From positions 31,100-95,099 of the forward strand of contig CAZOVY010000004.1 of NCBI GenBank assembly GCA_964583255.1: a stretch of 64,000 bases of DNA. The letters run 5' to 3'. The translations under genes were made by a program, and so were the position numbers. The notes under the pieces were generated by a model that was given only the letters and a program-made list of their open reading frames with translations, was not told where the DNA came from and searched no databases. The stretch is from an uncultured Brevifollis sp. GTDB lineage: Bacteria > Verrucomicrobiota > Verrucomicrobiia > Verrucomicrobiales > Verrucomicrobiaceae. Of the stretch, positions 1 through 64,000 are shown piece after piece. The number at the start of each line of letters is the position of its first letter. Within the stretch, counting starts at the first letter, position 1.

Positions 1-323
1 AGTATGCACGCCGCAAAGAAGACCAGCTCATGAATCTGAATGGCGAGGTATTTCAGCGGGTGGTGCATGAATATGATTCTGCGGGTAAGGCCAAAACGCC
101 GAAAGTGATCAATCTCAATGCCAGCGCGCCGAGCATCCGCCCGCAGTCGGTGGACTTCACTCAGGGTGGCACCGCTCCAGGCGCGACTGATCCGGCCTCA
201 CGATTTGCCCCGGTGCAAATGCCAGGTGCTCCTGTCAGCGGCGTCGCTCCAGTGACGCCGCCTTCGGATCAGAAACCGAAGCCTAGTTTCTTCAAGCGTC
301 TCTTCCAGAAAAAGGAAAAGTAA
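1..323 (+). CDS. Hypothetical protein, C-terminal part (5' truncated by window edge)
   Basis: The frame is open from the window start (YARRKEDQL precedes the ATG at 30). Pro-rich low-complexity tail ending KPSFFKRLFQKKEK. Confidence 0.6.
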   Translation, partial: YARRKEDQLMNLNGEVFQRVVHEYDSAGKAKTPKVINLNASAPSIRPQSVDFTQGGTAPGATDPASRFAPVQMPGAPVSGVAPVTPPSDQKPKPSFFKRLFQKKEK

Positions 324-324
324 G

Positions 325-1440
325 TTAGGCCTGATCCGCGACCGCCAGCACCTCATGGGCGGTGCGCATCGCAGCATCTGGGACGCTGATGGGCAGCATA
401 TTGATCCGCATCTGCTGACCGACCTCACTGTTGTTGGCCAGCACTTTGGCCACGGCTTCACCCGTAGCTTGGGCGGTCTCTGAGCGGTAGGCGCATTGAC
501 GGGAAAGCAGCATCTCCGCATTCCCTTCCTCCTGCCCTGGCACGACGTAATCAATGACTGCCGGAATACGCGCTGCCAGCACCTCATGCATGATGGCGCC
601 GCCCGCTTTGCAGATCACCACGTCATGCGTGCGCAGCATTTCAGGAATGCGGGTGGTCCAACCGATGATCTCCACAGGCGAGCCTGAAAGTGAGTCGATA
701 AACTTTCTCAGCACATGATAAAGCCGCGAGCGGTGCTTACCCACAGGGAGCGTCAGCTTCACACCCGCATTGAGCAGAGGCCGGAGAGACTCCAGTGTCG
801 CCGCGACGTGACTCGCTGCGGTCGATGGCAGATAAAGAATGCGCTGCTCCTGCAACTCACTGACTGCGGCAGGCAGTGTCTCGGTGAACTGTAAACTCAC
901 CGGAAAGCCTGTGACGTGGACCTTGTTCACGGGCACGCCGAGCTTTTGCACCACGTCCTCCGTCTCCACATCTGCCACACAGTACAGATCGCTTGGCTGG
1001 ATCAGCCAGATGGGATGAACACTGATCGAATCAGTGATCACCGTCACCAGTTTAGGCACGGCCACGCCTTGGTTTTTTAAAGCATCCAGCAGACCCGCAT
1101 AGAGCGGGTAGGTGCTCACGATGACGCGCGGCTTGAGCGTTTCGATTTTGGATTTCAATCCCTTCACCAGCGGCATCAGCCATAGGCTTTCCTGCTGATT
1201 CATGTCAGATTTCCCCAGCAAATGGTAAACCATCCGCCAGGCACTTGGGAAGTGCGTGATGGCCATTTGATAAAGGCTATTGAGCACACTCGCGATGCGC
1301 GGCTGCACCTCTTTGACCAGATCAGACACCTGCACTTCTTCACCTGGACAAAGCCGCCTGAGCGCCTCCGCAGTAGAGGCCGCCGCAGTGTTATGCCCAT
1401 CACCAAAACCAGCAGTAAGTACAAGTATCACGAGCGCCAT
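325..1440 (-). CDS. GT28-family glycosyltransferase (MGDG synthase/UgtP-like diacylglycerol glycosyltransferase)
   Basis: N-terminal TAGFGDGHN, plus TYP, ITD..VH..W, TGFPV, KAGG and PGQEEGN motifs typical of MGDG synthase/UgtP. Confidence 0.85.
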   Translation of the reverse strand: MALVILVLTAGFGDGHNTAAASTAEALRRLCPGEEVQVSDLVKEVQPRIASVLNSLYQMAITHFPSAWRMVYHLLGKSDMNQQESLWLMPLVKGLKSKIETLKPRVIVSTYPLYAGLLDALKNQGVAVPKLVTVITDSISVHPIWLIQPSDLYCVADVETEDVVQKLGVPVNKVHVTGFPVSLQFTETLPAAVSELQEQRILYLPSTAASHVAATLESLRPLLNAGVKLTLPVGKHRSRLYHVLRKFIDSLSGSPVEIIGWTTRIPEMLRTHDVVICKAGGAIMHEVLAARIPAVIDYVVPGQEEGNAEMLLSRQCAYRSETAQATGEAVAKVLANNSEVGQQMRINMLPISVPDAAMRTAHEVLAVADQA

Positions 1441-1493
1441 CGCTGGCGGTGAATGAGCTGAAACTCAAATGAAAATCTCGGCTCCTTGCAGCG

Positions 1494-2666
1494 TCAAGCC
1501 AGTCGCACACTGCGCTTCTTGTCCAGCTTCAGCACGGCACCGGTTTCCCAGGCTGGCTCGGCTTTCGGATCGGTCAGCTTTTCACCATTGAGCTGGATGC
1601 TTCCACCCTGAATGAGGCGGCGTACATCACCGCCGGACATGGTTTGATTAAACACAGCCTGATAAGCGTGCTGCACGACACCGAGCACATCACGGCGCTC
1701 ACTGAGATTCAGAATGGGCAACTCGACGCTGGAGAGATCACGTTTGCTGAAGCGCAGATCCCAGTCTTCGCGGCATTCTTTGGCGGCTTCTTCGCTGTGA
1801 TAAATAGCCACACAATTGGCGGCGAGTTGCTTCTTGGCTTCCATCGGATGCATCGTGGTGTCCAGCACCTCACCGAGCACGAGCAGGTAGTACTTAGCCA
1901 TGAGTTCATCGGGGATGCTCATGAGCTTGCCAAACATCTCCTTTGGCACATCCGTGAGACCGACATAGTTGCCGAGCGACTTCGACATCTTCTTCACGCC
2001 ATCCAGCCCTTCCAGCAACGGCAGCGTCATGCAGACTTGTGGCTCCATGCCTTCTTCTTTTTGCAGATCACGACCGACGAGGATATTAAAAAGCTGGTCG
2101 CTGCCGCCGATCTCCACATCCGATCTCACGACCACGCTGTCCCAACCCTGCATGATCGGATACTGGAGTTCGTGCAGGCGCACCTCGGTGCTGTTGGCTA
2201 CGCGATTTTTAAAGTCCTCACGCTGCAGCATCTGCTGCAAAGTCACGCGAGCGTTCAGTTTGATCACCTCCATGAAGGCCATCTCCTTGAACCAAGAGCC
2301 GTTGAACACGACTTCTGTCTTGTCTTTGTCGAGCACCAGGAAAGCCTGCTCAGTGTAGGTTTTCGCATTCGATAGCACCTCCTCATAGGTCAAAGCAGGC
2401 CTCGTGGTGGAGCGACCGCTCGGGTCACCGATCATCGCGGTGAAGTCACCAATGATGAGCACGATGTGATGCCCCAGATCCTGGAACTGCTTCAGCTTCC
2501 GCAAACCGACGGCGTGCCCCAGATGAATATCGGGCGATGTCGGATCGACTCCCAGCTTGATGCGCAGCGGCTTGCCGCGTGCCAGTTTTTCAGCGAGTTC
2601 TTTCTCGCTGTGAATGGTGACGGTGCCGCGTTTGAGGATGTCGAGTTGTTCGGGGACGGAGAGCAT
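1494..2666 (-). CDS. tyrS: Tyrosine--tRNA ligase
   Basis: GVDPTSPDIHLGH (HIGH), YPIMQGWD, GGSDQ and KMSKS motifs, with a C-terminal S4-like domain. Confidence 0.97.
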   Translation of the reverse strand: MLSVPEQLDILKRGTVTIHSEKELAEKLARGKPLRIKLGVDPTSPDIHLGHAVGLRKLKQFQDLGHHIVLIIGDFTAMIGDPSGRSTTRPALTYEEVLSNAKTYTEQAFLVLDKDKTEVVFNGSWFKEMAFMEVIKLNARVTLQQMLQREDFKNRVANSTEVRLHELQYPIMQGWDSVVVRSDVEIGGSDQLFNILVGRDLQKEEGMEPQVCMTLPLLEGLDGVKKMSKSLGNYVGLTDVPKEMFGKLMSIPDELMAKYYLLVLGEVLDTTMHPMEAKKQLAANCVAIYHSEEAAKECREDWDLRFSKRDLSSVELPILNLSERRDVLGVVQHAYQAVFNQTMSGGDVRRLIQGGSIQLNGEKLTDPKAEPAWETGAVLKLDKKRSVRLA

Positions 2667-2812
2667 GGGAATGAGAGGCGCGATAGTGTGTCGCGAGGCA
2701 TGTCAGGTCAAATGGGCAAAAAGGTTCTGGCAGCCCGCGCGTAATGAGGCTCTCCTCCGCTGACCTATCCCGACATCATGGCTGAAAGCATCCCTGCACC
2801 TCTCCTGACAAA

Positions 2813-3475
2813 ATGAAACCCGTGGCCCTCATCACTGGCGGATCAGGCGATCTCGCCCAGGCCATCAGAGCCGAGTTAGAGGCTCAGGGTTGGGTCGTCC
2901 GCGCATCTTCTCATCATGAGATGGACGTCACTGACAAAGCTCAGGTGCAGCGTGTTTTCGGCGCGTTGGAGAGACTCGATCTACTCATCCACAACGCAGG
3001 CATCACCCGCGATGCTTTGCTCATCAAGATGACCGAGGCCGACTTTAGCGACGTGCTCAATGTGCATCTCAAAGGAGCCTTCCTCTGCTCGCAGGCTGCC
3101 TTAAAAATCATGGTCAAGCAGCGCCAGGGCCACCTCATTCACCTCGGCTCCTACAGCGCCCTCAGCGGTCCCTCGGGCCAGGCTAATTACGCTGCCGCCA
3201 AAGCGGGACTCATCGCATTGACCCAAAGTCTCGCTGCCGAATACGGAGCACGCGGGATCCGCGCCAACTGCGTTCTCCCAGGCTTCCTTGACACGAAAAT
3301 GACCCGTCATCTTCTGGACGATGAAACCCATCGCCAGCGAGTGCTTGCCGCGCATACACTCGGCCAGCTAAGCACCGCGCAAGACAGCGCGCGCTTTATC
3401 GCTTTTCTGCATACGATGCCTCACGTCAGCGGCCAAGTCTTCCAGCTCGACAGCCGAATCTCACGCTGGGTGTAG
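2813..3475 (+). CDS. Short-chain dehydrogenase/reductase, FabG-like
   Basis: TGGSGDLA, NAGITRD, YAAAK catalytic motif and PGFLDTKMT. Confidence 0.9.
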   Translation: MKPVALITGGSGDLAQAIRAELEAQGWVVRASSHHEMDVTDKAQVQRVFGALERLDLLIHNAGITRDALLIKMTEADFSDVLNVHLKGAFLCSQAALKIMVKQRQGHLIHLGSYSALSGPSGQANYAAAKAGLIALTQSLAAEYGARGIRANCVLPGFLDTKMTRHLLDDETHRQRVLAAHTLGQLSTAQDSARFIAFLHTMPHVSGQVFQLDSRISRWV

Positions 3476-3486
3476 TCAGACTCATC

Positions 3487-4488
3487 ATGAAATTAAGCCA
3501 ACTATTATTCTTGCTGACAGCCTTCAGCCATTTGGTTCACGCACAAAGCATTTCACCTGACTGGCAGCTCGAAGGAGCGGCTCCATGGCAGGCTCGCGAT
3601 TCGCAGGCAGAGTGGGTGTTTCGAGATCAGCTCTGGATCGGTGGCGGATGGTTTCAGTCGTTTGCAGAACCGCCCCGTGATGTTTGGTCCTCTCGTGATG
3701 GCAAGGAGTGGAAGCTAATCGAAAAGAACGCGCCTTGGCTGCATAGCGATCTGCCGATGAACATCACCTTCGCAGACAAAATGTGGATCATGGGCGGCTG
3801 GCATAAGGGCAGACTACCTGGGCATTCGGCGAGCAATCAAGTATGGTCATCCAGCGACGGCATCCAATGGGATCAGGTGACTGCATCTGCCGGATGGTCG
3901 CCACGGCTCGCGTCTGGCATCGTCGAGTTTCAGGGTCGTCTGTGGCTACTCGGCGGCACAGAGAACTACTATTTCGGAACGGATAAAAGTTTGAAAAACG
4001 ACGTGTGGTCCTCAGCCGACGGCAGAGAATGGAAACTCGAAACGGCAGGCGCTGGCTGGTCTCCACGCGCCTATCATCAGGCCATCGTTTTGAACAACAA
4101 GATCTACGTCTTCGGCGGTGGTAACTACACGCCCGCATTCCATGCAAAGAATGATGTTTGGTCATCAAGCGATGGTGTGAACTGGACTTGCGAGACAGAA
4201 TCCGCGCCATGGGAGCCACGACTCTGGTTCAGCGCAGTTGTGTATCGTGGGCACATGTGGGTGCTCGGCGGTTGGTCCAAGGAGAAGGACAACTTTGGTG
4301 ATGTGTGGCATAGCGCCGATGGAAAAACATGGCAGCAACTCGAAACTAAAACTTGCTGGAAGGCACGGCATGAACACTCGGCTTTCGTTTTCCAGGACAA
4401 GCTCTGGCTGGCTGGCGGTCACGCGCGACCTCTATCGAATGAGGTATGGTCTTTGAAATTACCAAGCGCGTGGAAACCTCAAAGATAG
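3487..4488 (+). CDS. Secreted Kelch-like beta-propeller protein
   Basis: Signal peptide followed by repeated (L/M)W..GG ... DVWSS.DG..W units. Confidence 0.8.
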   Translation: MKLSQLLFLLTAFSHLVHAQSISPDWQLEGAAPWQARDSQAEWVFRDQLWIGGGWFQSFAEPPRDVWSSRDGKEWKLIEKNAPWLHSDLPMNITFADKMWIMGGWHKGRLPGHSASNQVWSSSDGIQWDQVTASAGWSPRLASGIVEFQGRLWLLGGTENYYFGTDKSLKNDVWSSADGREWKLETAGAGWSPRAYHQAIVLNNKIYVFGGGNYTPAFHAKNDVWSSSDGVNWTCETESAPWEPRLWFSAVVYRGHMWVLGGWSKEKDNFGDVWHSADGKTWQQLETKTCWKARHEHSAFVFQDKLWLAGGHARPLSNEVWSLKLPSAWKPQR

Positions 4489-4563
4489 AGACACTCCGCA
4501 ATCAGAAAGGATGTGGACAGTGAGCCGTTTGCTTGCTGCTTCTTTGACTCAACTCAACCACCC

Positions 4564-5415
4564 ATGAAACTCCGCCTTTTCGCCTTCCTCGCCGCCGCTG
4601 CATTCATCATGCCAAACTTCACCAGCGCAGAAATTGCCGTGAAGAGCGGTGACAAAATCGCCTTTCTTGGCGACTCGATCACGGCGGGTGGTTGGGGCAA
4701 TCCAGCGGGCTATGTGAAGCTCGTGATCGCTGGATTGGAAGCAAATGGAGTCAAAGCAGAGCCTATCCCTGCCGGCATCAGCGGGCACAAGTCAGATCAA
4801 ATGCTCGCACGGCTCGACAAAGATGTGCTGAGCAAAAAACCGCAGTGGATGACACTGAGCTGTGGTGTGAACGATGTCTGGCACGGCCCACGCGGCGTGC
4901 CGCTGGATGACGCGATGGCAAAGAGCGGCACCTATGATGAGAAAGTCGCCACCCGTGGCACTTATCAGAAGAACATCACTGCCATCATCGACCAAGCGAC
5001 GAGCGCAGGCGTGAAGCCAGTGATGCTCACCGCGACGGTGATCCAAGAGAATCTCAGCAGCAAAGAGAACGGCCTGCTCGCGCCGTATAACGAGTTCCTC
5101 CGCAAGCTCGCGAAGGAAAAGAAGGTCCCGATGGCCGACCTGTTCGCCATGTTTGGAGAGCGCATCAAGGCAGAGAACAAACCGAACGTCAAAGTTCTCA
5201 CCAGCGACGGAGTTCACATGAATGGCGAAGGCAATAAGCTCATGGCGATCGGTGTGCTAAAGGCTTTCGGCCTCAATGCCGCCGAACTCAACAAAGCCAA
5301 AGCCTCCTGGCCCGCGCTCGAAGTAGCCGCCGCAGAGTTCGCGAAGAAGCAGGCCGAAGCACGCGCCAAAGCGGCTGCGGAGAATGCCAAGGCCGCACCA
5401 GCACCGAAGAAGTAA
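4564..5415 (+). CDS. Secreted SGNH/GDSL hydrolase
   Basis: Signal peptide from ATG 4564. GDSIT, GVND and DGVH blocks; Ala/Lys-rich tail. Confidence 0.9.
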   Translation: MKLRLFAFLAAAAFIMPNFTSAEIAVKSGDKIAFLGDSITAGGWGNPAGYVKLVIAGLEANGVKAEPIPAGISGHKSDQMLARLDKDVLSKKPQWMTLSCGVNDVWHGPRGVPLDDAMAKSGTYDEKVATRGTYQKNITAIIDQATSAGVKPVMLTATVIQENLSSKENGLLAPYNEFLRKLAKEKKVPMADLFAMFGERIKAENKPNVKVLTSDGVHMNGEGNKLMAIGVLKAFGLNAAELNKAKASWPALEVAAAEFAKKQAEARAKAAAENAKAAPAPKK

Positions 5416-5492
5416 GTATTGCGGTATTCCGAACGAGGCCATCTTCATCGACGCACTCGCATTCCAGGCAGGTCAGGATGTCTGCACCTGCC

Positions 5493-8400
5493 TCACAAGC
5501 TCCTCAACATCGTCATCGTTTCGGCGAGTTGCCGGTAGCCGGCTTTCTCGGTGAGGCGCGGGAACTTGCCGTGGATCATGACGAACTTGCCATTGCGGGT
5601 GAGCATGAGTTTGCGGTCCTTGATCTCGATGTCGGTGATGCCTGCATGAGAGGCGGCAAGACGAAGTGACGCGCAGGTGAGAAGGTTCTGCACGGGATAG
5701 GGGAGTTTATCACCGAACTGATCACGCCACTGCGTTTCGAGTTCGTCGAGTTCTTTGCGCGTCATTACCTCACCAAGCTGGCGATAGGCGGTGATGCGGA
5801 GTCGCGTGTCTTCCATGAAATTGCTTGGCAGGAAGGCGGGCGTGGCTCCGGGCAAAGCCTGCACCATGAGCGCTTCGGTTTGAACCAGGAAGTCAGCGCG
5901 CAGGCTGACATCAATCGGACGAGCGACTCGGCGGCCCTGCATCCGGTTCACGCTCTGCTTGAGCATCTGGCAGTACATGTCGAAACCGACGGCGGCAATG
6001 TGGCCGCTCTGCTCGGTGCCGAGAAGATTTCCAGCGCCGCGAATCTCCAGATCGCGCAGCGCGATTTTAAAGCCGCTGCCGAGGCCGGTGTACTGCTTGA
6101 TGGCATTCACGCGCTTGCGGGCATCACCAGCCGTCACGGCATCGCGGGGCAAAAGCAGATAAGCATGAGCCTGCGTGCCGCCACGACCCACGCGACCGCG
6201 AAGTTGATAGAGATCGGCGAGCCCAAAGCGATCGGCGCGGTCGATGATGATGGTGTTGGCATTCGGAATATCGACACCGCTTTCGATGATGGTCGTGCAG
6301 ACGAGTACGTCGGCGTCACCATCGACAAACTTGTGCATCACATCTTCAAGAAGCTCCTCGTCCATCTGGCCGTGGCCGATGATCACTCGCGCCGTGGGAC
6401 AAAGCGCGCGGATGCGGCTGGCGATGTTCTCGATGGAGATGACGCGATTGTGCAGGAAGAAGACCTGACCACCGCGCTCGATCTCGGCATCGACGGCCTG
6501 CTTGATGACGCGCTCGTCATACGGACAGATCTGGGTTTGCACGGCCTGCTTGTTCGGAGGCGGCGTCTCGATGGTGCTCATATCACGCATCCCCATGAGC
6601 GCGAGGTAAAGCGTGCGCGGAATCGGCGTGGCGCTGAGCGTGAGCACATCCACGAGGCGGAATATCTCCTTGAACTTCTCTTTGTGCTTCACGCCGAAGC
6701 GCTGCTCTTCATCGATCACAACGAGGCCGAGATCTTTGAAACGCACATCTTTGGAAATGACGCGATGCGTGCCGATCACGATGTCCACCGTGCCTTCACG
6801 CAGACCTTGGATGATCTTCTTCTCGCGGTTCTTCGGCGTGAGTCGGCAGAGCATTTCCACCGTGACGGGGAACTCGCTCATGCGCTCGCGGATATTGATC
6901 CAATGCTGTCGTGCGAGCACGGTCGTGGGCACCAGGATGGCGACTTGCTTGCCACCCATCACCGCTTTGAAAGCCGCGCGAATAGCGACTTCGGTTTTAC
7001 CAAAACCCACGTCCGCGCAGAGCAGCCGCTCCATGGGTTTTTCGGACTCCATATCGCGCTTGATCTCTTCCACACAACGGAGCTGATCCGGCGTCTCGCG
7101 ATAGAGGAAGGACTGCTCAAACTCGACCTGCCATTTCGTGTCATGCTGATGGGCGTAGCCCGTCACCGTCTGCCGCTCGGCGCTGATGCTCAGCATCTTT
7201 GCGGCGAACTCTTCCACACTCTTCTCCGCGCTCTTGCGGGTCTTCTGCCAAGACGCGCCACCGAGCTTGCTGAGCGCTGGCGCCTTGCCGCCGACGCCAA
7301 CATAGCGCGTGACCATGTGCGCCTGCACCACGGGCACGAAAAGCTTCGCCTGATCAGCATAATGCAGCGCAAGCACCTCTTCTTTTTTACCACTCGGTGA
7401 GGTGCGTGTCTCGATGCCAGCAAAGCGCGCGACACCGTGATCGTTGTGCACGACGAGATCGCCATCACGCAGCTCGCGCAGGACATCGCGCGCCTTTCGC
7501 AACGTCTCGGGATCGTCCAGCTTCGAGCCACGCACGCGGCGCGTGTGCTGGTGACGGCCAAAGATTTCCGCGCCGGTGAGCACGGCGAGTTTGGCTGTCG
7601 GCACCGTGAAGCCGCGATAAAGCAGGCCGAGTTGGGTTTCCGTGTCTTTGCTAGCATCAGCCGCACGCAACTCGGCGAAGCGTTCCCTCTCCGCTTCATT
7701 GTGAAAGAAGATCACCGTCTTCCATCCGAGCTTATTCCATTCATGAAGCTGCATCTCGAACTGCTTCCGCCGTGCCTCATGCAGCACGAAGTCGGAGGCA
7801 TCAAAGACACCGAGCGGGTTTTCATGAATGGCGCTGCTGTAATCTTCGGGCCACTCACTCGGCATCACACCAGCGATGATGCGTGCATGACATGGGAGGT
7901 CAGCTTCACCGATCACGAGCACGAGATCGTCCTGACTCAGATAGTCGCGCACGCGGCCACTCTCAGTGGCTGCTTCAGAGATTTGCAGGATGACGCCAGC
8001 ACGGTCGATGCGTTTGATCGACGATTGATTGTGCAGATCAAAGGCGCGGATGGACTCGATCACGTCATCGAACCACTCCACACGCAGCGGTTCTTCCGCC
8101 TGCCAGGAAAAGAAATCCACAATGCCGCCGCGCCGCGCGAACTGCCCGCGCTCCATCACCACTGGCACACGCTCGTAACCTGCACCGCCGAGATCGCTGA
8201 CAAAGGCCTCCACATCGAGCTTCGCGCCGACTTCGATCATGCGGCGCTGGCTTTCCAGCTCACGCGCGGCGGGCACAGCTTCATCCAAACTGTCGGCGCA
8301 GAGGAGGAGCGTCGGTGGACAGTCGGCCCCGTGCACACGCCATCGACTTAGTGCCGACACACGCTCCGCCATCGAGTCAGGATCTTGCAGCGCCTCACCG

Positions 8401-8744
8401 ACCAACTGAATCTGACGTGGGAAATACAACGCCGCGCATTGCCACACCATGAGTTCGGCATGGACATGATCCTGCATTCGCACGTCTGGACACAGCACCC
8501 AGAGCCGACGCTGCATTCGCTGCGCCTGTGCGATCACGAGCGCGGTGGCAAAGGACGTGGCTTCTGGCGTGACATGATCCAGACAGACGACATCGCCTTG
8601 GCCTAATGCGGAAAGCTTCATCTGAAAATCCGCCGTCTCCGTCACTCTCTGCACCAGAGCATGTTGCTCCACCCGCAGCGCTCCAGATGGATGGGTGGAT
8701 GCAGTGCGTTTGGATTTCGAGACAGGCGATTTTGGCAAACTCAA
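5493..8744 (-). CDS. mfd: Transcription-repair coupling factor (start codon uncertain)
   Basis: UvrB-like module, CarD/RID domain, ADVGFGKT, DEEQRFG, SATPIPRT, QLRGRVGR, DLEIRGAGN and C-terminal TRCF domain. Confidence 0.97.
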   Translation of the reverse strand: MSLPKSPVSKSKRTASTHPSGALRVEQHALVQRVTETADFQMKLSALGQGDVVCLDHVTPEATSFATALVIAQAQRMQRRLWVLCPDVRMQDHVHAELMVWQCAALYFPRQIQLVGEALQDPDSMAERVSALSRWRVHGADCPPTLLLCADSLDEAVPAARELESQRRMIEVGAKLDVEAFVSDLGGAGYERVPVVMERGQFARRGGIVDFFSWQAEEPLRVEWFDDVIESIRAFDLHNQSSIKRIDRAGVILQISEAATESGRVRDYLSQDDLVLVIGEADLPCHARIIAGVMPSEWPEDYSSAIHENPLGVFDASDFVLHEARRKQFEMQLHEWNKLGWKTVIFFHNEAERERFAELRAADASKDTETQLGLLYRGFTVPTAKLAVLTGAEIFGRHQHTRRVRGSKLDDPETLRKARDVLRELRDGDLVVHNDHGVARFAGIETRTSPSGKKEEVLALHYADQAKLFVPVVQAHMVTRYVGVGGKAPALSKLGGASWQKTRKSAEKSVEEFAAKMLSISAERQTVTGYAHQHDTKWQVEFEQSFLYRETPDQLRCVEEIKRDMESEKPMERLLCADVGFGKTEVAIRAAFKAVMGGKQVAILVPTTVLARQHWINIRERMSEFPVTVEMLCRLTPKNREKKIIQGLREGTVDIVIGTHRVISKDVRFKDLGLVVIDEEQRFGVKHKEKFKEIFRLVDVLTLSATPIPRTLYLALMGMRDMSTIETPPPNKQAVQTQICPYDERVIKQAVDAEIERGGQVFFLHNRVISIENIASRIRALCPTARVIIGHGQMDEELLEDVMHKFVDGDADVLVCTTIIESGVDIPNANTIIIDRADRFGLADLYQLRGRVGRGGTQAHAYLLLPRDAVTAGDARKRVNAIKQYTGLGSGFKIALRDLEIRGAGNLLGTEQSGHIAAVGFDMYCQMLKQSVNRMQGRRVARPIDVSLRADFLVQTEALMVQALPGATPAFLPSNFMEDTRLRITAYRQLGEVMTRKELDELETQWRDQFGDKLPYPVQNLLTCASLRLAASHAGITDIEIKDRKLMLTRNGKFVMIHGKFPRLTEKAGYRQLAETMTMLRSL

Positions 8745-8886
8745 GACGTGGTGGTTAACGCACGGCGCGAGTATCAGGACGCGGAATGCTGCCCGCGCAA
8801 GATGCCAATCTTCAGCCTTGTCATTCGAGGTGCGATCTGATGGAATCTCATTTGTCGGATAACCAACCCCGACATCCCCCCACCCT

Positions 8887-9423
8887 ATGAAACCGTACCT
8901 TCAATGTATCGGCGTTCGTTTGGCGTTCATCTTCGTGATGGGCGCAGGTTTAGGAGTCGCAAAGGCAGCGGATGATCTCGAGAACCTCTTCCAAATGGGA
9001 AGAACCGCCTATTACAGAGGCGATCTCGAACAAGCGCAGCAGTTGCTGTCCATGGTCGCGCAGCAAAACCCGCGACATCAAGAAACGCGGATTTTGCTGG
9101 GTGACATTCGCGCCAAGTTAAAGGCCAGCAGCGGCAGTTCGTTAAAGAAGAGGTATGAAGGCGTCAAAATCGCCAAGATTGAGTTTGCCGATGTCACGCT
9201 TCAAGAGGCTCTGGATGGGCTGCGCGTGATGTCAAAGAATGCCAGCAGCGGCCAAGTCTTGCCTAATTTCATCATCACCGATGAGAAGCTGAAGTCGAAG
9301 ATGTTGTCCCTGACACTCACCGACGTGCCCCTGACCCAGGCCATCGAGTACGTCGCGCGCATCGCCGGAGCCAAAGCCTCGTATGACGATCATGCGGTGC
9401 TTTTCACCAGCATCGGCGGCTGA
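8887..9423 (+). CDS. Secreted protein with TPR-like helix pair and STN-like (secretin/TonB N-terminal) domain
   Basis: Signal peptide, then GRTAYYRGDLEQA (TPR-like) and IEFADVTLQEAL...LTLTDVPLTQAIEY (STN-like). Confidence 0.6.
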   Translation: MKPYLQCIGVRLAFIFVMGAGLGVAKAADDLENLFQMGRTAYYRGDLEQAQQLLSMVAQQNPRHQETRILLGDIRAKLKASSGSSLKKRYEGVKIAKIEFADVTLQEALDGLRVMSKNASSGQVLPNFIITDEKLKSKMLSLTLTDVPLTQAIEYVARIAGAKASYDDHAVLFTSIGG

Positions 9424-9497
9424 TCAAAACGTGGCGCGACTGAGCCTGATTGCATCCACGCTCGACAGGGCGCGGGATTTCAGGTTCATTCGCCGCC

Positions 9498-10463
9498 ATG
9501 TTTCTCGCTACCACATCGTTTGCATCGCTGATGGGCTTTGCTCCGCTGGCCTCTGAGCATTGGGTTCTTCTGGTGATCCTCATGCTCCTGGGTGCTGGCG
9601 GCGCGTGGTATTTTCAGGAGAAGAAAATCCAGGCGCTGAAGCAACAGCAAGCCGAGCAAGAGGCAGCCCATGTGTCTGCGGTGAAGTCCCTGAAGACTGA
9701 ATCCGCCACGCAAGCTGCCATCGCGCAGCAGAAGCTCGATGACGCCGCCACCGCCTACAAGCTGCTCGAAGAACGCCACGCGACTCTGCGTGAGTCCGCC
9801 CAGCGACGTGAGTTGGATGCGGATCAGCGCATCGCAAACCTGAACACTGATCTGACCGCTGCCCGGGAGATCGCTGCACAGCTCGAACCCGCCAAGGTGC
9901 GCATCAGCGATCTCGAAACAGCTTTGTCCTCAGAGCGCGGACGCGTGAGTGCGCTGGAGCAAACCGTGGTCGTATCGAACAAGCGTGCCGACGACTTCGA
10001 GCGCCGCTTGGATCAGAGCCAAGCCGAGTTCGTCAAAGCGCGACACATCACCGAGCAGCGTGAGAGCGAGCTTCAGGCAGACATTGCCAAACTCGATCAA
10101 ACGATCAAAGACAACGTCGCTCGTTTGGAAAGTGTGGACAACGAGATCGCCACGCATACCGCCTACAAGCAGCATTCCGAGACCCGCATCACGAATCTCC
10201 AACGTCAGCTTGCCGCTGCCGAAGCCAAATCGGCGCTGGTGCAAAAAGAGTTCATGAGTGCCGTCGGCACACTGCCGCAAACACCTATCGTCTCCAGCCG
10301 AACGCCAGCGTCAGCCGACGACAAACGCGTGGCTGAACTCGAAGCCAAACTTACGCAGGTAGAGGCCGAAGCCCGCAAGAAAGCCCGGGAAGACAGCTAC
10401 AAAATCGCCGAACTAGAATTCCGCCTCAGCGAGGCCACTGAGGCGCTGGCAAAGAAGGAATGA
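9498..10463 (+). CDS. Membrane-anchored coiled-coil protein
   Basis: N-terminal TM helix (WVLLVILMLLGAGGAWYF) followed by a long heptad-rich A/E/Q/L segment. Confidence 0.7.
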   Translation: MFLATTSFASLMGFAPLASEHWVLLVILMLLGAGGAWYFQEKKIQALKQQQAEQEAAHVSAVKSLKTESATQAAIAQQKLDDAATAYKLLEERHATLRESAQRRELDADQRIANLNTDLTAAREIAAQLEPAKVRISDLETALSSERGRVSALEQTVVVSNKRADDFERRLDQSQAEFVKARHITEQRESELQADIAKLDQTIKDNVARLESVDNEIATHTAYKQHSETRITNLQRQLAAAEAKSALVQKEFMSAVGTLPQTPIVSSRTPASADDKRVAELEAKLTQVEAEARKKAREDSYKIAELEFRLSEATEALAKKE

Positions 10464-10910
10464 TTACTCCTTTGCCCGCGAGTCCATCCAGATCGTCACG
10501 GGGCCGTCATTGATTAAAGACACCTGCATGTCGGCACCAAAGACACCGCGCTTTACCGGCACCTCAGTCGCCAAAAGAATGATGAAATGTTCATAAAGTG
10601 GGATCGCCTGCTCGGGCCGCGCCGCACGCGTGAAGCCGGGGCGGTTGCCTTTCTTCGTGCTCGCATGAAGCGTGAACTGGCTCACCACCAGCACGCTGCC
10701 GCCCACTTCCTTCACGCCCAGGTTCATCTTGCCCTCTACATCGCTGAAGATCCGCATCTGGGCGATCTTTCCCGCCAGCCATTCCGCATCCTCCGCCGTG
10801 TCCTCATGCTCCACACCGAGCAGCACGACGAGTCCGTGCGAGATGCTGCCGGTAATTTCTCCGGCGATGGTGACAGAGGCTTGCTTCGAGCGTTGGATCA
10901 GGGCGCGCAT
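10464..10910 (-). CDS. dtd: D-aminoacyl-tRNA deacylase
   Basis: [17 protein letters not shown] and NDGPVT signature motifs. Confidence 0.97.
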
Positions 10911-11008
10911 GGGAAAAGGATGAAGGGGACTGTCCAGAAAGCCAGCTTTCCCTTGCGGAAAGGCGGCTCTGGCGCTCCTTACGCGCCGTTTTCAACCCTA
11001 CTCAACTT

Positions 11009-12790
11009 ATGTCAACCGACGCCAAAACTCAGATCGCGCTCATGGAGAAAATTGTCTCCCTCTGCAAGCGCCGCGGCTTCATCTTTCAAAGCAGCGAGAT
11101 CTACGGCGGCTGTGGCGGCGTGTGGGACTACGGCCCGCTCGGTGCCGAGCTGAAGCGCAATCTGCGCACCGCCTGGTGGAATGCGATGACTCGCGAGCGT
11201 GAAGACGTGCTCGGCCTGGATGCCAGCATTCTCATGAATCCCGCGATCTGGAAGGCCAGCGGTCATGTGGATACCTTTGCCGATCTCATGCGCGAGTGCT
11301 CTCTGACCAACAAGCGTGTGCGTGCCGACCATGTCGATCCGCAGTCCGGCACCGTGCTGAAATACACGGGCGCGCAGGCTCCGAACGGCTGGCGCTGGGA
11401 CCGTGTCATCACGGCGTTGATGAAGAATGGCGAGCACATCGAGAGCTTCCGCAAACGTGTCCGTGCGCTCATCGCGCAGAACGCCGGTGAGTCGGCAGGC
11501 AAGCCTGAGGAGATCGAGCTGCTGAATGAAGAGAAGATCGACACTGTGAATGGCAGTGTCGATTTCCATCCTGAAACCGGCGGCATGTTGGGCGAGACGC
11601 GGCCTTTCAATCTCATGCTCAAAACCTACCTCGGCCCGACAGCGACCGAGGCTGATGTCACCTACCTGCGGCCTGAAACCGCGCAGGCCATCTTTGCTCA
11701 ATTCAAGAACGTCTTCGACGCCAGCCGCGTGAAAGTTCCCTTCGGCATCTGCCAGATCGGCAAGGCCTTTCGCAATGAAGTGACTCCGAAGAATTTTACT
11801 TTTCGCAGCCGTGAGTTCGAGCAGATGGAACTCGAGTTTTTCATTAAGCCGGATGAAGCCGTGGAGATCATCAGCGGCGAAGTCGCCGCCTGGAGCGAAG
11901 GCGCGGATCTGAGTGAGCCGCAGCCGAACTGGGGCTGGGATCTGTGGCATCGTTACTGGGTCGATCAGCGCACGAAGTTCTATGAAGGCATCGGCCTCGG
12001 TGGCGTGCTGGAGTATTACTGGCAGACGAATGACGACCTGGCCCACTACGCCCGCGCTTGTGTGGACATCCTGTGCAACTTCCCTTTCGGCACCGAGGAG
12101 CTGGAAGGCATCGCCGCGCGTGGAGCCTTCGATTTGACCGCCCATCAAAACGCCAGCGGCAAGACGCAGGAAGTCTTCGACGAAGAACTCAAAGTGGCCG
12201 CCGCCAAGCTCACGGATGAGCAGAAGGAAGCCATGATTCAGAAGCGTCTCGCTACCGAGCAGGCCAAGGTCAAAGGCGCGCCCATGCCTGAAGCCGATGT
12301 GCGTGCGTGGTTCGAGCGTCTCTTCAAAGGCAACTTCGTCCCGCACGTCATCGAGCCCTCCGCCGGTCTCGACCGCATGGCGCTGGCGATCATTGCGAAT
12401 GCTTTCACGGAGACCGAGAAGACCGATGAAAAAGGCAAGAAGGAAACCATCACGGTTTTGAAACTGCATCCGCGCGTGGCTCCGATCAAAGTCGGCGTCT
12501 TCCCGCTGCTGAAGAACAAGCCTGAACTCGTGGCGAAAGCTCGTGAGGTCTATGCGCTGCTGAAGAAGCACATGAACGTCTTTTACGACGAGACAGCCAG
12601 CATCGGCCGCCGCTATGCCCGTCAGGACGAAGTCGGTACACCCTTCGGCATTACCATCGACTTCGACTCCCTCGGCGAAAAAGGCCCCGAGCTGCTGGAC
12701 ACCGTCACCCTCCGCTACCGCGACAGCGGCGACCAAGAGCGCGTGAAGATCAGCGAGTTGCTCGGGAAGCTGCTGCCGCTGGTGTCGTGA
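11009..12790 (+). CDS. glyQS: Glycine--tRNA ligase (alpha2/GlyQS type)
   Basis: KRRGF..SSEIYGG, LRPETAQ, GKAFRNE, REFEQ, EPSAG and IGRRYARQDEVGTP. Confidence 0.96.
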   Translation: MSTDAKTQIALMEKIVSLCKRRGFIFQSSEIYGGCGGVWDYGPLGAELKRNLRTAWWNAMTREREDVLGLDASILMNPAIWKASGHVDTFADLMRECSLTNKRVRADHVDPQSGTVLKYTGAQAPNGWRWDRVITALMKNGEHIESFRKRVRALIAQNAGESAGKPEEIELLNEEKIDTVNGSVDFHPETGGMLGETRPFNLMLKTYLGPTATEADVTYLRPETAQAIFAQFKNVFDASRVKVPFGICQIGKAFRNEVTPKNFTFRSREFEQMELEFFIKPDEAVEIISGEVAAWSEGADLSEPQPNWGWDLWHRYWVDQRTKFYEGIGLGGVLEYYWQTNDDLAHYARACVDILCNFPFGTEELEGIAARGAFDLTAHQNASGKTQEVFDEELKVAAAKLTDEQKEAMIQKRLATEQAKVKGAPMPEADVRAWFERLFKGNFVPHVIEPSAGLDRMALAIIANAFTETEKTDEKGKKETITVLKLHPRVAPIKVGVFPLLKNKPELVAKAREVYALLKKHMNVFYDETASIGRRYARQDEVGTPFGITIDFDSLGEKGPELLDTVTLRYRDSGDQERVKISELLGKLLPLVS

Positions 12791-12814
12791 TTTAATCTGC
12801 TATCTCGTTCACCG

Positions 12815-13384
12815 ATGAGTCCGTCCGAAGTCTTCAAAAGAGAGCGGACGGACTACTTCCAGGCGCTTGAGTCGTGCCTTGCAGATATTCGGAAGTCGCA
12901 CCCAAACGCAGTGTCCGAGGTGCTCGTTGAACTGAACACACCTGAGATTCCGCGCCCATACCGCCTGATGCGCCCGGACATTCTTTACAAGCAGGGAGCA
13001 GAGCCGAAGATATTAAGAGTCGAGAAAGCAGAAGTGCTTTCATTCGAGCCTCTCGACATATCTCTGGCCTGCGGTGTCCCGATGAAAATGCATCCCTTTC
13101 AATGGGATAAGCTGGAACTACGGCTTCATGGCGATGTGAACGACTGGCTGCCTTTTGAAGAATGGGTCTGTAAATGGCTCGATGTTGAAGACGTCAAATC
13201 ATCACCCGATATGGATTTTGCGGGCTTGATTCACCAAGTCAGTCAGCCCGTTAAAGATGATGGCGTCTGGACACTCTGCATCGACATGGGGAGTGCTGAT
13301 CTCGAAGCCTTGAATGAACTTTTGGGCGTGTTGGGAACGCTAGCGGTTCAACAGGTTGAGATGGGGGATTTTGCCAACGGCTGA
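12815..13384 (+). CDS. Hypothetical protein
   Basis: 189-aa ORF with ATG start just downstream of glyQS. No recognised motif. Confidence 0.65.
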   Translation: MSPSEVFKRERTDYFQALESCLADIRKSHPNAVSEVLVELNTPEIPRPYRLMRPDILYKQGAEPKILRVEKAEVLSFEPLDISLACGVPMKMHPFQWDKLELRLHGDVNDWLPFEEWVCKWLDVEDVKSSPDMDFAGLIHQVSQPVKDDGVWTLCIDMGSADLEALNELLGVLGTLAVQQVEMGDFANG

Positions 13385-13577
13385 GTTGCGAGGACGCTTG
13401 AAGTAGGTCGAGAATATCTAGCGAAAAGAACTTCGAAAAACAGCTCGATTTTGTTCGCTCGACTTCCTGACTCAGGCGGGAGTTGCTCGGTCTTCGGAAA
13501 CTCCAAGCGATCTGGAAGTTCGGCGAAGAAGCAGGTGAGTGTTATCGACAGTCAGCGCGCCAGGCAGTTCCAACCTG

Positions 13578-13892
13578 CTATGCACTGGTTTTCTCTGCCT
13601 CACAACTCCAGCAGACCTCGAAGCTGCTCGGATTGATCTCGCCGCACTTGGCGCAGGTCCAATCTGCGCCAGTCGATGCCGCGATGTCATTCAGCGGCTT
13701 CAAAAGCGCGACAGCCTCGTCGTAGCTGTCGTCATCAAGGATGCAGAGTGTCGGCTGAACCACGGGTGACATCATGTTCACCAGCCATGGAGAGTTTTCA
13801 TTCTGGATGTAAGAGGCAATCCCCGCACCTTCCAGCACCGACTGACAAAGCCCGATGCGGCTGGAATCCATGTTGGAGTAGAGCTCTTTCAT
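13578..13892 (-). CDS. DUF2007-like protein with C-terminal RanBP2-type zinc finger (alternative GTG start at 13904)
   Basis: N-terminal LE.AGI..YIQNE motif, then WTCAKCGEIN...FEVCWSC. Confidence 0.8.
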   Translation of the reverse strand: MKELYSNMDSSRIGLCQSVLEGAGIASYIQNENSPWLVNMMSPVVQPTLCILDDDSYDEAVALLKPLNDIAASTGADWTCAKCGEINPSSFEVCWSCEAEKTSA

Positions 13893-13900
13893 GGCTGGGC

Positions 13901-14248
13901 TCACACCTCAAATTCATCCGCCGGATCAAAGGGTGGCATGGGGATGTTGATGATCTTGAGTTTGCCGACGGCGCGATGCACGCAGCCGGGGCGGATCATG
14001 ACGGAGGTCATCGGTTTGAGTGGGATACGCTCGCCGTCGGCTTCGAGATAACCTTCGCCTTCCAGCACGATGTAGATCTCCGTCATCTTCTGATGGTAGT
14101 GCGCCTTACTGTCCGCATGGATGTCCGTGAGATGCACGGTGGCCAGGGTGTTCCAAGGCTCTTTGAAAGCACGACGCGCTTGCCCGCAGGGACAAGGAGT
14201 CGGCGGGATTTCATCGAGCTGAGCGACTGCGAAGCGGGGAGTGGACAT
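13901..14248 (-). CDS. Cupin domain protein
   Basis: HYHQKMTEIYIVLEGEG and IRPGCVHRA cupin motifs; N-terminal CPCG. Confidence 0.9.
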   Translation of the reverse strand: MSTPRFAVAQLDEIPPTPCPCGQARRAFKEPWNTLATVHLTDIHADSKAHYHQKMTEIYIVLEGEGYLEADGERIPLKPMTSVMIRPGCVHRAVGKLKIINIPMPPFDPADEFEV

Positions 14249-14280
14249 AAATGACGAATGACGAAATCTGAATGACGAAG
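14249..14280. repeat. Short heptamer tandem repeat (AATGACG-type)
   Basis: aaatgacg-aatgacg-aaatctg-aatgacg read directly between the toxin and cupin genes. Confidence 0.7.
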
Positions 14281-14284
14281 TGAA

Positions 14285-14623
14285 TCACTGACGCTGGTTC
14301 TCTTGGACGAAGGTCGCTACATCACGAGCGGCGTGAAGGACATAGAGGATGCGGACACCCGTGTTGTCTGGCAGCGGGCGGTAATAGATGAGGTAGTTCG
14401 GATAAACTGTGACGGTGAACATTCGGATGCCGTGAAGGACTTTGCGGATTGGATGGAACTCTGTGCCCAACATCGGCTGTGCAGCCAAGAGAATGAAAGT
14501 CTCTCGGATGGCAGTCACGACAGCTCTGGCGGCATCAGGATTGTCGAGGATGATATATTCCGCGATCTCCACCAAGTCGATGTCCTCGACATCGGGGTGC
14601 ATGTGTTCATACGGATCAAACAT
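14285..14623 (-). CDS. RelE/ParE family type II toxin
   Basis: DL.EIAEYI..DNPDAA, P.LG, YLIYYR and VRILYVLHAARD; overlaps the upstream small gene. Confidence 0.88.
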   Translation of the reverse strand: MFDPYEHMHPDVEDIDLVEIAEYIILDNPDAARAVVTAIRETFILLAAQPMLGTEFHPIRKVLHGIRMFTVTVYPNYLIYYRPLPDNTGVRILYVLHAARDVATFVQENQRQ

Positions 14624-14900
14624 GAGCTTCGCGCTGGCGAACTCTTGCCATGGCTTTTCCCATCACCCGATCCACCAAGTCATGCGGGACCGGCATAAAA
14701 GGCCCCTTGTCCCGTTCTTCCAAAATGTCTTCTAGCTGCTTCTGCCCAGGGTCAGAGTTGGTGGGTTCATTCTCCTCCCGCTCCATGGAATAGAGAACAT
14801 GAGAGATGAGGTACCTCTCCGGCGTCGTGTTTTCGTTCTCTGCCTGACGGGTCAGCCAGGGCATGGCTGCTTCGGGGAAATCAATAGTAAGCTGCGGCAT
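14616..14900 (-). CDS. Putative antitoxin (RHH/ParD-like)
   Basis: 94 aa with N-terminal LTIDFPE beta-strand and acidic C-terminal half. Its stop overlaps the toxin start by 8 nt. Confidence 0.7.
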   Translation of the reverse strand: MPQLTIDFPEAAMPWLTRQAENENTTPERYLISHVLYSMEREENEPTNSDPGQKQLEDILEERDKGPFMPVPHDLVDRVMGKAMARVRQREAHV

Positions 14901-14942
14901 GGCATGAAGTTATCATGCCACATCAAACTCGGCACGACCTTT

Positions 14943-16229
14943 TTACAAAGCCGTCAGCGCCGCTGACGCCACCTCCGCCGTGCGGGCCATGTCGGCTTCG
15001 TCGTGGGCGAGGCTGATGAAGCCGGTCTCGAACTGGCTGGGGGCGAAGTACACGCCGTTGTCGAGGCAGTGGTGGAAGAACTTGCGGAAGGCGGCGAGGT
15101 CGGAGGTCTTGGCGTCTTGCAGGTTGTGGACTTCTTTCTCGGTGAAGAATAGGCAGAACATGCTGCCTTTGCGATACCAGCGATAGCCGAGGCCTTTGCG
15201 TTTCAACACGTCGAGCACGGCGTCCTCCATGATCTTGCCGATGGCTTCGAGGTGCTTGTAGCCTTGTTGTTTATCCAGCTCATGAAGTTGCGCGAGTCCG
15301 GCAGCGAGTGCGACAGGATTGCCGCTGAGCGTGCCGGCTTGATACACGGGGCCGAGCGGGGCTAGGTAGTCCATGATGTCTGCACGACCACCAAAGGCTC
15401 CGACAGGCAACCCGCCGCCGATGACTTTGCCGAGGCAGGTCAGATCTGGCGTGATGCCTTCCAGCTCCTGCACGCCGCCTTTGGCTAGACGGAAGCCGGT
15501 CATGACTTCATCGAAGATGAGGACGGTTCCGTACTTCGTGGTGATGTCGCGCAGCTTTTGCAGGAAGCCGGGCTTTGGCAAAATGAGGCCTGCATTGGCA
15601 GGGTAGGGCTCGACGATGAGGGCGGCGATCTCGTGGCCTTTCTTTTCAAACAACTCTTCGAGGGCGGCTTCGTCGTTGAAGGGCAGCACGCTGGTCAGCT
15701 CGGCAAAGGCCCGCGGTACGCCGGCGCTGTCGGGATGACCATGCGTCAAAGCGCCACTGCCTGCGGCGACGAGGAGGCTGTCGCTATGGCCGTGGTAGCA
15801 GCCGTCGAACTTCACGAGTCGATCACGTCCGGTGAAGCCACGCGCGAGACGAATGGCGGACATGGTGGCTTCGGTGCCGCTGCTGACCATGCGCACTTTT
15901 TGGATCGAAGGCACCCACTCGCAGATCGTGCGGGCCATCTCAACTTCATAAGGATTCGGGATGCCGAAGCTGACGCCTTCTTTGGCGGCATTGTGGATGG
16001 CCTCAATAACGGGACGCGGAGCATGACCGAGGATGGCCGGGCCCCAGGTCCCGACGAAGTCGATCATCTCACGACCATCGACATCCCAGATGCGGCTGCC
16101 TTTGGCACGGCGGACAAAGAAGGGATCGCCTCCGACATTGCGAAACGCGCGCACGGGCGAGTTCACACCGCCGGGGATGTATTGCTTGGCGAGATCGAAG
16201 AGCTTGGTTGAGATGGGTCCGTTGGGCAT
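14943..16229 (-). CDS. hemL: Glutamate-1-semialdehyde 2,1-aminomutase
   Basis: [34 protein letters not shown] (PLP lysine) and [10 protein letters not shown]. Start taken at MPNGP. Confidence 0.97.
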
Positions 16230-16254
16230 TGCGAAACGGATACGCGGGAGGCCG

Positions 16255-16794
16255 TCAGCGTCGAACAAAAGCTTGCTGTGCTGCCGCGACAATCTCTTCC
16301 ACAGGCGCGAGACGCCCGACACCTTCATAGCCACAGGCGAGCAAACCTTCAGCGGGATCGACGAAACTGACGCCCCAGGCTTTGAGCGTTTCGACATTCC
16401 GCAGAGTGGCAGGGTGCTGCCACATTTTGCCATTCATCGCCGGAGCGATGAGGATCGGGGCGCGCGTGGCGAGTGCGATGGCTGTCAGCGCATCATTGGC
16501 GAAGCCGTGGGCGAGTGCGGCGAGTGTATTGGCCGAGGCAGGAGCGATGAGCAGGAGATCGGCGTCATCGGCGAGCTGGATGTGGCCGGGCTGCCAGCCT
16601 TCCTTTTCGGCAAAGAGATCGGTGATGACCGGGCGACGAGACAAGGTGGAGAGCGTGAGTGGCGTGACGAACTCCACAGCGCCTTTACTCAGCACGCAGG
16701 TGACCTGATGCCCGGCTTTGGTGAGCTGGCTAGCGATGTCCGCAGCCTTGTAGGCGGCGATTGAGCCAGTGATGCCGAGAACGATGTTTGCCAT
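16255..16794 (-). CDS. coaC: Phosphopantothenoylcysteine decarboxylase (stand-alone CoaC flavoprotein)
   Basis: [28 protein letters not shown] and LACG..GVGRL. No fused CoaB domain. Confidence 0.9.
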
Positions 16795-16813
16795 GAGGCA
16801 GACTGAATGCCGG

Positions 16814-16840
16814 AAGCTGAAAACTGAAAGCTGAAATTGC
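16814..16840. repeat. Short heptamer tandem repeat (AA[AG]CTGA)
   Basis: aagctga-aaactga-aagctga-aattgc in the divergent intergenic region. Confidence 0.6.
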
Positions 16841-16870
16841 AATCCAGCCATCTCAGAGCGACCCCACTGC

Positions 16871-17365
16871 ATGTCTTTCCTCAAACGAATCGAAGTCTGG
16901 GTGCTCCTGCTGCTCGGAGGTGGTGCAGCCATCTGGGTGTTCTTGGACAAACCTGTCGTCGAGGGTGATCCCCAGCGGATTGAGTCCACGAGCTCTGAAG
17001 CGGCGCTGGTGATCCACCGCTGTACCCTGGAGCGTGACTTTGGCAATGCGCGGCTCGACATCGAACTGCGCTACCAGAATGCGAGTCCGCGCCCTTTGAT
17101 TCTCCAGCCGCCGGATGTGAAATTGCTGACGGGCGATGGCAAACAAGTGCCGCCTTTTATCTTGGCCACAGAGAAGCCACCGGAGATCGCGGCGCAGACA
17201 TCACGGAATGTGCGGCTGCGTTACTGGCTGGATAAAGCACACCTACAGGGCACGCTCGCGTTAGACATACGCGGCACTACGGCTGAGGTGAAAAACGCGA
17301 CAACTCTGGAACTAGAGAAGATGGAGAATCGGAAGCCGAAGACCTGGCCGAGCAGCATCCGCTGA
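16871..17365 (+). CDS. Hypothetical membrane-anchored protein
   Basis: N-terminal TM helix followed by a beta-rich domain. Confidence 0.65.
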   Translation: MSFLKRIEVWVLLLLGGGAAIWVFLDKPVVEGDPQRIESTSSEAALVIHRCTLERDFGNARLDIELRYQNASPRPLILQPPDVKLLTGDGKQVPPFILATEKPPEIAAQTSRNVRLRYWLDKAHLQGTLALDIRGTTAEVKNATTLELEKMENRKPKTWPSSIR

Positions 17366-17368
17366 GGG

Positions 17369-17728
17369 TCACTTGGCCCGAGGCAGCGACTGGGTGAGCA
17401 GGTTGAAGAATTCATTCTCCTCAGCGGTCATGCCATCGCTCTCCAGGATCTTTTCTACGACGTCGCAGACTTCCTTTTGAGAAGCTTTGGTCGTGAAGGC
17501 GGCTGCGCTTTCGTTGAGATAATCAAACACAGTTTCATCACTCTCAGCAGCCTCACGCGCACGGGCGAAGGATTCCTCGATGAAGAGATTTTTTGGATAG
17601 TCCGACTTCCAACCTTTTTTCACAAAGGTCTGCTGGAGCAGATCCTCCTCGGCGAGCGAGATGTGAGCATCGGCATAGATGGAGAGGGCAAGGAGATCGA
17701 AGAGTGCTTCGCGTTGCGGCTGAGTCAT
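17369..17728 (-). CDS. TerB-like helical domain protein
   Basis: ADAHISLAEE and ESDGMTAEE acidic motifs resembling the two TerB-fold loops. Confidence 0.6.
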   Translation of the reverse strand: MTQPQREALFDLLALSIYADAHISLAEEDLLQQTFVKKGWKSDYPKNLFIEESFARAREAAESDETVFDYLNESAAAFTTKASQKEVCDVVEKILESDGMTAEENEFFNLLTQSLPRAK

Positions 17729-17787
17729 GGCGTGGACTATTCCATGGCGAGCGCTGAAAAATGTCCATCTTAAAAATGGTCGTCACT

Positions 17788-19014
17788 TCATTCTTTTCGC
17801 AGCTCGTGCCGAAGATCCGTGAGGCCTTCGCGAATCTTGAAGAGTTCTGCGCGCCAGTTTTCAAAGCGCGGACGGTGCGCAGCATACTGCTCCAGGGCAT
17901 CCAGATCATTGAGTGCGGCGAGTGCTTCATTGGCCCAGTTCAGGCAACGTTTGGTGATGGCGAGGATGTAACCAGTGTCGTCATCGACATCCATCCGCCG
18001 AGAGCTGAGTGCTCCCGCCAGCTTGCCGCTGATCTTCATCGTGTTTGATGTGAAGCGGTCCAGCGGGTGCTCCGGTGATTCACCTCGCAGCTCGTTTAGG
18101 CCGACTTCACGCATCTCATGGATCAGGCGTATGATGAACTCTTGCGCGGCTACTTGCAGTGGGTGTGGCTCCTTCTTTTCAGGCTCTCTCCAGTCTTCGC
18201 TTTCCACTTCAGCACAGGCGGCATTCATCTGCTCGATCCATTCATGACGGCGCTGCTTCTCTTCGCTGTCATCCACAGAGGGCTCCACACCTTCCTGCTC
18301 ATCCGCCATGTCTTCGATGAGGTGATCCCAGCCCATGACAAAGGCAATCTTCTCCTCGTTGTCGTCATCTTCGGAGTACTTATCATGCGCCTCCATGCTG
18401 GCGTCGGTGACTCGGTCAGAGGCCTTGAGCTGCTCTTCCCATTGTTCTTCGGTCAGCTCCATTACTTCATCCTCAGCGTCCTCCTCAGAGGTGGGTTCCC
18501 GACGCTGGATGATGTCTCCGAGATACTCACGCATGGAGTGCATGTTTGCCATTCTTTGGGCGGCCTCTTCATCCTCATCCATCTCCCAGGCGTGTTCGTT
18601 GACCACGATCTCGAAGTCGGCGCTCTCGATGACGCAGCGCCCGTGCTCAGCAGTGAACCATTCGAGATAGAGACTGTTGCGCCACTCGGTGGGGACTTCG
18701 TCGATACGGTCCTGACGATATGCCTCGCGCCATTCATCCTCCGGCACGGTGAAGATTTTTACTTTTCGTGACGCGGTAATGTCACCCACGACACCGCTTT
18801 GAATCGCCGGTAAAAGCACCGCCATTTGCTGCGGCTCAGGACTGCGATTTACAAAGCTCAGCCGAGTTCCCGCCACGTCCCGCCAGGCGTCGCCCGAGAG
18901 ATCCAGGAAGACTGGCTCCTGCCTGCCCACGATCTCCAGCCGCACCTGCACGCGACCACGCTCCGTGTTGTCGAGCTCTCCGCGGATGATTGCTGTGTCG
19001 ATGCGCCATGCCAT
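17788..19014 (-). CDS. Hypothetical acidic protein
   Basis: Long ORF starting MAWRID..IIRGELDNT, with a strongly D/E-rich middle and helical C-terminus. Confidence 0.75.
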   Translation of the reverse strand: MAWRIDTAIIRGELDNTERGRVQVRLEIVGRQEPVFLDLSGDAWRDVAGTRLSFVNRSPEPQQMAVLLPAIQSGVVGDITASRKVKIFTVPEDEWREAYRQDRIDEVPTEWRNSLYLEWFTAEHGRCVIESADFEIVVNEHAWEMDEDEEAAQRMANMHSMREYLGDIIQRREPTSEEDAEDEVMELTEEQWEEQLKASDRVTDASMEAHDKYSEDDDNEEKIAFVMGWDHLIEDMADEQEGVEPSVDDSEEKQRRHEWIEQMNAACAEVESEDWREPEKKEPHPLQVAAQEFIIRLIHEMREVGLNELRGESPEHPLDRFTSNTMKISGKLAGALSSRRMDVDDDTGYILAITKRCLNWANEALAALNDLDALEQYAAHRPRFENWRAELFKIREGLTDLRHELRKE

Positions 19015-19058
19015 GCAAGACGCTATGAGAGTTTTCGCCTGAAAGGCAACTGCAATGA

Positions 19059-21473
19059 TCACTCGCGCCGCTTGAGCAGAAAATGCACGAGCAGTGCTAG
19101 GATCAAGGACGCTCCGAATATGATGGCAGACAAATTCGACGGACCTGTCGGAGCAGATTTATTGTCGGATGGACGAGTTGGCTGAACCGCTGAAGAAGAG
19201 GGGGCTGGTACTTTGGGCGCGGATTTAGGTGTGGTCTGCGCTGGCGGCTCTTCTGTTGATGCGTCTAAAATTTTCGAGTCGGCTGGTGGTATGATCGGCG
19301 TCAAGGCTTGGCTCGGTGTCAGCTTTCGGAGCTGCACATTTCGGAAGCGCACCTTTGTGCCGATGGGCAATCTTTGAACAACAAACCCGAACATGCCTGA
19401 TTCATTCTCGATCCCGAGATCATGCAGTGAGTGGTTTTCGATCACGACCGCCTCATTCATGGCCCAAGCGATGTTGCCGCTGGCGATGCGCGCAGTCCAT
19501 GAATTCACTGGCTGCAGAGTGATCGTCTCATCGGCGCTGCCTTGCTCTGGCTTCGTGCGATAAGCCTGAGCGTGCGCCCATCCCGAATGATCCTGCATGG
19601 CCATGAAGCGCACACCGCGCTCAGCCTCATCAAAGGTGCTGGGCAACCAACGCAGAAGATGACCAAAGCCACAACCCTTCGGGGACAGCTCGACCTTTTG
19701 AGGATTCTCAAAAGAGACCTCGCTACGCAGTTCCAAGTCATCGCTAAAAGGCAGATGGAAAATGAGGCTGGCCCAGCGGGTGTCGTCGCCACTGGCGACA
19801 AAGGCATCTCCATCCGCCGACCAGCGTCCGCCGGTTTGGATGAAGCTGGTGAGGTGCTGGCTGGGCGTGATCGACACCCAATCCCCACCCGCAAGTTCTG
19901 CCAGAAAATGTTCACGCTGCTGCGCTTCCTGCACAAAGGCGCGGGCAGGCTTGGAGAGCGTCTGGTCTGCGGAGAGTCGCGTGAGTAAAGCCTCACGGGT
20001 TTCGGGTAAGACACTTCGAGGCAGCGACGACAGTTCACTCACCCCCTCGCCATAGAGTCCGGCTCCAGCAGCGACCTCACCACGGAGTCGCGCCTCAGGC
20101 AGCCGTAGTTCATTCATAAACTCTAAGGTGCAGTGATGAAGGCGTGGTCCGACTTCCTCCAAGGCCCGCGCGGCTAGGGCAGGATCACCCACTAACCAAG
20201 CCGCCATCGCTGCATTTGAAACCCTGAGCTGCCGCAACTGAGAAGGCAGTCCTTTTTCATCAAGATAGCCTTGGATCACAGGCAGCAGATAGGGCCGCAC
20301 GGCTTCACTGCGAAAGACATCAAAAGGCAGCTCTTCCTCGTCTGCCACATCAAGCGCAGCGCAGAACATCTGGGTCGGAACGCCAGTGTCATATCGAGCC
20401 GTGGCAGCACAAGCACGGCCAAAGGCGAGCATCTCCTCATGGCCGCCATGCCAGCGTGGGCGCAGCGCCCAGATCAGACCATTGTAGGCCTGCCGATAGT
20501 CAAACTGGGCACTCACCGCACGATCAAACCAGACGCGTAAATCCGCGACGTCATCACTTTCTCCCATGACCACGGTGATCATCATCGTGGCGGCTTCTGG
20601 TCGGTCTGGGCGTGATTCCCAGGCCTTTTGCAAATGAACACGGGCGCTTTTCAGATGGCCGCTAAATCCCTCCCACTGCTCGTCTTTGACCTTGTAGGCC
20701 CAGTCGTCTGAGCGCTCTAGCCATGCGAGTTCAATGTCCCCAAAACCAAGCAGTGTTTCTTTGACCCAAGGTGCCCATTGGCTGGCGGCGATAGCTTCCT
20801 GCCAGCGAGTGAGATACGAAGGCATCGTGACCTCCACGAGATCGAGCACGATCATCTGATGACGCACGAAAACTGCTGCCTCCTCCGGCAGGTAACTGCC
20901 GTCATCCACCGCCCGGATCATGAGATCCACCAACTCTCCACGGACATAGCGGTACTCAGCACCTTGCGTCATGAGCTGTGGGATCTGGTCACGCAAAGCC
21001 AGGGCTCGTAGCGCGGTGGACAGGTCCGGCTGACTGAGCAGACGCTCCAACATCTGGCGGCTAGCGCGCCAGTCCAGATTCTCCGCGTGAAATGCCTGAG
21101 CTCCCAAAAGCAGCAGGAGGGGATCGTCTGGAGCTGACTTTAGGATCTGCCTGAAATCATCCACCAACGGCCCGAGCTTCGCCTCAAACAGGCTAGTCTG
21201 GGCACGTAAATCTAAGGCCGCACCAACGATAGCCACCGCCTTCTCAGCCCAGGGTTGGCCGCGCCAGCGCTCTTGGGCTGGCTTCAAAAGAGCACGCACG
21301 GCCCAGGCTCGCTCCTCGGCCAGCCAGTCCTTCTCCAGGAACGCGCCTTTCATCTGCGGGATGGGTGCCGCTTCCAGCAGTTTTTGCTCAGGTGGACGGA
21401 GTGGCAATGCTTCGAGCGGTGAAATGAGGCAGCCGCCAATCAAGAGAGACCATTTCCAAAATGAAGACGTCAT
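19059..21473 (-). CDS. DUF4034-like helical protein with signal peptide, beta-rich C-domain and C-terminal membrane anchor
   Basis: AW..R...WA..V...QW..F and LRPRWHGG.EEM motifs recalled for DUF4034. Pro/Ser linker, TM helix and KRRE tail. Start moved to ATG 21473 because the upstream extension overlaps the opposite gene. Confidence 0.7.
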   Translation of the reverse strand: MTSSFWKWSLLIGGCLISPLEALPLRPPEQKLLEAAPIPQMKGAFLEKDWLAEERAWAVRALLKPAQERWRGQPWAEKAVAIVGAALDLRAQTSLFEAKLGPLVDDFRQILKSAPDDPLLLLLGAQAFHAENLDWRASRQMLERLLSQPDLSTALRALALRDQIPQLMTQGAEYRYVRGELVDLMIRAVDDGSYLPEEAAVFVRHQMIVLDLVEVTMPSYLTRWQEAIAASQWAPWVKETLLGFGDIELAWLERSDDWAYKVKDEQWEGFSGHLKSARVHLQKAWESRPDRPEAATMMITVVMGESDDVADLRVWFDRAVSAQFDYRQAYNGLIWALRPRWHGGHEEMLAFGRACAATARYDTGVPTQMFCAALDVADEEELPFDVFRSEAVRPYLLPVIQGYLDEKGLPSQLRQLRVSNAAMAAWLVGDPALAARALEEVGPRLHHCTLEFMNELRLPEARLRGEVAAGAGLYGEGVSELSSLPRSVLPETREALLTRLSADQTLSKPARAFVQEAQQREHFLAELAGGDWVSITPSQHLTSFIQTGGRWSADGDAFVASGDDTRWASLIFHLPFSDDLELRSEVSFENPQKVELSPKGCGFGHLLRWLPSTFDEAERGVRFMAMQDHSGWAHAQAYRTKPEQGSADETITLQPVNSWTARIASGNIAWAMNEAVVIENHSLHDLGIENESGMFGFVVQRLPIGTKVRFRNVQLRKLTPSQALTPIIPPADSKILDASTEEPPAQTTPKSAPKVPAPSSSAVQPTRPSDNKSAPTGPSNLSAIIFGASLILALLVHFLLKRRE

Positions 21474-21596
21474 AGGTGAGGCGCTCACGCTAGGCCACAC
21501 GCACCCATTCGCAATCACCCCCTGCCATTTATCAGTTGTCCGATCCCTGCCAAAAAATGACCGACTGAAGGCATCAAAGCCTCGCGTTCTTGGAGC

Positions 21597-22886
21597 ATGA
21601 ACCGCCGCTCCTCTCTCAAGACCATCCTCGCCACTGGCATCGCACCTTGGTTTGTCCCCGCTCATGTGCTGCGCTCGCAGACTGCGCCATCGAATAAAAT
21701 CACGCTCGGCGTTATCGGCGTCGGTGCACAGGGCACGGGAGACATGCGGGCTTTCCTGAATCATGACGACGTGCGCGTGGTGGCTCTTTGCGATGTGAAC
21801 CGCAAAAGAATCGAGACTGCGCAAGGCCACATCAAAGAGCGCTACGGCAGTGCCGATGCGAAAGTGTACTCTGACTTCCGCGAACTGAACCGTGACGCCA
21901 GTGTGGATGCCGTGCTCATGGCACTGCCTGTCCACTGGCACAGCATTCCCGCAGCCGATGCGGTCTTGAATGGCAAGCACATCTACCATGAGAAGCCCAT
22001 GGGCATGTCCATCGAAGAGGCGCAACTCGTGCGTGCCGCCGTTCGCAAAAAGGGCGTGGTGTTTCAGTTCGGCACGCAGCAGCGCTCCGATTTGAAATTC
22101 CGGTGGGCCGCGGAGCTCGCGCAGAATGGCCGGCTCGGAAAGCTGAAGGAAATCCAGGTCGGCGTCCCTGGGGGCAAGACGATGCCAGCTTGGACAGAGC
22201 AGCCCGTGCCTGATTTTGTTGATTGGGAGCGCTGGGTGGGGCCCGCGCCGATGACGCCCTTTCATGCTGACAAGCTGCAACGCGACAATCACGAGAACAT
22301 CACCAACTTCTCCCTCGGCATGATCTCATGCTGGGGCATCCATCATCTCGACATCGCTCAGTGGGGCAATGGCACCGATGCCACCGGACCGATTCGGGTC
22401 GAAGGCAGCGCCGAGTATCCGAAAGACGGCGGCTGCGACGCCGTGCTGAGCTGGAAGTTGCGCTTCGAGTATGCCTCAGCCGCGCCGGTCATCTTTGCCA
22501 ATCAAGGTAATGGAATCGGGCACGGTGCCCGCTTCATTGGTGAGAACGGCTGGGTGCATATCGTCCGTGGAGAGGTCAAAGCCAGTGATGACGCCATCCT
22601 CCGCGATCCCCAGAACAAAGTCGGCACCATGCCCATCAAGTTGCAGGCCAGCCTGGAGCACACACGCAACTTTGTGGATGCCATTCAAGGCAAAGACAAA
22701 GCAGTCTGTGGCATCGAAACTTCCGTTCGTAGCGACACTCTGCCGCAGCTAGCCTCTGCCTGTCTGCGTGCCAAACGCCCGCTGACCTGGAATCCTGAAA
22801 CGGAAACCTTCGGTGACGATGCAGAAGCCAACGCCCTCATCGCCCACCGTCCGTTCCGTGGTGACTTGAAACTGCCGGTGATTTAA
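21597..22886 (+). CDS. Tat-exported Gfo/Idh/MocA family oxidoreductase
   Basis: MNRRSSLK twin-arginine signal, GVIGVGAQG, HWH, EKP and WGIHHLD. Confidence 0.93.
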   Translation: MNRRSSLKTILATGIAPWFVPAHVLRSQTAPSNKITLGVIGVGAQGTGDMRAFLNHDDVRVVALCDVNRKRIETAQGHIKERYGSADAKVYSDFRELNRDASVDAVLMALPVHWHSIPAADAVLNGKHIYHEKPMGMSIEEAQLVRAAVRKKGVVFQFGTQQRSDLKFRWAAELAQNGRLGKLKEIQVGVPGGKTMPAWTEQPVPDFVDWERWVGPAPMTPFHADKLQRDNHENITNFSLGMISCWGIHHLDIAQWGNGTDATGPIRVEGSAEYPKDGGCDAVLSWKLRFEYASAAPVIFANQGNGIGHGARFIGENGWVHIVRGEVKASDDAILRDPQNKVGTMPIKLQASLEHTRNFVDAIQGKDKAVCGIETSVRSDTLPQLASACLRAKRPLTWNPETETFGDDAEANALIAHRPFRGDLKLPVI

Positions 22887-23185
22887 CGGCGCGCAGGCGT
22901 GCGCTTGGATTCCTGCTTCTTGAACAGCGGCTCCAGATGCTCGCGAATCCACGTGAAGGCCGCGTCCAATCCCTCGCGCTCATAAACCATGCCGATGTCC
23001 GCCTCGACCTTCGTCGGATTGCCGAAGCAATTGAGGAACTGATTGCAGGTAAATCGCGTCTTCATCTCGGCATCCACCGCGCCGGTTTCACGCAGCACAT
23101 AACTGCGCACATACAGCTCCAGTACGGCATCGCCAATCCAGGCGTCTTGGCGGAGTTTTTCGAGAGGGTGAGGTGCGTCAGGCAT
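22883..23185 (-). CDS. Minimal ribonuclease III-domain protein
   Basis: AWIGDAVLELYVR and VEADIGMVY match the two RNase III catalytic segments. No dsRBD. Confidence 0.75.
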   Translation of the reverse strand: MPDAPHPLEKLRQDAWIGDAVLELYVRSYVLRETGAVDAEMKTRFTCNQFLNCFGNPTKVEADIGMVYEREGLDAAFTWIREHLEPLFKKQESKRTPARR

Positions 23186-23226
23186 CCTGCCAGAGTGCCC
23201 GAGGCCTTTGCCGTGCCAAGCACGAA

Positions 23227-24552
23227 TTAACGCGGCGTGAGAATGATGGCGTAATCGTCAGCCGAGAGGATGTGATTCGACTGCTCGGCGATGTAGCGCA
23301 CAGCTTCCCAGAGAGACACGTCTTTGAGATCGAGGGTGATCAATGACTTGGGATCACCGCCGGGTTTAAGGATAAGATTCGTCATGGCAGATGGCTCTTC
23401 ATCTTCAAAAAGGTGCTGTAATCCGTGTCGTATACTTTCAAGTGCCTCATCCAAAGTGGCAGATTGGAACTGCAAATGAGGAAGGATGACTTTCTTTGCT
23501 AACTCGACGGCCTTGCCGTTGATTGGAGTTGCTGGATTGGTTGCTGAGTCGTTGGAGTGGGACAGAAAAACGACACCAGCCTCCTTGATCATGTAGCTCA
23601 ACCCAGCGAGATCAGCGGTGTACTTCACCACTTGGCTCAGTGGCACGTTTTTGAGATCCAAGCTAATCACTGCCGTGGAAGCAGCGGCACCCTGTAAAAT
23701 AAAATTCACGCCACGCTGAACTTCATTCGGTTCGCTGGTGTCGAGCTGTCTCGACTTCACTCTCAAGAACTCCAGCGCCTCCTCCATCGTCGCGCCGCTG
23801 AACTGCACGTTGGGGAAGATGAGGCTCTTGAGCTTCTTAGCGATCCGGCCTTCGGCTGCCGTCTCGCTCGGTGGCGTGCCGTCGCCCTTCCCGCTGATCA
23901 GGTTTGGCCTTATGGCATAGAGCTTTCGTTCTTCTTTGTTCCAGAGCACCAGCGTGTGACCCAGTGGCACCTCGACGGAGGATTTAAACGCCCAGCTCTT
24001 CGTGATGGGCATGGGACCACTCGGAGTCTTGTCTTCACCGATGATGTGAGAGTCGTTGAGGTCTATCTCGAGTTGCACCTTTCCGTCTAGATGTGTCGGC
24101 GTGATGCCGAGCACGATTCCGATGGGTAGATAACTCACCCCACTGCTCTGCTTGGCATCTGGAATCGGCTGATTCACCACGCTGCGAATGGATACTTCCT
24201 GTGCGTTGCGAGTCACCATGCGGGGATAGCTGGTCTTCGTGGAAGGCAAATCTCTGAGCAGCTCTTCATAGGCTACGTTTGAGATCGTGCGGGCTTCGCT
24301 CTCGCCTTCGAGCCATGACATAAGGTCATCACTGAGGCCGCTGACTTTCTTCGAAACATTTGTGAAGGTGATTTCCATTCCGATCAATCTTCCGGCCTCG
24401 CTTTCGGGGGCTGTTTTTTCTGCCCGAGTTTCTCCGGGCAGGGACAGCAGCAGCATCAAGCTGACAGCGACCGCTGCCACACCTCGACTCGCACGTCCCC
24501 AGAGCGCTTGCACGACTGACCATTCGGATTCGGAGATGTCGGGAGTGGGCAT
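23227..24552 (-). CDS. Secretin-like domain plus two STN-like domains; N-terminus resembles a BlaI/MecI/CopY fragment (probable deletion fusion)
   Basis: YPRMVTRNAQEVSI..GIVLGITP (secretin-like) and two F..ATL.EALE...LDLK.V.L repeats. N-terminus is MPTPDISESEWSVVQALW. Confidence 0.65.
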   Translation of the reverse strand: MPTPDISESEWSVVQALWGRASRGVAAVAVSLMLLLSLPGETRAEKTAPESEAGRLIGMEITFTNVSKKVSGLSDDLMSWLEGESEARTISNVAYEELLRDLPSTKTSYPRMVTRNAQEVSIRSVVNQPIPDAKQSSGVSYLPIGIVLGITPTHLDGKVQLEIDLNDSHIIGEDKTPSGPMPITKSWAFKSSVEVPLGHTLVLWNKEERKLYAIRPNLISGKGDGTPPSETAAEGRIAKKLKSLIFPNVQFSGATMEEALEFLRVKSRQLDTSEPNEVQRGVNFILQGAAASTAVISLDLKNVPLSQVVKYTADLAGLSYMIKEAGVVFLSHSNDSATNPATPINGKAVELAKKVILPHLQFQSATLDEALESIRHGLQHLFEDEEPSAMTNLILKPGGDPKSLITLDLKDVSLWEAVRYIAEQSNHILSADDYAIILTPR

Positions 24553-24811
24553 GGTAGTATCTGAATTTGATTTATTACACTACATGTGCCGCGTGATGGT
24601 AACTGTGAATGCGGTGATCGTGAAGATTTTGCGTTCTTCCCATTTCTCCCATGCCTCCCATCCGCCAATGGAAGAAATATGAATCATGGGAAACTACGCT
24701 GGAATATGCGCTGTAACTTTACCTCTAACTTAACGAACTCAGTTTCATCTGAAAGTTTGGCCATGATCGTAACGGATGTGTGGTCGCCACAAACGTAAAC
24801 CCCTCGCGACT

Positions 24812-25435
24812 ATGAAAACCTTCCTGTCTATCTTTGCTGCTATGTCCACTCTGCTCTCCACGACCACCGCTGCTGATCCTGTCCCGACTACGGGCAAAAC
24901 GGAAATCGCCATCATCGGCGGCGGCTGCTTTTGGTGCGTGGAGGCTCAGTATAAAATGCTCAAAGGCGTGAAAAAGGCCATCAGTGGCTATGCCAACGGC
25001 AGCGTGGACAACCCTACTTACAAGCAAGTCTGCGAGGGCGACACGGGACATGCCGAAGTCGTACAGATCGAGTTTGATCCGAGCATCATCACCTACAAAG
25101 ACATCATCGACCTCTTCTGGCTCGCTCATGATCCGACCACACTCAATCAGCAAGGCAACGATGTGGGCACTCAGTACCGCTCAGCGATCTTGTATGTGAA
25201 TGAGGAGCAGAAGAAGATCGCTGAAGCCTCACTAGCAGAAGCTCAGAAAGATCAGACTGGCAAGATCGTCACCGAGATTGCCGCATTGAAAAAATTCTAC
25301 CCTGCTGAGGACTACCACCAAGAGTACTTCGCCAACAATCCAAACGCCGGTTATTGCCGCGCGATCGTCGGCCCGAAAGTGGCAAAGTTCCGCCACAAGC
25401 TCGAAGAAAAACAGAAGCTCAAAGAGTCCAAGTAA
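24812..25435 (+). CDS. msrA: Peptide-methionine (S)-S-oxide reductase with signal peptide
   Basis: GGCFWCVE, TGHAEVV, HDPT, QGND.GTQYRS, AEDYHQ and GYC. Confidence 0.96.
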   Translation: MKTFLSIFAAMSTLLSTTTAADPVPTTGKTEIAIIGGGCFWCVEAQYKMLKGVKKAISGYANGSVDNPTYKQVCEGDTGHAEVVQIEFDPSIITYKDIIDLFWLAHDPTTLNQQGNDVGTQYRSAILYVNEEQKKIAEASLAEAQKDQTGKIVTEIAALKKFYPAEDYHQEYFANNPNAGYCRAIVGPKVAKFRHKLEEKQKLKESK

Positions 25436-25479
25436 TCACGCTCGAAGCCCCGCTGTTACACGGGGACTTCCAGGCGGGA

Positions 25480-26625
25480 CTACCACGAACTGAGATCGTC
25501 ATGAAGACGCTCCATGGCTCGCGAGTGGAGTGCCCGCTCAGGTAGATCAGGGCAGCCAAAGGGGACGATCTCGACCTTGTTATAGCGCAGCGCTGTGATG
25601 CCACTGATGCCATTCGGGTCGAGCAATGCCTTCCAGGCTTCTTCAGCAAAGCGGGCGGCCAAGATGCAGTCTCCAGGGGTTGAATGACCACCTCGCTGGA
25701 GATGGCCGAGCACCGATGGACGCACTTCTAAATCTTGGAAGGGTGCGCCCTCACGCTGAAAGTATTTTTGAAAAGCGTCCCGCAAAACATAGGCGCCGTT
25801 GCGGCTCTGCTCGGGTTCAAATTTCACGCCTTCAGCGATGAGCACAATGGCATGACCACGGCCACGAGTCATCGCGCCTTCGATCTGCTCTGCTAGGGCT
25901 CTCATGCTGGCTTCAGTCAATGAGCCACCTTCAGGAGTGATCACCATTTCAGCACCCGAAGCTAGGGCGGCCATGCGCGCGAGATCACCGCTCTCACGCC
26001 CCATCGTTTCTAAAACCATAACGCGCCGGTGACTGCGTGCTGTGTCGATGAAGTGATCCACAGCCCACACAAGCGTGTGAACAGCGGTGTCCACACCCAG
26101 TGCCATTTCGGTGAACTTGAGATCGTTATCAATCGTCGCTGGGATGCCTATGATGCGGAGATCACTTTCATCAGCGAGCAAGCGAGCGCCTGTGAGGGAC
26201 CCATCACCACCGCAGATGACCAGAGCGCGCACGCCGAGCTTTTCGAGCAGGGTGATCACCTCACGCCGCACTTCAGGCTTATGGAAATCAAGGCAACGCG
26301 CGGAGCCGAGGATGGTGCCGCCCTTCCCCATGATGCCGCTGACACTGGCGTGGTCCATTTGGATGATGCACTGCTGCGCGTCGATCAGGCCGCGATTGCC
26401 AGCATTGCGGCCGATTTCTTGTTTCATCCGCACGAGAGATTCGGAGTCATTATTCACCTGCCGTGCTGCACGGACGAGGCCGCGGTAGCCATCGCGGATA
26501 CCATAGACAGGTATCTGGTGTCGGTTGAGTCCCAGGCGCACGATCGCGCGCAGGAAGGCATTCATACCTGGGGCATCGCCGCCACTGCAAAGGACGGCCA
26601 CGGGGCTTTCGGGGGAGAGGGTCAT
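25480..26625 (-). CDS. pfkA: ATP-dependent 6-phosphofructokinase
   Basis: SGGDAPGMNA, GGDGS, TIDND, MGR and LGHLQRGG. Confidence 0.93.
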   Translation of the reverse strand: MTLSPESPVAVLCSGGDAPGMNAFLRAIVRLGLNRHQIPVYGIRDGYRGLVRAARQVNNDSESLVRMKQEIGRNAGNRGLIDAQQCIIQMDHASVSGIMGKGGTILGSARCLDFHKPEVRREVITLLEKLGVRALVICGGDGSLTGARLLADESDLRIIGIPATIDNDLKFTEMALGVDTAVHTLVWAVDHFIDTARSHRRVMVLETMGRESGDLARMAALASGAEMVITPEGGSLTEASMRALAEQIEGAMTRGRGHAIVLIAEGVKFEPEQSRNGAYVLRDAFQKYFQREGAPFQDLEVRPSVLGHLQRGGHSTPGDCILAARFAEEAWKALLDPNGISGITALRYNKVEIVPFGCPDLPERALHSRAMERLHDDLSSW

Positions 26626-26880
26626 GGTTCGGGGGGGCCGCAGGCCGACTTGCGCCGGGTAGCGGGGTGCCAGACATAGCGTGACATGTGCTGGTGGCAA
26701 GACAAGCATTTGGCCCGCTCACGAGCTGGACCTGCCCGCTCCAAATAGCGACAAGACACTTCCACAAGGGTGCATCACCGGAGTCATGTGGACGAGTGTG
26801 GCGCTAGCCTGCTCGTCTGTGTGCGGCGCGCCATAGGCTAGGAAACCAGGCAGCCGGGCGGCGGGTGCAATTCGGGATTC

Positions 26881-27339
26881 TCAGCGCGTGGTGCCGATCA
26901 CGGGCATCATCGCCTGACGCGACATGAAACCGCGACCGACAAATGGCGGCACGGAATTAAAGGCGACGCGGCGGGTATTATAGAAATCCATCAGCCGTGC
27001 GCGCGTGCTGATCAATCGCGCTCGCAGTTCCGCATGGGCGGCGTCCGTTGGCAGTTGTTTGATGCTGTGATTCAGATGCTTGAGCGCAGGCACCACGGAG
27101 ACGTAGCGATGCTGCGGATACTTTGCCGCCAGTACCTGCTGTGGCTGGCCATAGTGAACGACGATCGGAGTCCCATCTCCGCCTGCGCCCAGCAGCGGTG
27201 CGGCGATGTTCTCGGGACCAAAGTCGCTCGATGGCATGATCAGCACTTTGTTCAGCAGCGGCTGAAATTTAAAACCACCCGAGCAGGCGGTGAGAAGAGT
27301 GGTCAGGAGAACAACGGTCAAAGTGGCGAGGCGCATCAT
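26881..27339 (-). CDS. Hypothetical lipoprotein
   Basis: Lipobox LTAC after a hydrophobic stretch. Confidence 0.7.
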   Translation of the reverse strand: MMRLATLTVVLLTTLLTACSGGFKFQPLLNKVLIMPSSDFGPENIAAPLLGAGGDGTPIVVHYGQPQQVLAAKYPQHRYVSVVPALKHLNHSIKQLPTDAAHAELRARLISTRARLMDFYNTRRVAFNSVPPFVGRGFMSRQAMMPVIGTTR

Positions 27340-27447
27340 GCTCCGAGACTGGATGGCAGAGGCGATGTCGTCAACTCAGCCTCTTTTGATGGCGAAAGTG
27401 ACCGCAGTCTTGCCCTCATCTCACAGCCGCCTACTCTGGGCCGCTCC

Positions 27448-30400
27448 ATGTCAGATTCCTTTGTCCATCTCCACCTGCACTCCGAGTACTCGCTGCTCGA
27501 TGGTGCCGTGCGTCTCGACGACCTCGTCGCCCGCACCAAGAAGCTGGAGATGCCAGCGGTGGCGCTAACGGATCACGGCAATCTTTATGGAGCCATCGAC
27601 TTCTACATGGCGGCAAAGAAGGCCAAGCTGAAAGCCATCCTCGGTTGTGAGGTCTATCTGGCTCCGGGGTCGATGCACGAGAAGAAGGACATCCAAGGAA
27701 GGAAGCGCGAATCGCATCTGACTCTTCTGGCCGCCAGCAATGAGGGCTACGAGAACCTGTCACGCCTCGTCACTGAAGCACATCTCTACGGCAAGTGGGA
27801 CAATCCGCGCCTCGACCGTGAGCTGCTGCGCAAGCACAGCAAAGGACTGATCTGCCTGAGCGGCTGCCTTAAAGGTGAGATCAACGAGCTGCTTCTCAGT
27901 GATCGCAAAGACGAGGCGGAAAAGAGCCTCATCGAGTTTCGCGACATCTTCGGCCCGGAGAATTTCTATCTGGAACTCATGAATCACGGCATGGAGCAGC
28001 AGCGCACCGTGACGCGCCAGCTCCTGGAATGGGCACCAAAGTATGGGCTGAAAACCGTGGCCACGAATGACGTGCATTTCATGGATCGTGGTGATCATGA
28101 AAGCCACGACGTCATGATCTGCATCGGCTCCGGTTCAAACGTGCATGACGTGAACCGCGTCACCTACTCGCCTGAAGTCTATTTCAAAACAGCCGAGGAA
28201 ATGCGCGCGCTGTTTCGCGAGACTCCTGAGGCCTGTGACAACACGCTAGAGATCGCCGAACGCTGCGACATCAGCATCAAACTCGATGCCACGAGCATCG
28301 AGCGTTACCCACAATACAAGCCGCCGGGCGGTGAGGATCGGAATGACTACCTGCGCCATCTTTGTGAAGAAGGACTCATCCGCCGCTATGGCCGCGACCG
28401 CGCGCTGAATGACGAAGCGCTGCGTCAGCGCATGGACTATGAGCTAGCGCTGCTCGCTGAGAAAAACTTCACCAGTTACTTCCTCATCGTTTGGGATTTC
28501 ATCAATTGGGCGCGTGAGCAGGGCATCCCGGTAGGGCCGGGCCGTGGCTCGGCGGCAGGCTCGGTCGTCGCCTATGTGCTCGGCATCACGGACATCGACC
28601 CGCTGCGCTTCCAGCTCGTTTTTGAGCGTTTCCTTAATCCTGAACGCGTCAGCCCGCCCGACATCGACATCGACTTTTGCCAGACTCGGCGTGGCGAGGT
28701 TATTCAGTATGTTAGGCAGAAATATGGTGAGCTGAGCGTCAGTCACATCATCACCTTCGGCACCATGGGCGCGAAGTCCGTGGTGCGTGACGTGGGTCGC
28801 GTGCTCGGCTGGAGTTATGGTGATGCGGATCGCCTTTCCAAAATGATCCCTACCGAGCTGAACATCACGCTCGCCGGTGAAGACATGTTTGATAAAGCCA
28901 CGGGCAAGAACGTCCACACCGATGGCGCGATCGACAAAAATCCCGACCTGAAAAAGTACATCGAGGAAGACAGCAACGCGCAGGAGCTGTGGAAGCACGC
29001 GCTGTTCCTCGAAGGCATCACACGTGGCGTCGGCATTCATGCGGCGGGCGTCGTCATCGGTGATAAGCCGCTCTACGACTTCATCGCCCTCACACGCGGG
29101 AACGAAGAAGAAATCGTTTCTCAGTTTGCCATGAAGCCGCTCACCGAGCTGGGCATGTTGAAGATGGACTTCCTCGGTCTCAAAACGCTGACCGTGATTC
29201 ATGAGGCGGAGCAGTGGGTGCAGAAGCGTGTGGCAGACTTCAACACGGGCGACATGCCGCTCGATGACACGAAGACTTTTGAGATGCTACAGCGCGGGGA
29301 AACGGTCGCGGTGTTCCAAATGGAATCCGGCGGTATGATCAATACCTGCAAGCAGCTCGGACCCGATAAGATCGAGGAAATTATCGCTATCCTCGCCCTG
29401 TATCGTCCAGGGCCGATGCAGTTCATTCCCGATTTCATCGCGCGTAAAAAAGGCCTGGAACAAGTCGAGTATCCGCATCCGCTGCTGGAAACTATCGCCA
29501 AGGAAACGTACGGCATTTTGGTCTATCAAGAGCAGGTGCAGCAGGCGGCCAACGTGCTCGCTGGCTTCTCCCTCGGTCAGGCGGATTTACTCCGACGAGC
29601 CATGGGTAAAAAGGATCTCGCCGAGATGGCCCGGCAGCGTATCGCTTTCGTCGAAGGCTGCCTCAAGACCAACGACATCGGCGACAAGCAGGCAAACGCG
29701 GTCTTCGATTTGCTGGAGAAATTTGCGCAGTACGGCTTCAACAAATCTCACTCCGCCGCTTACGGGATCGTCACCTATCGCACAGCCTTTTTGAAGGCCA
29801 ACTTCCCAGTCGAGTTCATGACCGGCGTGCTCAGTCTGGAAGTCAGCAACACGGACAAAATCGCCAACTTTGTCAGTGAATGCCAGCGCATGGGCATCAT
29901 CATCCTGCCGCCGGACGTCAATAACTCGCTGCTCAAGTTTTCACCCGAACGCACCAAGGACGCCAACTCGGAAAACCACGAGCCCAACGCCATCCGCTAC
30001 GGACTCAGCGCGGTTAAAAATGTCGGCGAGGGTGCCATGGCAGCGGCGATTGAGGAGCGCACGAACAACGGCCCCTTCAAGTCCATCGAAGACTTCGCCG
30101 CGCGCATGGACACGCGGGCCGTGAACAAGAAATTGCTAGAGGCACTGGTGAAGTCGGGAGCCTTTGATTTCACCAAGGAGGACCGCGCGACCATGTTCGC
30201 AAAGCTAGAGCAGGTGCTTGCCTCCGCAGCCTCCATGCAGAAGGACAAGAAGGCCGGACAGGGCGGACTCTTTGACGACTTCGCCATGGCTCCTCCGAAG
30301 AAGGCGGCCGCGCAAATCACGGTCGAGCCGTGGACGATGGACGAGGTGCTGGCGTTTGAAAAAGAGCTGCTTGGCTTCTATGTCAGTGGTCATCCGCTCG

Positions 30401-31011
30401 ACAGTTATCGCGGCAACTTCGACTCCACGAAGATCACCAAACTCATCGCGGTCAATGAAGTGGATGTCAGCGCCAAGCCGCAGACCATCTTCATCGCCGG
30501 CATCGTCAACACGATGGAAGTGCGGTACTCGAAGAAGGACAACCGACCCTTTGCCACCTTCACGTTTGAAGACTTCACCGGCCAGATCGAGCTGATGGCC
30601 TGGAGTGAAGAATACGAGAAATTTAAAGACGTGCTCAAAGTCGGCAGCGTGCTCGGCCTGCGCTGCCGCTGCATGAAGGACCAGCGAACCGAAGGCAACC
30701 GCCTCACGCTTAGCGACGCTAAAGAACTGAAGCCCAAAAAGGCGCGTGATCCTAGCATGATCGCCGCCGCTGCGGCTGTGGAGAAACCCGTGGCACCGCC
30801 CAAGCCTCTGTTGCTGCGCCTCGACTGCCGCAAGCACGGTGAGATCGACTTGGACCGCATTCACGAAGTCCTCACCCAGCACCCCGGCGACCTGCCCGTG
30901 ATCTTTGAATTCAGCTACAACGGCGGCAGCAAAGTCCGCCTGGAGGCCGGTGATGAGTTCCGCATCACTCAGACAAAGGATTTGGTTCAGGCACTGATGA
31001 TCTGGCTGTAG
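27448..31011 (+). CDS. dnaE: DNA polymerase III subunit alpha
   Basis: PHP motif HLHSEYSLLDG, GPGRGSAAGS, PDIDID, KMDFLGL, YGFNKSH and C-terminal OB fold. Start at MSDSF. Confidence 0.98.
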   Translation: MSDSFVHLHLHSEYSLLDGAVRLDDLVARTKKLEMPAVALTDHGNLYGAIDFYMAAKKAKLKAILGCEVYLAPGSMHEKKDIQGRKRESHLTLLAASNEGYENLSRLVTEAHLYGKWDNPRLDRELLRKHSKGLICLSGCLKGEINELLLSDRKDEAEKSLIEFRDIFGPENFYLELMNHGMEQQRTVTRQLLEWAPKYGLKTVATNDVHFMDRGDHESHDVMICIGSGSNVHDVNRVTYSPEVYFKTAEEMRALFRETPEACDNTLEIAERCDISIKLDATSIERYPQYKPPGGEDRNDYLRHLCEEGLIRRYGRDRALNDEALRQRMDYELALLAEKNFTSYFLIVWDFINWAREQGIPVGPGRGSAAGSVVAYVLGITDIDPLRFQLVFERFLNPERVSPPDIDIDFCQTRRGEVIQYVRQKYGELSVSHIITFGTMGAKSVVRDVGRVLGWSYGDADRLSKMIPTELNITLAGEDMFDKATGKNVHTDGAIDKNPDLKKYIEEDSNAQELWKHALFLEGITRGVGIHAAGVVIGDKPLYDFIALTRGNEEEIVSQFAMKPLTELGMLKMDFLGLKTLTVIHEAEQWVQKRVADFNTGDMPLDDTKTFEMLQRGETVAVFQMESGGMINTCKQLGPDKIEEIIAILALYRPGPMQFIPDFIARKKGLEQVEYPHPLLETIAKETYGILVYQEQVQQAANVLAGFSLGQADLLRRAMGKKDLAEMARQRIAFVEGCLKTNDIGDKQANAVFDLLEKFAQYGFNKSHSAAYGIVTYRTAFLKANFPVEFMTGVLSLEVSNTDKIANFVSECQRMGIIILPPDVNNSLLKFSPERTKDANSENHEPNAIRYGLSAVKNVGEGAMAAAIEERTNNGPFKSIEDFAARMDTRAVNKKLLEALVKSGAFDFTKEDRATMFAKLEQVLASAASMQKDKKAGQGGLFDDFAMAPPKKAAAQITVEPWTMDEVLAFEKELLGFYVSGHPLDSYRGNFDSTKITKLIAVNEVDVSAKPQTIFIAGIVNTMEVRYSKKDNRPFATFTFEDFTGQIELMAWSEEYEKFKDVLKVGSVLGLRCRCMKDQRTEGNRLTLSDAKELKPKKARDPSMIAAAAAVEKPVAPPKPLLLRLDCRKHGEIDLDRIHEVLTQHPGDLPVIFEFSYNGGSKVRLEAGDEFRITQTKDLVQALMIWL

Positions 31012-31059
31012 CGGACGAGCTTGCACCAACGATCTAGCCGCCCAAGATGCGCGTCCTTT

Positions 31060-31797
31060 ATGAGTGACTTCAAACTACTGGTGACCGGCTGCAAAGGCCG
31101 CATGGGACAGGCCGTGATCGACGCTGCCGACGCGCAGGGCGTCATGGTGGGAGCGGGCATTGATGTGGGAGATTCCCTGCCAGTCGGGCTCGATCTCTGT
31201 GACTGTGTGATTGACTTCACCTCGCATCATTTCACCGACGAGTTGCTCGCCGAATGTCTGAAGCAGAAGAAAAGCATGGTCATCGGCACCACCGGCCACA
31301 CGGCGGATGAACTGGCGCGTATCAAGGAAGCCTCCAAGACCCTGCCCATCGTCTTCGCCTCCAACTTCAGCGTCGGCGTGAACACACTCTTCTGGCTCAC
31401 GCGCAAAGCCGCAGAACTGCTCGGCCCTGACTTCGATCTCGAAGTGCTGGAGATGCATCACCGCCTGAAAAAGGACAGTCCGAGCGGCACGGCTCGCACG
31501 CTGGTCGAGATCCTCGCTGACGTGCGTGGTCTCGAGTATGACAAAGACTGCCGCCACGGTCGCTTTGGCGATGTCGGTGCCCGCACCCCAAAAGAGATTG
31601 GCGTTCACGCCATCCGTGGTGGCGATGTCGTCGGTGATCACACCGTCGTCTTTGCGAACATGGGCGAGCGCGTCGAACTCACCCACAAAGCCAGCAGCCG
31701 CGACACCTTCGCCGGCGGAGCCGTCCGCGCCGCGCGCTGGCTGAATGGCAAGCCCGCCGGTCTCTATGACATGCAGGACGTGCTGGGGCTGAAGTAG
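31060..31797 (+). CDS. dapB: 4-hydroxy-tetrahydrodipicolinate reductase
   Basis: GCKGRMG, GTTG, NFSVG and EMHHRLKKDSPSGTA. Confidence 0.97.
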   Translation: MSDFKLLVTGCKGRMGQAVIDAADAQGVMVGAGIDVGDSLPVGLDLCDCVIDFTSHHFTDELLAECLKQKKSMVIGTTGHTADELARIKEASKTLPIVFASNFSVGVNTLFWLTRKAAELLGPDFDLEVLEMHHRLKKDSPSGTARTLVEILADVRGLEYDKDCRHGRFGDVGARTPKEIGVHAIRGGDVVGDHTVVFANMGERVELTHKASSRDTFAGGAVRAARWLNGKPAGLYDMQDVLGLK

Positions 31798-31798
31798 A

Positions 31799-31894
31799 AG
31801 TTGGCGATGGTTTGCAGTTGTTTGTAGTTGTTTGCGATGGTTTGAATCCAAGCCACTGCAAACAACAGCCAACCATTGCAAACAACAGCCAACT
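31799..31894. repeat. Imperfect inverted repeat built from 10-nt tandem units
   Basis: Left arm agttggcgatggtttgcagttgtttgtagttgtttgcgatggtttga. The right arm reverse-complements to agttggctgttgtttgcaatggttggctgttgtttgcagtggcttgg. Confidence 0.85.
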
Positions 31895-32397
31895 CCCCCT
31901 TCGGCATCGCTCTCGGCACCAATCTCGGTGATCGGCAGGCGAACTTGCGTCGTGGTGTGACTATGCTCGTCGGGCGTGTCCATCCGACGGCCACCATCGC
32001 GGGTGGTTGTTATGAAACTGATCCCGTGGACTGCGCGCCGGGAACCCAGGCTTTCTTGAATAGCGTCATCGAGATCGAAGCCGCCTGCACGCCACAGGAG
32101 ATGCACGAGCATCTTCAGGCCGTTGAATTAGAGATGGGTCGGCCTGCGGTTCGTGAGAAGAACTCGCCACGCTCGCTGGATCTCGATCTGCTCTATGCGG
32201 GTGACTTTGTCAGTGATGATCCCGTGCTGATCGTGCCGCATCCGCGCCTGCATCTGCGGCGCTTTGTGTTGCAGCCTTTGGCGGACATTCGACCTGAGCT
32301 GATCCTGCCCGGACACCAGCTCACCATTGCAGAACATCTAGCCACGCTGACGGATGATCCTGATGAGGTGCGCCTCGTCGAAAAAGCGTGGCTGTAA
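31876..32397 (+). CDS. folK: 2-amino-4-hydroxy-6-hydroxymethyldihydropteridine diphosphokinase
   Basis: IALGTNLGDR, YETDP, FLN, PRSLDLDLL and PHPRL..RRFVL.PL. The TTG start is uncertain. Confidence 0.95.
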   Translation: MQTTANSPFGIALGTNLGDRQANLRRGVTMLVGRVHPTATIAGGCYETDPVDCAPGTQAFLNSVIEIEAACTPQEMHEHLQAVELEMGRPAVREKNSPRSLDLDLLYAGDFVSDDPVLIVPHPRLHLRRFVLQPLADIRPELILPGHQLTIAEHLATLTDDPDEVRLVEKAWL

Positions 32398-32424
32398 GCT
32401 ACGTGAATCCGGGGCAGCCAGATT

Positions 32425-33318
32425 TTATGAACGTCTAATCCGATATAGGGGTGTCGGCAGATGCTCGCTGGTGAACCAGAGTGTCTCGCCATCGGCATCG
32501 TAGCAGAGGGACTCCATCTGACTGGTGAGTGGCGGCTCGATGAGGTGCGCGGCTTTTTGCAGCGCTGATTTCAGTGACTCGCCCGGACTGATCTTCCATT
32601 CATGGATGAAGCTGTAGGTGGCGATGGCGAGGCGGCTGCCGTCGGGTGAAAAGCAGCCAGCGGTGGTCTGGCAGGCGTCACGCGGGCGCTTGCCGAGATG
32701 GTCGCGCTCTGGGAAATCTAAATCGGTGATCTTCTCTAAGACCATTGGCTTACCGTCGGTCAGTACTTTTGGAAAAGCATACATGGAGCAATGTCCGTCT
32801 TCTGTTTTGGTCACGACATAGACTCGTAATGTCTTCGGGTGCACGAGCAATGTCTCGGCGTTGTGATGGCCGTCAGGATAGCTTGCATGCCAGATCTTGG
32901 GTTCGGCAGAAAGGGCTTCATTACCGACTGACTCTGGCAGCGATGGCTCGGGGATTTGGTAAATCTGAATGCTGGGGCGCACGAATAAATTGTCCCCAAT
33001 GTCACCGATGATTAGCACGGGCTTGCCCTCAACATCTTTGGCTGAAGTCATGTCCTCCCAGTCAAAGTTCACGGCATGTGGCACGCGCACTTTCGCCAGT
33101 GTCTTGCCTGTGCGGGAGATGGCGTAAACACAGGGATCACTGGCCGAGTCATTGTGGGTCCAGAAGATCTGTGGATCACGCAGGCTCTGGGTGAGGCCGG
33201 AGCTCTCATCGATGCGCTTGTCCTCCAGCACGGCGATGCGCTCAGCCTGTGATTTGTCGATCGACTGTGCTGTGCAAATCGTGGCGAGCAGACTGCCGAT
33301 GATGACTAGCGTCTTCAC
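32425..33318 (-). CDS. Secreted beta-propeller protein (ESSG/HND/DWED/GDIGDN family)
   Basis: Signal peptide with ESSGL, WTHNDS, DWED, GDIGDN, NAE and QMES acidic motifs. Confidence 0.7.
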   Translation of the reverse strand: MKTLVIIGSLLATICTAQSIDKSQAERIAVLEDKRIDESSGLTQSLRDPQIFWTHNDSASDPCVYAISRTGKTLAKVRVPHAVNFDWEDMTSAKDVEGKPVLIIGDIGDNLFVRPSIQIYQIPEPSLPESVGNEALSAEPKIWHASYPDGHHNAETLLVHPKTLRVYVVTKTEDGHCSMYAFPKVLTDGKPMVLEKITDLDFPERDHLGKRPRDACQTTAGCFSPDGSRLAIATYSFIHEWKISPGESLKSALQKAAHLIEPPLTSQMESLCYDADGETLWFTSEHLPTPLYRIRRS

Positions 33319-33319
33319 A

Positions 33320-34069
33320 TTAGCCGAGGGGTTGTGAAGGGCCGGGGATGAGGCGGTTGTAGTGCAGGTTCACGCGATTGAGAAACCACTGCCAAGTGCC
33401 ACCTGGGCGACCACCATCCATGAGGAAAATGGGACAGTTCTTGTGCGGGTCTTTGATATGTGGGCTGATGCGCGGCCAGTGATAATGCGGCACCACATGG
33501 TTGAGAGGGATGCTGTAAGTGTACATCAGCGCTGCAGCTAGCCGGGCTGTTTTATCAATGGTGAGCGCGATGTCATTGCCACGATGCTCACACATCTCGA
33601 TGCCGATGCTGTAGTTGTTTCCAGGGCCATCAAAGTCAGCGTGCTCGCCCTGCTCACGGCATGGCAGGTGCTGGATGGCGACATTGTCCTGCACGGTGAA
33701 ATGCCAGGTGAGGAAGCCGATGCGGTTGCCTCCTTTGCGCTTCGGCGCACGCAGGGCTCCTCGCTTCAAAGCCAGCGCATGATTGAAGGCATCACCGGTG
33801 TAATTTTGCGTACTGTGAATGGTGATGTACTTCGGCGTCATCGGCCGATAAACATAGCGTCCTACTTTACCCGCAGGGATGAGATCACGCCGAATGCCGA
33901 CCTCTGCGAGTAGCTGTGCAGGCGTGACTCGCGGTAGCCCGGCGTCACGATAGCGCGACTCCCATTGGGCGATTTTTGAGCGATTGCCCGTTGGACTGCT
34001 ACAAGCAGCAACGATGACCGTGATGAGCAGTAGTGTGGGGATGGCATGGAGTGCCCAGGCTTTCTTCAT
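33320..34069 (-). CDS. N-acetylmuramoyl-L-alanine amidase (Amidase_2) lipoprotein
   Basis: Lipobox VAAC, ITIHST, WHFTV, SIGIEMC, VVPH and HKNCP zinc ligands. Confidence 0.9.
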   Translation of the reverse strand: MKKAWALHAIPTLLLITVIVAACSSPTGNRSKIAQWESRYRDAGLPRVTPAQLLAEVGIRRDLIPAGKVGRYVYRPMTPKYITIHSTQNYTGDAFNHALALKRGALRAPKRKGGNRIGFLTWHFTVQDNVAIQHLPCREQGEHADFDGPGNNYSIGIEMCEHRGNDIALTIDKTARLAAALMYTYSIPLNHVVPHYHWPRISPHIKDPHKNCPIFLMDGGRPGGTWQWFLNRVNLHYNRLIPGPSQPLG

Positions 34070-34242
34070 GAGGCAGAATATGTCCTTCGATGATCGGTTT
34101 GCCAGCGTGGATAGCTCGAAATTTGTTAAGCAGTGCCGGGCAGTGCAAAGGATGTCTGGGTTGACATGCTGGGCACGAGTCGTCTAGATGAGAATGCGGA
34201 GCGGCATGAAATCTGCGTTCCCTCCCCCACTTGTTTGACACG

Positions 34243-35169
34243 ATGTCTATGCTTTTTCGATTCTCCGCCGCTGCCCTGTCCCTTGTTTTATCTGCCTGTT
34301 CTGCCGGACAATCAGCGCGCATGGCGGGCGACATGAACAATGGTTACTCCCGACCAGCGGCCTATCAGCCGGGCTTTGATGTCGGGGCTGAGCCCATGTT
34401 TGCAGCATCTAGCGTCCCTGGCATCCGTGCTGCCTCGTATCTGCTCATCGACGCGAGCAATGGCAAGCTTCTCGCCTCTAGGAGCTCCGAGACAGCACGC
34501 GGCGTGGCAAGCACGCAGAAGATCGTCACGGCACTCGTCGTGCTCGATGCGGGTGATCTCGATAAGACCGTCACGGTTCAAGCTTCTGACATTCGAGTGG
34601 AGCCGACGACGCTCGGCCTGCGTGCAGGTGAAAGGTACACTCGGCGTCACTTGCTGTATGCCTTCCTTGTTAAAAGCGCCAATGATGTGGCCAATGTGCT
34701 GGCTCGTGACAATGCGGGTAGCATCAGCGCTTTTGCCGTGAAGATGACCGCCAAAGCGCGCTCGCTTGGCTGCTCGAATTCAAATTTCAAAAATCCCCAC
34801 GGACTGACCGCCTCGGGTCAGTATTCTACGGCACGCGACATGGGCCGTCTGGCCATGGCTGCTTATCGGAACCCCATCATACGAGACATCGTCAGGCGTC
34901 CCTACTACACCTTTCGCCGCTCTGATGGCCGCACCGTCACGCTCAAAAATACCAACATGCTGCTGGGTGCTATGCCTGAGTGCAACGGCATGAAAACCGG
35001 CTACACCGTGGCAGCAGGTCGCTGTCTCATCTCCACCGCCAGCAGTCGCGGGCGGCATGTGATCCTCGTCCAGCTCGGCACCAAAACGAAGTACATCTGG
35101 GATGACGCGCGCACTCTCATGACCTGGGGTTTGCAACGCGCCAAGAGCGGCGGTGTGGCGATGAACTGA
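34243..35169 (+). CDS. D-alanyl-D-alanine carboxypeptidase (peptidase S11) lipoprotein
   Basis: Lipobox LSAC, with STQK (SxxK), SAN (SxN), NPHGL and KTG. Confidence 0.92.
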   Translation: MSMLFRFSAAALSLVLSACSAGQSARMAGDMNNGYSRPAAYQPGFDVGAEPMFAASSVPGIRAASYLLIDASNGKLLASRSSETARGVASTQKIVTALVVLDAGDLDKTVTVQASDIRVEPTTLGLRAGERYTRRHLLYAFLVKSANDVANVLARDNAGSISAFAVKMTAKARSLGCSNSNFKNPHGLTASGQYSTARDMGRLAMAAYRNPIIRDIVRRPYYTFRRSDGRTVTLKNTNMLLGAMPECNGMKTGYTVAAGRCLISTASSRGRHVILVQLGTKTKYIWDDARTLMTWGLQRAKSGGVAMN

Positions 35170-35212
35170 TTGATGGGAATGCGATCTGGCGTGCGTAGTG
35201 TGAGCTTCCACC

Positions 35213-36880
35213 ATGCGCACTCTTCTCGCCTTCTTCTGCCTCACTCTCACCACGCTTCATGCCGCTTTGCCGGAGGAGAAGCACATCGTTTTCCTTGGCG
35301 ATAGCATCACTCAAGCCGGGGGCTACATCGAAATCATCGAGGCGGCATTGATCGCGCAGCATCCTCAGGCGCACTATGAAATCATCCCGCTCGGACTCAG
35401 CAGTGAAACCGTGAGTGGCCTGAGTGAAGACGGCCACGCCAATGGAGCCTTCCCCCGCCCCGATCTGCATGAGCGGCTGGATCGTGCGCTGGAGAAAGCC
35501 AAGCCGCAGCTCGTCTTCGCCTGCTACGGCATGAACGACGGCATCTACTTCCCGCTCGGCACCGAGCGCATGAAAGCCTTCCAAGATGGCATGAAGAAAC
35601 TGCACGCCAAAGTCACCGCGACTGGCGCACGCATCGTTCATCTCACGCCGCCCGTGTTTGATCCGGTGCCGATCATGAAGCGCCTGCTCCCGGCTGGCCT
35701 GGACAAGTATCCCCAGCCATATCAGGGCTACAACGAAGTGCTCGATGCCTACAGCGACTGGCTTCTCAGCATGAAGAAGGAAGGCTGGGAAGTGCTGGAC
35801 ATCCACGGCCCCTTCAATGCTGCGCTGGCGGAGAAGCGGAAGGGTGACCCACAGTTCACCTTCTCCAAAGATGGCGTGCATCCAGGTGCTGAAGGTCATC
35901 TCATCATGGCTCATGCCGTGCTCGATGCCTGGGGTCTCAAAGTGAAGCCTGATGGCACGCCCGATCATGTGAATGGCGCAGCCATCCTCACCGCCATCAA
36001 AGCCAAGCAAGCCATCCTGCGCCCGGCGTGGCTCAGTCACGTCGGCCATAAGCGCCCTGGCAACAAACCCGGCCTACCAATGGATGAAGCAAAAACAAAG
36101 GCCGCTGAACTTGATGCAAAAGCTCGAAGCCTAGCCGCACTCTCCATTAGCAAAACCAGCGAGTGGAACGGCTACCCAAAATATGATATCGAAGTCGCTG
36201 GTAAGACCGTCACCATCGTCGTGCCGAAGTCTCCTGCTCCTGGTAAGCCCTGGGTCTGGCATGGCGAATTCTTTGGTCACAAACCAGCGCCAGACATCGC
36301 GCTGCTTGGCCAAGGTTTTCACATCGCCTACATGAAGATCAACGACATGCTCGGCAGCCCTGAGGCCGTGAAGCTTTGGAACCAATGCTACACGGAGTTG
36401 ACCACGCGCTATGCCCTCAGCAAGAAGCCAGCACTCGTCGGACTCAGTCGTGGCGGCTTGTATTGCTACAACTGGGCCACCGCCAATCCCGACAAAGTTT
36501 CCTGCATCTATGGCGACGCGCCTGTCTGCGACTTCAAGAGCTGGCCCGGTGGCAAGGGGAAGGGCAAAGGCGATCCCGCCAACTGGGCGGGTGTGCTCAA
36601 GCTTTGGAACTTCAAAGACGAAGCTGCCGCACTCGCCTACCAAGGCAATCCCATCGATAGCCTCGCTCCGCTTGCCAAAAATAACGTCCCCCTTCTGCAT
36701 GTGTTTGGTGACGCGGATGATGTCGTGCCATGGGAAGAAAACACAGGCTTGATCGAGTCACGCTACAAAGCGCTCGGCGGCAGCATCACGCTGATCCGCA
36801 AGCCCGGAGTTGGCCATCACCCGCATGGTCTGGATGACTCCACGCCGATCATCGAGTTCATCGCCAAGCACGCGAAATGA
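35213..36880 (+). CDS. Secreted SGNH hydrolase fused to an alpha/beta hydrolase domain
   Basis: GDSIT, GMND and DGVHP in the first domain. GLSRGG, GDADDVVP and HHPH in the second. Confidence 0.88.
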   Translation: MRTLLAFFCLTLTTLHAALPEEKHIVFLGDSITQAGGYIEIIEAALIAQHPQAHYEIIPLGLSSETVSGLSEDGHANGAFPRPDLHERLDRALEKAKPQLVFACYGMNDGIYFPLGTERMKAFQDGMKKLHAKVTATGARIVHLTPPVFDPVPIMKRLLPAGLDKYPQPYQGYNEVLDAYSDWLLSMKKEGWEVLDIHGPFNAALAEKRKGDPQFTFSKDGVHPGAEGHLIMAHAVLDAWGLKVKPDGTPDHVNGAAILTAIKAKQAILRPAWLSHVGHKRPGNKPGLPMDEAKTKAAELDAKARSLAALSISKTSEWNGYPKYDIEVAGKTVTIVVPKSPAPGKPWVWHGEFFGHKPAPDIALLGQGFHIAYMKINDMLGSPEAVKLWNQCYTELTTRYALSKKPALVGLSRGGLYCYNWATANPDKVSCIYGDAPVCDFKSWPGGKGKGKGDPANWAGVLKLWNFKDEAAALAYQGNPIDSLAPLAKNNVPLLHVFGDADDVVPWEENTGLIESRYKALGGSITLIRKPGVGHHPHGLDDSTPIIEFIAKHAK

Positions 36881-36883
36881 AAC

Positions 36884-37264
36884 TCACTCAGCGCGGTTGC
36901 GCATCATGTCGGCCACTTGAACAAAGAAGGGTTCCATCACGGCCACTGCCTCATCGGTCACTTCGACTTCACGCATCGCCGCGCCCATCATTTCCAGCCA
37001 GCGATCACGCTCGGCATTGCCGATAGAGAAAGGCATGTGCCGCCCACGTAGTCGCGGATGCCCACGCTCTTCGATGTAGGTCTGCGGTCCGCCAAAGCGA
37101 TACACGAGGAAGTCAGCGAGCCGCTTTTCCGAGCCAGCCCAATCCTCTGGCGGATACATTTTCCCGATCAGTGCATCTGTTTTAACTCGCAGATAAAACG
37201 CCGCCACCATCGCGCGCAGCTTGGCTTCACCGACTTCAGAACAAAGAGTATCGAGTGTGATCAT
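36884..37264 (-). CDS. Truncated (2/2) hemoglobin, group II-like
   Basis: V.AFY, FGGP..Y, GHPRLRGRH.PF.I and RDRWL. Confidence 0.92.
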   Translation of the reverse strand: MITLDTLCSEVGEAKLRAMVAAFYLRVKTDALIGKMYPPEDWAGSEKRLADFLVYRFGGPQTYIEERGHPRLRGRHMPFSIGNAERDRWLEMMGAAMREVEVTDEAVAVMEPFFVQVADMMRNRAE

Positions 37265-37273
37265 GGCAGATGA

Positions 37274-39361
37274 TTAAAACGCAAAGCCGACGGTGACGTG
37301 CAACATGCCAGCGCCCTCACCTTTGCGGGCACCGACGTTCCGACCGTAGTCGATGCGGATGGGGCCAAAGGGCAGATGATAACGCAGACCTGCTCCAATG
37401 GCGGGGCGGAAGTCAGACGAGTAGCTCAGTGGGCTGCTGTTATTGTCGCGGCCCAGGCTGCCGAGATCACCAAAGAAGGCGAACTCGAGATTGTTATAGA
37501 TCTCGTAACTGAACTCGGCGTTAACGAAGAGTGCGGAAGTGCCGCCAAGTGGTGTGCCGCCAGTCGTTCGCGGTCCTAATTCACGCTCAGCAAAAGCGCG
37601 TACGCTGTTCGGGCCACCATTGAAGACGCGCGTATCAATGGGCACGGCTTCAGCAGCAGCACCCTGGATATTCATGAGCGCTGCCCCGGCGGCAAAGCGG
37701 AATTTTTTCGTGATCGGCTGATACCACGCGCCGCGCAGATCAGTTCGCAGGAAGCTGACATTGGAACCCATGACATCCATGGTTGATTCAAGCCGAGCAT
37801 TGAAAAACCAGCCCTTTTTCGTCAGCACCGGACTATCACGATGATCCACCATCAGGTTCATGCCGATGGTGCCGAGCGTGTAGAGATCTGGCCCCAGCTC
37901 GGCCACGGTCAGCACATCCGTCGTCACCGTATTGATCGAAAGCGCGGCAAAGATCGAGTAGGAAACATGTCGGCTGAGGCGCCGGGACAAGTCGAGATTC
38001 AAGCTGGTGCCATAGCGCGCATACTCGAAGAGATTGAAGCTCTCCACCGCCAGCCCGACTGAGGCGGCGTAGCTTGAATTGAGAAAGGCAGGATCTTTGA
38101 GCTTGATCGAACCGAGTGGGCCAGCGGCGCTCCAGTTGAGTTCAGACGCCAGTGTATTGCCCGAGTCACGCAGATTGGTGTTCTTATAGTTCACGCCAAG
38201 CTGCGGTCCAAGAAACGTGTCAAAACCGATCTCGTAACCCAGCGTCTTCGGCTTCGTTTCTTCACCCGTGATTCGTAGATCCGTGAGCGGTGCTTCTTCA
38301 GTGCTGCGTTTGAGGGTGACTGGTGCCGGAGCTAGCTTCTTCGGCTCCACATCCAGCAGCGCAAACATGCCGGTGTCCAAAGCACGCCGGAACATCAAAT
38401 CCAAATCACCCGCCGAATAGAAAAGCCCTTTCGCCTCGCGGAAACCTGCACGCAGCACGCGCTTCGAGCCACGGCTGAAAGCCTCATGCGGCACCACTTC
38501 CGCGATGCGGTAGCGCTGCCCCGGTTTCATGAGGAATTCCACATCCACCGTGCCACCGATTTTTCCCAGCGTGTAGTCAGCGGTCGTTTCGGCATCCAGC
38601 CAGCCATACTCCTTGGCGCGGCTGTTGAGCTGCGTCTCGATCTGCTGCACGCGCGCTTCATTGAAGGGGCCGCCGGTCACGCTTTGAATCACTTCGTTGC
38701 TGCTTTTTTCCAGCAGACTCGGGCCACCGCTGAAGCTCACCCGACCAAAAGTGAAGACCGGCCCGGCCTTCACCTCCAGAGCCAGATCACGCTTGCCCTC
38801 GGCGTCCAAATTCGCCGCAGGCAGGAGCGTGGTCTCGGCCAGTAAATAGCCCTCAGCGCGCAAGCGACGCTGCACCAGCGAAGCACCCGTGGCCAGATCA
38901 CCACCGACCCACACGGGATTCCGTTTATCCGCGCCTTCCTTCTCAATGCTCGGACGCAGCAGGAACTTGCGCATCTCTTCTGGCGGCAGAGTGCTGTCAC
39001 CCTTCCAGGTCACTGCGCCCACGCGCGTTTGCTGACCTGGAGCGATGGTGATGACGATGCTGTTGCCTTTTAAATCCCAGCGCGTCGTCGCATCCGGCCA
39101 GCCTTCACGGATGTATTGCTGACGTGTGAAGAAAGCCAAATCATCTGCCAGTGGTTCCGAGGCAGTCTTGGCACCTGCCAGCGTCACCTGATCCCGCAGC
39201 ATAGCACCCAGCGTTTCCCAGGCCGCTTCATCGACTCCCTGAACCGTAACCGTGATGCCACCTTCACTGATTTCATGTTCGCTGATCACTGGCTCTGCTG
39301 CGGACAGACTGAGCGCAAGCATTCCAAAAAGAGCCCAGTGTCTGAACGAAAATGCATTCAC
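37274..39361 (-). CDS. Omp85 family (BamA/TamA-like) outer membrane protein
   Basis: POTRA-like repeats, GGPNSVRAF (a VRGF-like loop), GLRY..PFGPIRIDYG and terminal F. Start uncertain (GTG 39361). Confidence 0.88.
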   Translation of the reverse strand: MNAFSFRHWALFGMLALSLSAAEPVISEHEISEGGITVTVQGVDEAAWETLGAMLRDQVTLAGAKTASEPLADDLAFFTRQQYIREGWPDATTRWDLKGNSIVITIAPGQQTRVGAVTWKGDSTLPPEEMRKFLLRPSIEKEGADKRNPVWVGGDLATGASLVQRRLRAEGYLLAETTLLPAANLDAEGKRDLALEVKAGPVFTFGRVSFSGGPSLLEKSSNEVIQSVTGGPFNEARVQQIETQLNSRAKEYGWLDAETTADYTLGKIGGTVDVEFLMKPGQRYRIAEVVPHEAFSRGSKRVLRAGFREAKGLFYSAGDLDLMFRRALDTGMFALLDVEPKKLAPAPVTLKRSTEEAPLTDLRITGEETKPKTLGYEIGFDTFLGPQLGVNYKNTNLRDSGNTLASELNWSAAGPLGSIKLKDPAFLNSSYAASVGLAVESFNLFEYARYGTSLNLDLSRRLSRHVSYSIFAALSINTVTTDVLTVAELGPDLYTLGTIGMNLMVDHRDSPVLTKKGWFFNARLESTMDVMGSNVSFLRTDLRGAWYQPITKKFRFAAGAALMNIQGAAAEAVPIDTRVFNGGPNSVRAFAERELGPRTTGGTPLGGTSALFVNAEFSYEIYNNLEFAFFGDLGSLGRDNNSSPLSYSSDFRPAIGAGLRYHLPFGPIRIDYGRNVGARKGEGAGMLHVTVGFAF

Positions 39362-39548
39362 TAACCTGCCGTATATACGGCGCGCGCGGCGGGTTGAGTG
39401 TGGCGCTCTGTCGAGCCGAAATTCCATGACCTGCCGTCTCGCCTTTGCCAGTGCCTTTGTCAATCCGCCCGCACTGTGCAGCACGCATGATCAGATGTGT
39501 AAGCTCTGCCTGCTTCTAATCGTTCATGGGCGTCCAGCCTGCTGAATC

Positions 39549-41264
39549 ATGAAACTCCTCCTCTCCTTCCTCCTCGCCCCTAGTCTGCTATTCGCCGAAC
39601 TGAGCGTGCCGCATTTCTTCTCTGATCACATGATCCTCCAGCGCGAACGAGCCGCAGCGATCTGGGGAAAGGCGGGCGCGAACGCTGAAATCAGCATCGC
39701 ATTCAAAGGCAAATCGGCGACGACGAAAGCCGCCGCTGATGGCAAATGGCGCACGCAGATCGAAACGGGTGCAGCAGATGCCAATGGCGCGTCTATGACC
39801 ATCACCACAGGCGCAGACAAGATCGAAATCAAAGACGTGCTCGTCGGTGAGGTGTGGTTCGCCTCTGGCCAATCCAACATGTTTTACACCATGAACCGCT
39901 CACAGGAATACGCGGTGCTCATCGCAGAGTCAAAGCACCCGGCCTTACGCATGTTCAATGCACCGCTGGTCACGGCTGTGGAGGATCAAGATGATATCGA
40001 CGGCGTATGGGAGTCAGCGGCACCCGAAACGGTGCCGAACTTTTCCGCCGTGGCGTTCTTCTTTGCGCGAAAGCTGCATCTCGAACTCGGCATCCCTATT
40101 GGCGTGATCAAATCCGCGTGGGGTGGTAAGCCGGTGGAAACATTCACCAGTCGCGAGGCACTAAACACATTGCCCGGCACCAAGGCGCTCGTCGATTCGA
40201 TGTTGAAAGACGAAGCTGGCTACGATCAAGCGAAGTCGGACGCGGCCTATGAGACGAAGCTCGCGCAATGGAAAGCCACGATGGCCGCCGCAAAGGGCAA
40301 ATCGGCCGAGGAACGCAAGCGCCTGCCGAAGAAGCCGGATGCGCCAAAGCGGCCGCTGCTCACCGAGGGCAAGCCGGGTGTGCTTTATGCGGCGATGATT
40401 CATCCGTTTGTCGGCTACACGATGCGCGGCGCGATCTGGTATCAGGGCGAAGGCAATGCGAAGCCTGGAGCCGTGCCGTATGATCAAACGCTGCCACTCA
40501 TGATCAATGATTGGCGCACGCGCTGGAGTGATGACTTCACCTTCTACTATGTGCAGCTCGCAAATTACCACGCGCCATCCACCGCGCCCGGCACGCAGGA
40601 TTCATGGGCGCTATGTCAGGATCGTATGCGCCTCGTGCTCGGCACCACGCCGAAGACTGGCATGGCGATCATCAATGATGTGGGTGACGCCAATGACATC
40701 CATCCCAAGAACAAAAAAGATCCCGGCGAACGCCTCGCACGCTGGGCTTTGGCCAAAGATTACGGCAAAGAGCTGATCTACTCCGGCCCGCTTTTCAAAT
40801 CGAGTTCGGTACAGGGCGGCGCGATCCGCGTGACCTTTGATCAAAGCGGCTCAGGCCTGAAATCACGCGATGGCGGCACATTAAAACGCTTCGAGATCGC
40901 AGGCGCTGACAAGGTCTGGCATTGGGCCGACGCCAAGATCGACGGCTCCGACAGTGTGCTCGTCAGCAGCCCGCAAGTGAAGCAGCCCGCAGCCGTGCGC
41001 TACGCCTGGGCCGCGAATCCTGAAGGCGCGAACCTCATCAACAGCGAAGGCCTGCCCACCTCTGTCTTCCGCACGGACGACTGGGATGATGTCGTGCAAA
41101 AAGTGGACACCGCAGCCGATGCGCGCCGCGTGCTGGCCGACGAGATCAAAGCACTAGCCGCCGAGCGCGCGAAGCTGGATCGCAAGAGTCCCGAGTATCA
41201 GGCGCTCAGTCAAAAATTCCAAGCGCTGATGAAGAAGTTCAAAGAAGGCGCACCGAAGAAGTAG
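39549..41264 (+). CDS. Sialate O-acetylesterase (SASA) family secreted esterase
   Basis: GEVW.ASGQSNM, WGG, WYQGE, VQLAN, IHP.NK and VRYAW. Confidence 0.92.
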   Translation: MKLLLSFLLAPSLLFAELSVPHFFSDHMILQRERAAAIWGKAGANAEISIAFKGKSATTKAAADGKWRTQIETGAADANGASMTITTGADKIEIKDVLVGEVWFASGQSNMFYTMNRSQEYAVLIAESKHPALRMFNAPLVTAVEDQDDIDGVWESAAPETVPNFSAVAFFFARKLHLELGIPIGVIKSAWGGKPVETFTSREALNTLPGTKALVDSMLKDEAGYDQAKSDAAYETKLAQWKATMAAAKGKSAEERKRLPKKPDAPKRPLLTEGKPGVLYAAMIHPFVGYTMRGAIWYQGEGNAKPGAVPYDQTLPLMINDWRTRWSDDFTFYYVQLANYHAPSTAPGTQDSWALCQDRMRLVLGTTPKTGMAIINDVGDANDIHPKNKKDPGERLARWALAKDYGKELIYSGPLFKSSSVQGGAIRVTFDQSGSGLKSRDGGTLKRFEIAGADKVWHWADAKIDGSDSVLVSSPQVKQPAAVRYAWAANPEGANLINSEGLPTSVFRTDDWDDVVQKVDTAADARRVLADEIKALAAERAKLDRKSPEYQALSQKFQALMKKFKEGAPKK

Positions 41265-41285
41265 CTTCGAGTGGCACTCGAAGCT
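41263..41285. terminator. Perfect inverted repeat between convergent genes (possible bidirectional terminator)
   Basis: agcttcgagtg-g-cactcgaagct. There is no U-tract, so function is uncertain. Confidence 0.4.
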
Positions 41286-41292
41286 CGCTGCA

Positions 41293-43896
41293 TCACTTAG
41301 CCCCGTGCTTGTCCTTCAGATGCAGCACCGTCTCATCGGCGGTGTCTGCTTGAATCATGACCAAATCACCCGGCTTGGCAGAGGCTAAGGCAAGATCGAC
41401 GGCTTTGAGATGGCCTTGGATACACTCGATGCGTTTGGTTCTAGGCGCAGACTCAAAGCCCGTGGCGATGAGGCGCATGATCTCACCCGACTCACGACCG
41501 CGCACGTAGTCGCCTTCAAAGAGCCAAGCTTCGTCAAACTCCGCAGCGAGCATCCGGCCCTGCTCAATGATGTCGGAATCGCGGCGATCACCTGCGGAGG
41601 TGTAAACAACGATGCGGTGCTGATTGGTGAATGCGCGCAGGCCGTCGAGCAAGGCTCGGAGTGCATCGACATTGTGCCCATAATCGACGATGACGGTGAC
41701 GCCATTGAGATCGAGCACGTTAAAGCGCCCAGCATTTTGATCCATGCTGGGGATGAATGTGCGCGCGCCTTGACGAATGAGATCGTCATTAATTTCGAGT
41801 GCCCAGGCGGCTGCGACGGCGGCGAGTGTGTTCTCAATCTGGAAGCCGATGAGGCCGCCGAGCGTGAGTGGGATTTCACTCAATGGCATGAAGACATCCT
41901 CTTTCGGTCCCGTGGCACGAATGATCTGACCGCTGCGAATGAAGATGACGCGCTCACCTTGAAAGCGATGCCGAGTGATGACGGCGTTGTCCTCATCAAG
42001 CGCGAAGAAGATCGTTTTGCGCGGATAGGTCTCAGCCATTTTTACCACGAGCGGATCAGCCGCATTGAGCACCGCAGTTCCTGTAGCCGAGACGGCCGCG
42101 ACGATGCACTGCTTGACCTCGGCAAGCTGCTCGGCCGTGTCGATCTCGTTGATGCCGAGATGATCTCCTGCGCCGATGTTCGTGACGACAGCGACGTCGC
42201 AGTGATCAAAGGCCAACCCCTCGCGTAAAATGCCACCGCGCGCCGTCTCAAGAACGGCGGCGTCACACAGCGGAAATGAAAGGATGCTGCGCGCGCTTTT
42301 CGGCCCGCTGCAATCTCCGCTGTCGATCATGCGTGAGCCGACGAAAACACCATCGGTACTTGTCAATCCCACACGCCAGCCGTTTTGAGTCAGCAGATGC
42401 GCGATGAATCGCGTCGTGGTCGTTTTGCCATTTACGCCAGTCACAGCCACGATGGGAATGCGGCCATTGCAATCGGCTGCAAACATCGTGTCGATCACCG
42501 CTTTACCGACGGGCCGCGCTTCGCCCTCGGAAGGATACAAATGCATGCGCAGACCAGGGCGTGCATTCAGCTCAATGATGACGCCATTACGCGGACTGAG
42601 CGGCGCGCTGATGTCCGGTGCGATCATATCGATGCCACAAATATCGAGTCCTACCGTCTGCGCAGCCTCCACCGCAGCCGCACAAATCGTGGGGTGAACT
42701 TCCGCCGTGCAATCAACCGCTGTGCCGCCAGTGCTGAGATTTGCGTTACGGCGGATGAGGATCATGCGGCCTTTTTCAGGCACCGAATCTGGCGTGCAAT
42801 CTTGCTCAGTCAGCACAGCCGCGGCCACGGCATCAATGCGAATTTTGCTCAGTGCCGCCGCGTGATCTGAAGCACGACGTGGGTCACGGTTCTTCTCGGC
42901 AATGAGCTCTTGAATGCTGTGTTCACCATCACCAATGACATGTGCGGGATGACGCCGAGAAGCGGCAATGAGTTCGCGCCCGATCACCAGCACGCGGTAA
43001 TCATCACCTTCAGCGAACTGCTCCACGAGCACTGAGTCACTTTCGGCAAATGCAGCCTCGTAAGCCGTGGTGATCTGCTCGCGGGTGTACAGATTCAGTG
43101 CCACGCCACGTCCCTGATTCCCATCCAGAGGCTTCACCACGACGGGCAGACCTATCTCATTGGCCGCAGCCCAGGCATCATCAGCCGACTTCACTGGACG
43201 GCCCTGCGGCACTGGCAAACCGACTTCATTCAGCAGTCGTCGCGTCAGATCTTTGTCTTGGACGATGTCCTCAGAGATCGCGCTCGTCTGGCTGGTGGCT
43301 GCTGCGAGAATTTTCTTTTGCTTCACGCCCCAGCCCAGTTGCACCAAGCTACCTGACGTGAGTCGGCGCACGGGAATACCGCGCAACTTCGCCGCATCCA
43401 CCATCGCCCGTGTGCTGGGTCCGAGGCAGACTTCATTCGCCAGATCACTCAATTCAAGAATCGCTGCATTCACATCCAAGACCTGCCCCCACAGCGCCGC
43501 ATCGATGATTAGTCGTGCGAGTTGGAAGGCCGCACGCGCCACCGCCTCTTCGTCAAATTGCGTGATGATTCGAAGCACGTGCGGCTCAGATGTTGGCACC
43601 ACTTTGCCAAAGGTGACCTGCAAATCTGTGCGACTCTGTAGATGCAGAGTGATGAGCTGAAGCAGGCTCGCGAGCGTCTGCGTGTCGGGTTCATGCAATT
43701 CACGCACTGGCACTTCGAGCGCCGGCAGCCAAGACACGAGCCAGTCCTTCCAGTTAGGCACGACGCCACTCAGCGGCGGAAATCCGACTCGACACTCCAA
43801 GACCGTATCACGCCCCCACAGATTCGGCCCGCGCAGAGCGTGGATTTTGCGAGCAAGGGTGGAGCGAATTTCGCTGGATGGAATAGTAGAAGACAA
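41293..43896 (-). CDS. cphA: Cyanophycin synthetase, full-length copy with intact ATP-grasp and Mur-ligase domains
   Basis: LRGPNLW, LGPST, KPLDGNQGRGV, NANLSTGG, ELNARPGLRMH, TGVNGKTT, ETARGG, DHLG, GRFN and DYGHN. TTG start. Confidence 0.95.
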   Translation of the reverse strand: MSSTIPSSEIRSTLARKIHALRGPNLWGRDTVLECRVGFPPLSGVVPNWKDWLVSWLPALEVPVRELHEPDTQTLASLLQLITLHLQSRTDLQVTFGKVVPTSEPHVLRIITQFDEEAVARAAFQLARLIIDAALWGQVLDVNAAILELSDLANEVCLGPSTRAMVDAAKLRGIPVRRLTSGSLVQLGWGVKQKKILAAATSQTSAISEDIVQDKDLTRRLLNEVGLPVPQGRPVKSADDAWAAANEIGLPVVVKPLDGNQGRGVALNLYTREQITTAYEAAFAESDSVLVEQFAEGDDYRVLVIGRELIAASRRHPAHVIGDGEHSIQELIAEKNRDPRRASDHAAALSKIRIDAVAAAVLTEQDCTPDSVPEKGRMILIRRNANLSTGGTAVDCTAEVHPTICAAAVEAAQTVGLDICGIDMIAPDISAPLSPRNGVIIELNARPGLRMHLYPSEGEARPVGKAVIDTMFAADCNGRIPIVAVTGVNGKTTTTRFIAHLLTQNGWRVGLTSTDGVFVGSRMIDSGDCSGPKSARSILSFPLCDAAVLETARGGILREGLAFDHCDVAVVTNIGAGDHLGINEIDTAEQLAEVKQCIVAAVSATGTAVLNAADPLVVKMAETYPRKTIFFALDEDNAVITRHRFQGERVIFIRSGQIIRATGPKEDVFMPLSEIPLTLGGLIGFQIENTLAAVAAAWALEINDDLIRQGARTFIPSMDQNAGRFNVLDLNGVTVIVDYGHNVDALRALLDGLRAFTNQHRIVVYTSAGDRRDSDIIEQGRMLAAEFDEAWLFEGDYVRGRESGEIMRLIATGFESAPRTKRIECIQGHLKAVDLALASAKPGDLVMIQADTADETVLHLKDKHGAK

Positions 43897-43989
43897 GCGG
43901 AGGTAAGCCCGATTCGGAGATGCCTGCGGCGAGAAGCAGGGTCAAGGTAAGAATACACTTGGAACGAAACGCCGCATTACGTCTTACAC

Positions 43990-46245
43990 TTGAAATCAAC
44001 ACAGGCCGTCAGATTGACAAGAACCGCAACCACGGGACTGTCCGCCGTCGATTTCGACCCTGCTTTGCCCACTCCAATCACCAGCCAAACTCACGAGACT
44101 CTGCTCCAGCATGCCGAAAAGCAACTGGTCGCTGGTGAACGAGTCATAGCCAGGTTGTTGATCGATCTGGACGCCAGTTTGCATTTCCATGGCGGACTCA
44201 TCGTGCTCACGAACACTCGCCTGCTGCATGTCGAAGTTGCGCACTTTCACGCTTGGAAGCTAGCTGATTTACAAGATCTGAAGTTGGAAGAGATGGGCGC
44301 CACGGCGGCCATCCACTTGATGCAGTCAGAGTCCAGCGTGTGGCATTGGCGGATCACTTCCGGCCATCTGCGCGAGGTGGAGGCTTTTGTAGCAAGGTTT
44401 AAAGAACAGCGCGGCACGGCAAATTCTGACAGTGACGCTACTGAGGACGATGAAGATGTATTTTCCGCTGAAGAACCCATGGCTGAAACCTTCACGGGAC
44501 TGCCACTGCTCCGGCTCTTTAAATTTTCCAGCAAGTGGTACAAGCTTATGCTGCTTGGGTTCGTTCTGACCGTTGCCAGTACAGGCTCCGGGTTGGTCGG
44601 CCCGTGGCTCACGATGTCACTCGTTGATGACGTGCTCATCCCGCTACAAACCGCTACGAGCGACGTGCTTGTCGAGCGTGTGTATCATTTCATGCTGATG
44701 CTGGCAGGAGCAGCGCTGCTGACCTGGGTACTGCAGTGGGCGACAACTTATGTCATCTCGCGCGTGGCGGAGCGCGTGACCAGCCACATGCGGCGAGCAA
44801 CATTTGAGCATCTGCAAAAACTCTCGCTGACTTATTTTAACAAAAAGCGCACCGGGGATCTGATCTCACGCATCGGCTCGGACACGGACAATATCTCGCT
44901 CTTCATCTCGGTCGATTTCATCGACTTCGCCTGTGATCTGCTGACGATTCTTTTTACCGCAGTGATTCTGTTCTCGCTCAATCCAATGCTCGCCCTAGCA
45001 GCGATCGGGCCGCTGCCGATTGTGGCCTGGCTGGTGCAGTGGGTGCGCAGCCACCTGCGCGGTGGCTTTGCTGCAGCGAGCCGTGCGTGGAGTGCGATGA
45101 ACAGCGTGCTCTCTGACACGATCCCTGGCGTGCGGGTCGTCAAAGCCTTCGCGCAAGAGCAGCGTGAGATCGAACGCTTCCGTGAGCAGGATCAGCAAAT
45201 CTTTGACACCAATGACCGTGTGAACCGTACATGGTCCTTCTTTGAACCGACGATCAGTTTGCTGACGGACATCGGTCTGCTCATCGTCTGGAGTGTCGGC
45301 GCATGGAGCGTCGCGGGCGGAAACACCACCGTCGGTGTGCTGACAGGCTTCGTTCTCTACGTGGGCAGATTCTACGGCAAGCTGGACAACATGAGCCGCT
45401 TCCTCGCTTCTGCACAACGGGCGGCGACCAGCGCGCATCGCATCTTCGACATCCTTGATGTGAAGCCCGACATGCCGATCACTTCAGGTATGCGCAAGGT
45501 TGGTCGTTTGAGCGGTGAGATCGAGTTTCGCGGCATCAAATTCCGCCACGGCTCACGTCAGATCATTCGCGGTATCGACCTGAAAATCGCGCCCGGTGAA
45601 ATGATCGGCCTCGTCGGACCGAGTGGTGCTGGAAAGACAACGTTAGTTAATCTCGCCTGCCGTTTCTTCGATGTCAGTGAGGGCGCCGTGTTGGTCGATG
45701 GACACGACCTGCGCGAGATCGATGTCGTCGATTACCGGCGTAATCTCGGCCTGGTTTTGCAGGAGCCGTATTTGTTCTTTGGCACCATCGCTGAAAACAT
45801 CGCGTATGGGAAGCCAGACGCGACACGCGCTGAAATCATCGCCGCTGCTAAGGCGGCTCGTGCGCATGATTTCATCCTGAAACTCACAGACTCTTATGAC
45901 TCGATGGTCGGCGAGCGTGGGCAGCAGCTTTCCGGCGGAGAGCGTCAGCGCATCAGCATCGCACGCGCCTTGATCGTCGATCCGGCGATCTTGATTCTCG
46001 ATGAAGCCACCTCATCTGTGGACACCGAAACCGAGCGCGAGATCCAGGCCGCACTCGATCATCTCGTCAAAGGCCGCACCACCATCGCCATCGCGCATCG
46101 TCTCGGCACTTTGCGAAAAGCGAACCGGCTCGTGGTCGTGGAAAACGGAATCATCAGTGAAATCGGCACGCATGAAGATCTCATGAACCGCAGCGGCACT
46201 TATGCACGGCTGCATCAGGCCATGGTTGAGGTGAACGCAGCATGA
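43990..46245 (+). CDS. ABC transporter (TMD+NBD) with N-terminal extra domain, cyanophycin-associated type
   Basis: GPSGAGKTT, LSGGERQR, ILDEAT and a multi-TM domain. Coupled to the DUF1854 gene and adjacent to cphA. Confidence 0.92.
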   Translation: MKSTQAVRLTRTATTGLSAVDFDPALPTPITSQTHETLLQHAEKQLVAGERVIARLLIDLDASLHFHGGLIVLTNTRLLHVEVAHFHAWKLADLQDLKLEEMGATAAIHLMQSESSVWHWRITSGHLREVEAFVARFKEQRGTANSDSDATEDDEDVFSAEEPMAETFTGLPLLRLFKFSSKWYKLMLLGFVLTVASTGSGLVGPWLTMSLVDDVLIPLQTATSDVLVERVYHFMLMLAGAALLTWVLQWATTYVISRVAERVTSHMRRATFEHLQKLSLTYFNKKRTGDLISRIGSDTDNISLFISVDFIDFACDLLTILFTAVILFSLNPMLALAAIGPLPIVAWLVQWVRSHLRGGFAAASRAWSAMNSVLSDTIPGVRVVKAFAQEQREIERFREQDQQIFDTNDRVNRTWSFFEPTISLLTDIGLLIVWSVGAWSVAGGNTTVGVLTGFVLYVGRFYGKLDNMSRFLASAQRAATSAHRIFDILDVKPDMPITSGMRKVGRLSGEIEFRGIKFRHGSRQIIRGIDLKIAPGEMIGLVGPSGAGKTTLVNLACRFFDVSEGAVLVDGHDLREIDVVDYRRNLGLVLQEPYLFFGTIAENIAYGKPDATRAEIIAAAKAARAHDFILKLTDSYDSMVGERGQQLSGGERQRISIARALIVDPAILILDEATSSVDTETEREIQAALDHLVKGRTTIAIAHRLGTLRKANRLVVVENGIISEIGTHEDLMNRSGTYARLHQAMVEVNAA

Positions 46246-46664
46246 TCGACCTCATCTCCATCCTCCAGCAGCCTGATGTGCTCCCCGTGCGACTCTTTCC
46301 TCTCACAGATCCGGCGCACTGGGTCGCCATACTGGATGCGAAAGGGCATGAGATCGCCTGCATCGAAGATCCGACCACGCTCGATGCTCCTCAACGCGCC
46401 GCGCTCGATGCGGCGCTTGCCAAGCGTCATTTCGTGCCGGTCATCCGCCGTATCGTGGCGATCACACGAGCTCCAGATGGCCACGACTGGCTCGTCGAAA
46501 CCGACCGCGGCACCACGACCTTTCGCATCGAGACGGACGAGAGCATCCAGAGTCTCGGTGGCGGTCGTCTTGTAATCATCGACAAACTGGGCACGCGCTA
46601 TCTCGTGCCAAAGATGACCGACTTAGATCGCGAGAGCCGGCGCAAACTCGAACGCTACTACTGA
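46242..46664 (+). CDS. DUF1854 family protein
   Basis: PVRLFPLTDP, FVP.I.RI, W.VETDRG and D..G.RY motifs. ATGA overlap with the ABC gene. Confidence 0.88.
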   Translation: MIDLISILQQPDVLPVRLFPLTDPAHWVAILDAKGHEIACIEDPTTLDAPQRAALDAALAKRHFVPVIRRIVAITRAPDGHDWLVETDRGTTTFRIETDESIQSLGGGRLVIIDKLGTRYLVPKMTDLDRESRRKLERYY

Positions 46665-46671
46665 CCCATCT

Positions 46672-48726
46672 ATGAACCTCGTCTTCTGTTTGGTTAGCCT
46701 TCTCGGCGCCTTCCTGCTGTTTCAAGTTCAGCCCGTCATCAGCAAATTCATCCTGCCATGGTTCGGCGGAAGTCCCGGCGTGTGGACGACGTGCATGCTG
46801 TTTTTCCAAGTCGTGTTATTTGGTGGTTACAGCTACGCGCACTTGCTCGCGAAATGTCGGCCACGCACGCAGGCTTGGGTGCACGGTGCAGCGCTGCTGA
46901 TCGCAGCCCTGCTGCTACCCATCGTGCCAGATGCGGCGCTGAAACCCACCGGAGCTGAAGAACCAGTCCTGCGTATTTTGATGCTGCTCGCGTGGACCGT
47001 CGGCTTTCCCTACCTCGTCCTATCTGCCACCAGCCCGCTGCTTCAAGTGTGGTTTTCACATTTGTATCCGCAGCGCAGCCCATGGCGCTTGTATTCACTA
47101 TCGAATATCGGCTCACTCACCGCGCTGCTGACTTATCCCGTATTGATCGAGACACGGTGGGATGTGATGACGCAGGCGCAGATATGGTCCGGCGTTTTCG
47201 TCGTGTTTGTGCTGCTCATGGCTGTCTGCGCCTTCACCAATCGCACGCGCCCAGATGTGATCACGCCGGAGGGTGATCCACATCCGCAGGCGGAAACACA
47301 TGCAATCAAACCTACTTGGATGCGCCGCGTGCTGTGGCTGCTGCTGCCAGGTTTTGCCTCACTGCTCCTGCTGAGTACCACCAATCATGTTTGTCAGGAT
47401 GTCGCGGTGATTCCATTTTTATGGGTCGCGCCTCTCAGTCTGTATCTCGTCTCATTCATCATCTGCTTTGATCATCCGCGCTGGTATGCACGCAGCGCGT
47501 GGGCACTGCCGGCGATGGCGCTGCTGTTCTTTGGCTCCGGCATGTACCAGTTTGATTTTGGAGACTGGTCACCTGGCTTCATCTTTGAGCTCTGCGTGCT
47601 CCTGGCGGCCATGTTTGCCGTATGCATGGTCTGTCATGGCGAACTCGCCCGCTTGAAGCCCTCTACGAAGTATCTCACCGAGTATTACTTGCTCATGTCT
47701 GCGGGCGGCGCGCTCGGAGGTCTGATCGTGAGCATCGTCGCACCGCTCATGTTTGATACCTACATGGAGTGGTCGTTGGCACTGCTCGCTGGGTTTATGT
47801 TGGTTGCCTGGGCAGCCTTTGCGGGGCTGCCAGCCTTCCTGCGGATCAAACCGGCGGCTATCGGTTGGGCGGCACTGACGCTGACTGGAGTGGTTTATAT
47901 GAGCGAGTGGGAGTTCTCTTTTGAGGAGAGACTCGAGCGGCATCGTGACTTCTACGGCATGCTCTCGGTCAACGAATACGAGGACGACGACAATGGCGAA
48001 ACCCTGCGCTCTTTCATCAGCGGCACCATCAAGCATGGCCGCCAAAACATGACGCCTGCGAAACTGCGTGATCCGCTGACCTACTACTCGCGGCCCACAG
48101 GAATCGGTCGCGCGCTCGAATCACTGAAGACCATCCCGGACGCCAAAGTGGGCGTGATCGGCATGGGGGCAGGCACCGTGGCCTGCTACGCGGAAAGAGG
48201 GCAGACATACCGCTTTTATGAGATCAATCCCAGTGCCGTGCGCCTGGCCTTAAAGTATTTCACCTTCATCCCTGATCTGGAGGCACGCGGTGCCCATTAC
48301 GAAGCCCACCTGGGCGATGCGCGCCTCACTTTGGAGCACGAAGCGCCGCAAAACTTCGATGTGCTGCTCATCGACGCCTTCAGTGGTGACTCCGTCCCCG
48401 TGCACCTCCTCACGCGCGAGGCCTTTGAACTGTATCAGCGGCACATGAAACCCGATGGCATCATCGCCGTGCACATCACGAACCATTCACTCAATCTGGC
48501 CCCCGTCGTCGAGCGCGCCGCGCGTGAGTTCGGTCTGCACAGCATCCGCATCGCCAACAAAACCGAGGAATCCGGCTGCTACCCCACCGATTACGTGCTG
48601 CTGACGCGCAATACCGCTTTCATCCAGGCGAATCCGCCCGTGGAGCCTGCCTATGCGCGTGCGATCGACGTGCCTTTGTGGACCGATCACCGCCACAATC
48701 TGTTTCAGATTTTGGACAATCGCTAA
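46672..48726 (+). CDS. Membrane protein fused to a spermidine-synthase-like SAM-dependent domain
   Basis: Multi-TM N-terminal region (LLFQVQP...K.ILPWFGG), then IGMGAGT, YEINP, GDAR, DAFSGD and WTD. Confidence 0.88.
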   Translation: MNLVFCLVSLLGAFLLFQVQPVISKFILPWFGGSPGVWTTCMLFFQVVLFGGYSYAHLLAKCRPRTQAWVHGAALLIAALLLPIVPDAALKPTGAEEPVLRILMLLAWTVGFPYLVLSATSPLLQVWFSHLYPQRSPWRLYSLSNIGSLTALLTYPVLIETRWDVMTQAQIWSGVFVVFVLLMAVCAFTNRTRPDVITPEGDPHPQAETHAIKPTWMRRVLWLLLPGFASLLLLSTTNHVCQDVAVIPFLWVAPLSLYLVSFIICFDHPRWYARSAWALPAMALLFFGSGMYQFDFGDWSPGFIFELCVLLAAMFAVCMVCHGELARLKPSTKYLTEYYLLMSAGGALGGLIVSIVAPLMFDTYMEWSLALLAGFMLVAWAAFAGLPAFLRIKPAAIGWAALTLTGVVYMSEWEFSFEERLERHRDFYGMLSVNEYEDDDNGETLRSFISGTIKHGRQNMTPAKLRDPLTYYSRPTGIGRALESLKTIPDAKVGVIGMGAGTVACYAERGQTYRFYEINPSAVRLALKYFTFIPDLEARGAHYEAHLGDARLTLEHEAPQNFDVLLIDAFSGDSVPVHLLTREAFELYQRHMKPDGIIAVHITNHSLNLAPVVERAAREFGLHSIRIANKTEESGCYPTDYVLLTRNTAFIQANPPVEPAYARAIDVPLWTDHRHNLFQILDNR

Positions 48727-48774
48727 CCACATGCAGCGCCGGAAGACGTGTGATTCGGAGCACCTGCTCGCACC

Positions 48775-49872
48775 ATGAGTCCAAGCCAAAACAAATCCAC
48801 AACCGAGCGGTTGCCGTTTCTGGATGCTTTGCGTGCTTTGGCATCCGTGCTGATCGTGTGGCACCACTTTGCGCTCTATCCGCCTTTGAATGAGCAGGCC
48901 GAGCCGATCCTCGGCGCACTCGTTCTTTGGTTCAGCGAGTACGCGCGGTCCACGCAGGTCTTCTTCGTGATCGGCGGCTTTGTCATGGCCCGCAGCATGT
49001 CCGGCATGAGTTGGGATGTCAGGGCAATCAGGCACTTCATCGCCAAACGCTACTGTCGTCTCGGGATTCCCTACCTCGCGGCCATTGGCCTCGCACTGGC
49101 GGCCAATGGCTTCGGTCGTGGATGGTTGCCGGATGACGTGGTCGGACCACCGCCGACGCTGGCGCAGCTCCTCGCACATGTTTTTTTCGTGCAGGAACTG
49201 ATGGGCTACGAGCACGTCTCCGCTGGCCTGTGGTTTGTCTGCATCAATTTCCAACTGGGACTGATCTACGCCATCATGCTCTGGCTGCGCGACACCCTCG
49301 CCGGCGTTTTGAAAATCCCAACCGCCTCACCGTGGATCAATGTCCCGATTTTGGCCGGTTGGATTCTGTCTCTCAGCTCCCTGTTCTACTTCAACTGTGA
49401 CTCCGACTGGGATTCGTGGGGCATCTACTTCTTCCCGTATTTCTTCATGGGAGTCGTGGTTCATCAGGCGCTGAAAAGCCGGGCTTCGGCACCCATGTTC
49501 TGGGCCTACCAGCTAATGATCATCGCCTCCATGTGTTTCGACTGGCGCTGGCGACTGATGAGCGCGCTGATCGTTGGTCTGCTGCTGTTTGGGGCGGATA
49601 AATCCGGCCTCGCCGCACGCTGGCCCCGCAGCAGGTGGATCGCTCAAATGGGAAAAGTATCTTACAGCCTCTTCCTCGTACATTTCCCCGTTCTATTGGT
49701 GATTTCCACCCTGTGGACTCGCTTTGGCTGGACCTCCGCGCCCGCCGCAGTCGTTGGCCTGCTGGTGGCCTTCGCGGCAAGCGTGGCCACGGCCTTCGTT
49801 TTCCATCGTCGGGTGGAAAAGCCGACTGCGGCGCTCAAGCGGAAAGGACGAAGGTCAGCCTCAAGCTATTGA
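48775..49872 (+). CDS. Acyltransferase-3 (OafA-like) membrane acyltransferase
   Basis: LDALRALA...V.HH, FFVIGGF, RYCRL, GKVSYSLFLVHFPV and VEKP. Confidence 0.9.
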   Translation: MSPSQNKSTTERLPFLDALRALASVLIVWHHFALYPPLNEQAEPILGALVLWFSEYARSTQVFFVIGGFVMARSMSGMSWDVRAIRHFIAKRYCRLGIPYLAAIGLALAANGFGRGWLPDDVVGPPPTLAQLLAHVFFVQELMGYEHVSAGLWFVCINFQLGLIYAIMLWLRDTLAGVLKIPTASPWINVPILAGWILSLSSLFYFNCDSDWDSWGIYFFPYFFMGVVVHQALKSRASAPMFWAYQLMIIASMCFDWRWRLMSALIVGLLLFGADKSGLAARWPRSRWIAQMGKVSYSLFLVHFPVLLVISTLWTRFGWTSAPAAVVGLLVAFAASVATAFVFHRRVEKPTAALKRKGRRSASSY

Positions 49873-50961
49873 AGCATCCAGCGCCTTGATGATCTCGCAG
49901 TGCGGTGCGCGCACGAACTTGGCCGATTCGCGCGTGGCATCCAGACTGCCGCCACCTGCATACACGTCGATGGGATCACTCAGCCGATGCATCAGCTCAT
50001 ACACGCGTGCGCAGGCCTCCTTGTCGGCCAGGGTTCGCGCCACCAACGCCTCCACCTTGGTTTCATCGACTTGCAAATCGCCTTCAGCGTCGCGGAAGGT
50101 CGAGTCACGCCAGTGGTGAATTTCGATGCACTTGGTCAGCATGGTGAAGGGCGCGTCACGCTTCCAAAAATTGGAAAACAGACCTCCTCCGAGGTAGATC
50201 ACCCAGGATCCTTCATAGCCGGTGGCTTCCTCAGAACCTTCATCCGGATTGCGAAACCAGACGCGTTCTCCCGGCACGTAATAGTGGATGGGCATTGGGC
50301 TGTTCAAGGTCCCCCGTTCGTCGAGGAAGACTTCATTGAAAGCCGTCGCTCGGAGCGCCTTCCGTTCCCACTGTGACTGCAAACGCTGCAGCAACTCTGG
50401 ATGACATTCACAGGCCTCCTCGGCGATCGAAAGCAGCACCACATACTCGACCGCTCTGGAACAGGAAAAAGAATACAATGGGCCATCTGGTTCCGGCTGG
50501 CAGGCTTTCCTCAATGATTCGATCAAGGGACTGCCTGGAATCAACACAAAGCCGGTTTCTGATGAGTAACGCCAGCAGTCCGGCGGACGCTCAACGGCCA
50601 TGGTGTCGAAATTGAGGCAGGTGCGCGCGGCATTGCGCGCGATGTTTCGGCGGATGTTCACCGAGGACTGAAGCTCCTCGGCGCTCGGAAATTCCAGCAG
50701 GAGAGGGCTGTTCAGCAGCGTCAGCCAAATCTCACGCAGCAAGTCGTCGTCATCGTTTTGACCGGCGAGTCTCAGCGTCGCGGTGAGTTCGAGCGTGTCG
50801 AAATCCGGCATCCAGGCTTGAGCATCGGTCGTCAAGGTGAGCCGAACGGAGCCATCAGCGGCTTGATCGGAAATTATGTGTATTTCGATCCCCAAGCGTT
50901 GCCACTCCGCCTGCAGGAGTGCGAAGTTCGAGTTTGTTGAGATGCGTGCCCCTAACTGCAT
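49861..50961 (-). CDS. Tgl-like protein-glutamine gamma-glutamyltransferase (cysteine transglutaminase fold)
   Basis: WR....GF.L, GPLYSFSCSRA (Cys167) and YVPGERVWFRNPD...EG.WVIYLG resemble recalled Bacillus Tgl motifs (GPFYAFECATA; GD..YFKNP...GEN.I.LG). Confidence 0.7.
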   Translation of the reverse strand: MQLGARISTNSNFALLQAEWQRLGIEIHIISDQAADGSVRLTLTTDAQAWMPDFDTLELTATLRLAGQNDDDDLLREIWLTLLNSPLLLEFPSAEELQSSVNIRRNIARNAARTCLNFDTMAVERPPDCWRYSSETGFVLIPGSPLIESLRKACQPEPDGPLYSFSCSRAVEYVVLLSIAEEACECHPELLQRLQSQWERKALRATAFNEVFLDERGTLNSPMPIHYYVPGERVWFRNPDEGSEEATGYEGSWVIYLGGGLFSNFWKRDAPFTMLTKCIEIHHWRDSTFRDAEGDLQVDETKVEALVARTLADKEACARVYELMHRLSDPIDVYAGGGSLDATRESAKFVRAPHCEIIKALDASIA

Positions 50962-51033
50962 GTGATTTCAGATGTGTTCGTGTGGTAGAAAAATATGTGG
51001 CGTTCCTTAACTCAAGGTTTCGTCCGGTGTTTC

Positions 51034-53196
51034 TTAATTCGAACCAAAACTCCTCAATCCTTCCGCGATCGCAGCGTCACTCAGTCCATAGGCCCACGCA
51101 GCACCGGCAGCGGCGAGCACGTTTTCGAGATGAAAGGCGAAATGACCGCTCAACGGTAGCGAAATGTCGCTCAGGGAACAAAGCTGGCGTGCTGTTTCGC
51201 CTTCAGCGAGATGGAGGAAATCGTCCTGCGCAAACACCGCGCGCCCACCACTCGCTCGATGTGCGTTGAGTTTGGCATTCGCGGCGTCACGGGAGAAAAA
51301 TAGGACGCTTCCTTTGCAGTGCTCGGCCATGCCGGCCACATAAACATCATCCGCATTCAGCACGACGGTGCCCCCAGGCAGCACGACATCCACGACACAG
51401 CGTTTCACTTTTGTCATCTGCTCCAGCGTGTCGATGTAGCCGAGTCCGAGGTGCTCCGTGCCTATATTGAGGACCACGCCGATCTGACAGCGGTCATAGC
51501 CGATGCCTTCGAGGACGATCGACTCCGCGCTTGTCTCGCAGATCGCGATTTCCGTCCACGGATGCAGCAGCACGCCCTGGGTGCCAAAAATACGGTCACC
51601 CTTCTTGGATTCGGCCACGCGGTCGCCAAACTGAAGTCCGTCACTGCCACAGACACCGAGAAACTTGCCCGTCGATTTCATCAAATGCGTCAGCAGCTTG
51701 ACCACGGTTGTTTTTCCATGCGAGCCCGTGATTCCGATGACCGGGATGCGGCCATCTTCAGTTTCGGGGAAAAGCATGTTGATGATCGCCTCACCGACAG
51801 GGCGACCCTTGCCCATGGCCGGCTTCAAATGGACGTTGAGCCCTGGACTCGCATTGATCTCGACGATGGCTCCGCCTTGCTCCTCCAACGGACGGCTGAC
51901 ATCGCGACACACCACGTCGATCCCGCAGATGTCGAGGCCCGCAGTCTTTGCCGCCACCACGACGTGCTCACGGATGCTCGGATGCACGTCATCCGTCACA
52001 TCCACAGATGGATTGGCAAAGCGCCATACCAGAACGCGCTCGCCATCGCGGGGAATCGACGTCATGTCGTGGCCTTGCTTCTGAAGATCCGCCATCATGG
52101 TCGGATCAATATCAGTCAAGGTGCCGATGATGGACCACGGTGTTGTATCATGCGTGCCACGGCGCGGATCACTGTTTAACTGCGCCTCGATCAAGTCGCG
52201 CACGGTCTGCGCGCCATCGCCGACGATACACGCAGGCTCACCACGATTCGCAGCGACCATTTCAGAACCCACCACTAGCAAGCGATGATCCACACCAGGA
52301 ATGAAGCGCTCAATCATGACTCCAGAGCCTTCCTTGAGCGCCTGCGGGTATGCTTCGATGATTTGTTCGCGCGTACAGAGATCAATGAATACCCCACGAC
52401 CGTGGTTGCCATCGGTAGGCTTCAACACGACTGGCAAGCCCACCTCCTCAGCAGCATTCCAGGCATCATTTGCATCGTTCACCACACGTCCTTCTGGCAC
52501 AGGAACACCTGCCTGGCGTAGTATGGTGCGCGTGAGATCCTTGTCTTGTGCGATGTGTTCCGCGATCGCCCCCGTGCAGTCAGATTCCGCCGTCCAGATG
52601 CGGCGCTGTTTCACGCCTTGACCGAACTGGATGAGACTGCGGCCCTCCTGAAGTCTGCGCCATGGGATGCCGCGCTCCTTCGCAGCATCCACGATGGATT
52701 TCGTGCTAGGCCCGAGTGCATTGCGATCCACCACACCCTGCAAACGAGTCACCTCTGCCGCGACATCAAACGTTCCGCCTGAATAAGCCGCCAGCAGCAG
52801 CTCACGCGCACTGCGCAGACATTCCTGCACCACCACCTCATCCAGATAACGAACGATGACTTTGTAGAGACCTTCCACGCACGTCTCCCGTGCTTTACCA
52901 AAGCCAAGCTGGTGACCCGCGAGCGTCTGCAACTCCAGCGTCACATGCTCCAAGATATGCGCAGGGTAAGTGCCACGATCTAACCGCTGAAAGAAGCCGC
53001 CACGCTCACCCACACTGCACCTATGCTCGATCATTCCCGGCAGCCATGACTTGAGTCGCTCATTGAATCCCGTGATCTCCTCCGACGACGCATCCTTCAG
53101 GCTGCCCAGATCCACCCAAGCTTCCAGCACAGGATAATTTGCCCAGATATTGGGACCGCGCAGAAGATGGATTTCACGAATGTCGAGATCAGGCAT
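51034..53196 (-). CDS. cphA: Cyanophycin synthetase paralogue, short copy (N-domain C/HxxEH site intact; C-terminal Mur lid domain absent)
   Basis: LRGPNIW, EHRCSVGERGGFFQRL..GTYPAHILEH, LGPST, KPTDGNHGRGV and TGSHGKTT. Ends at GLRSFGSN. Start at MPDLD. Confidence 0.92.
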   Translation of the reverse strand: MPDLDIREIHLLRGPNIWANYPVLEAWVDLGSLKDASSEEITGFNERLKSWLPGMIEHRCSVGERGGFFQRLDRGTYPAHILEHVTLELQTLAGHQLGFGKARETCVEGLYKVIVRYLDEVVVQECLRSARELLLAAYSGGTFDVAAEVTRLQGVVDRNALGPSTKSIVDAAKERGIPWRRLQEGRSLIQFGQGVKQRRIWTAESDCTGAIAEHIAQDKDLTRTILRQAGVPVPEGRVVNDANDAWNAAEEVGLPVVLKPTDGNHGRGVFIDLCTREQIIEAYPQALKEGSGVMIERFIPGVDHRLLVVGSEMVAANRGEPACIVGDGAQTVRDLIEAQLNSDPRRGTHDTTPWSIIGTLTDIDPTMMADLQKQGHDMTSIPRDGERVLVWRFANPSVDVTDDVHPSIREHVVVAAKTAGLDICGIDVVCRDVSRPLEEQGGAIVEINASPGLNVHLKPAMGKGRPVGEAIINMLFPETEDGRIPVIGITGSHGKTTVVKLLTHLMKSTGKFLGVCGSDGLQFGDRVAESKKGDRIFGTQGVLLHPWTEIAICETSAESIVLEGIGYDRCQIGVVLNIGTEHLGLGYIDTLEQMTKVKRCVVDVVLPGGTVVLNADDVYVAGMAEHCKGSVLFFSRDAANAKLNAHRASGGRAVFAQDDFLHLAEGETARQLCSLSDISLPLSGHFAFHLENVLAAAGAAWAYGLSDAAIAEGLRSFGSN

Positions 53197-53297
53197 GGGA
53201 GTCGAAATTACCCGTGCGGTGATAACAGGCAAGGCTTCGTGGTTAAATGTCTGGAGCACGTAAGAACTAGTCTTTGAGACCGAATACGTATTCCCAC

Positions 53298-54563
53298 ATG
53301 ACACGCCTTCTATTCGCTTGCCTCCTGCTTGCCAACGCCTCCGCCGCCGAACTTTCAGTCACCTCTTATCCGACGATTCAAGAGGCGCTGAATGCGAATC
53401 CGAACCGCATAATGTTTGTTCCGGCAGGTGATTATTCGATCACGGAAAAGATTCGTATTCGGGGTGAACGCAGCGGTTTGATGGGGCCGGGCCGCATCAT
53501 CCAGCAAAGTGCGGACCAGCCGATCATCGAGATCGAGAATGCCAATGGCGCGGAGATTCGTGATCTGACGCTCACGCGACCGGAAGGGAAGATGGAGTCC
53601 CGCAATGAGGGAATCATTGCCATCAAATGCCGCGATCTCGTCATCGAAAATGTGCGCGTGATCGACAACCGCAGTGCCGCCGGAGCTATCACGCTACGTG
53701 ATAGCCAGAACTGTCGCATCAGCCGCTGTCTGGTGCGGAACTACATGCGACTGAGCGTGGATGACCGCACAGCAAATAAAGACCTGGGCTACGCCTTCAA
53801 CTGCACCGACGGCACGGGCATCAGCGTGAGCTACAGCACCGGCACTCTGATCGAAGGCAATCGAGTCGTTGAGGACAACATGGTGCCGACACCGGAACTC
53901 AAGGCGAAGCACAAGCTGGGTGACTGGATCAAAAAAAACGCGGAGAAAGGCAGCATCGTCAATCAGGCAACATGGGATCTGAACTACACGGACGCCTGGC
54001 AACAAGGCTCCGGCATCATCGTCACCGCGCCAGAGGTGAGCGACCTCACACGCATCCACAGCAATCACATTGAAAACGCCGCACAGGGTATCGACCTGCA
54101 TTCGGATCACGTCATCGTTTCGAACAACATCGTCGTGAACTCCTTCATGGGCATGAAGGCCATGCATGGCTCGCGCAATGTGATCATCACAGGTAATCAG
54201 TTCGTCAAAAACTGCCTCTGGGCCATCGGCCTCATGCCTGGTGCGGCGGCGAATGCTGGGAACGCGGATGGCGGATCGATCATCGCCAACAACATCATCT
54301 CCGACTTCGGTCATGGCGACGCGCATTGGATCTGGGGAGACGAGCGCTCACCCTTCAAATTTGATACAGGCCAGCAGCCCGACGACCCACCGCTTACCGA
54401 CGTCATCGTGCAGGGCAACATCGTCCACAGCATCGGTAAACCGCGCTACGAGTACGCCGTCATCATCCCCGGCGGCCCGAACACACCGCGTGGCATGCAT
54501 TTTTCCAACAACCTCTTCCACCCAGGAACACAAGGCGTGGCCAACACCGAGTTGCCGCATTGA
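53298..54563 (+). CDS. Secreted right-handed parallel beta-helix protein
   Basis: Signal peptide and TIQEAL...VPAGDY, followed by repeated I.GN/I.NN rungs. Confidence 0.85.
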   Translation: MTRLLFACLLLANASAAELSVTSYPTIQEALNANPNRIMFVPAGDYSITEKIRIRGERSGLMGPGRIIQQSADQPIIEIENANGAEIRDLTLTRPEGKMESRNEGIIAIKCRDLVIENVRVIDNRSAAGAITLRDSQNCRISRCLVRNYMRLSVDDRTANKDLGYAFNCTDGTGISVSYSTGTLIEGNRVVEDNMVPTPELKAKHKLGDWIKKNAEKGSIVNQATWDLNYTDAWQQGSGIIVTAPEVSDLTRIHSNHIENAAQGIDLHSDHVIVSNNIVVNSFMGMKAMHGSRNVIITGNQFVKNCLWAIGLMPGAAANAGNADGGSIIANNIISDFGHGDAHWIWGDERSPFKFDTGQQPDDPPLTDVIVQGNIVHSIGKPRYEYAVIIPGGPNTPRGMHFSNNLFHPGTQGVANTELPH

Positions 54564-54596
54564 CGCTGCGGGCGAAAGCTCCCAAGATCGCGGCTG

Positions 54597-55955
54597 ATGT
54601 CCTACCGCACCACGCCCGCCCAGCTTACCACGATGCCGCCCGGCATCCCCTACATCATCGGCAATGAGCTAGCTGAGCGCTTTAGCTTCTACGGGATGCG
54701 GACGATACTCATGATCTTCATGACTCAGGCGCTCGTGAATCATGAAGGCATGAAGGATGTGATGAGCGAGCCTGAGGCTGCGAAATGGATGCACATCTAC
54801 ATGGGTGCCGTTTATCTCACGCCACTCTTGGGCGGTCTTTTGGCCGATCTCTGGTTAGGCAAATACCGAACCATCATCTGCCTGTCACTGCTCTACTGTG
54901 TGGGGCATCTCATTCTGGCCCTGGATCAAACTCGGCAGGGACTGTTTCTGGGGCTTTCCTGCGTCGCTCTCGGCGCGGGCGGCATCAAGCCCTGCGTGGC
55001 CTCCCATGTCGGAGATCAGTTTGGTGCCAGCAATTCGCACCTGCTGCCGCGCATGTACAACTGGTTCTACTTTGCGATCAATTTTGGCTCTTTCTTCTCC
55101 ACCCTGCTAACTCCGTGGTTGATGAAACATTATGGCCCACATGTCGCCTTTGGCGTGCCTGGGATTTTCATGCTCGTCGCCACCATTCTGTTTTGGATGG
55201 GTCGGCATAAATTTGCTCATATCCCCCCGCAGCCACAGGTCTTCTGGCAGGAGCTTAACCGACCGGATGTGCTGCGCTCCATCGCTGGCCTGGCCATGAT
55301 TTACGCCTTCATCGCCATGTTCTGGAGTCTGTTTGATCAAACCGCCTCTAGGTGGGTCACGCAGGCCACTCACATGGATTTGAATGTCTTCGGTGTGCAG
55401 GTCCTGCCAGATCAGATCCAGGCCGTGAATCCCCTTTTCGTGCTGGCCATGATTCCCTTCTTTTCGCTGGTCGTTTATCCTCTCGTTGGCAAGATCTTCA
55501 CGCTCACGCCACTGCGGAAAATCTGCGCGGGCTTCGGCGTCGCCGCCGTTTCGTTCATCATTCCAGGCTTGATTGAAACCTGGATCGCGGCAGGCGAAAC
55601 GCCCAGCATCTGGTGGCAGATCTTGGCCTATCTCTTGATCACTTCAGCGGAGATCATGGTTTCCATCACCGCGCTTGAGTTCAGCTACACGCAGGCTCCT
55701 GCGCGGCTAAAGTCCTTCATCATGGGCCTCTTCTACGCCAGTGTGTTTCTTGGCAATCTCTTCACCTCACTGGTCAATGCATCGATCGAAAAAGCCGGGC
55801 TTTCGAGCGCACTGAATGGCTCGGCCTACTACTGGTTCTTCGTGCAGTGCATGGCTGTTACAACCGTGCTGTTTGTCTTCGTCGCCATGTTTTATAAAGG
55901 CCGGACCTACCTTCAGGGGGATGACGCCGAGCCGTGCACGCCTGAGATTCATTGA
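54597..55955 (+). CDS. POT/PTR family proton-dependent oligopeptide transporter
   Basis: ELAERFSFYGMR (ExxERFxYY-like), GGIKP..GDQF, FYFAINFGS and EFSYTQAP. Confidence 0.93.
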   Translation: MSYRTTPAQLTTMPPGIPYIIGNELAERFSFYGMRTILMIFMTQALVNHEGMKDVMSEPEAAKWMHIYMGAVYLTPLLGGLLADLWLGKYRTIICLSLLYCVGHLILALDQTRQGLFLGLSCVALGAGGIKPCVASHVGDQFGASNSHLLPRMYNWFYFAINFGSFFSTLLTPWLMKHYGPHVAFGVPGIFMLVATILFWMGRHKFAHIPPQPQVFWQELNRPDVLRSIAGLAMIYAFIAMFWSLFDQTASRWVTQATHMDLNVFGVQVLPDQIQAVNPLFVLAMIPFFSLVVYPLVGKIFTLTPLRKICAGFGVAAVSFIIPGLIETWIAAGETPSIWWQILAYLLITSAEIMVSITALEFSYTQAPARLKSFIMGLFYASVFLGNLFTSLVNASIEKAGLSSALNGSAYYWFFVQCMAVTTVLFVFVAMFYKGRTYLQGDDAEPCTPEIH

Positions 55956-56770
55956 AGCTTACTGAACACACTGCGAATCTGATCCACCGTGCCGATGGCG
56001 AGCACGACTTCGTATTCAAAAACAAGCCCAGGCTTGAGGGCAAAAGTTTGCAGTGGGGCGGCGTAGCTCACGTCACCCCGATTGCCTTCGCGGACTCGAT
56101 AACAGGTGGCTTCTTTGGCGTGCGGACACCAGAGACCGAGACCGCTGTCCTTGGCATCCACCCAGGCAAGCCAAGGCTCGGCAAAGTGAATCATCTCATT
56201 GGGAAAACCGGGCTGCTTGCGAGTGAGCTGTTGCTCAGCATTCACAAAAACCAACGTATCGAGCGCTGGCTTCACAAACAGCGCTGGCAACTCCTGGTGA
56301 TAGGCTGCGTACTGCTTTTCACCGCTATAAGTCATCTTAAATTTCAAGCGGGCGAGGCCGCCCTCAAGACGCAGCCATTGCTCCATCGTTACCTCTTTGA
56401 TAAGCGCCCCTGTGGCCCAATGACGCGGCTGGATCTTCGCATAAAGCTCGTCTTTCTCTTCGCGTGATTCGAGCACGACGGCAGACTCGTTTTTCCATGA
56501 ACCGCCCTGCACGGGGTTGTAGCGCCAAGGCTTGCCATTCCAGTCGCTGCCATCCTTGTCGCCATAATACGATTGCTGGAGGTAGCGGCCCACGTCATAG
56601 GCGTTGAGGAGATTGTCCGAGGAGTGCGCGTGTGAGAACCAACCCACACAAGCACCTGCGCTGAGGTTCACGCCAAGCCGAACTTTACCGTTGTCGAGAT
56701 AGGTCCATTTCTCGGCTGCCTGTGTCGTGGTGGATGCGATAAGGACGAAGTAGAGGCAGCGCAAAATCAT
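55949..56770 (-). CDS. Hypothetical secreted beta-sandwich protein
   Basis: Signal peptide with D.GR..QQSYYG, NPVQGG and QELPA motifs. Confidence 0.7.
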   Translation of the reverse strand: MILRCLYFVLIASTTTQAAEKWTYLDNGKVRLGVNLSAGACVGWFSHAHSSDNLLNAYDVGRYLQQSYYGDKDGSDWNGKPWRYNPVQGGSWKNESAVVLESREEKDELYAKIQPRHWATGALIKEVTMEQWLRLEGGLARLKFKMTYSGEKQYAAYHQELPALFVKPALDTLVFVNAEQQLTRKQPGFPNEMIHFAEPWLAWVDAKDSGLGLWCPHAKEATCYRVREGNRGDVSYAAPLQTFALKPGLVFEYEVVLAIGTVDQIRSVFSKLQ

Positions 56771-56774
56771 GGCA

Positions 56775-57647
56775 TCACGTGCTGGGCAGATCAGGAGAAA
56801 AAAAAGTGTGCTGACCTGAGAATCCATCTACCGCACCAGTATGCACCTGACGCGCCATCAGGCCGAGTCGCTCGTGCGCGGGCTGGCTGAACATCACATT
56901 CAAATTCAGACTTCCCGCGATCTTTTCGATGCGGAAAGCAAAGTTCACTTCAGGACCATGCAGGTTCATTTCCGCCATCGTCGGCACACTGCCGAGCGCC
57001 GCTGTGCCATGATGCAGGATGATGCGGAATGGTGGTGATTTCCGACTCTGCCGTGGATAAAGATCGGCTAGCGCGCGACGGATATTTTCAGCGCTGTCCG
57101 GATCAGATTCCCAGTAACAAAAGAAGCCGTCGCCAAGATACTTCATGATATGGCCGCCGTGAGATTCGATGATCTCGCGGCAGGCTTTGAACCAGCCGCC
57201 GGTGATGCGTGGCAGTTCTTCGGTGGAGACATTTTGAGCGAGCTGGGTGGAGCCGATGATGTCCGCCATGAGCATCCAGCACTGCGCGGTCTTCACACTC
57301 AGCATGGTGCTGGCCATGAGCTGCCGCCCGGCTGGGTGCGCCCCGGTCAGCATCTCCGTATGAAACGTCATCTCCACCGCTGAGAGTCGGATGACATCAC
57401 CGACACGCAATTGCAGCGGTTGTGAAATACGCCGTTCATTGAGGTAAGAGCCATTCGCACTGCCGAGATCCACCAGCCAGAATTCGCCTTCGCCCTGAGA
57501 CTGAATGATCGCATGTCGGCGAGAAATCTGGTCATCCGTGAGCACCACCGCATTCTCTGGTGCCCGCCCCACAGTCGCCGTGCCCGTCAGATTAAATCGA
57601 CGTCCGTCAGAAAATTCAAGCCAGGACAGGATGGGTGAGGCATTCAT
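56775..57647 (-). CDS. FHA domain + class III adenylate/guanylate cyclase
   Basis: FHA motifs GR, SRRHA and DLGSANG. Cyclase motifs ADIIGST, KYLGDG and VNFAFRIE. Confidence 0.92.
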   Translation of the reverse strand: MNASPILSWLEFSDGRRFNLTGTATVGRAPENAVVLTDDQISRRHAIIQSQGEGEFWLVDLGSANGSYLNERRISQPLQLRVGDVIRLSAVEMTFHTEMLTGAHPAGRQLMASTMLSVKTAQCWMLMADIIGSTQLAQNVSTEELPRITGGWFKACREIIESHGGHIMKYLGDGFFCYWESDPDSAENIRRALADLYPRQSRKSPPFRIILHHGTAALGSVPTMAEMNLHGPEVNFAFRIEKIAGSLNLNVMFSQPAHERLGLMARQVHTGAVDGFSGQHTFFSPDLPST

Positions 57648-57956
57648 GGAGCAGACGAGTCATGCCCCGCTGACCGCCGGAAGGCAACTGCGATCTGAGT
57701 GCTTCACCGTAATGCAGAGGCTGGAAGTGGCCACTAGGCAAGGCGTGATCAAATCCGACTCCCTGGTATTCGCTTCGGTCCTCATTCTGATTTCGGTGCT
57801 CAATTCTCTCATACCTGTGATCGTTCGACCCCCGGCTATTCATGGGGAACCACGCTGTGGTTCAAAGATGTAGCTACCTATGAGACGTGCTCCCGACTCT
57901 TTTATGGGGTCGCTCTCAGGAGGTCGTCTGATGAATGGACAACCCTCCCCCCTTTG

Positions 57957-60008
57957 ATGCATTCACGTCTCTTTCTCCTGCTCGGTCTATCGTTGATCAC
58001 CGCTCTGCACGCCCAAGAAGCAAAACCGAAGCTGCTGGAGGAAATCGTGATCGAGGGGAAGGCGGAGGATCTGCTGGGGAAGACGGACACGGCATCAAAA
58101 GGTCATGCGACGCAGGCTGACTTTCTGTCGCGTCCGCTGCTGCGGCGCGGGGAGATCGTGGAGGCGATCCCTGGCATGATCGCCACACAGCACGCAGGCG
58201 GAGGAAAGGCGAACCAGTATTTCCTGCGCGGGTTCAATCTGGATCACGGCACCGACTTTGCCATGAGCCTGGAAGGGATGCCGCTGAACATGCGAACGCA
58301 CGCGCATGGCCAGGGCTACACGGATATGAATCCACTGCTGCCTGAACTGGTGGAGTCGCTCGACTATGCCAAGGGCACCTACTCGGCGGCGGATGGCGAC
58401 CTCTCCAGCGCGGGCAGCGCGAATTTCCTGATGTGGGATCTGCTGCCGCAAAATTTGGTGAAGCTGGAGTTCGGCGAGTACAATTATTATCGCGCATTGG
58501 TGGCGGGCACGCTGCCGCTGGCGTCGGATGAAGAGAAGGGCGTGCAGCAGGGGCTGACCTATGCGTTGGAGTACAATTATTATGACGGCCCGTGGCAGCA
58601 GCCGGAGGAGTTCAGCCGCTGGAACGGGCTGCTCCGCTGGTTCAAGAACGATGACGACACGAAGCTCTCCGTGACCTTCATGGGCTATCGAGGCACTTGG
58701 ACGAGCACGGACCAAATCCCATCGGCATTGGTGAATAACGGCACGCTGGACCGCTTCGACACGCTGGACCCGACTGCTGGCGGTGAAAGCGAGCGCTACA
58801 GCCTGAACATGGCCTTTGAGCAGCGTGACGATGATGTGGTCACGCGGGCGAACCTTTACGCGATCTATTACATTCTCGATCTGTACTCCAACTTCACCTA
58901 TGAACTCGCTCCCGGCCTGCCCACGGGTGACCAGTTTCAGCAGGCCGAGCAGCGCTGGGTCTTCGGCGGTCAGGTCTCGCGTACTTGGGAGAAGCGTGAG
59001 CTGATGGGCATCGAGTCGGACATCACGCTCGGCTTGCAGACGCGCACAGATTTAATCAATGGCATCGGCCTGTGGCAGACACAGCAGCGCAGCCGTCACA
59101 CGGCGATCCGTCAGGATGACATTCTGGAATCAAGCATCGGCGTGTATGGAGAGGCCGTCACGCGCTGGACGCCGTGGTTCCGCACCGTGCTGGGTCTGCG
59201 GGGTGACTTGTATTACTTCGAGCCGCAGGACACGACGGCCGCCGGTCAGGATGCTGAAGTGGCAGGCATCGTCAGCCCGAAGTTCAGCGCTATCTTTGGC
59301 CCGTGGAAGCAGACGGAACTGTATCTGAACTTTGGCACCGGTTTTCATAGCAATGATGCGCGCGGTGTCACGGCGGGCACTGGCCCCGCAGATGCACTGG
59401 TGCGCACCATGGGCGCAGAGATCGGCATGCGTACGCAGGCCATGAAGGATGTGACCACCACGCTGTCGCTGTTCTGGCTGCAAAGTGACAGCGAACTCGT
59501 CTATGTCGGCGATGCAGGCACCAATGAACCCGGCCCTGGCTCCGAGCGTTACGGCATCGAGATAGCCAGCTACTGGCGGCCTACCAAATGGTTCAGCGCC
59601 GATGGCGAGCTGGCGCTGACCCATGCGCGCTTCATTGATACTCCGGCGGGAGCGGACCACATCCCGAACAGCATCCCCATCATGTTCAGCGGTGGCATCA
59701 ATCTCGGCGCGCAGGGGAATGACACAGGCTGGTTCGCTGGTGCCCGCGTGCGCATGTTCGCCAACAGTCCGCTGGAGGAAACCGACACCGTGCGTGGACG
59801 CGACAGCGTGCTCGTCAATGCCACCATGGGCTATCGCGCGAAGAACTGGGAGGTCGCTGTCGATGGACTGAATCTCCTGGATCGCCAGGACAACGACATC
59901 TCCTACTTTTACGAGAGTCAGGCTCCGGGCCGCCCTGCGGCCAATGACACGCACATCCACCCCATCGAGCCGCGCATGTTCAGGCTGAGGCTGACGTATC
60001 GGTTTTAG
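57957..60008 (+). CDS. TonB-dependent receptor
   Basis: Signal peptide, TonB-box-like EEIVI, plug QHAGGGKANQYFLRGFNLDHGTDF, and C-terminal NLLD...EPR..RL.YRF. Confidence 0.93.
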   Translation: MHSRLFLLLGLSLITALHAQEAKPKLLEEIVIEGKAEDLLGKTDTASKGHATQADFLSRPLLRRGEIVEAIPGMIATQHAGGGKANQYFLRGFNLDHGTDFAMSLEGMPLNMRTHAHGQGYTDMNPLLPELVESLDYAKGTYSAADGDLSSAGSANFLMWDLLPQNLVKLEFGEYNYYRALVAGTLPLASDEEKGVQQGLTYALEYNYYDGPWQQPEEFSRWNGLLRWFKNDDDTKLSVTFMGYRGTWTSTDQIPSALVNNGTLDRFDTLDPTAGGESERYSLNMAFEQRDDDVVTRANLYAIYYILDLYSNFTYELAPGLPTGDQFQQAEQRWVFGGQVSRTWEKRELMGIESDITLGLQTRTDLINGIGLWQTQQRSRHTAIRQDDILESSIGVYGEAVTRWTPWFRTVLGLRGDLYYFEPQDTTAAGQDAEVAGIVSPKFSAIFGPWKQTELYLNFGTGFHSNDARGVTAGTGPADALVRTMGAEIGMRTQAMKDVTTTLSLFWLQSDSELVYVGDAGTNEPGPGSERYGIEIASYWRPTKWFSADGELALTHARFIDTPAGADHIPNSIPIMFSGGINLGAQGNDTGWFAGARVRMFANSPLEETDTVRGRDSVLVNATMGYRAKNWEVAVDGLNLLDRQDNDISYFYESQAPGRPAANDTHIHPIEPRMFRLRLTYRF

Positions 60009-60118
60009 ACTGGCGCTGCATCAATAAGGACGCCCGCATCAAACGCAACCCCCTCTAACTAACAGCGCTGCTGGAATGAACCACTAGGGGTGCTTTTGCA
60101 AAGCGCGTCTTTTAGCAG

Positions 60119-60526
60119 TCACCTCCAACCTTGCGCTAACTCCTTCAAACGTGCTCGCACGGCAGCGAGACCATTGAGGCGTGTGGGAGAGAGTAGTTTC
60201 ACGAAGCCGCAGCGCGCCCACATCTCGGGTTCGATCTCGACCACCTCAGCGGGCGTGGCGGCGCTGTAGAGATCACAGAGTAGCGCGATCAAACCGGCGA
60301 CCATGGGTGAATCGGCGGCGCAGCGAAAATGAGTGAGGCCATCGCGCAGCTCTCCATGCAACCAGACGCGGGAGATGCAGCCGGGGACAATGAGACCTTC
60401 GGTTTTCAATTCTTCGGGCAGACGTTTTCTAGCCACATAACTAGTTAGTGCGGACAGACGCTCGTGGGCGTCTTTGATGAGATTCAGGTCACTGATGAGC
60501 TCGGTTTGTTTCGCGGAGAGAGACAT
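60119..60526 (-). CDS. sufE: SufE family cysteine desulfuration protein
   Basis: VPGCISRVWL, ADS..V.G and LSPTRLNGL. Confidence 0.92.
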   Translation of the reverse strand: MSLSAKQTELISDLNLIKDAHERLSALTSYVARKRLPEELKTEGLIVPGCISRVWLHGELRDGLTHFRCAADSPMVAGLIALLCDLYSAATPAEVVEIEPEMWARCGFVKLLSPTRLNGLAAVRARLKELAQGWR

Positions 60527-60535
60527 GGTTTCAGC

Positions 60536-62101
60536 TTACTTTCCCAGTAGCCCACCGCCGATGCCTTTGAGCAGATCAAGGCCCTTTCCAGCCGCCTTGC
60601 CTGCGGCGTCAGTGGCACCTTTGAGGGCATCTCCGGGCTTCTTCGCGGCATCTTTACCGAGCACGGGACTCAGGAGGAGTTCGGTGCCCTGGGTGACGAC
60701 TTCGACCGGTGCGTTGAGCAGAGCTTTGCCAGCGCCACCGATGAGGCGTTCCGTCAAATCTTCGCGCGGCGAGTCGATGGTGCCAGTGACGCGCAGGGGA
60801 GTCCACAACATGCCGGGCGGTCCCTGTGGATTCGAGCCTGTGAAGACGTGTTTCTGTGCTCCAGGAATCCACTTCAATGTTTCTGGTGTGACGCCGAGCA
60901 TGAAGTTGCCGTTGACCTGGCCGCCCTGAATAAAAAGACTGCCTTCGATGCGGACGAGACCGTTGGATTGAATGATGATCTTATCAAACTGCCGTGTCTC
61001 ACCCGAGCCGCGCACATGGGCACTGGCGATGTCGAGGATGATGCGCTTGAAGCGGTCCACGCCCGTGTAGGTGGCGAGTTTGTCGAGGATCGGCATGGCG
61101 GTGAGTACGCCTTTTTTGAGCTGCACATCTCCCTCGACACTCGGGGCCTTGGATCGGCTGCCTTCGATGTCGAGATCGCCCTCGATCAGGCCGGTGAGTC
61201 GTAACTTCCAGTCGTCGCTCATGACCTCACGCAGCGGAATGGCGACGAGATGGGCGCTCATCTTCCAAGAGCCTTCTTTCGGGCGAATGTGGGCATTCAC
61301 TGTGATCTCGCTGTCGCCCAGCCAATGGACGATGGCCTCGCTGAGATGCAGGTCGTCACGACTCAGGCGCGTGGTAGCGCGCGTGAGATTGAATTTCATA
61401 GGGACGAGCTGCACAGGAAGCTGAATGGGGGTCTCAACGATGCCGCCTTCGACGGTGGCCTGCACGGAGTGCTCCCCCTGCTGCCAGGCTCCGAGGCGGA
61501 GCTTGGACTCGTTGACTTTCCAGGGTCCGTAGGCCAGGGAGAAATCATCGATGCGGACGCCATCGACCTCTGTTGTGCTCGGCAGGTAGCTGCGCAGCCA
61601 GGCGGGGATTGTGCTTGGAGCACCGGCTTTAGACGGCTCTGGGGTCTGGGGTGCTTCGTGGACGTTACCAGAACCGCCTGAAGGCGGTGCTCCGAAAGCG
61701 GAAGTGGCGGAAGGCGAGACATCATAACTAAGACTCAGCGCATCCATGCCGGTGTTGATGATGCGCCATTTGCTCTGGCGAAAGGCATTCCAATCGAGCG
61801 CGAGATGCAGGCCGTTGAGGTTCGCCTGCCAGCCTTTATCCGTAATAATGTGGGCCTCTTGAGTGGTGACTTCATCACCGGTCCAGCGCAGTGGAGCGAG
61901 TGTGACACTGCCCTGAAGTTGTGTGCCAAAGAACTGCTCCATCTTGCCACGAAACGCCTCCTTTTGGAGATAGCCGCGCACCCAACTCATGACGAGCATG
62001 GGCGCGAACAAGCCTAGAAAGACAATGATCAGGCCCAAACCGAGGAGGGCGAATAACCAACGAGACGTTTTGCTGGAGCGGCGACGAGTTTGAGCGGTCA
62101 T
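60536..62101 (-). CDS. AsmA-like membrane-anchored protein
   Basis: N-terminal TM helix, long beta-rich body and C-terminal P.RVTGT.DSP motif. Confidence 0.6.
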   Translation of the reverse strand: MTAQTRRRSSKTSRWLFALLGLGLIIVFLGLFAPMLVMSWVRGYLQKEAFRGKMEQFFGTQLQGSVTLAPLRWTGDEVTTQEAHIITDKGWQANLNGLHLALDWNAFRQSKWRIINTGMDALSLSYDVSPSATSAFGAPPSGGSGNVHEAPQTPEPSKAGAPSTIPAWLRSYLPSTTEVDGVRIDDFSLAYGPWKVNESKLRLGAWQQGEHSVQATVEGGIVETPIQLPVQLVPMKFNLTRATTRLSRDDLHLSEAIVHWLGDSEITVNAHIRPKEGSWKMSAHLVAIPLREVMSDDWKLRLTGLIEGDLDIEGSRSKAPSVEGDVQLKKGVLTAMPILDKLATYTGVDRFKRIILDIASAHVRGSGETRQFDKIIIQSNGLVRIEGSLFIQGGQVNGNFMLGVTPETLKWIPGAQKHVFTGSNPQGPPGMLWTPLRVTGTIDSPREDLTERLIGGAGKALLNAPVEVVTQGTELLLSPVLGKDAAKKPGDALKGATDAAGKAAGKGLDLLKGIGGGLLGK

Positions 62102-62153
62102 GGCGTGGGCAAGATGACGCCTTTGGGCCTTTCGGCAAATGAAGAGCAGCAGC

Positions 62154-62903
62154 TTATCTGCCGGTCTTGGCGCTGATCAGTTCGCGCAACGGATCACCTG
62201 CGGGAATGGTGTCGCGCGCTGCATCGGCGACATCGAGTAGATCACGTCCGCCGAAGTGACTGGTAGCGCTTTCGATGGCGGCATTCACAGCGGACGGACC
62301 GCCGACGAGTTTGTTGATGATGGTCTGCCAGTTGTAGAGCATGCGCCATTTGTGGTAGGCGTGGTAGTTCTTCACGCTTGCATCGGTAGCTGCCCCAAAA
62401 GCGTTTTGGGCGGCATCGAGCCGCTTAAACGCCGTAACATACTGGCGTTCGACCTCGGCATACTGCGTTGAGTTGTAGACTTTTCCCGCGGCCTTCCACT
62501 GGCTGACGATGTCGGAGTCGATGACAAGACCTGGCAGCATGGTGAGCATGATGTCATCACGGGTGTGCGGCTTTGGGCCAATGCCGAGTCCATTGACTGA
62601 GCTCGTGTTCGCTTGCTGAAGCTGACCGAGCCGCCACTCCGAGACGCCGCGCATCATCCAGGCTGTGGCGCGGAGTTCTGAGGCCAAAGCTTTGATGTAG
62701 GAATCGGTCAGAGCGCTGGCCACTTCCTTGTAGGCTGAGGAACCCGTGCCGCCGCCTTCTGGGGCGATATTGTCTGCGCTCGATGCGGCGTTGAACTTAG
62801 TTTGGACGCTGCGGAAATCGAGCGTCGTGCGTGTTGAAGGACAACTGCAAAGCAGCAGCGACAAAAGCAGGCTGAAGAGAGGAAGAAGACGTTGATGTTT
62901 CAT
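62154..62903 (-). CDS. Hypothetical lipoprotein
   Basis: Lipobox-like LCSC after a Leu-rich signal; helical body. Confidence 0.7.
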   Translation of the reverse strand: MKHQRLLPLFSLLLSLLLCSCPSTRTTLDFRSVQTKFNAASSADNIAPEGGGTGSSAYKEVASALTDSYIKALASELRATAWMMRGVSEWRLGQLQQANTSSVNGLGIGPKPHTRDDIMLTMLPGLVIDSDIVSQWKAAGKVYNSTQYAEVERQYVTAFKRLDAAQNAFGAATDASVKNYHAYHKWRMLYNWQTIINKLVGGPSAVNAAIESATSHFGGRDLLDVADAARDTIPAGDPLRELISAKTGR

Positions 62904-62920
62904 AAGATGTGATGCGGGCT

Positions 62921-64000
62921 TCAGACGTGTTGGAGGATGAGGCTGGCGGTGCTGATGACAGCGGCGTTATCGGTCAGAGTGAGTTCGTTCTGCAAAACTT
63001 GGATGAGCATTTCTTCGATCAGGGCAGGCAGATTCGCCCCGTTGATGCGGTTTTCTAAATCACCACTGGCGGCGAGCGCGAGCACGGTGCTGATGGTGGT
63101 TTTGATCGGCTCTTTGACACGCTTGCCTAGCAGTCCATCGAGATTGGCTGAGACGACGGGTAGAATGCCAGTGACGGTGGCGACAAAGACATCTCGACTC
63201 ATCAGTCGGCGCGGGTCTTGACTCTCTAGCACGGCATTGGCGGCCTGCTGGGTGATCTGGAAGAGCACGTTGTTGCGCACGCTGGTGGTGTTGAGATCGA
63301 GCAACTTGTCGGCATTGAGCACTCCCGTCTTGATCGCGGCCTGCACCAGGGTGAGGAAGCCTTCACCTGTGACGAGCTTTTGCGGATCATCCCCGAGCGC
63401 CTTCGCTGTGGAGCCGATGATTTGAGCGAGCACGGTTTTCAATTCATCGTCCGCCACGCCATGCATGAGCTGTTCGGGATGCTTCGCCACTTCAGCAAAG
63501 GCCATGCCGGTGAGCTCGATCAACTGCCGTTTAGAAAGCAGGTTCTTCGCTGTCGCATCTCCAGCCAGGCGCTTGTCCAATCCATTCGCGATAGCGGTGA
63601 CGGTATCCGCAAGCAGTTGCTTCTCGGGGCTGTCTGGGTCGATCAGCGTTTCGATATTCTCCGTCACGGCTTCCAGCGCCGACTGCACGATTGCGGAGAC
63701 GGTTTCTTTGCCGAAGACTTTGTCAGCCTGCGGTGTCGTCAGAGAGGCCACCACACTGCCGATCATGGAACTTAGCAGCTTGTTGTCGGTGAAGACTGTG
63801 CTGTTCTCTGCCACAGCGGTGAGTGCGCTGTGATAGATCATCTCCATGGATTCATTGGTGAAGAGATCTTCCTTCCCATCAATGCCAGCGACCACACTGG
63901 AAAGCGTGGCTTTAATCAGCGTCTTCGACTGCGCATCACCGCGCATGAAGAGGTCGATATTTCCCGTAAGCGCAGACGCACCGCCGCGCACGACACTGGA
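62921..64000 (-). CDS. Hypothetical all-alpha repeat protein (5' truncated by window edge)
   Basis: The frame stays open to the window end. Repeating amphipathic helices (AL.AV.EN, A..EVAKHP). Confidence 0.7.
   Translation of the reverse strand, partial: SSVVRGGASALTGNIDLFMRGDAQSKTLIKATLSSVVAGIDGKEDLFTNESMEMIYHSALTAVAENSTVFTDNKLLSSMIGSVVASLTTPQADKVFGKETVSAIVQSALEAVTENIETLIDPDSPEKQLLADTVTAIANGLDKRLAGDATAKNLLSKRQLIELTGMAFAEVAKHPEQLMHGVADDELKTVLAQIIGSTAKALGDDPQKLVTGEGFLTLVQAAIKTGVLNADKLLDLNTTSVRNNVLFQITQQAANAVLESQDPRRLMSRDVFVATVTGILPVVSANLDGLLGKRVKEPIKTTISTVLALAASGDLENRINGANLPALIEEMLIQVLQNELTLTDNAAVISTASLILQHV

Follow-up and report, generated by a model that had tools for sequence, protein, structure and literature searches.

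Membrane acyltransferase and Tgl-like genes recur beside a catalogued cyanophycin-type synthetase and exporter module in Prosthecobacter-like bacteria and in unrelated lineages

The closest described relative of the locus reported here is the module of two cyanophycin synthetase genes (cphA and cphA'), an ABC exporter gene and a DUF1854 gene that is known from Betaproteobacteria (Price et al., bioRxiv 10.1101/072470). The accessible part of that preprint reports that, in Acidovorax 3H11 and Cupriavidus basilensis, the DUF1854 protein, the ABC protein and the two synthetases show cofitness, proposes that the module makes an exported envelope polymer, and cites work in which the pair from C. necator does not produce cyanophycin, so that the identity of the polymer is uncertain. 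According to a 2023 paper, no process of cyanophycin export was known (PMC9974463), and PMC10687191, in the part available, describes only an ABC gene alongside the two cphA copies. The core of our locus is this already catalogued module: a long and a short cphA, an NF052233 ABC gene and a DUF1854 gene lie in one locus (Table 1), and the NCBIfam entries label both the ABC gene and the DUF1854 gene cyanophycin-associated. An earlier note on this DNA was right to point to the betaproteobacterial precedent. It also favoured an exported product over an intracellular store, which fits the evidence below, but the export idea itself is not new, having been drawn from mutant cofitness in the same preprint.

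Compared with its counterpart in Acidovorax sp. 3H11 and Cupriavidus, the locus has the same four genes, the same long/short split of the synthetases and likewise no cyanophycinase; CphA, CphA' and the ABC protein are 47-52% identical to their betaproteobacterial counterparts. It differs in the position of cphA', which lies here at the far end of the locus, and in a variable slot (acyltransferase, Tgl-like and SAM-domain genes) that is absent from the accessible part of the Price et al. account. One Ralstonia locus that was read carries the core only. In a tree of ABC proteins, the cph-linked ABCs cluster separately from other DUF1854-linked ABCs, and in 30 other Verrucomicrobiota genomes, none of the 33 DUF1854/ABC loci contains cphA, Tgl or acyltransferases, so that DUF1854 alone is no marker of the module. 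In the main texts of open papers, we found no report tying Tgl-like or TmAT genes to it.

Table 1. Genes of the locus, with positions in the window (the whole stretch of 64,000 nucleotides analysed) and profile scores in bits.
Feature	Position	Strand	Profile match
Long cphA (CphA, 867 aa)	41293-43896	-	TIGR02068 944.6, cut-off 850
Cyanophycin-metabolism-associated ABC exporter, N-terminal soluble extension	43990-46245	+	NF052233 977.7, cut-off 880
DUF1854 protein, ABC partner	46242-46664	+	PF08909 138.8, cut-off 26.8; NF052234 132.7, below 150
Fused MFS/spermidine-synthase-like membrane protein (SAM-domain gene)	46672-48726	+	NF037959 56.4, cut-off 40
Stand-alone AT3, TmAT-superfamily membrane acyltransferase	48775-49872	+	PF01757 73.5, cut-off 31
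Tgl-like Cys enzyme, 366 aa	49861-50961	-	PF20085 89.3, cut-off 23.7
Short cphA' (CphA', 720 aa counted from ATG)	51034-53196	-	TIGR02068 763.5, below cut-off 850

The open reading frames, coordinates, families and gaps of the seven genes are as the earlier note had given them, with intergenic distances of 93, -4 (ATGA), 7, 48, -12 and 72 nt. The minus strand carries both cphA genes, which do not lie in tandem, the long copy being divergent from the ABC gene; the AT3 and Tgl-like genes overlap tail to tail, and the Tgl-like gene follows cphA' in the same orientation. The window holds no cyanophycinase, again as noted before, and a search of the whole genome (93.5% complete) found no S51 cyanophycinase, no IaaA family member and no IadA above the cut-off. 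A search against Rfam gave no match. Named close homologues of the genes indicate a Prosthecobacter-like host.

The synthetases share the N-G-M architecture of CphA1 from Synechocystis (7LG5), Trichodesmium (7WAC), Acinetobacter (7LGM) and Tatumella (7LGN), with E-values from 1e-178 to 1e-117; unlike in CphA1, the three active-site motifs are divided between two genes and there is no cphB. Residue roles were taken from the available parts of PMC9262961 and PMC9427784 and mapped through alignments to solved CphA1. The long CphA has lost the Cx19HxxEH peptidase motif of the N domain, a motif also absent in primer-dependent CphA1 (PMC9262961, in the part available). Its G domain retains R301, R315, N386, S388 and R450 (R309, R323, N394, S396 and R458 of CphA1), and the equivalents of M-site K499 and D585-H586 of CphA1 as well as the M-domain and Mlid motifs are intact. 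It departs from CphA1 in having Gln261 at the position of the catalytic His267, which is His in all five solved CphA1 sequences; the Gln is found in 41/41 Prosthecobacter-like long copies and in 8/8 other long copies. CphA' has an intact Cx19HxxEH motif (C60, H80, E83, H84) and keeps the metal ligands and, in the G domain, His265 (His267) and Arg305 (Arg309); unlike CphA1, it lacks the Asp-binding set (R323G, R458N, and a large loop with no LSTGG) and the Mlid. The N motif is present in all short copies that cover that region (39/39 Prosthecobacter-like, 7/7 Pseudomonadota), and LSTGG with R458 in all long copies scored (40/40 and 8/8, respectively). The same split is seen in copies from Prosthecobacter-like genomes (41 long, 43 short) and in the Pseudomonadota copies read (7 short, 7-8 long), these counts being of related sequences that include some duplicates. 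The two synthetases are complementary in their motifs, with ligase motifs in CphA and a predicted chain-cutting zinc motif in CphA': CphA is likely the polymerase of the pair and CphA' likely its chain-cutting, primer-making partner. Two genomes of another verrucomicrobial family carry, beside an ABC gene, a single cphA with both the peptidase and the long-type motifs (DUF1854 is visible in one of them, G053), which fits the split of one ancestral enzyme.

How the genes around the core vary was followed in 105 Prosthecobacter-like genomes. DUF1854 is present in 46, and 45 of these have a cph-type locus. The slot behind DUF1854 holds a NagX/HGSNAT-like acyltransferase in 34 of the 45 loci, AT3 alone in 3 (the window included) and an S51 cyanophycinase-like gene with a lipoprotein-type leader, scoring below the TIGR02069 cut-off, in 4; it is empty in 3 and interrupted by a contig end in 1 (one locus, G033, was pieced together over two contigs). 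A membrane acyltransferase therefore fills 37 of the 44 resolved slots, in the form of three different proteins, bearing in mind that the Prosthecobacter counts describe one inherited cassette and are not independent cases. The extra genes are all optional, given the three relatives with an empty slot and the four with the lipoprotein cyanophycinase-like gene, and the latter four point to an extracytoplasmic cyanophycin-like substrate. The 45 genomes with the module contain no cyanophycinase scoring above the cut-off. Where cyanophycinase-like genes lie at sites other than the slot, the 8 loci read have no cphA nearby, and a ninth stretch (G081) gave no match.

The AT3 protein shares the motifs DxxRx10H (D17/R20/H31), FxxxxG (F63/G68) and RxxR (R92/R95) with the TmAT superfamily (OafA/OatA-type AT3; HGSNAT/NagX/DUF5009). 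Unlike the TmAT pattern, it has no SGNH domain and its TMH9 motif reads SxxxF (S296/F300) in place of SxxxY, invariantly across the aligned set. The slot protein of the relatives matches NagX with an E-value of 1e-28 (score 100, cut-off 480). AT3 and NagX-like proteins give no BLAST alignment with each other; they share a fold superfamily whose members acylate acceptors outside the cytosol, the characterised acceptors being sugars in the parts of the two sources available (PMC12423673, PMC9007349). When the window is compared with two relatives (G096 and G015), the match extends through the SAM-domain gene to its end, breaks off and resumes at the end of the Tgl gene, showing that AT3 substitutes for the NagX-like gene one for one. 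Two AT3 subclades occupy the slot. The AT3 subfamily occurs in 9 and the NagX-like subclade in 34 of the 105 genomes, all of them module carriers. Judging by gene context, the acyltransferase likely acts on the product of the module.

The model of the Tgl-like protein (pLDDT 93.3) has confident Foldseek matches only to the spore-coat transglutaminases Tgl of Bacillus subtilis (4P8I) and Geobacillus (7C9J), with E-values of 4e-8 and 8e-7. Fold and Cys/Glu dyad are shared: Cys167 and Glu250, the equivalents of the Cys116-Glu187 dyad of Bacillus Tgl (PMC6490927, in the part available), are invariant in 120/120 among the homologues listed. In contrast to spore-coat Tgl, the protein belongs to Gram-negative, non-sporulating hosts, is 14-15% identical and ~110 aa longer, and has Ser166 at the position of Glu115, again in 120/120 homologues listed; the available part of the same source reports that Tgl acts on Gln and that its E115A variant is inactive. 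The protein has an additional N-terminal region of ~65 aa, and its score against the spore-coat equivalog NF002869 is 26.1 (cut-off 307). Longer, fused forms were not found (weak evidence), the best full-length matches being mostly of 350-430 aa. A crude hydropathy test detected a signal-like stretch in 0/120 of the homologues listed, which makes cross-linking outside the cell doubtful. Within the genus, the gene is found in 29/105 genomes, 28 of them module carriers; the remaining one, a fragment in a 1,230-contig assembly, is the single case among 59 DUF1854-negative genomes. It lies directly behind cphA' in 27 of the 28 carriers, is absent from 13 closed loci, one of which retains a remnant (~6 losses on the ABC tree), and its status is undecidable in 4 module loci. 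Among 401 sampled Verrucomicrobiota genomes, the window's own is the one genome with the gene. A single-sequence scan of species genomes gave 2 loci only, both verrucomicrobial, and plasmids gave no match; the named homologues outside the genus are from Betaproteobacteria.

Outside the genus, loci were drawn from a metagenome scan, in which the best 80 of at least 586 confirmed Tgl matches comprise 75 loci that are not Prosthecobacter-like. Of these 75, 9 show core genes next to Tgl, 26 an AT3 gene no more than 1.5 kb from it and 4 both, and a SAM-domain or NagX-like gene is near Tgl in none. One further locus (L053) was removed from the core count, which fell from 10 to 9, its hit being a partial generic-ABC match (38% over its length). 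In the same set of the best 80, 66 of the 75 loci have no core gene in the stretch read, as is the case for 26 of the 29 loci flanked on each side by 3 kb or more, and no shared family appears among 40 neighbours sampled around stand-alone Tgl genes. The core-linked Tgl genes come from Thiobacillus, from Alcaligenaceae-type bacteria (the Parapusillimonas and Paralcaligenes clusters) and from another Pseudomonadota clade, with differing gene orders and, counting Prosthecobacter, at four places of the Tgl tree. Three loci (L050, L067, L073) carry cphA', cphA, ABC, AT3 and Tgl in a different order, DUF1854 being visible in the first two; the loci of Thiobacillus and of the Alcaligenaceae-type bacteria have Tgl next to the core and no acyltransferase. 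In a Curvibacter-type clade, Tgl and AT3 sit together, flanked by a Tat-type transglutaminase-like gene on one side and tlpA on the other, and no core gene is close by. With one core locus per ~4,000 genes, we estimate that chance adjacency would arise in about 1/1000 per lineage, and three further lineages with Tgl beside the core are therefore not explained by chance. The clustering of Tgl-like and acyltransferase genes with the core recurs in unrelated lineages and exceeds chance, and the Tgl-like enzyme, like the acyltransferase, likely acts on the module product. Of the neighbourhood survey that the earlier note had called for, the outcome is that both families turn up close to cphA in other genomes as well, across two phyla, and that the SAM-domain gene holds the slot in one Prosthecobacter clade only.

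We hypothesize that the module makes and exports a short cyanophycin-like chain, that the acyltransferase and the Tgl-like enzyme modify this product and that the SAM-domain gene is a passenger, a scheme whose chances we put at about even. CphA, from its motifs, would join amino acids at the G and M sites, and the zinc N site of CphA' would cut chains into primers and export-sized oligomers. The ABC/DUF1854 pair, linked by the published cofitness, would then export the oligomer from the cytoplasm. At the outer face of the inner membrane, the acyltransferase could acylate the product from a cytoplasmic acyl-CoA donor, most probably by placing an acetyl on a free amino group. The Tgl-like enzyme, which carries the dyad and is presumably cytoplasmic, might form a Cys thioester with a side-chain amide, most probably a beta-Asp isopeptide, with water or another amine as the acceptor. 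The SAM-domain gene would have entered once and is given no role. That an exported oligomer is optionally acylated and has its amides remodelled is in our view the best reading of the gene context that links these enzymes to it, and just as apt to be right as wrong. It names two enzyme families that recur with the module, and gives a first context to ~1,500 uncharacterised Tgl-like proteins. If the link is true, there would be a new envelope-polymer pathway in Betaproteobacteria and Prosthecobacter, and possibly new tools for modifying cyanophycin. A bolder proposal, which we regard as unlikely, is a full route for secreting a tailored envelope polymer of amino acids, built by a split synthetase, Tgl exchange or coupling and periplasmic acyl caps: (i), the G site of CphA', remodelled with conserved phosphate-activation residues, would join a non-aspartate amine; (ii), the Gram-negative Tgl subfamily would swap beta-aspartyl side chains or link the chain to a carrier; (iii), interchangeable transmembrane acyltransferases would cap the chain in the periplasm. 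If so, the polymer would be the first of the cyanophycin type to be both modified and exported, and the enzyme the first Tgl with a non-ribosomal substrate.

The Tgl-like and acyltransferase genes could instead form a separate mobile module that modifies the envelope or proteins, for example by surface-glycan O-acetylation or Gln-Lys protein cross-linking, and that entered Prosthecobacter together with the cph core while being chemically unlinked to the polymer. This is suggested by the sugar acceptors of characterised TmAT enzymes, by the repeated loss of Tgl within the genus and, among the best 80 of at least 586 matches, by AT3 being near Tgl in 26 of the 75 loci and the core in only 9, most Tgl genes lying among unrelated neighbours. 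We nevertheless find it somewhat doubtful, given that Tgl adjoins the core at four tree places in varied orders, that an acyltransferase was recruited three times into one operon slot and that both subfamilies are limited to module carriers in the genus. If there is no link to the polymer, the locus would be an ordinary copy of the catalogued module. Alternatively, the Tgl-like protein might be the missing cytoplasmic isopeptidase that recycles cyanophycin or beta-Asp-Arg, the polymer being mainly a nitrogen store. Its papain-like Cys fold with many invariant Arg, Glu and Asp residues, the missing S51, IaaA and IadA in this genome (93.5% complete), the lack of above-cut-off cyanophycinases in the module genomes and the four S51-bearing loci in which no Tgl is seen are all consistent with this. 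However, the S51 replacement is a single event on the ABC tree, both S51 and an intact Tgl are missing from 9 closed loci, CphA' already holds an endopeptidase motif, and the exporter and acyltransferase would be left unexplained, making recycling improbable.

The earlier note had gone further, proposing that all three nested group-transfer enzymes tailor the polymer, by methylation or aminopropylation, acylation and cross-linking. For the acyltransferase and the Tgl-like gene, the recurring context sustains the idea; for the SAM-domain gene it does not, and tailoring by all three is highly improbable. It is true that this gene starts 7 nt behind DUF1854, but its family is present in 98/105 genus genomes, slot copies are found in 7 of the 45 module loci, and the 6 copies placed on the tree form one clade within Prosthecobacter. 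Two of the 7 are damaged (one internal deletion, one frameshift), four sister copies lie at unrelated sites and, among the best 80 of at least 586 Tgl matches, 0 of 75 non-Prosthecobacter loci have the gene. Scores against SpeE equivalogs are far below their cut-offs (17.9-34.9 vs 249-304 bits); the best PDB sequence match is 3GJY (E 2e-5), and a single-sequence model has a pLDDT of 42. Methylation or aminopropylation is unsupported, because the gene in the slot is clade-limited, partly broken and near none of those 75 loci; its clustering with the core may be due to chance, and it is likely a single clade-limited insertion and a passenger. Still, a fifth sister copy adjoins cphA' in a separate placement (G069), and all 11 genomes with this SAM-domain subclade carry both the module and Tgl, which leaves a small chance of a real link.

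The short synthetase CphA' of the window keeps a G site with His267, Arg309 and the metal ligands, as do its counterparts across both phyla, and its Asp pocket is altered alike in both: R323G, a mostly hydrophobic residue at 458 and a loop deletion. The G site may ligate another amine rather than being a dead site. In the long copy, attention falls on Glu215, which is required for primer recognition in CphA1 (residue roles after PMC9262961 and PMC9427784). Comparing the window's long cphA with L050, L102, L111 and L153, we found Asp at this position in Prosthecobacter long copies, the window's included, and Ala or Ser in betaproteobacterial ones, a substitution that may help to explain why the pair's product differs from cyanophycin. 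Two genomes of another verrucomicrobial family have one cphA only, with Gln at position 267, oriented divergently from the ABC gene; these loci are possibly an unsplit form of the module.

The place behind DUF1854 is variable. In one clade DUF1854 is directly followed by a cyanophycinase-like S51 gene with a leader of lipoprotein type, which replaces both the acyltransferase and Tgl; this arrangement hints that the module's product is cut outside the cytoplasm. Decay is seen in this slot as well: Tgl is broken into two frames in L124 (G072) and reduced to a remnant in L119 (G066), and L139 (G115) has an AT3 remnant. In a Curvibacter-type clade Tgl lies on the opposite strand, flanked by tlpA and a Tat-type Transglut_core gene, with AT3 in some loci and not in others.

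Compared with L021 of the nearest relative, G015, Tgl (72%) and CphA' (82%) are much more diverged than the flanking proteins (93-99%), an excess which suggests recombination of the Tgl-CphA' block. A POT-family peptide transporter two genes past cphA' is found beside the locus, among relatives, only in G015, and is thus probably unrelated to it. Loci that pair ABC and DUF1854 genes but lack cphA altogether occur in two Prosthecobacter genomes and in 30 genomes from elsewhere in the Verrucomicrobiota. The SAM-domain gene has a second location, apart from the slot, in G069, where it lies immediately upstream of cphA'.

Features of the window and of the loci compared
Feature	Locus (genome)	Coordinates	Remark
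Long cphA	window	41293-43896 (-)	
cphA'	window	51034-53196 (-)	
Tgl-CphA' block	window	49861-53196	
POT-family transporter	window	54597-55955	
Single cphA	L035 (G053)	3915-6575	N peptidase and long-type G/M motifs
Single cphA	L036 (G057)	2869-5529	N peptidase and long-type G/M motifs
S51 gene	L027, L136, L143, L006 (G025, G104, G123, G030)	10618-11751 (L027)	
Curvibacter-type Tgl	L045, L063, L075, L092, L095, L101, L103 and kin		
ABC+DUF1854, cphA-free	L154-L186, L120, L133		
SAM-domain gene	L231 (G069)	3565-5616	same strand as cphA'

Follow-up and report, generated by a model that had tools for sequence, protein, structure and literature searches.

The gene at 49861..50961 on the minus strand of the window (the whole 64,000-nt stretch of DNA analysed here) encodes a 366-aa protein without a signal peptide, which we assign to a CphA/CphA'-associated clade of the Pfam family PF20085. 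In the sampled bacterial genomes, this Tgl-like gene is strictly dependent on a pair of cyanophycin synthetase paralogues, CphA and CphA', and its product very probably acts on whatever polymer the two make. As to the reaction, we tentatively favour an optional cytoplasmic tailoring transamidase (an acyl-transferase) working on the beta-aspartyl side-chain amides of the CphA/CphA' polymer, as opposed to an enzyme that digests a nitrogen store.

The gene product is predicted to share the fold of Tgl

The Tgl-like open reading frame begins 72 nt beyond the end of the short cphA open reading frame (cphA', ending at 51034) on the same strand, and the ORF coordinates bear out an earlier note on this DNA that had placed it there. 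The PGERVWFRNPD block reported in that note is present in the translation. The claimed lack of a signal peptide also agrees with hydropathy: the best 17-residue value at the N-terminus is 0.6, with no hydrophobic stretch, and values above 2.0 occur in just 4 of 117 aligned homologues, all of them divergent and N-anchored. A scan for promoters and terminators around the gene stayed at chance level, and a plasmid search for the gene returned no match.

Against the Pfam PF20085 TGL profile the protein scores 89.3 bits, above the gathering cut-off of 23.7, and against the Tgl equivalog NF002869 it scores 26.1 bits, short of the cut-off of 307. Judged by these profiles it is a distant relative of Tgl and not an orthologue. 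Its named relatives are found in Prosthecobacter (the closest) and in Burkholderiales.

Two Tgl structures were the sole matches in a PDB sequence search. The AF2 model, built from 117 sequences with a pLDDT of 96.9, matched B. subtilis Tgl (4p8i) in Foldseek with E 1.2e-8, and structural alignment to 4p8i gave Z 17.6 and rmsd 4.0 with 235 aligned. A search of 48,161 representative chains placed Geobacillus Tgl alone above Z 8. NlpC/P60 and CHAP proteins rank next in the fold searches (Z 3.5-5.5), and trypanothione synthetase reaches Z 3.6. A viral fold library held no match at E<0.001, and no fusions of the domain were seen among 4141 longer candidates, which is weak evidence. The check by AF2 and Foldseek thus upholds the Tgl fold suggested by the earlier note. 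Its "spore-coat" label holds for the fold and fails beyond it: spo0A has no match in the host genome (93.5% complete), in agreement with the note's own description of the host as an apparent non-sporulator.

A rearranged active site around Cys167

According to the active-site account in PMC6490927, the catalytic dyad of Tgl is formed by Cys116 with Glu187 or Glu115, and its tunnel is lined by F69, W149, Y171, W184, R185, N188 and H200. In the alignment to Tgl, Cys116 corresponds to Cys167 (codon 50461..50463, minus strand), the predicted nucleophile, which sits in PLYSFSCSRAVE and is preceded by Ser166 at the place of Glu115. A second stretch, Y249-E250-G251-S252-W253 (50203..50217, minus strand), aligns to Tgl W184-R185-G186-E187-N188. 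Cys167, which the earlier note had singled out as the key residue, is conserved in 116/117 homologues; a second cysteine close to it, at position 339, is less conserved (102/117). The note's claim of Ser at both acidic partners of Tgl agrees with the sequence alignment, in which Glu115 corresponds to S166 and Glu187 to S252, each Ser in 114/117 homologues.

Other changes accompany these. Arg185 of Tgl corresponds to E250, which is Glu in 116/117 homologues and Asp in the remaining one, and His200 aligns to F265 (Phe in 115/117). Tunnel positions are occupied by F118 (Tgl F69; 115/117), W235 (Tgl Y171; 116/117), Tyr or Phe at 249 (Tgl W184; 115/117) and W253 (Tgl N188; 112/117); for W149 no position was placed in the alignment. 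Elsewhere, R169 and E172 are each conserved in 116/117, and position 264 is Asn in 109 and Asp in 7. By alignment, therefore, the nucleophile and the aromatic lining of the tunnel appear to be retained, both catalytic glutamates appear to be replaced by serine, and an acid would take the place of Arg185. Both motifs are intact in 14/14 fetched clade members of a sample that was not motif-selected. Unrelated Tgl-like proteins, both secreted ones and RHS tails, can likewise have Glu at the position of residue 250, so this residue is not unique to the CphA/CphA' clade.

Neither His nor Glu is conserved at the canonical general-base position, where most homologues have Ser252, and a Cys-less paralogue is known (P0157, Curvibacter). 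Both observations would suit a non-catalytic protein that binds the polymer or associates with granules and keeps its cysteine for structural reasons. However, Cys167 persists even in the AT-rich members that diverge most, in each of the 14 fetched members of the unbiased sample and in the viral copy described below, whereas Cys339 is less well kept. We regard a non-catalytic role as the least probable of the explanations considered.

The locus is a CphA/CphA' exporter system

The earlier note had overlooked other parts of the same system in the window, namely a long cphA and an operon of an ABC exporter and a DUF1854 gene. Residue analysis distinguishes the two synthetase genes. The short cphA' (51034..53304, minus strand, probable start 53187) retains the Cx19HxxEH hydrolase motif of the N-domain and no longer has the Asp-binding residues or the C-terminal lid. 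The long cphA (41293..43896, minus strand) has intact Asp-binding residues R323/N394/S396/R458 and Mur-like motifs, carries Gln in place of His267 and lacks the N-domain hydrolase motif. On the plus strand are the CphA-associated ABC exporter (43990..46245; NF052233, above cut-off) and its partner, a DUF1854 protein (46242..46664; PF08909; NF052234 at 133 bits for a cut-off of 150). Two CphA paralogues, an NF052233 exporter and DUF1854 make up the full core, and the locus is a CphA/CphA' system with ABC exporter and DUF1854, not a cphA1-cphB store.

The passage on this system in bioRxiv 10.1101/072470 reports that CphA, CphA', the ABC exporter and DUF1854 are cofit in two Betaproteobacteria, proposes that an amino-acid polymer other than cyanophycin is exported to the envelope, and describes cphB as usually missing beside the system. 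Wild-type Cupriavidus CphA/CphA' formed no cyanophycin, as cited in passages of PMC11362209 and bioRxiv 10.1101/072470.

Using reference residues and motifs from the relevant parts of PMC9427784 and PMC9262961, we surveyed 90 CphA sequences from fetched loci (45 long, 45 CphA'-type). The long form keeps Asp-binding R323, N394, S396 and R458 and the Mur-like motifs in 45/45 and has Gln for His267 and no N-domain hydrolase motif, again in 45/45. Every one of the 45 CphA'-type sequences keeps the N-domain hydrolase motif, H267 and R309 and has lost R323, the STG loop and R458; the C-terminal lid is missing in 40/45. From this division of residues we infer that the pair is subfunctionalised and makes a polymer based on Asp, in which the long CphA would still make the Asp backbone and attach side-chain amides, and CphA' possibly adds a second residue. 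Given the residue analysis and the bioRxiv 10.1101/072470 passage, the product of the locus is probably not plain storage cyanophycin.

The Tgl-like gene is found with the CphA/CphA' pair

A random sample of 201 Burkholderiales contained 71 genomes with cphA and 65, about one third, with the exporter. The search for the Tgl-like gene matched 16 of the 201. One of these matches (G436, 96 bits) was rejected as a clade member because the protein is secreted and belongs to a different Tgl-like subfamily, leaving 15. All 15 lie within the 65 exporter-bearing genomes; excluding the centre genome, the figure is 14/14 (p=4e-8, kinship ignored). The six cphA-bearing Burkholderiales without the exporter all carry a true cphB and lack the Tgl-like gene. 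Among 71 genomes of the host's own family, cphA is present in 30 and the Tgl-like gene in 11, co-occurring with the CphA pair in 11/11. Two of these 11 copies look broken (split in G555, a remnant in G570), and a contig end truncates one. Across 301 genomes of the wider phylum, just the host genome and one weak match were recovered. The gene is optional where the system is present, being carried by 15/65 exporter-bearing Burkholderiales and 11/30 cphA-bearing genomes of the own family.

Physical linkage varies. In the fetched loci of the random Burkholderiales sample, cphA was nearby in 0/15. Among the best 80 GTDB loci it lies within 10 kb in 29, made up of 15/15 verrucomicrobial loci and 14/65 others, many of which are cut by contig ends. 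The cphA-linked loci among these best 80 show at least four gene orders, with the Tgl-like gene after cphA', after cphA'-cphA-acyltransferase, convergent with DUF1854, or after DUF1854. The link to cphA proposed in the earlier note is borne out when measured as neighbourhood and as co-occurrence (15/15, 11/11 and 29 of the best 80 loci, together with one giant virus). In a quick gene tree with a midpoint root, the Prosthecobacter copies are nested among betaproteobacterial copies, suggesting gene transfer.

These associations bear on the most conventional reading, in which the protein is a classic protein-glutamine transglutaminase acting on proteins, for example forming protein-polymer or protein-protein links, with Glu250 replacing Glu187. 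Membership in the Pfam TGL family and the fold agree with such an activity, and Glu at position 250 in unrelated Tgl-like proteins may mark a general alternative base. We nevertheless consider it improbable, given that the gene depends strictly on the CphA pair, both in bacteria and in one virus, a score far under the Tgl equivalog cut-off, and the neighbourhood of the gene, in which no conserved protein-substrate gene was found.

Optional enzymes accompany a fixed core

In the window, an Acyl_transf_3 membrane acyltransferase gene (48775..49872, plus strand) is convergent with the Tgl-like gene, with a 12-nt overlap at the 3' ends. A fused MFS/spermidine-synthase-like gene (46672..48726, plus strand) lies inside the cassette and is a probable passenger. 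A membrane acyltransferase directly adjoins the Tgl-like gene in 40 of the best 80 GTDB loci (29 Acyl_transf_3, 11 NagX-like), and the Acyl_transf_3 neighbours are arranged in tandem in both orders, divergently or convergently. In the Burkholderiales sample, this Acyl_transf_3 subfamily falls 22/22 in exporter-bearing genomes. An obligate pairing of the two genes was rejected: they are often adjacent yet occur independently (5/15 vs 17/50, p=1). We likewise rejected the MFS/spermidine-synthase-like gene as a fixed partner supplying polyamines, as it occurs in 35/201 genomes, 5/65 system-bearing genomes and 1/15 with the Tgl-like gene. With the first gene independent and the second scattered, neither identifies an amine acceptor.

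A Tat-exported Transglut_core gene is divergent from the Tgl-like gene in 17 loci, and 16 loci have a thioredoxin-like gene. Rather than as partners, we treated both as local synteny in Comamonadaceae.

We also surveyed the equivalent slot in 12 fetched own-family clusters that do not carry the Tgl-like gene. It holds a NagX-like gene in 5, a cyanophycinase-like lipoprotein in 2 (110 bits, below the cut-off of 126.6), an MFS/spermidine-synthase-like gene in 2 and nothing in 3. The resulting picture is of a fixed core with optional polymer-modifying enzymes.

The Tgl-like gene does not complement known degradation genes

The earlier note had suggested that the enzyme stands in for a missing cyanophycinase. 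Searches of the host genome (93.5% complete) gave no match for cphB, iaaA or iadA, and the cyanophycinase model TIGR02069 (CphB/CphE) matched neither the Tgl-like protein nor anything else in that genome; cyanophycinases of this type have a serine-peptidase fold, and the predicted fold here is that of Tgl. A missing cphB is the normal state of the CphA/CphA' exporter system. Of the 65 exporter-bearing genomes, 3/15 with the Tgl-like gene and 6/50 without it have CphB-like genes (p=0.42), and for IaaA the figures are 3/15 and 13/50 (p=0.74), both being comparisons on a small sample; the IaaA search took in 80 of the 83 intended genomes, leaving out G555, G570 and G573. Neither the Tgl-like nor a CphB-like gene is present in 44/65. 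Since the Tgl-like gene is optional and shows no complementarity with CphB or IaaA, the stand-in role is unsupported, and the enzyme probably does not supply the missing degradation step.

The same counts make a backbone depolymerase replacing CphB very improbable. Such an enzyme would fit the failure to find cphB in the host genome or in the giant-virus bin and the CphB-like gene in the same slot of 2/12 relatives. Against it, most exporter-bearing genomes have neither gene, CphB-like genes are not depleted where the Tgl-like gene is present, the 6/6 exporter-less cphA genomes combine a true cphB with no Tgl-like gene, and CphA' already has an endo-hydrolase motif (as the motif is described in part of PMC9262961).

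A side-chain isopeptidase is the strongest alternative to tailoring, though less likely. It would share the first half-reaction of the transamidase proposed below, but water would then resolve the thioester, and Arg or another residue would be stripped from the polymer or from beta-Asp-Xaa dipeptides, either tuning the charge of the polymer or recycling nitrogen. The fold searches return mainly NlpC/P60 or CHAP hydrolases as relatives, the host genome has no match to cphB, iaaA or iadA, and a cyanophycinase-like lipoprotein occupies the slot in two of the 12 relatives without the Tgl-like gene. A precedent is offered by glutathionylspermidine and trypanothione synthetase-amidases, which combine cytoplasmic CHAP amidases with ATP-grasp ligases. 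However, the distribution of IaaA shows no complementarity, the closest fold is that of a transferase with a conserved aromatic tunnel, and it is less obvious why a giant virus, in which related copies may carry membrane anchors, would need recycling.

A giant virus carries the Tgl-like gene with both synthetases

One 381-kb contig in a giant-virus bin encodes a 42%-identical Tgl-like copy that has both motifs, Cys167 included, and is surrounded by typical viral genes. The contig also encodes both synthetases, a short CphA' and a long CphA whose N-terminus bears a hydrophobic anchor, and their diagnostic residues match those of the bacterial pair; the three genes are unlinked. Searches of the bin for the exporter, cphB and Acyl_transf_3 found none of them. 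A second viral contig encodes an anchored long CphA, and four divergent Tgl-like homologues with N-terminal anchors are probably of viral origin as well. In the viral records covered by the scans, no further Tgl-like copies were found. The presence of three unlinked genes together in a virus without the exporter, albeit a single case, makes the polymer itself the likely target and points to an enzyme that works directly on the CphA/CphA' product.

Proposed function

We favour a transamidase because the nearest structure is a transferase and the aromatic residues of the tunnel are retained, and because acyltransferases, which need amine or hydroxyl acceptors, cluster nearby and the virus retains the gene. 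We also counted for tailoring that CphA' has its own chain-cutting N-site motif (45/45). Of the options raised in the earlier note, amine exchange or cross-linking is thereby kept as the leading hypothesis. In the proposed reaction, Cys167 would attack the beta-Asp-Xaa isopeptide, Xaa (Arg or another residue) would leave and a thioester would form, which would be resolved by an amine; this could come from a diamine, the side chain of Lys, a protein or a further polymer chain. More speculatively, the change of Glu187 to Ser may make room, with the alpha-carboxylate of the leaving residue or Glu250 acting as the base, and Glu250 in place of Tgl Arg185 may invert the charge where the donor enters, so that a cationic side chain is accommodated. 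Such a reaction would yield a chemically edited or cross-linked polymer; bacteria would export it, and the membrane acyltransferase encoded next to the gene might acylate it further.

Several points count against tailoring. By alignment, both glutamates required by Tgl appear to be missing. The gene is optional, looks broken in 2/11 own-family genomes, is distributed independently of the acyltransferase and is near cphA in 0/15 random loci. The cyanophycinase-like lipoprotein in the slot of 2/12 relatives would also suit a hydrolase. Cross-linking in the cytoplasm ahead of ABC export is also hard to picture.

A broader reading joins three propositions and is, taken jointly, rather doubtful: that the CphA/CphA' polymer is a structural one other than cyanophycin, that the Tgl-like enzyme is the first transamidase for a non-ribosomal poly-amino-acid, and that viruses captured the set. 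Beta-aspartyl side chains would be swapped or cross-linked by an active site that is His-less, Glu-shifted or substrate-assisted, and giant viruses would have taken the three-enzyme set to obtain a cross-linked polymer for their factories or particles.

Comparison with known systems

With Tgl (4P8I, 7C9J) the protein shares the fold (Z 17.6 and 15.3), the nucleophilic cysteine, the aromatic tunnel positions, a cytoplasmic location and a common PGD-x-x-x-F-[RK]-N-P block. It differs in its low structural identity (17-19%), in being about 100 aa longer and, by alignment, in the predicted replacement of Glu115 and Glu187 by Ser, of Arg185 by Glu and of His200 by Phe. Unlike Tgl, it is found in non-sporulating hosts, and its gene is tied to the CphA/CphA' pair.

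NlpC/P60 and CHAP amidases are paired with synthases in other systems, such as PgdS with poly-gamma-glutamate and glutathionylspermidine amidase. The Tgl-like protein resembles these in having a papain-like cysteine core encoded with an amide-bond-forming ligase but differs from them in that Z is just 3.5-5.5 and no catalytic His lies at the expected strand position.

The storage system cphA1-cphB-iaaA/iadA/cphZ, as outlined in parts of PMC10206079, PMC9974463 and PMC9262961, has synthetase domains homologous to the window's CphAs. Asp-binding residues are shared by the long CphA and the N-domain hydrolase motif by CphA'. The window departs from the storage system in dividing these functions between two genes, in having Gln for His267 in its long CphA and in carrying an exporter, and searches of the host genome recovered no cphB, iaaA or iadA. 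The Tgl-like gene is missing in 6/6 sampled genomes of the storage type (cphA and cphB, no exporter).

The text on PF20085 in PMC10318531 mentions only the spore enzyme. In the literature searched, partly as excerpts and with most subscription journals outside its scope, we found no link between a transglutaminase and cyanophycin synthetase, no giant-virus cyanophycin synthetase, and no altered Tgl active site, acyltransferase accessories or viral trio; DUF1854 was mentioned in a single paper. The Tgl fold and the CphA/CphA' core system are already known; their link, the altered site, the accessories and the viral trio are apparently new.

The closest known relative of the locus is the betaproteobacterial CphA/CphA' system with ABC exporter and DUF1854 (10.1101/072470; NF052233, NF052234), whose full core is shared by the window. 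The passage of 10.1101/072470 on that system mentions no Tgl-like or acyltransferase accessory. The window differs in its verrucomicrobial host and in a variable slot that can hold a Tgl-like, Acyl_transf_3, NagX-like or cyanophycinase-like lipoprotein gene. To this exporter system our analysis adds two dedicated accessory enzyme families, the Tgl-like clade and the Acyl_transf_3 subfamily. The strict split of active sites between CphA and CphA', together with these accessories, makes the chemistry of the polymer testable by co-expression, and an ATP-independent editor of cyanophycin-type side chains, if that is what the enzyme proves to be, would be a tool for biopolymer engineering.

Division of residues between CphA and CphA'

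The long CphA and the shorter CphA' of the system (window 41293-43896 and 51034-53304) were compared across 90 sequences. The catalytic residues H267 and R309 are retained in CphA', and His267 is replaced by Gln in all 45 long copies. The amino-acid pocket of CphA' is altered by the change of R323 to Gly, the deletion of a loop and the replacement of R458 by Leu, Ile or Asn. As judged from these residues, CphA and CphA' are a strictly subfunctionalised pair, and the remodelled pocket suggests that CphA' might attach an amino acid different from Asp.

Accessory genes beside the CphA/CphA' core

An Acyl_transf_3 protein (window 48775-49872) belongs to a subfamily (alignment A3) that is confined to genomes bearing the CphA/CphA' exporter (22/22), and this subfamily is a second, previously undescribed accessory of the system. 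In Prosthecobacter, the same cassette carries a NagX/HGSNAT-like membrane acetyltransferase (locus L014:2408-3562, locus-relative as for all loci here, and 12 further loci), of which a 35% identical homologue is found in the window's own genome on a different contig. Elsewhere the accessory slot is filled by a protein that resembles cyanophycinase and carries a lipoprotein-type signal (L154:5264-6364 and L155:5513-6613), hinting at polymer processing outside the cytoplasm. In genome G419 (L099:6409-8641), a cyanophycinase-like gene is divergent to the system-specific Acyl_transf_3 gene, an arrangement resembling the divergent Tgl-like/acyltransferase pairs in L034, L060, L068 and L084.

In Comamonadaceae, a Tat-signal Transglut_core protein divergently adjoins the Tgl-like gene (L072:8569-9681 and 16 further loci). 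Upstream of cphA' in the window, a beta-helix protein is encoded on the opposite strand together with a peptide transporter of the POT family (53274-55955); cphA' is likewise flanked by a beta-helix gene in L009.

Giant-virus copies and other Tgl-like proteins

In giant-virus bin G506, a single contig carries the Tgl-like gene together with genes for a CphA that has an N-terminal anchor and for a CphA' (L120:7755-8975, L121:1168-3687 and L122:1315-3264). The three are unlinked, and neither the exporter nor cphB was found in the bin. A second giant-virus-like contig encodes an N-anchored long CphA (L124:4893-7391) that retains His267, lacks the N-site motif (the N-domain hydrolase motif) and is flanked by RNA polymerase and thymidine-kinase-like genes.

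Further Tgl-like subfamilies occur in hosts outside spore formers (proteins P0264 and P0266; L098:6081-7337). One of them follows an RHS-like tail, a motif that would mark it as a possible polymorphic-toxin domain, and others are secreted and bear signal peptides. The Curvibacter paralogue P0157 is without the catalytic Cys and is probably a pseudoenzyme.
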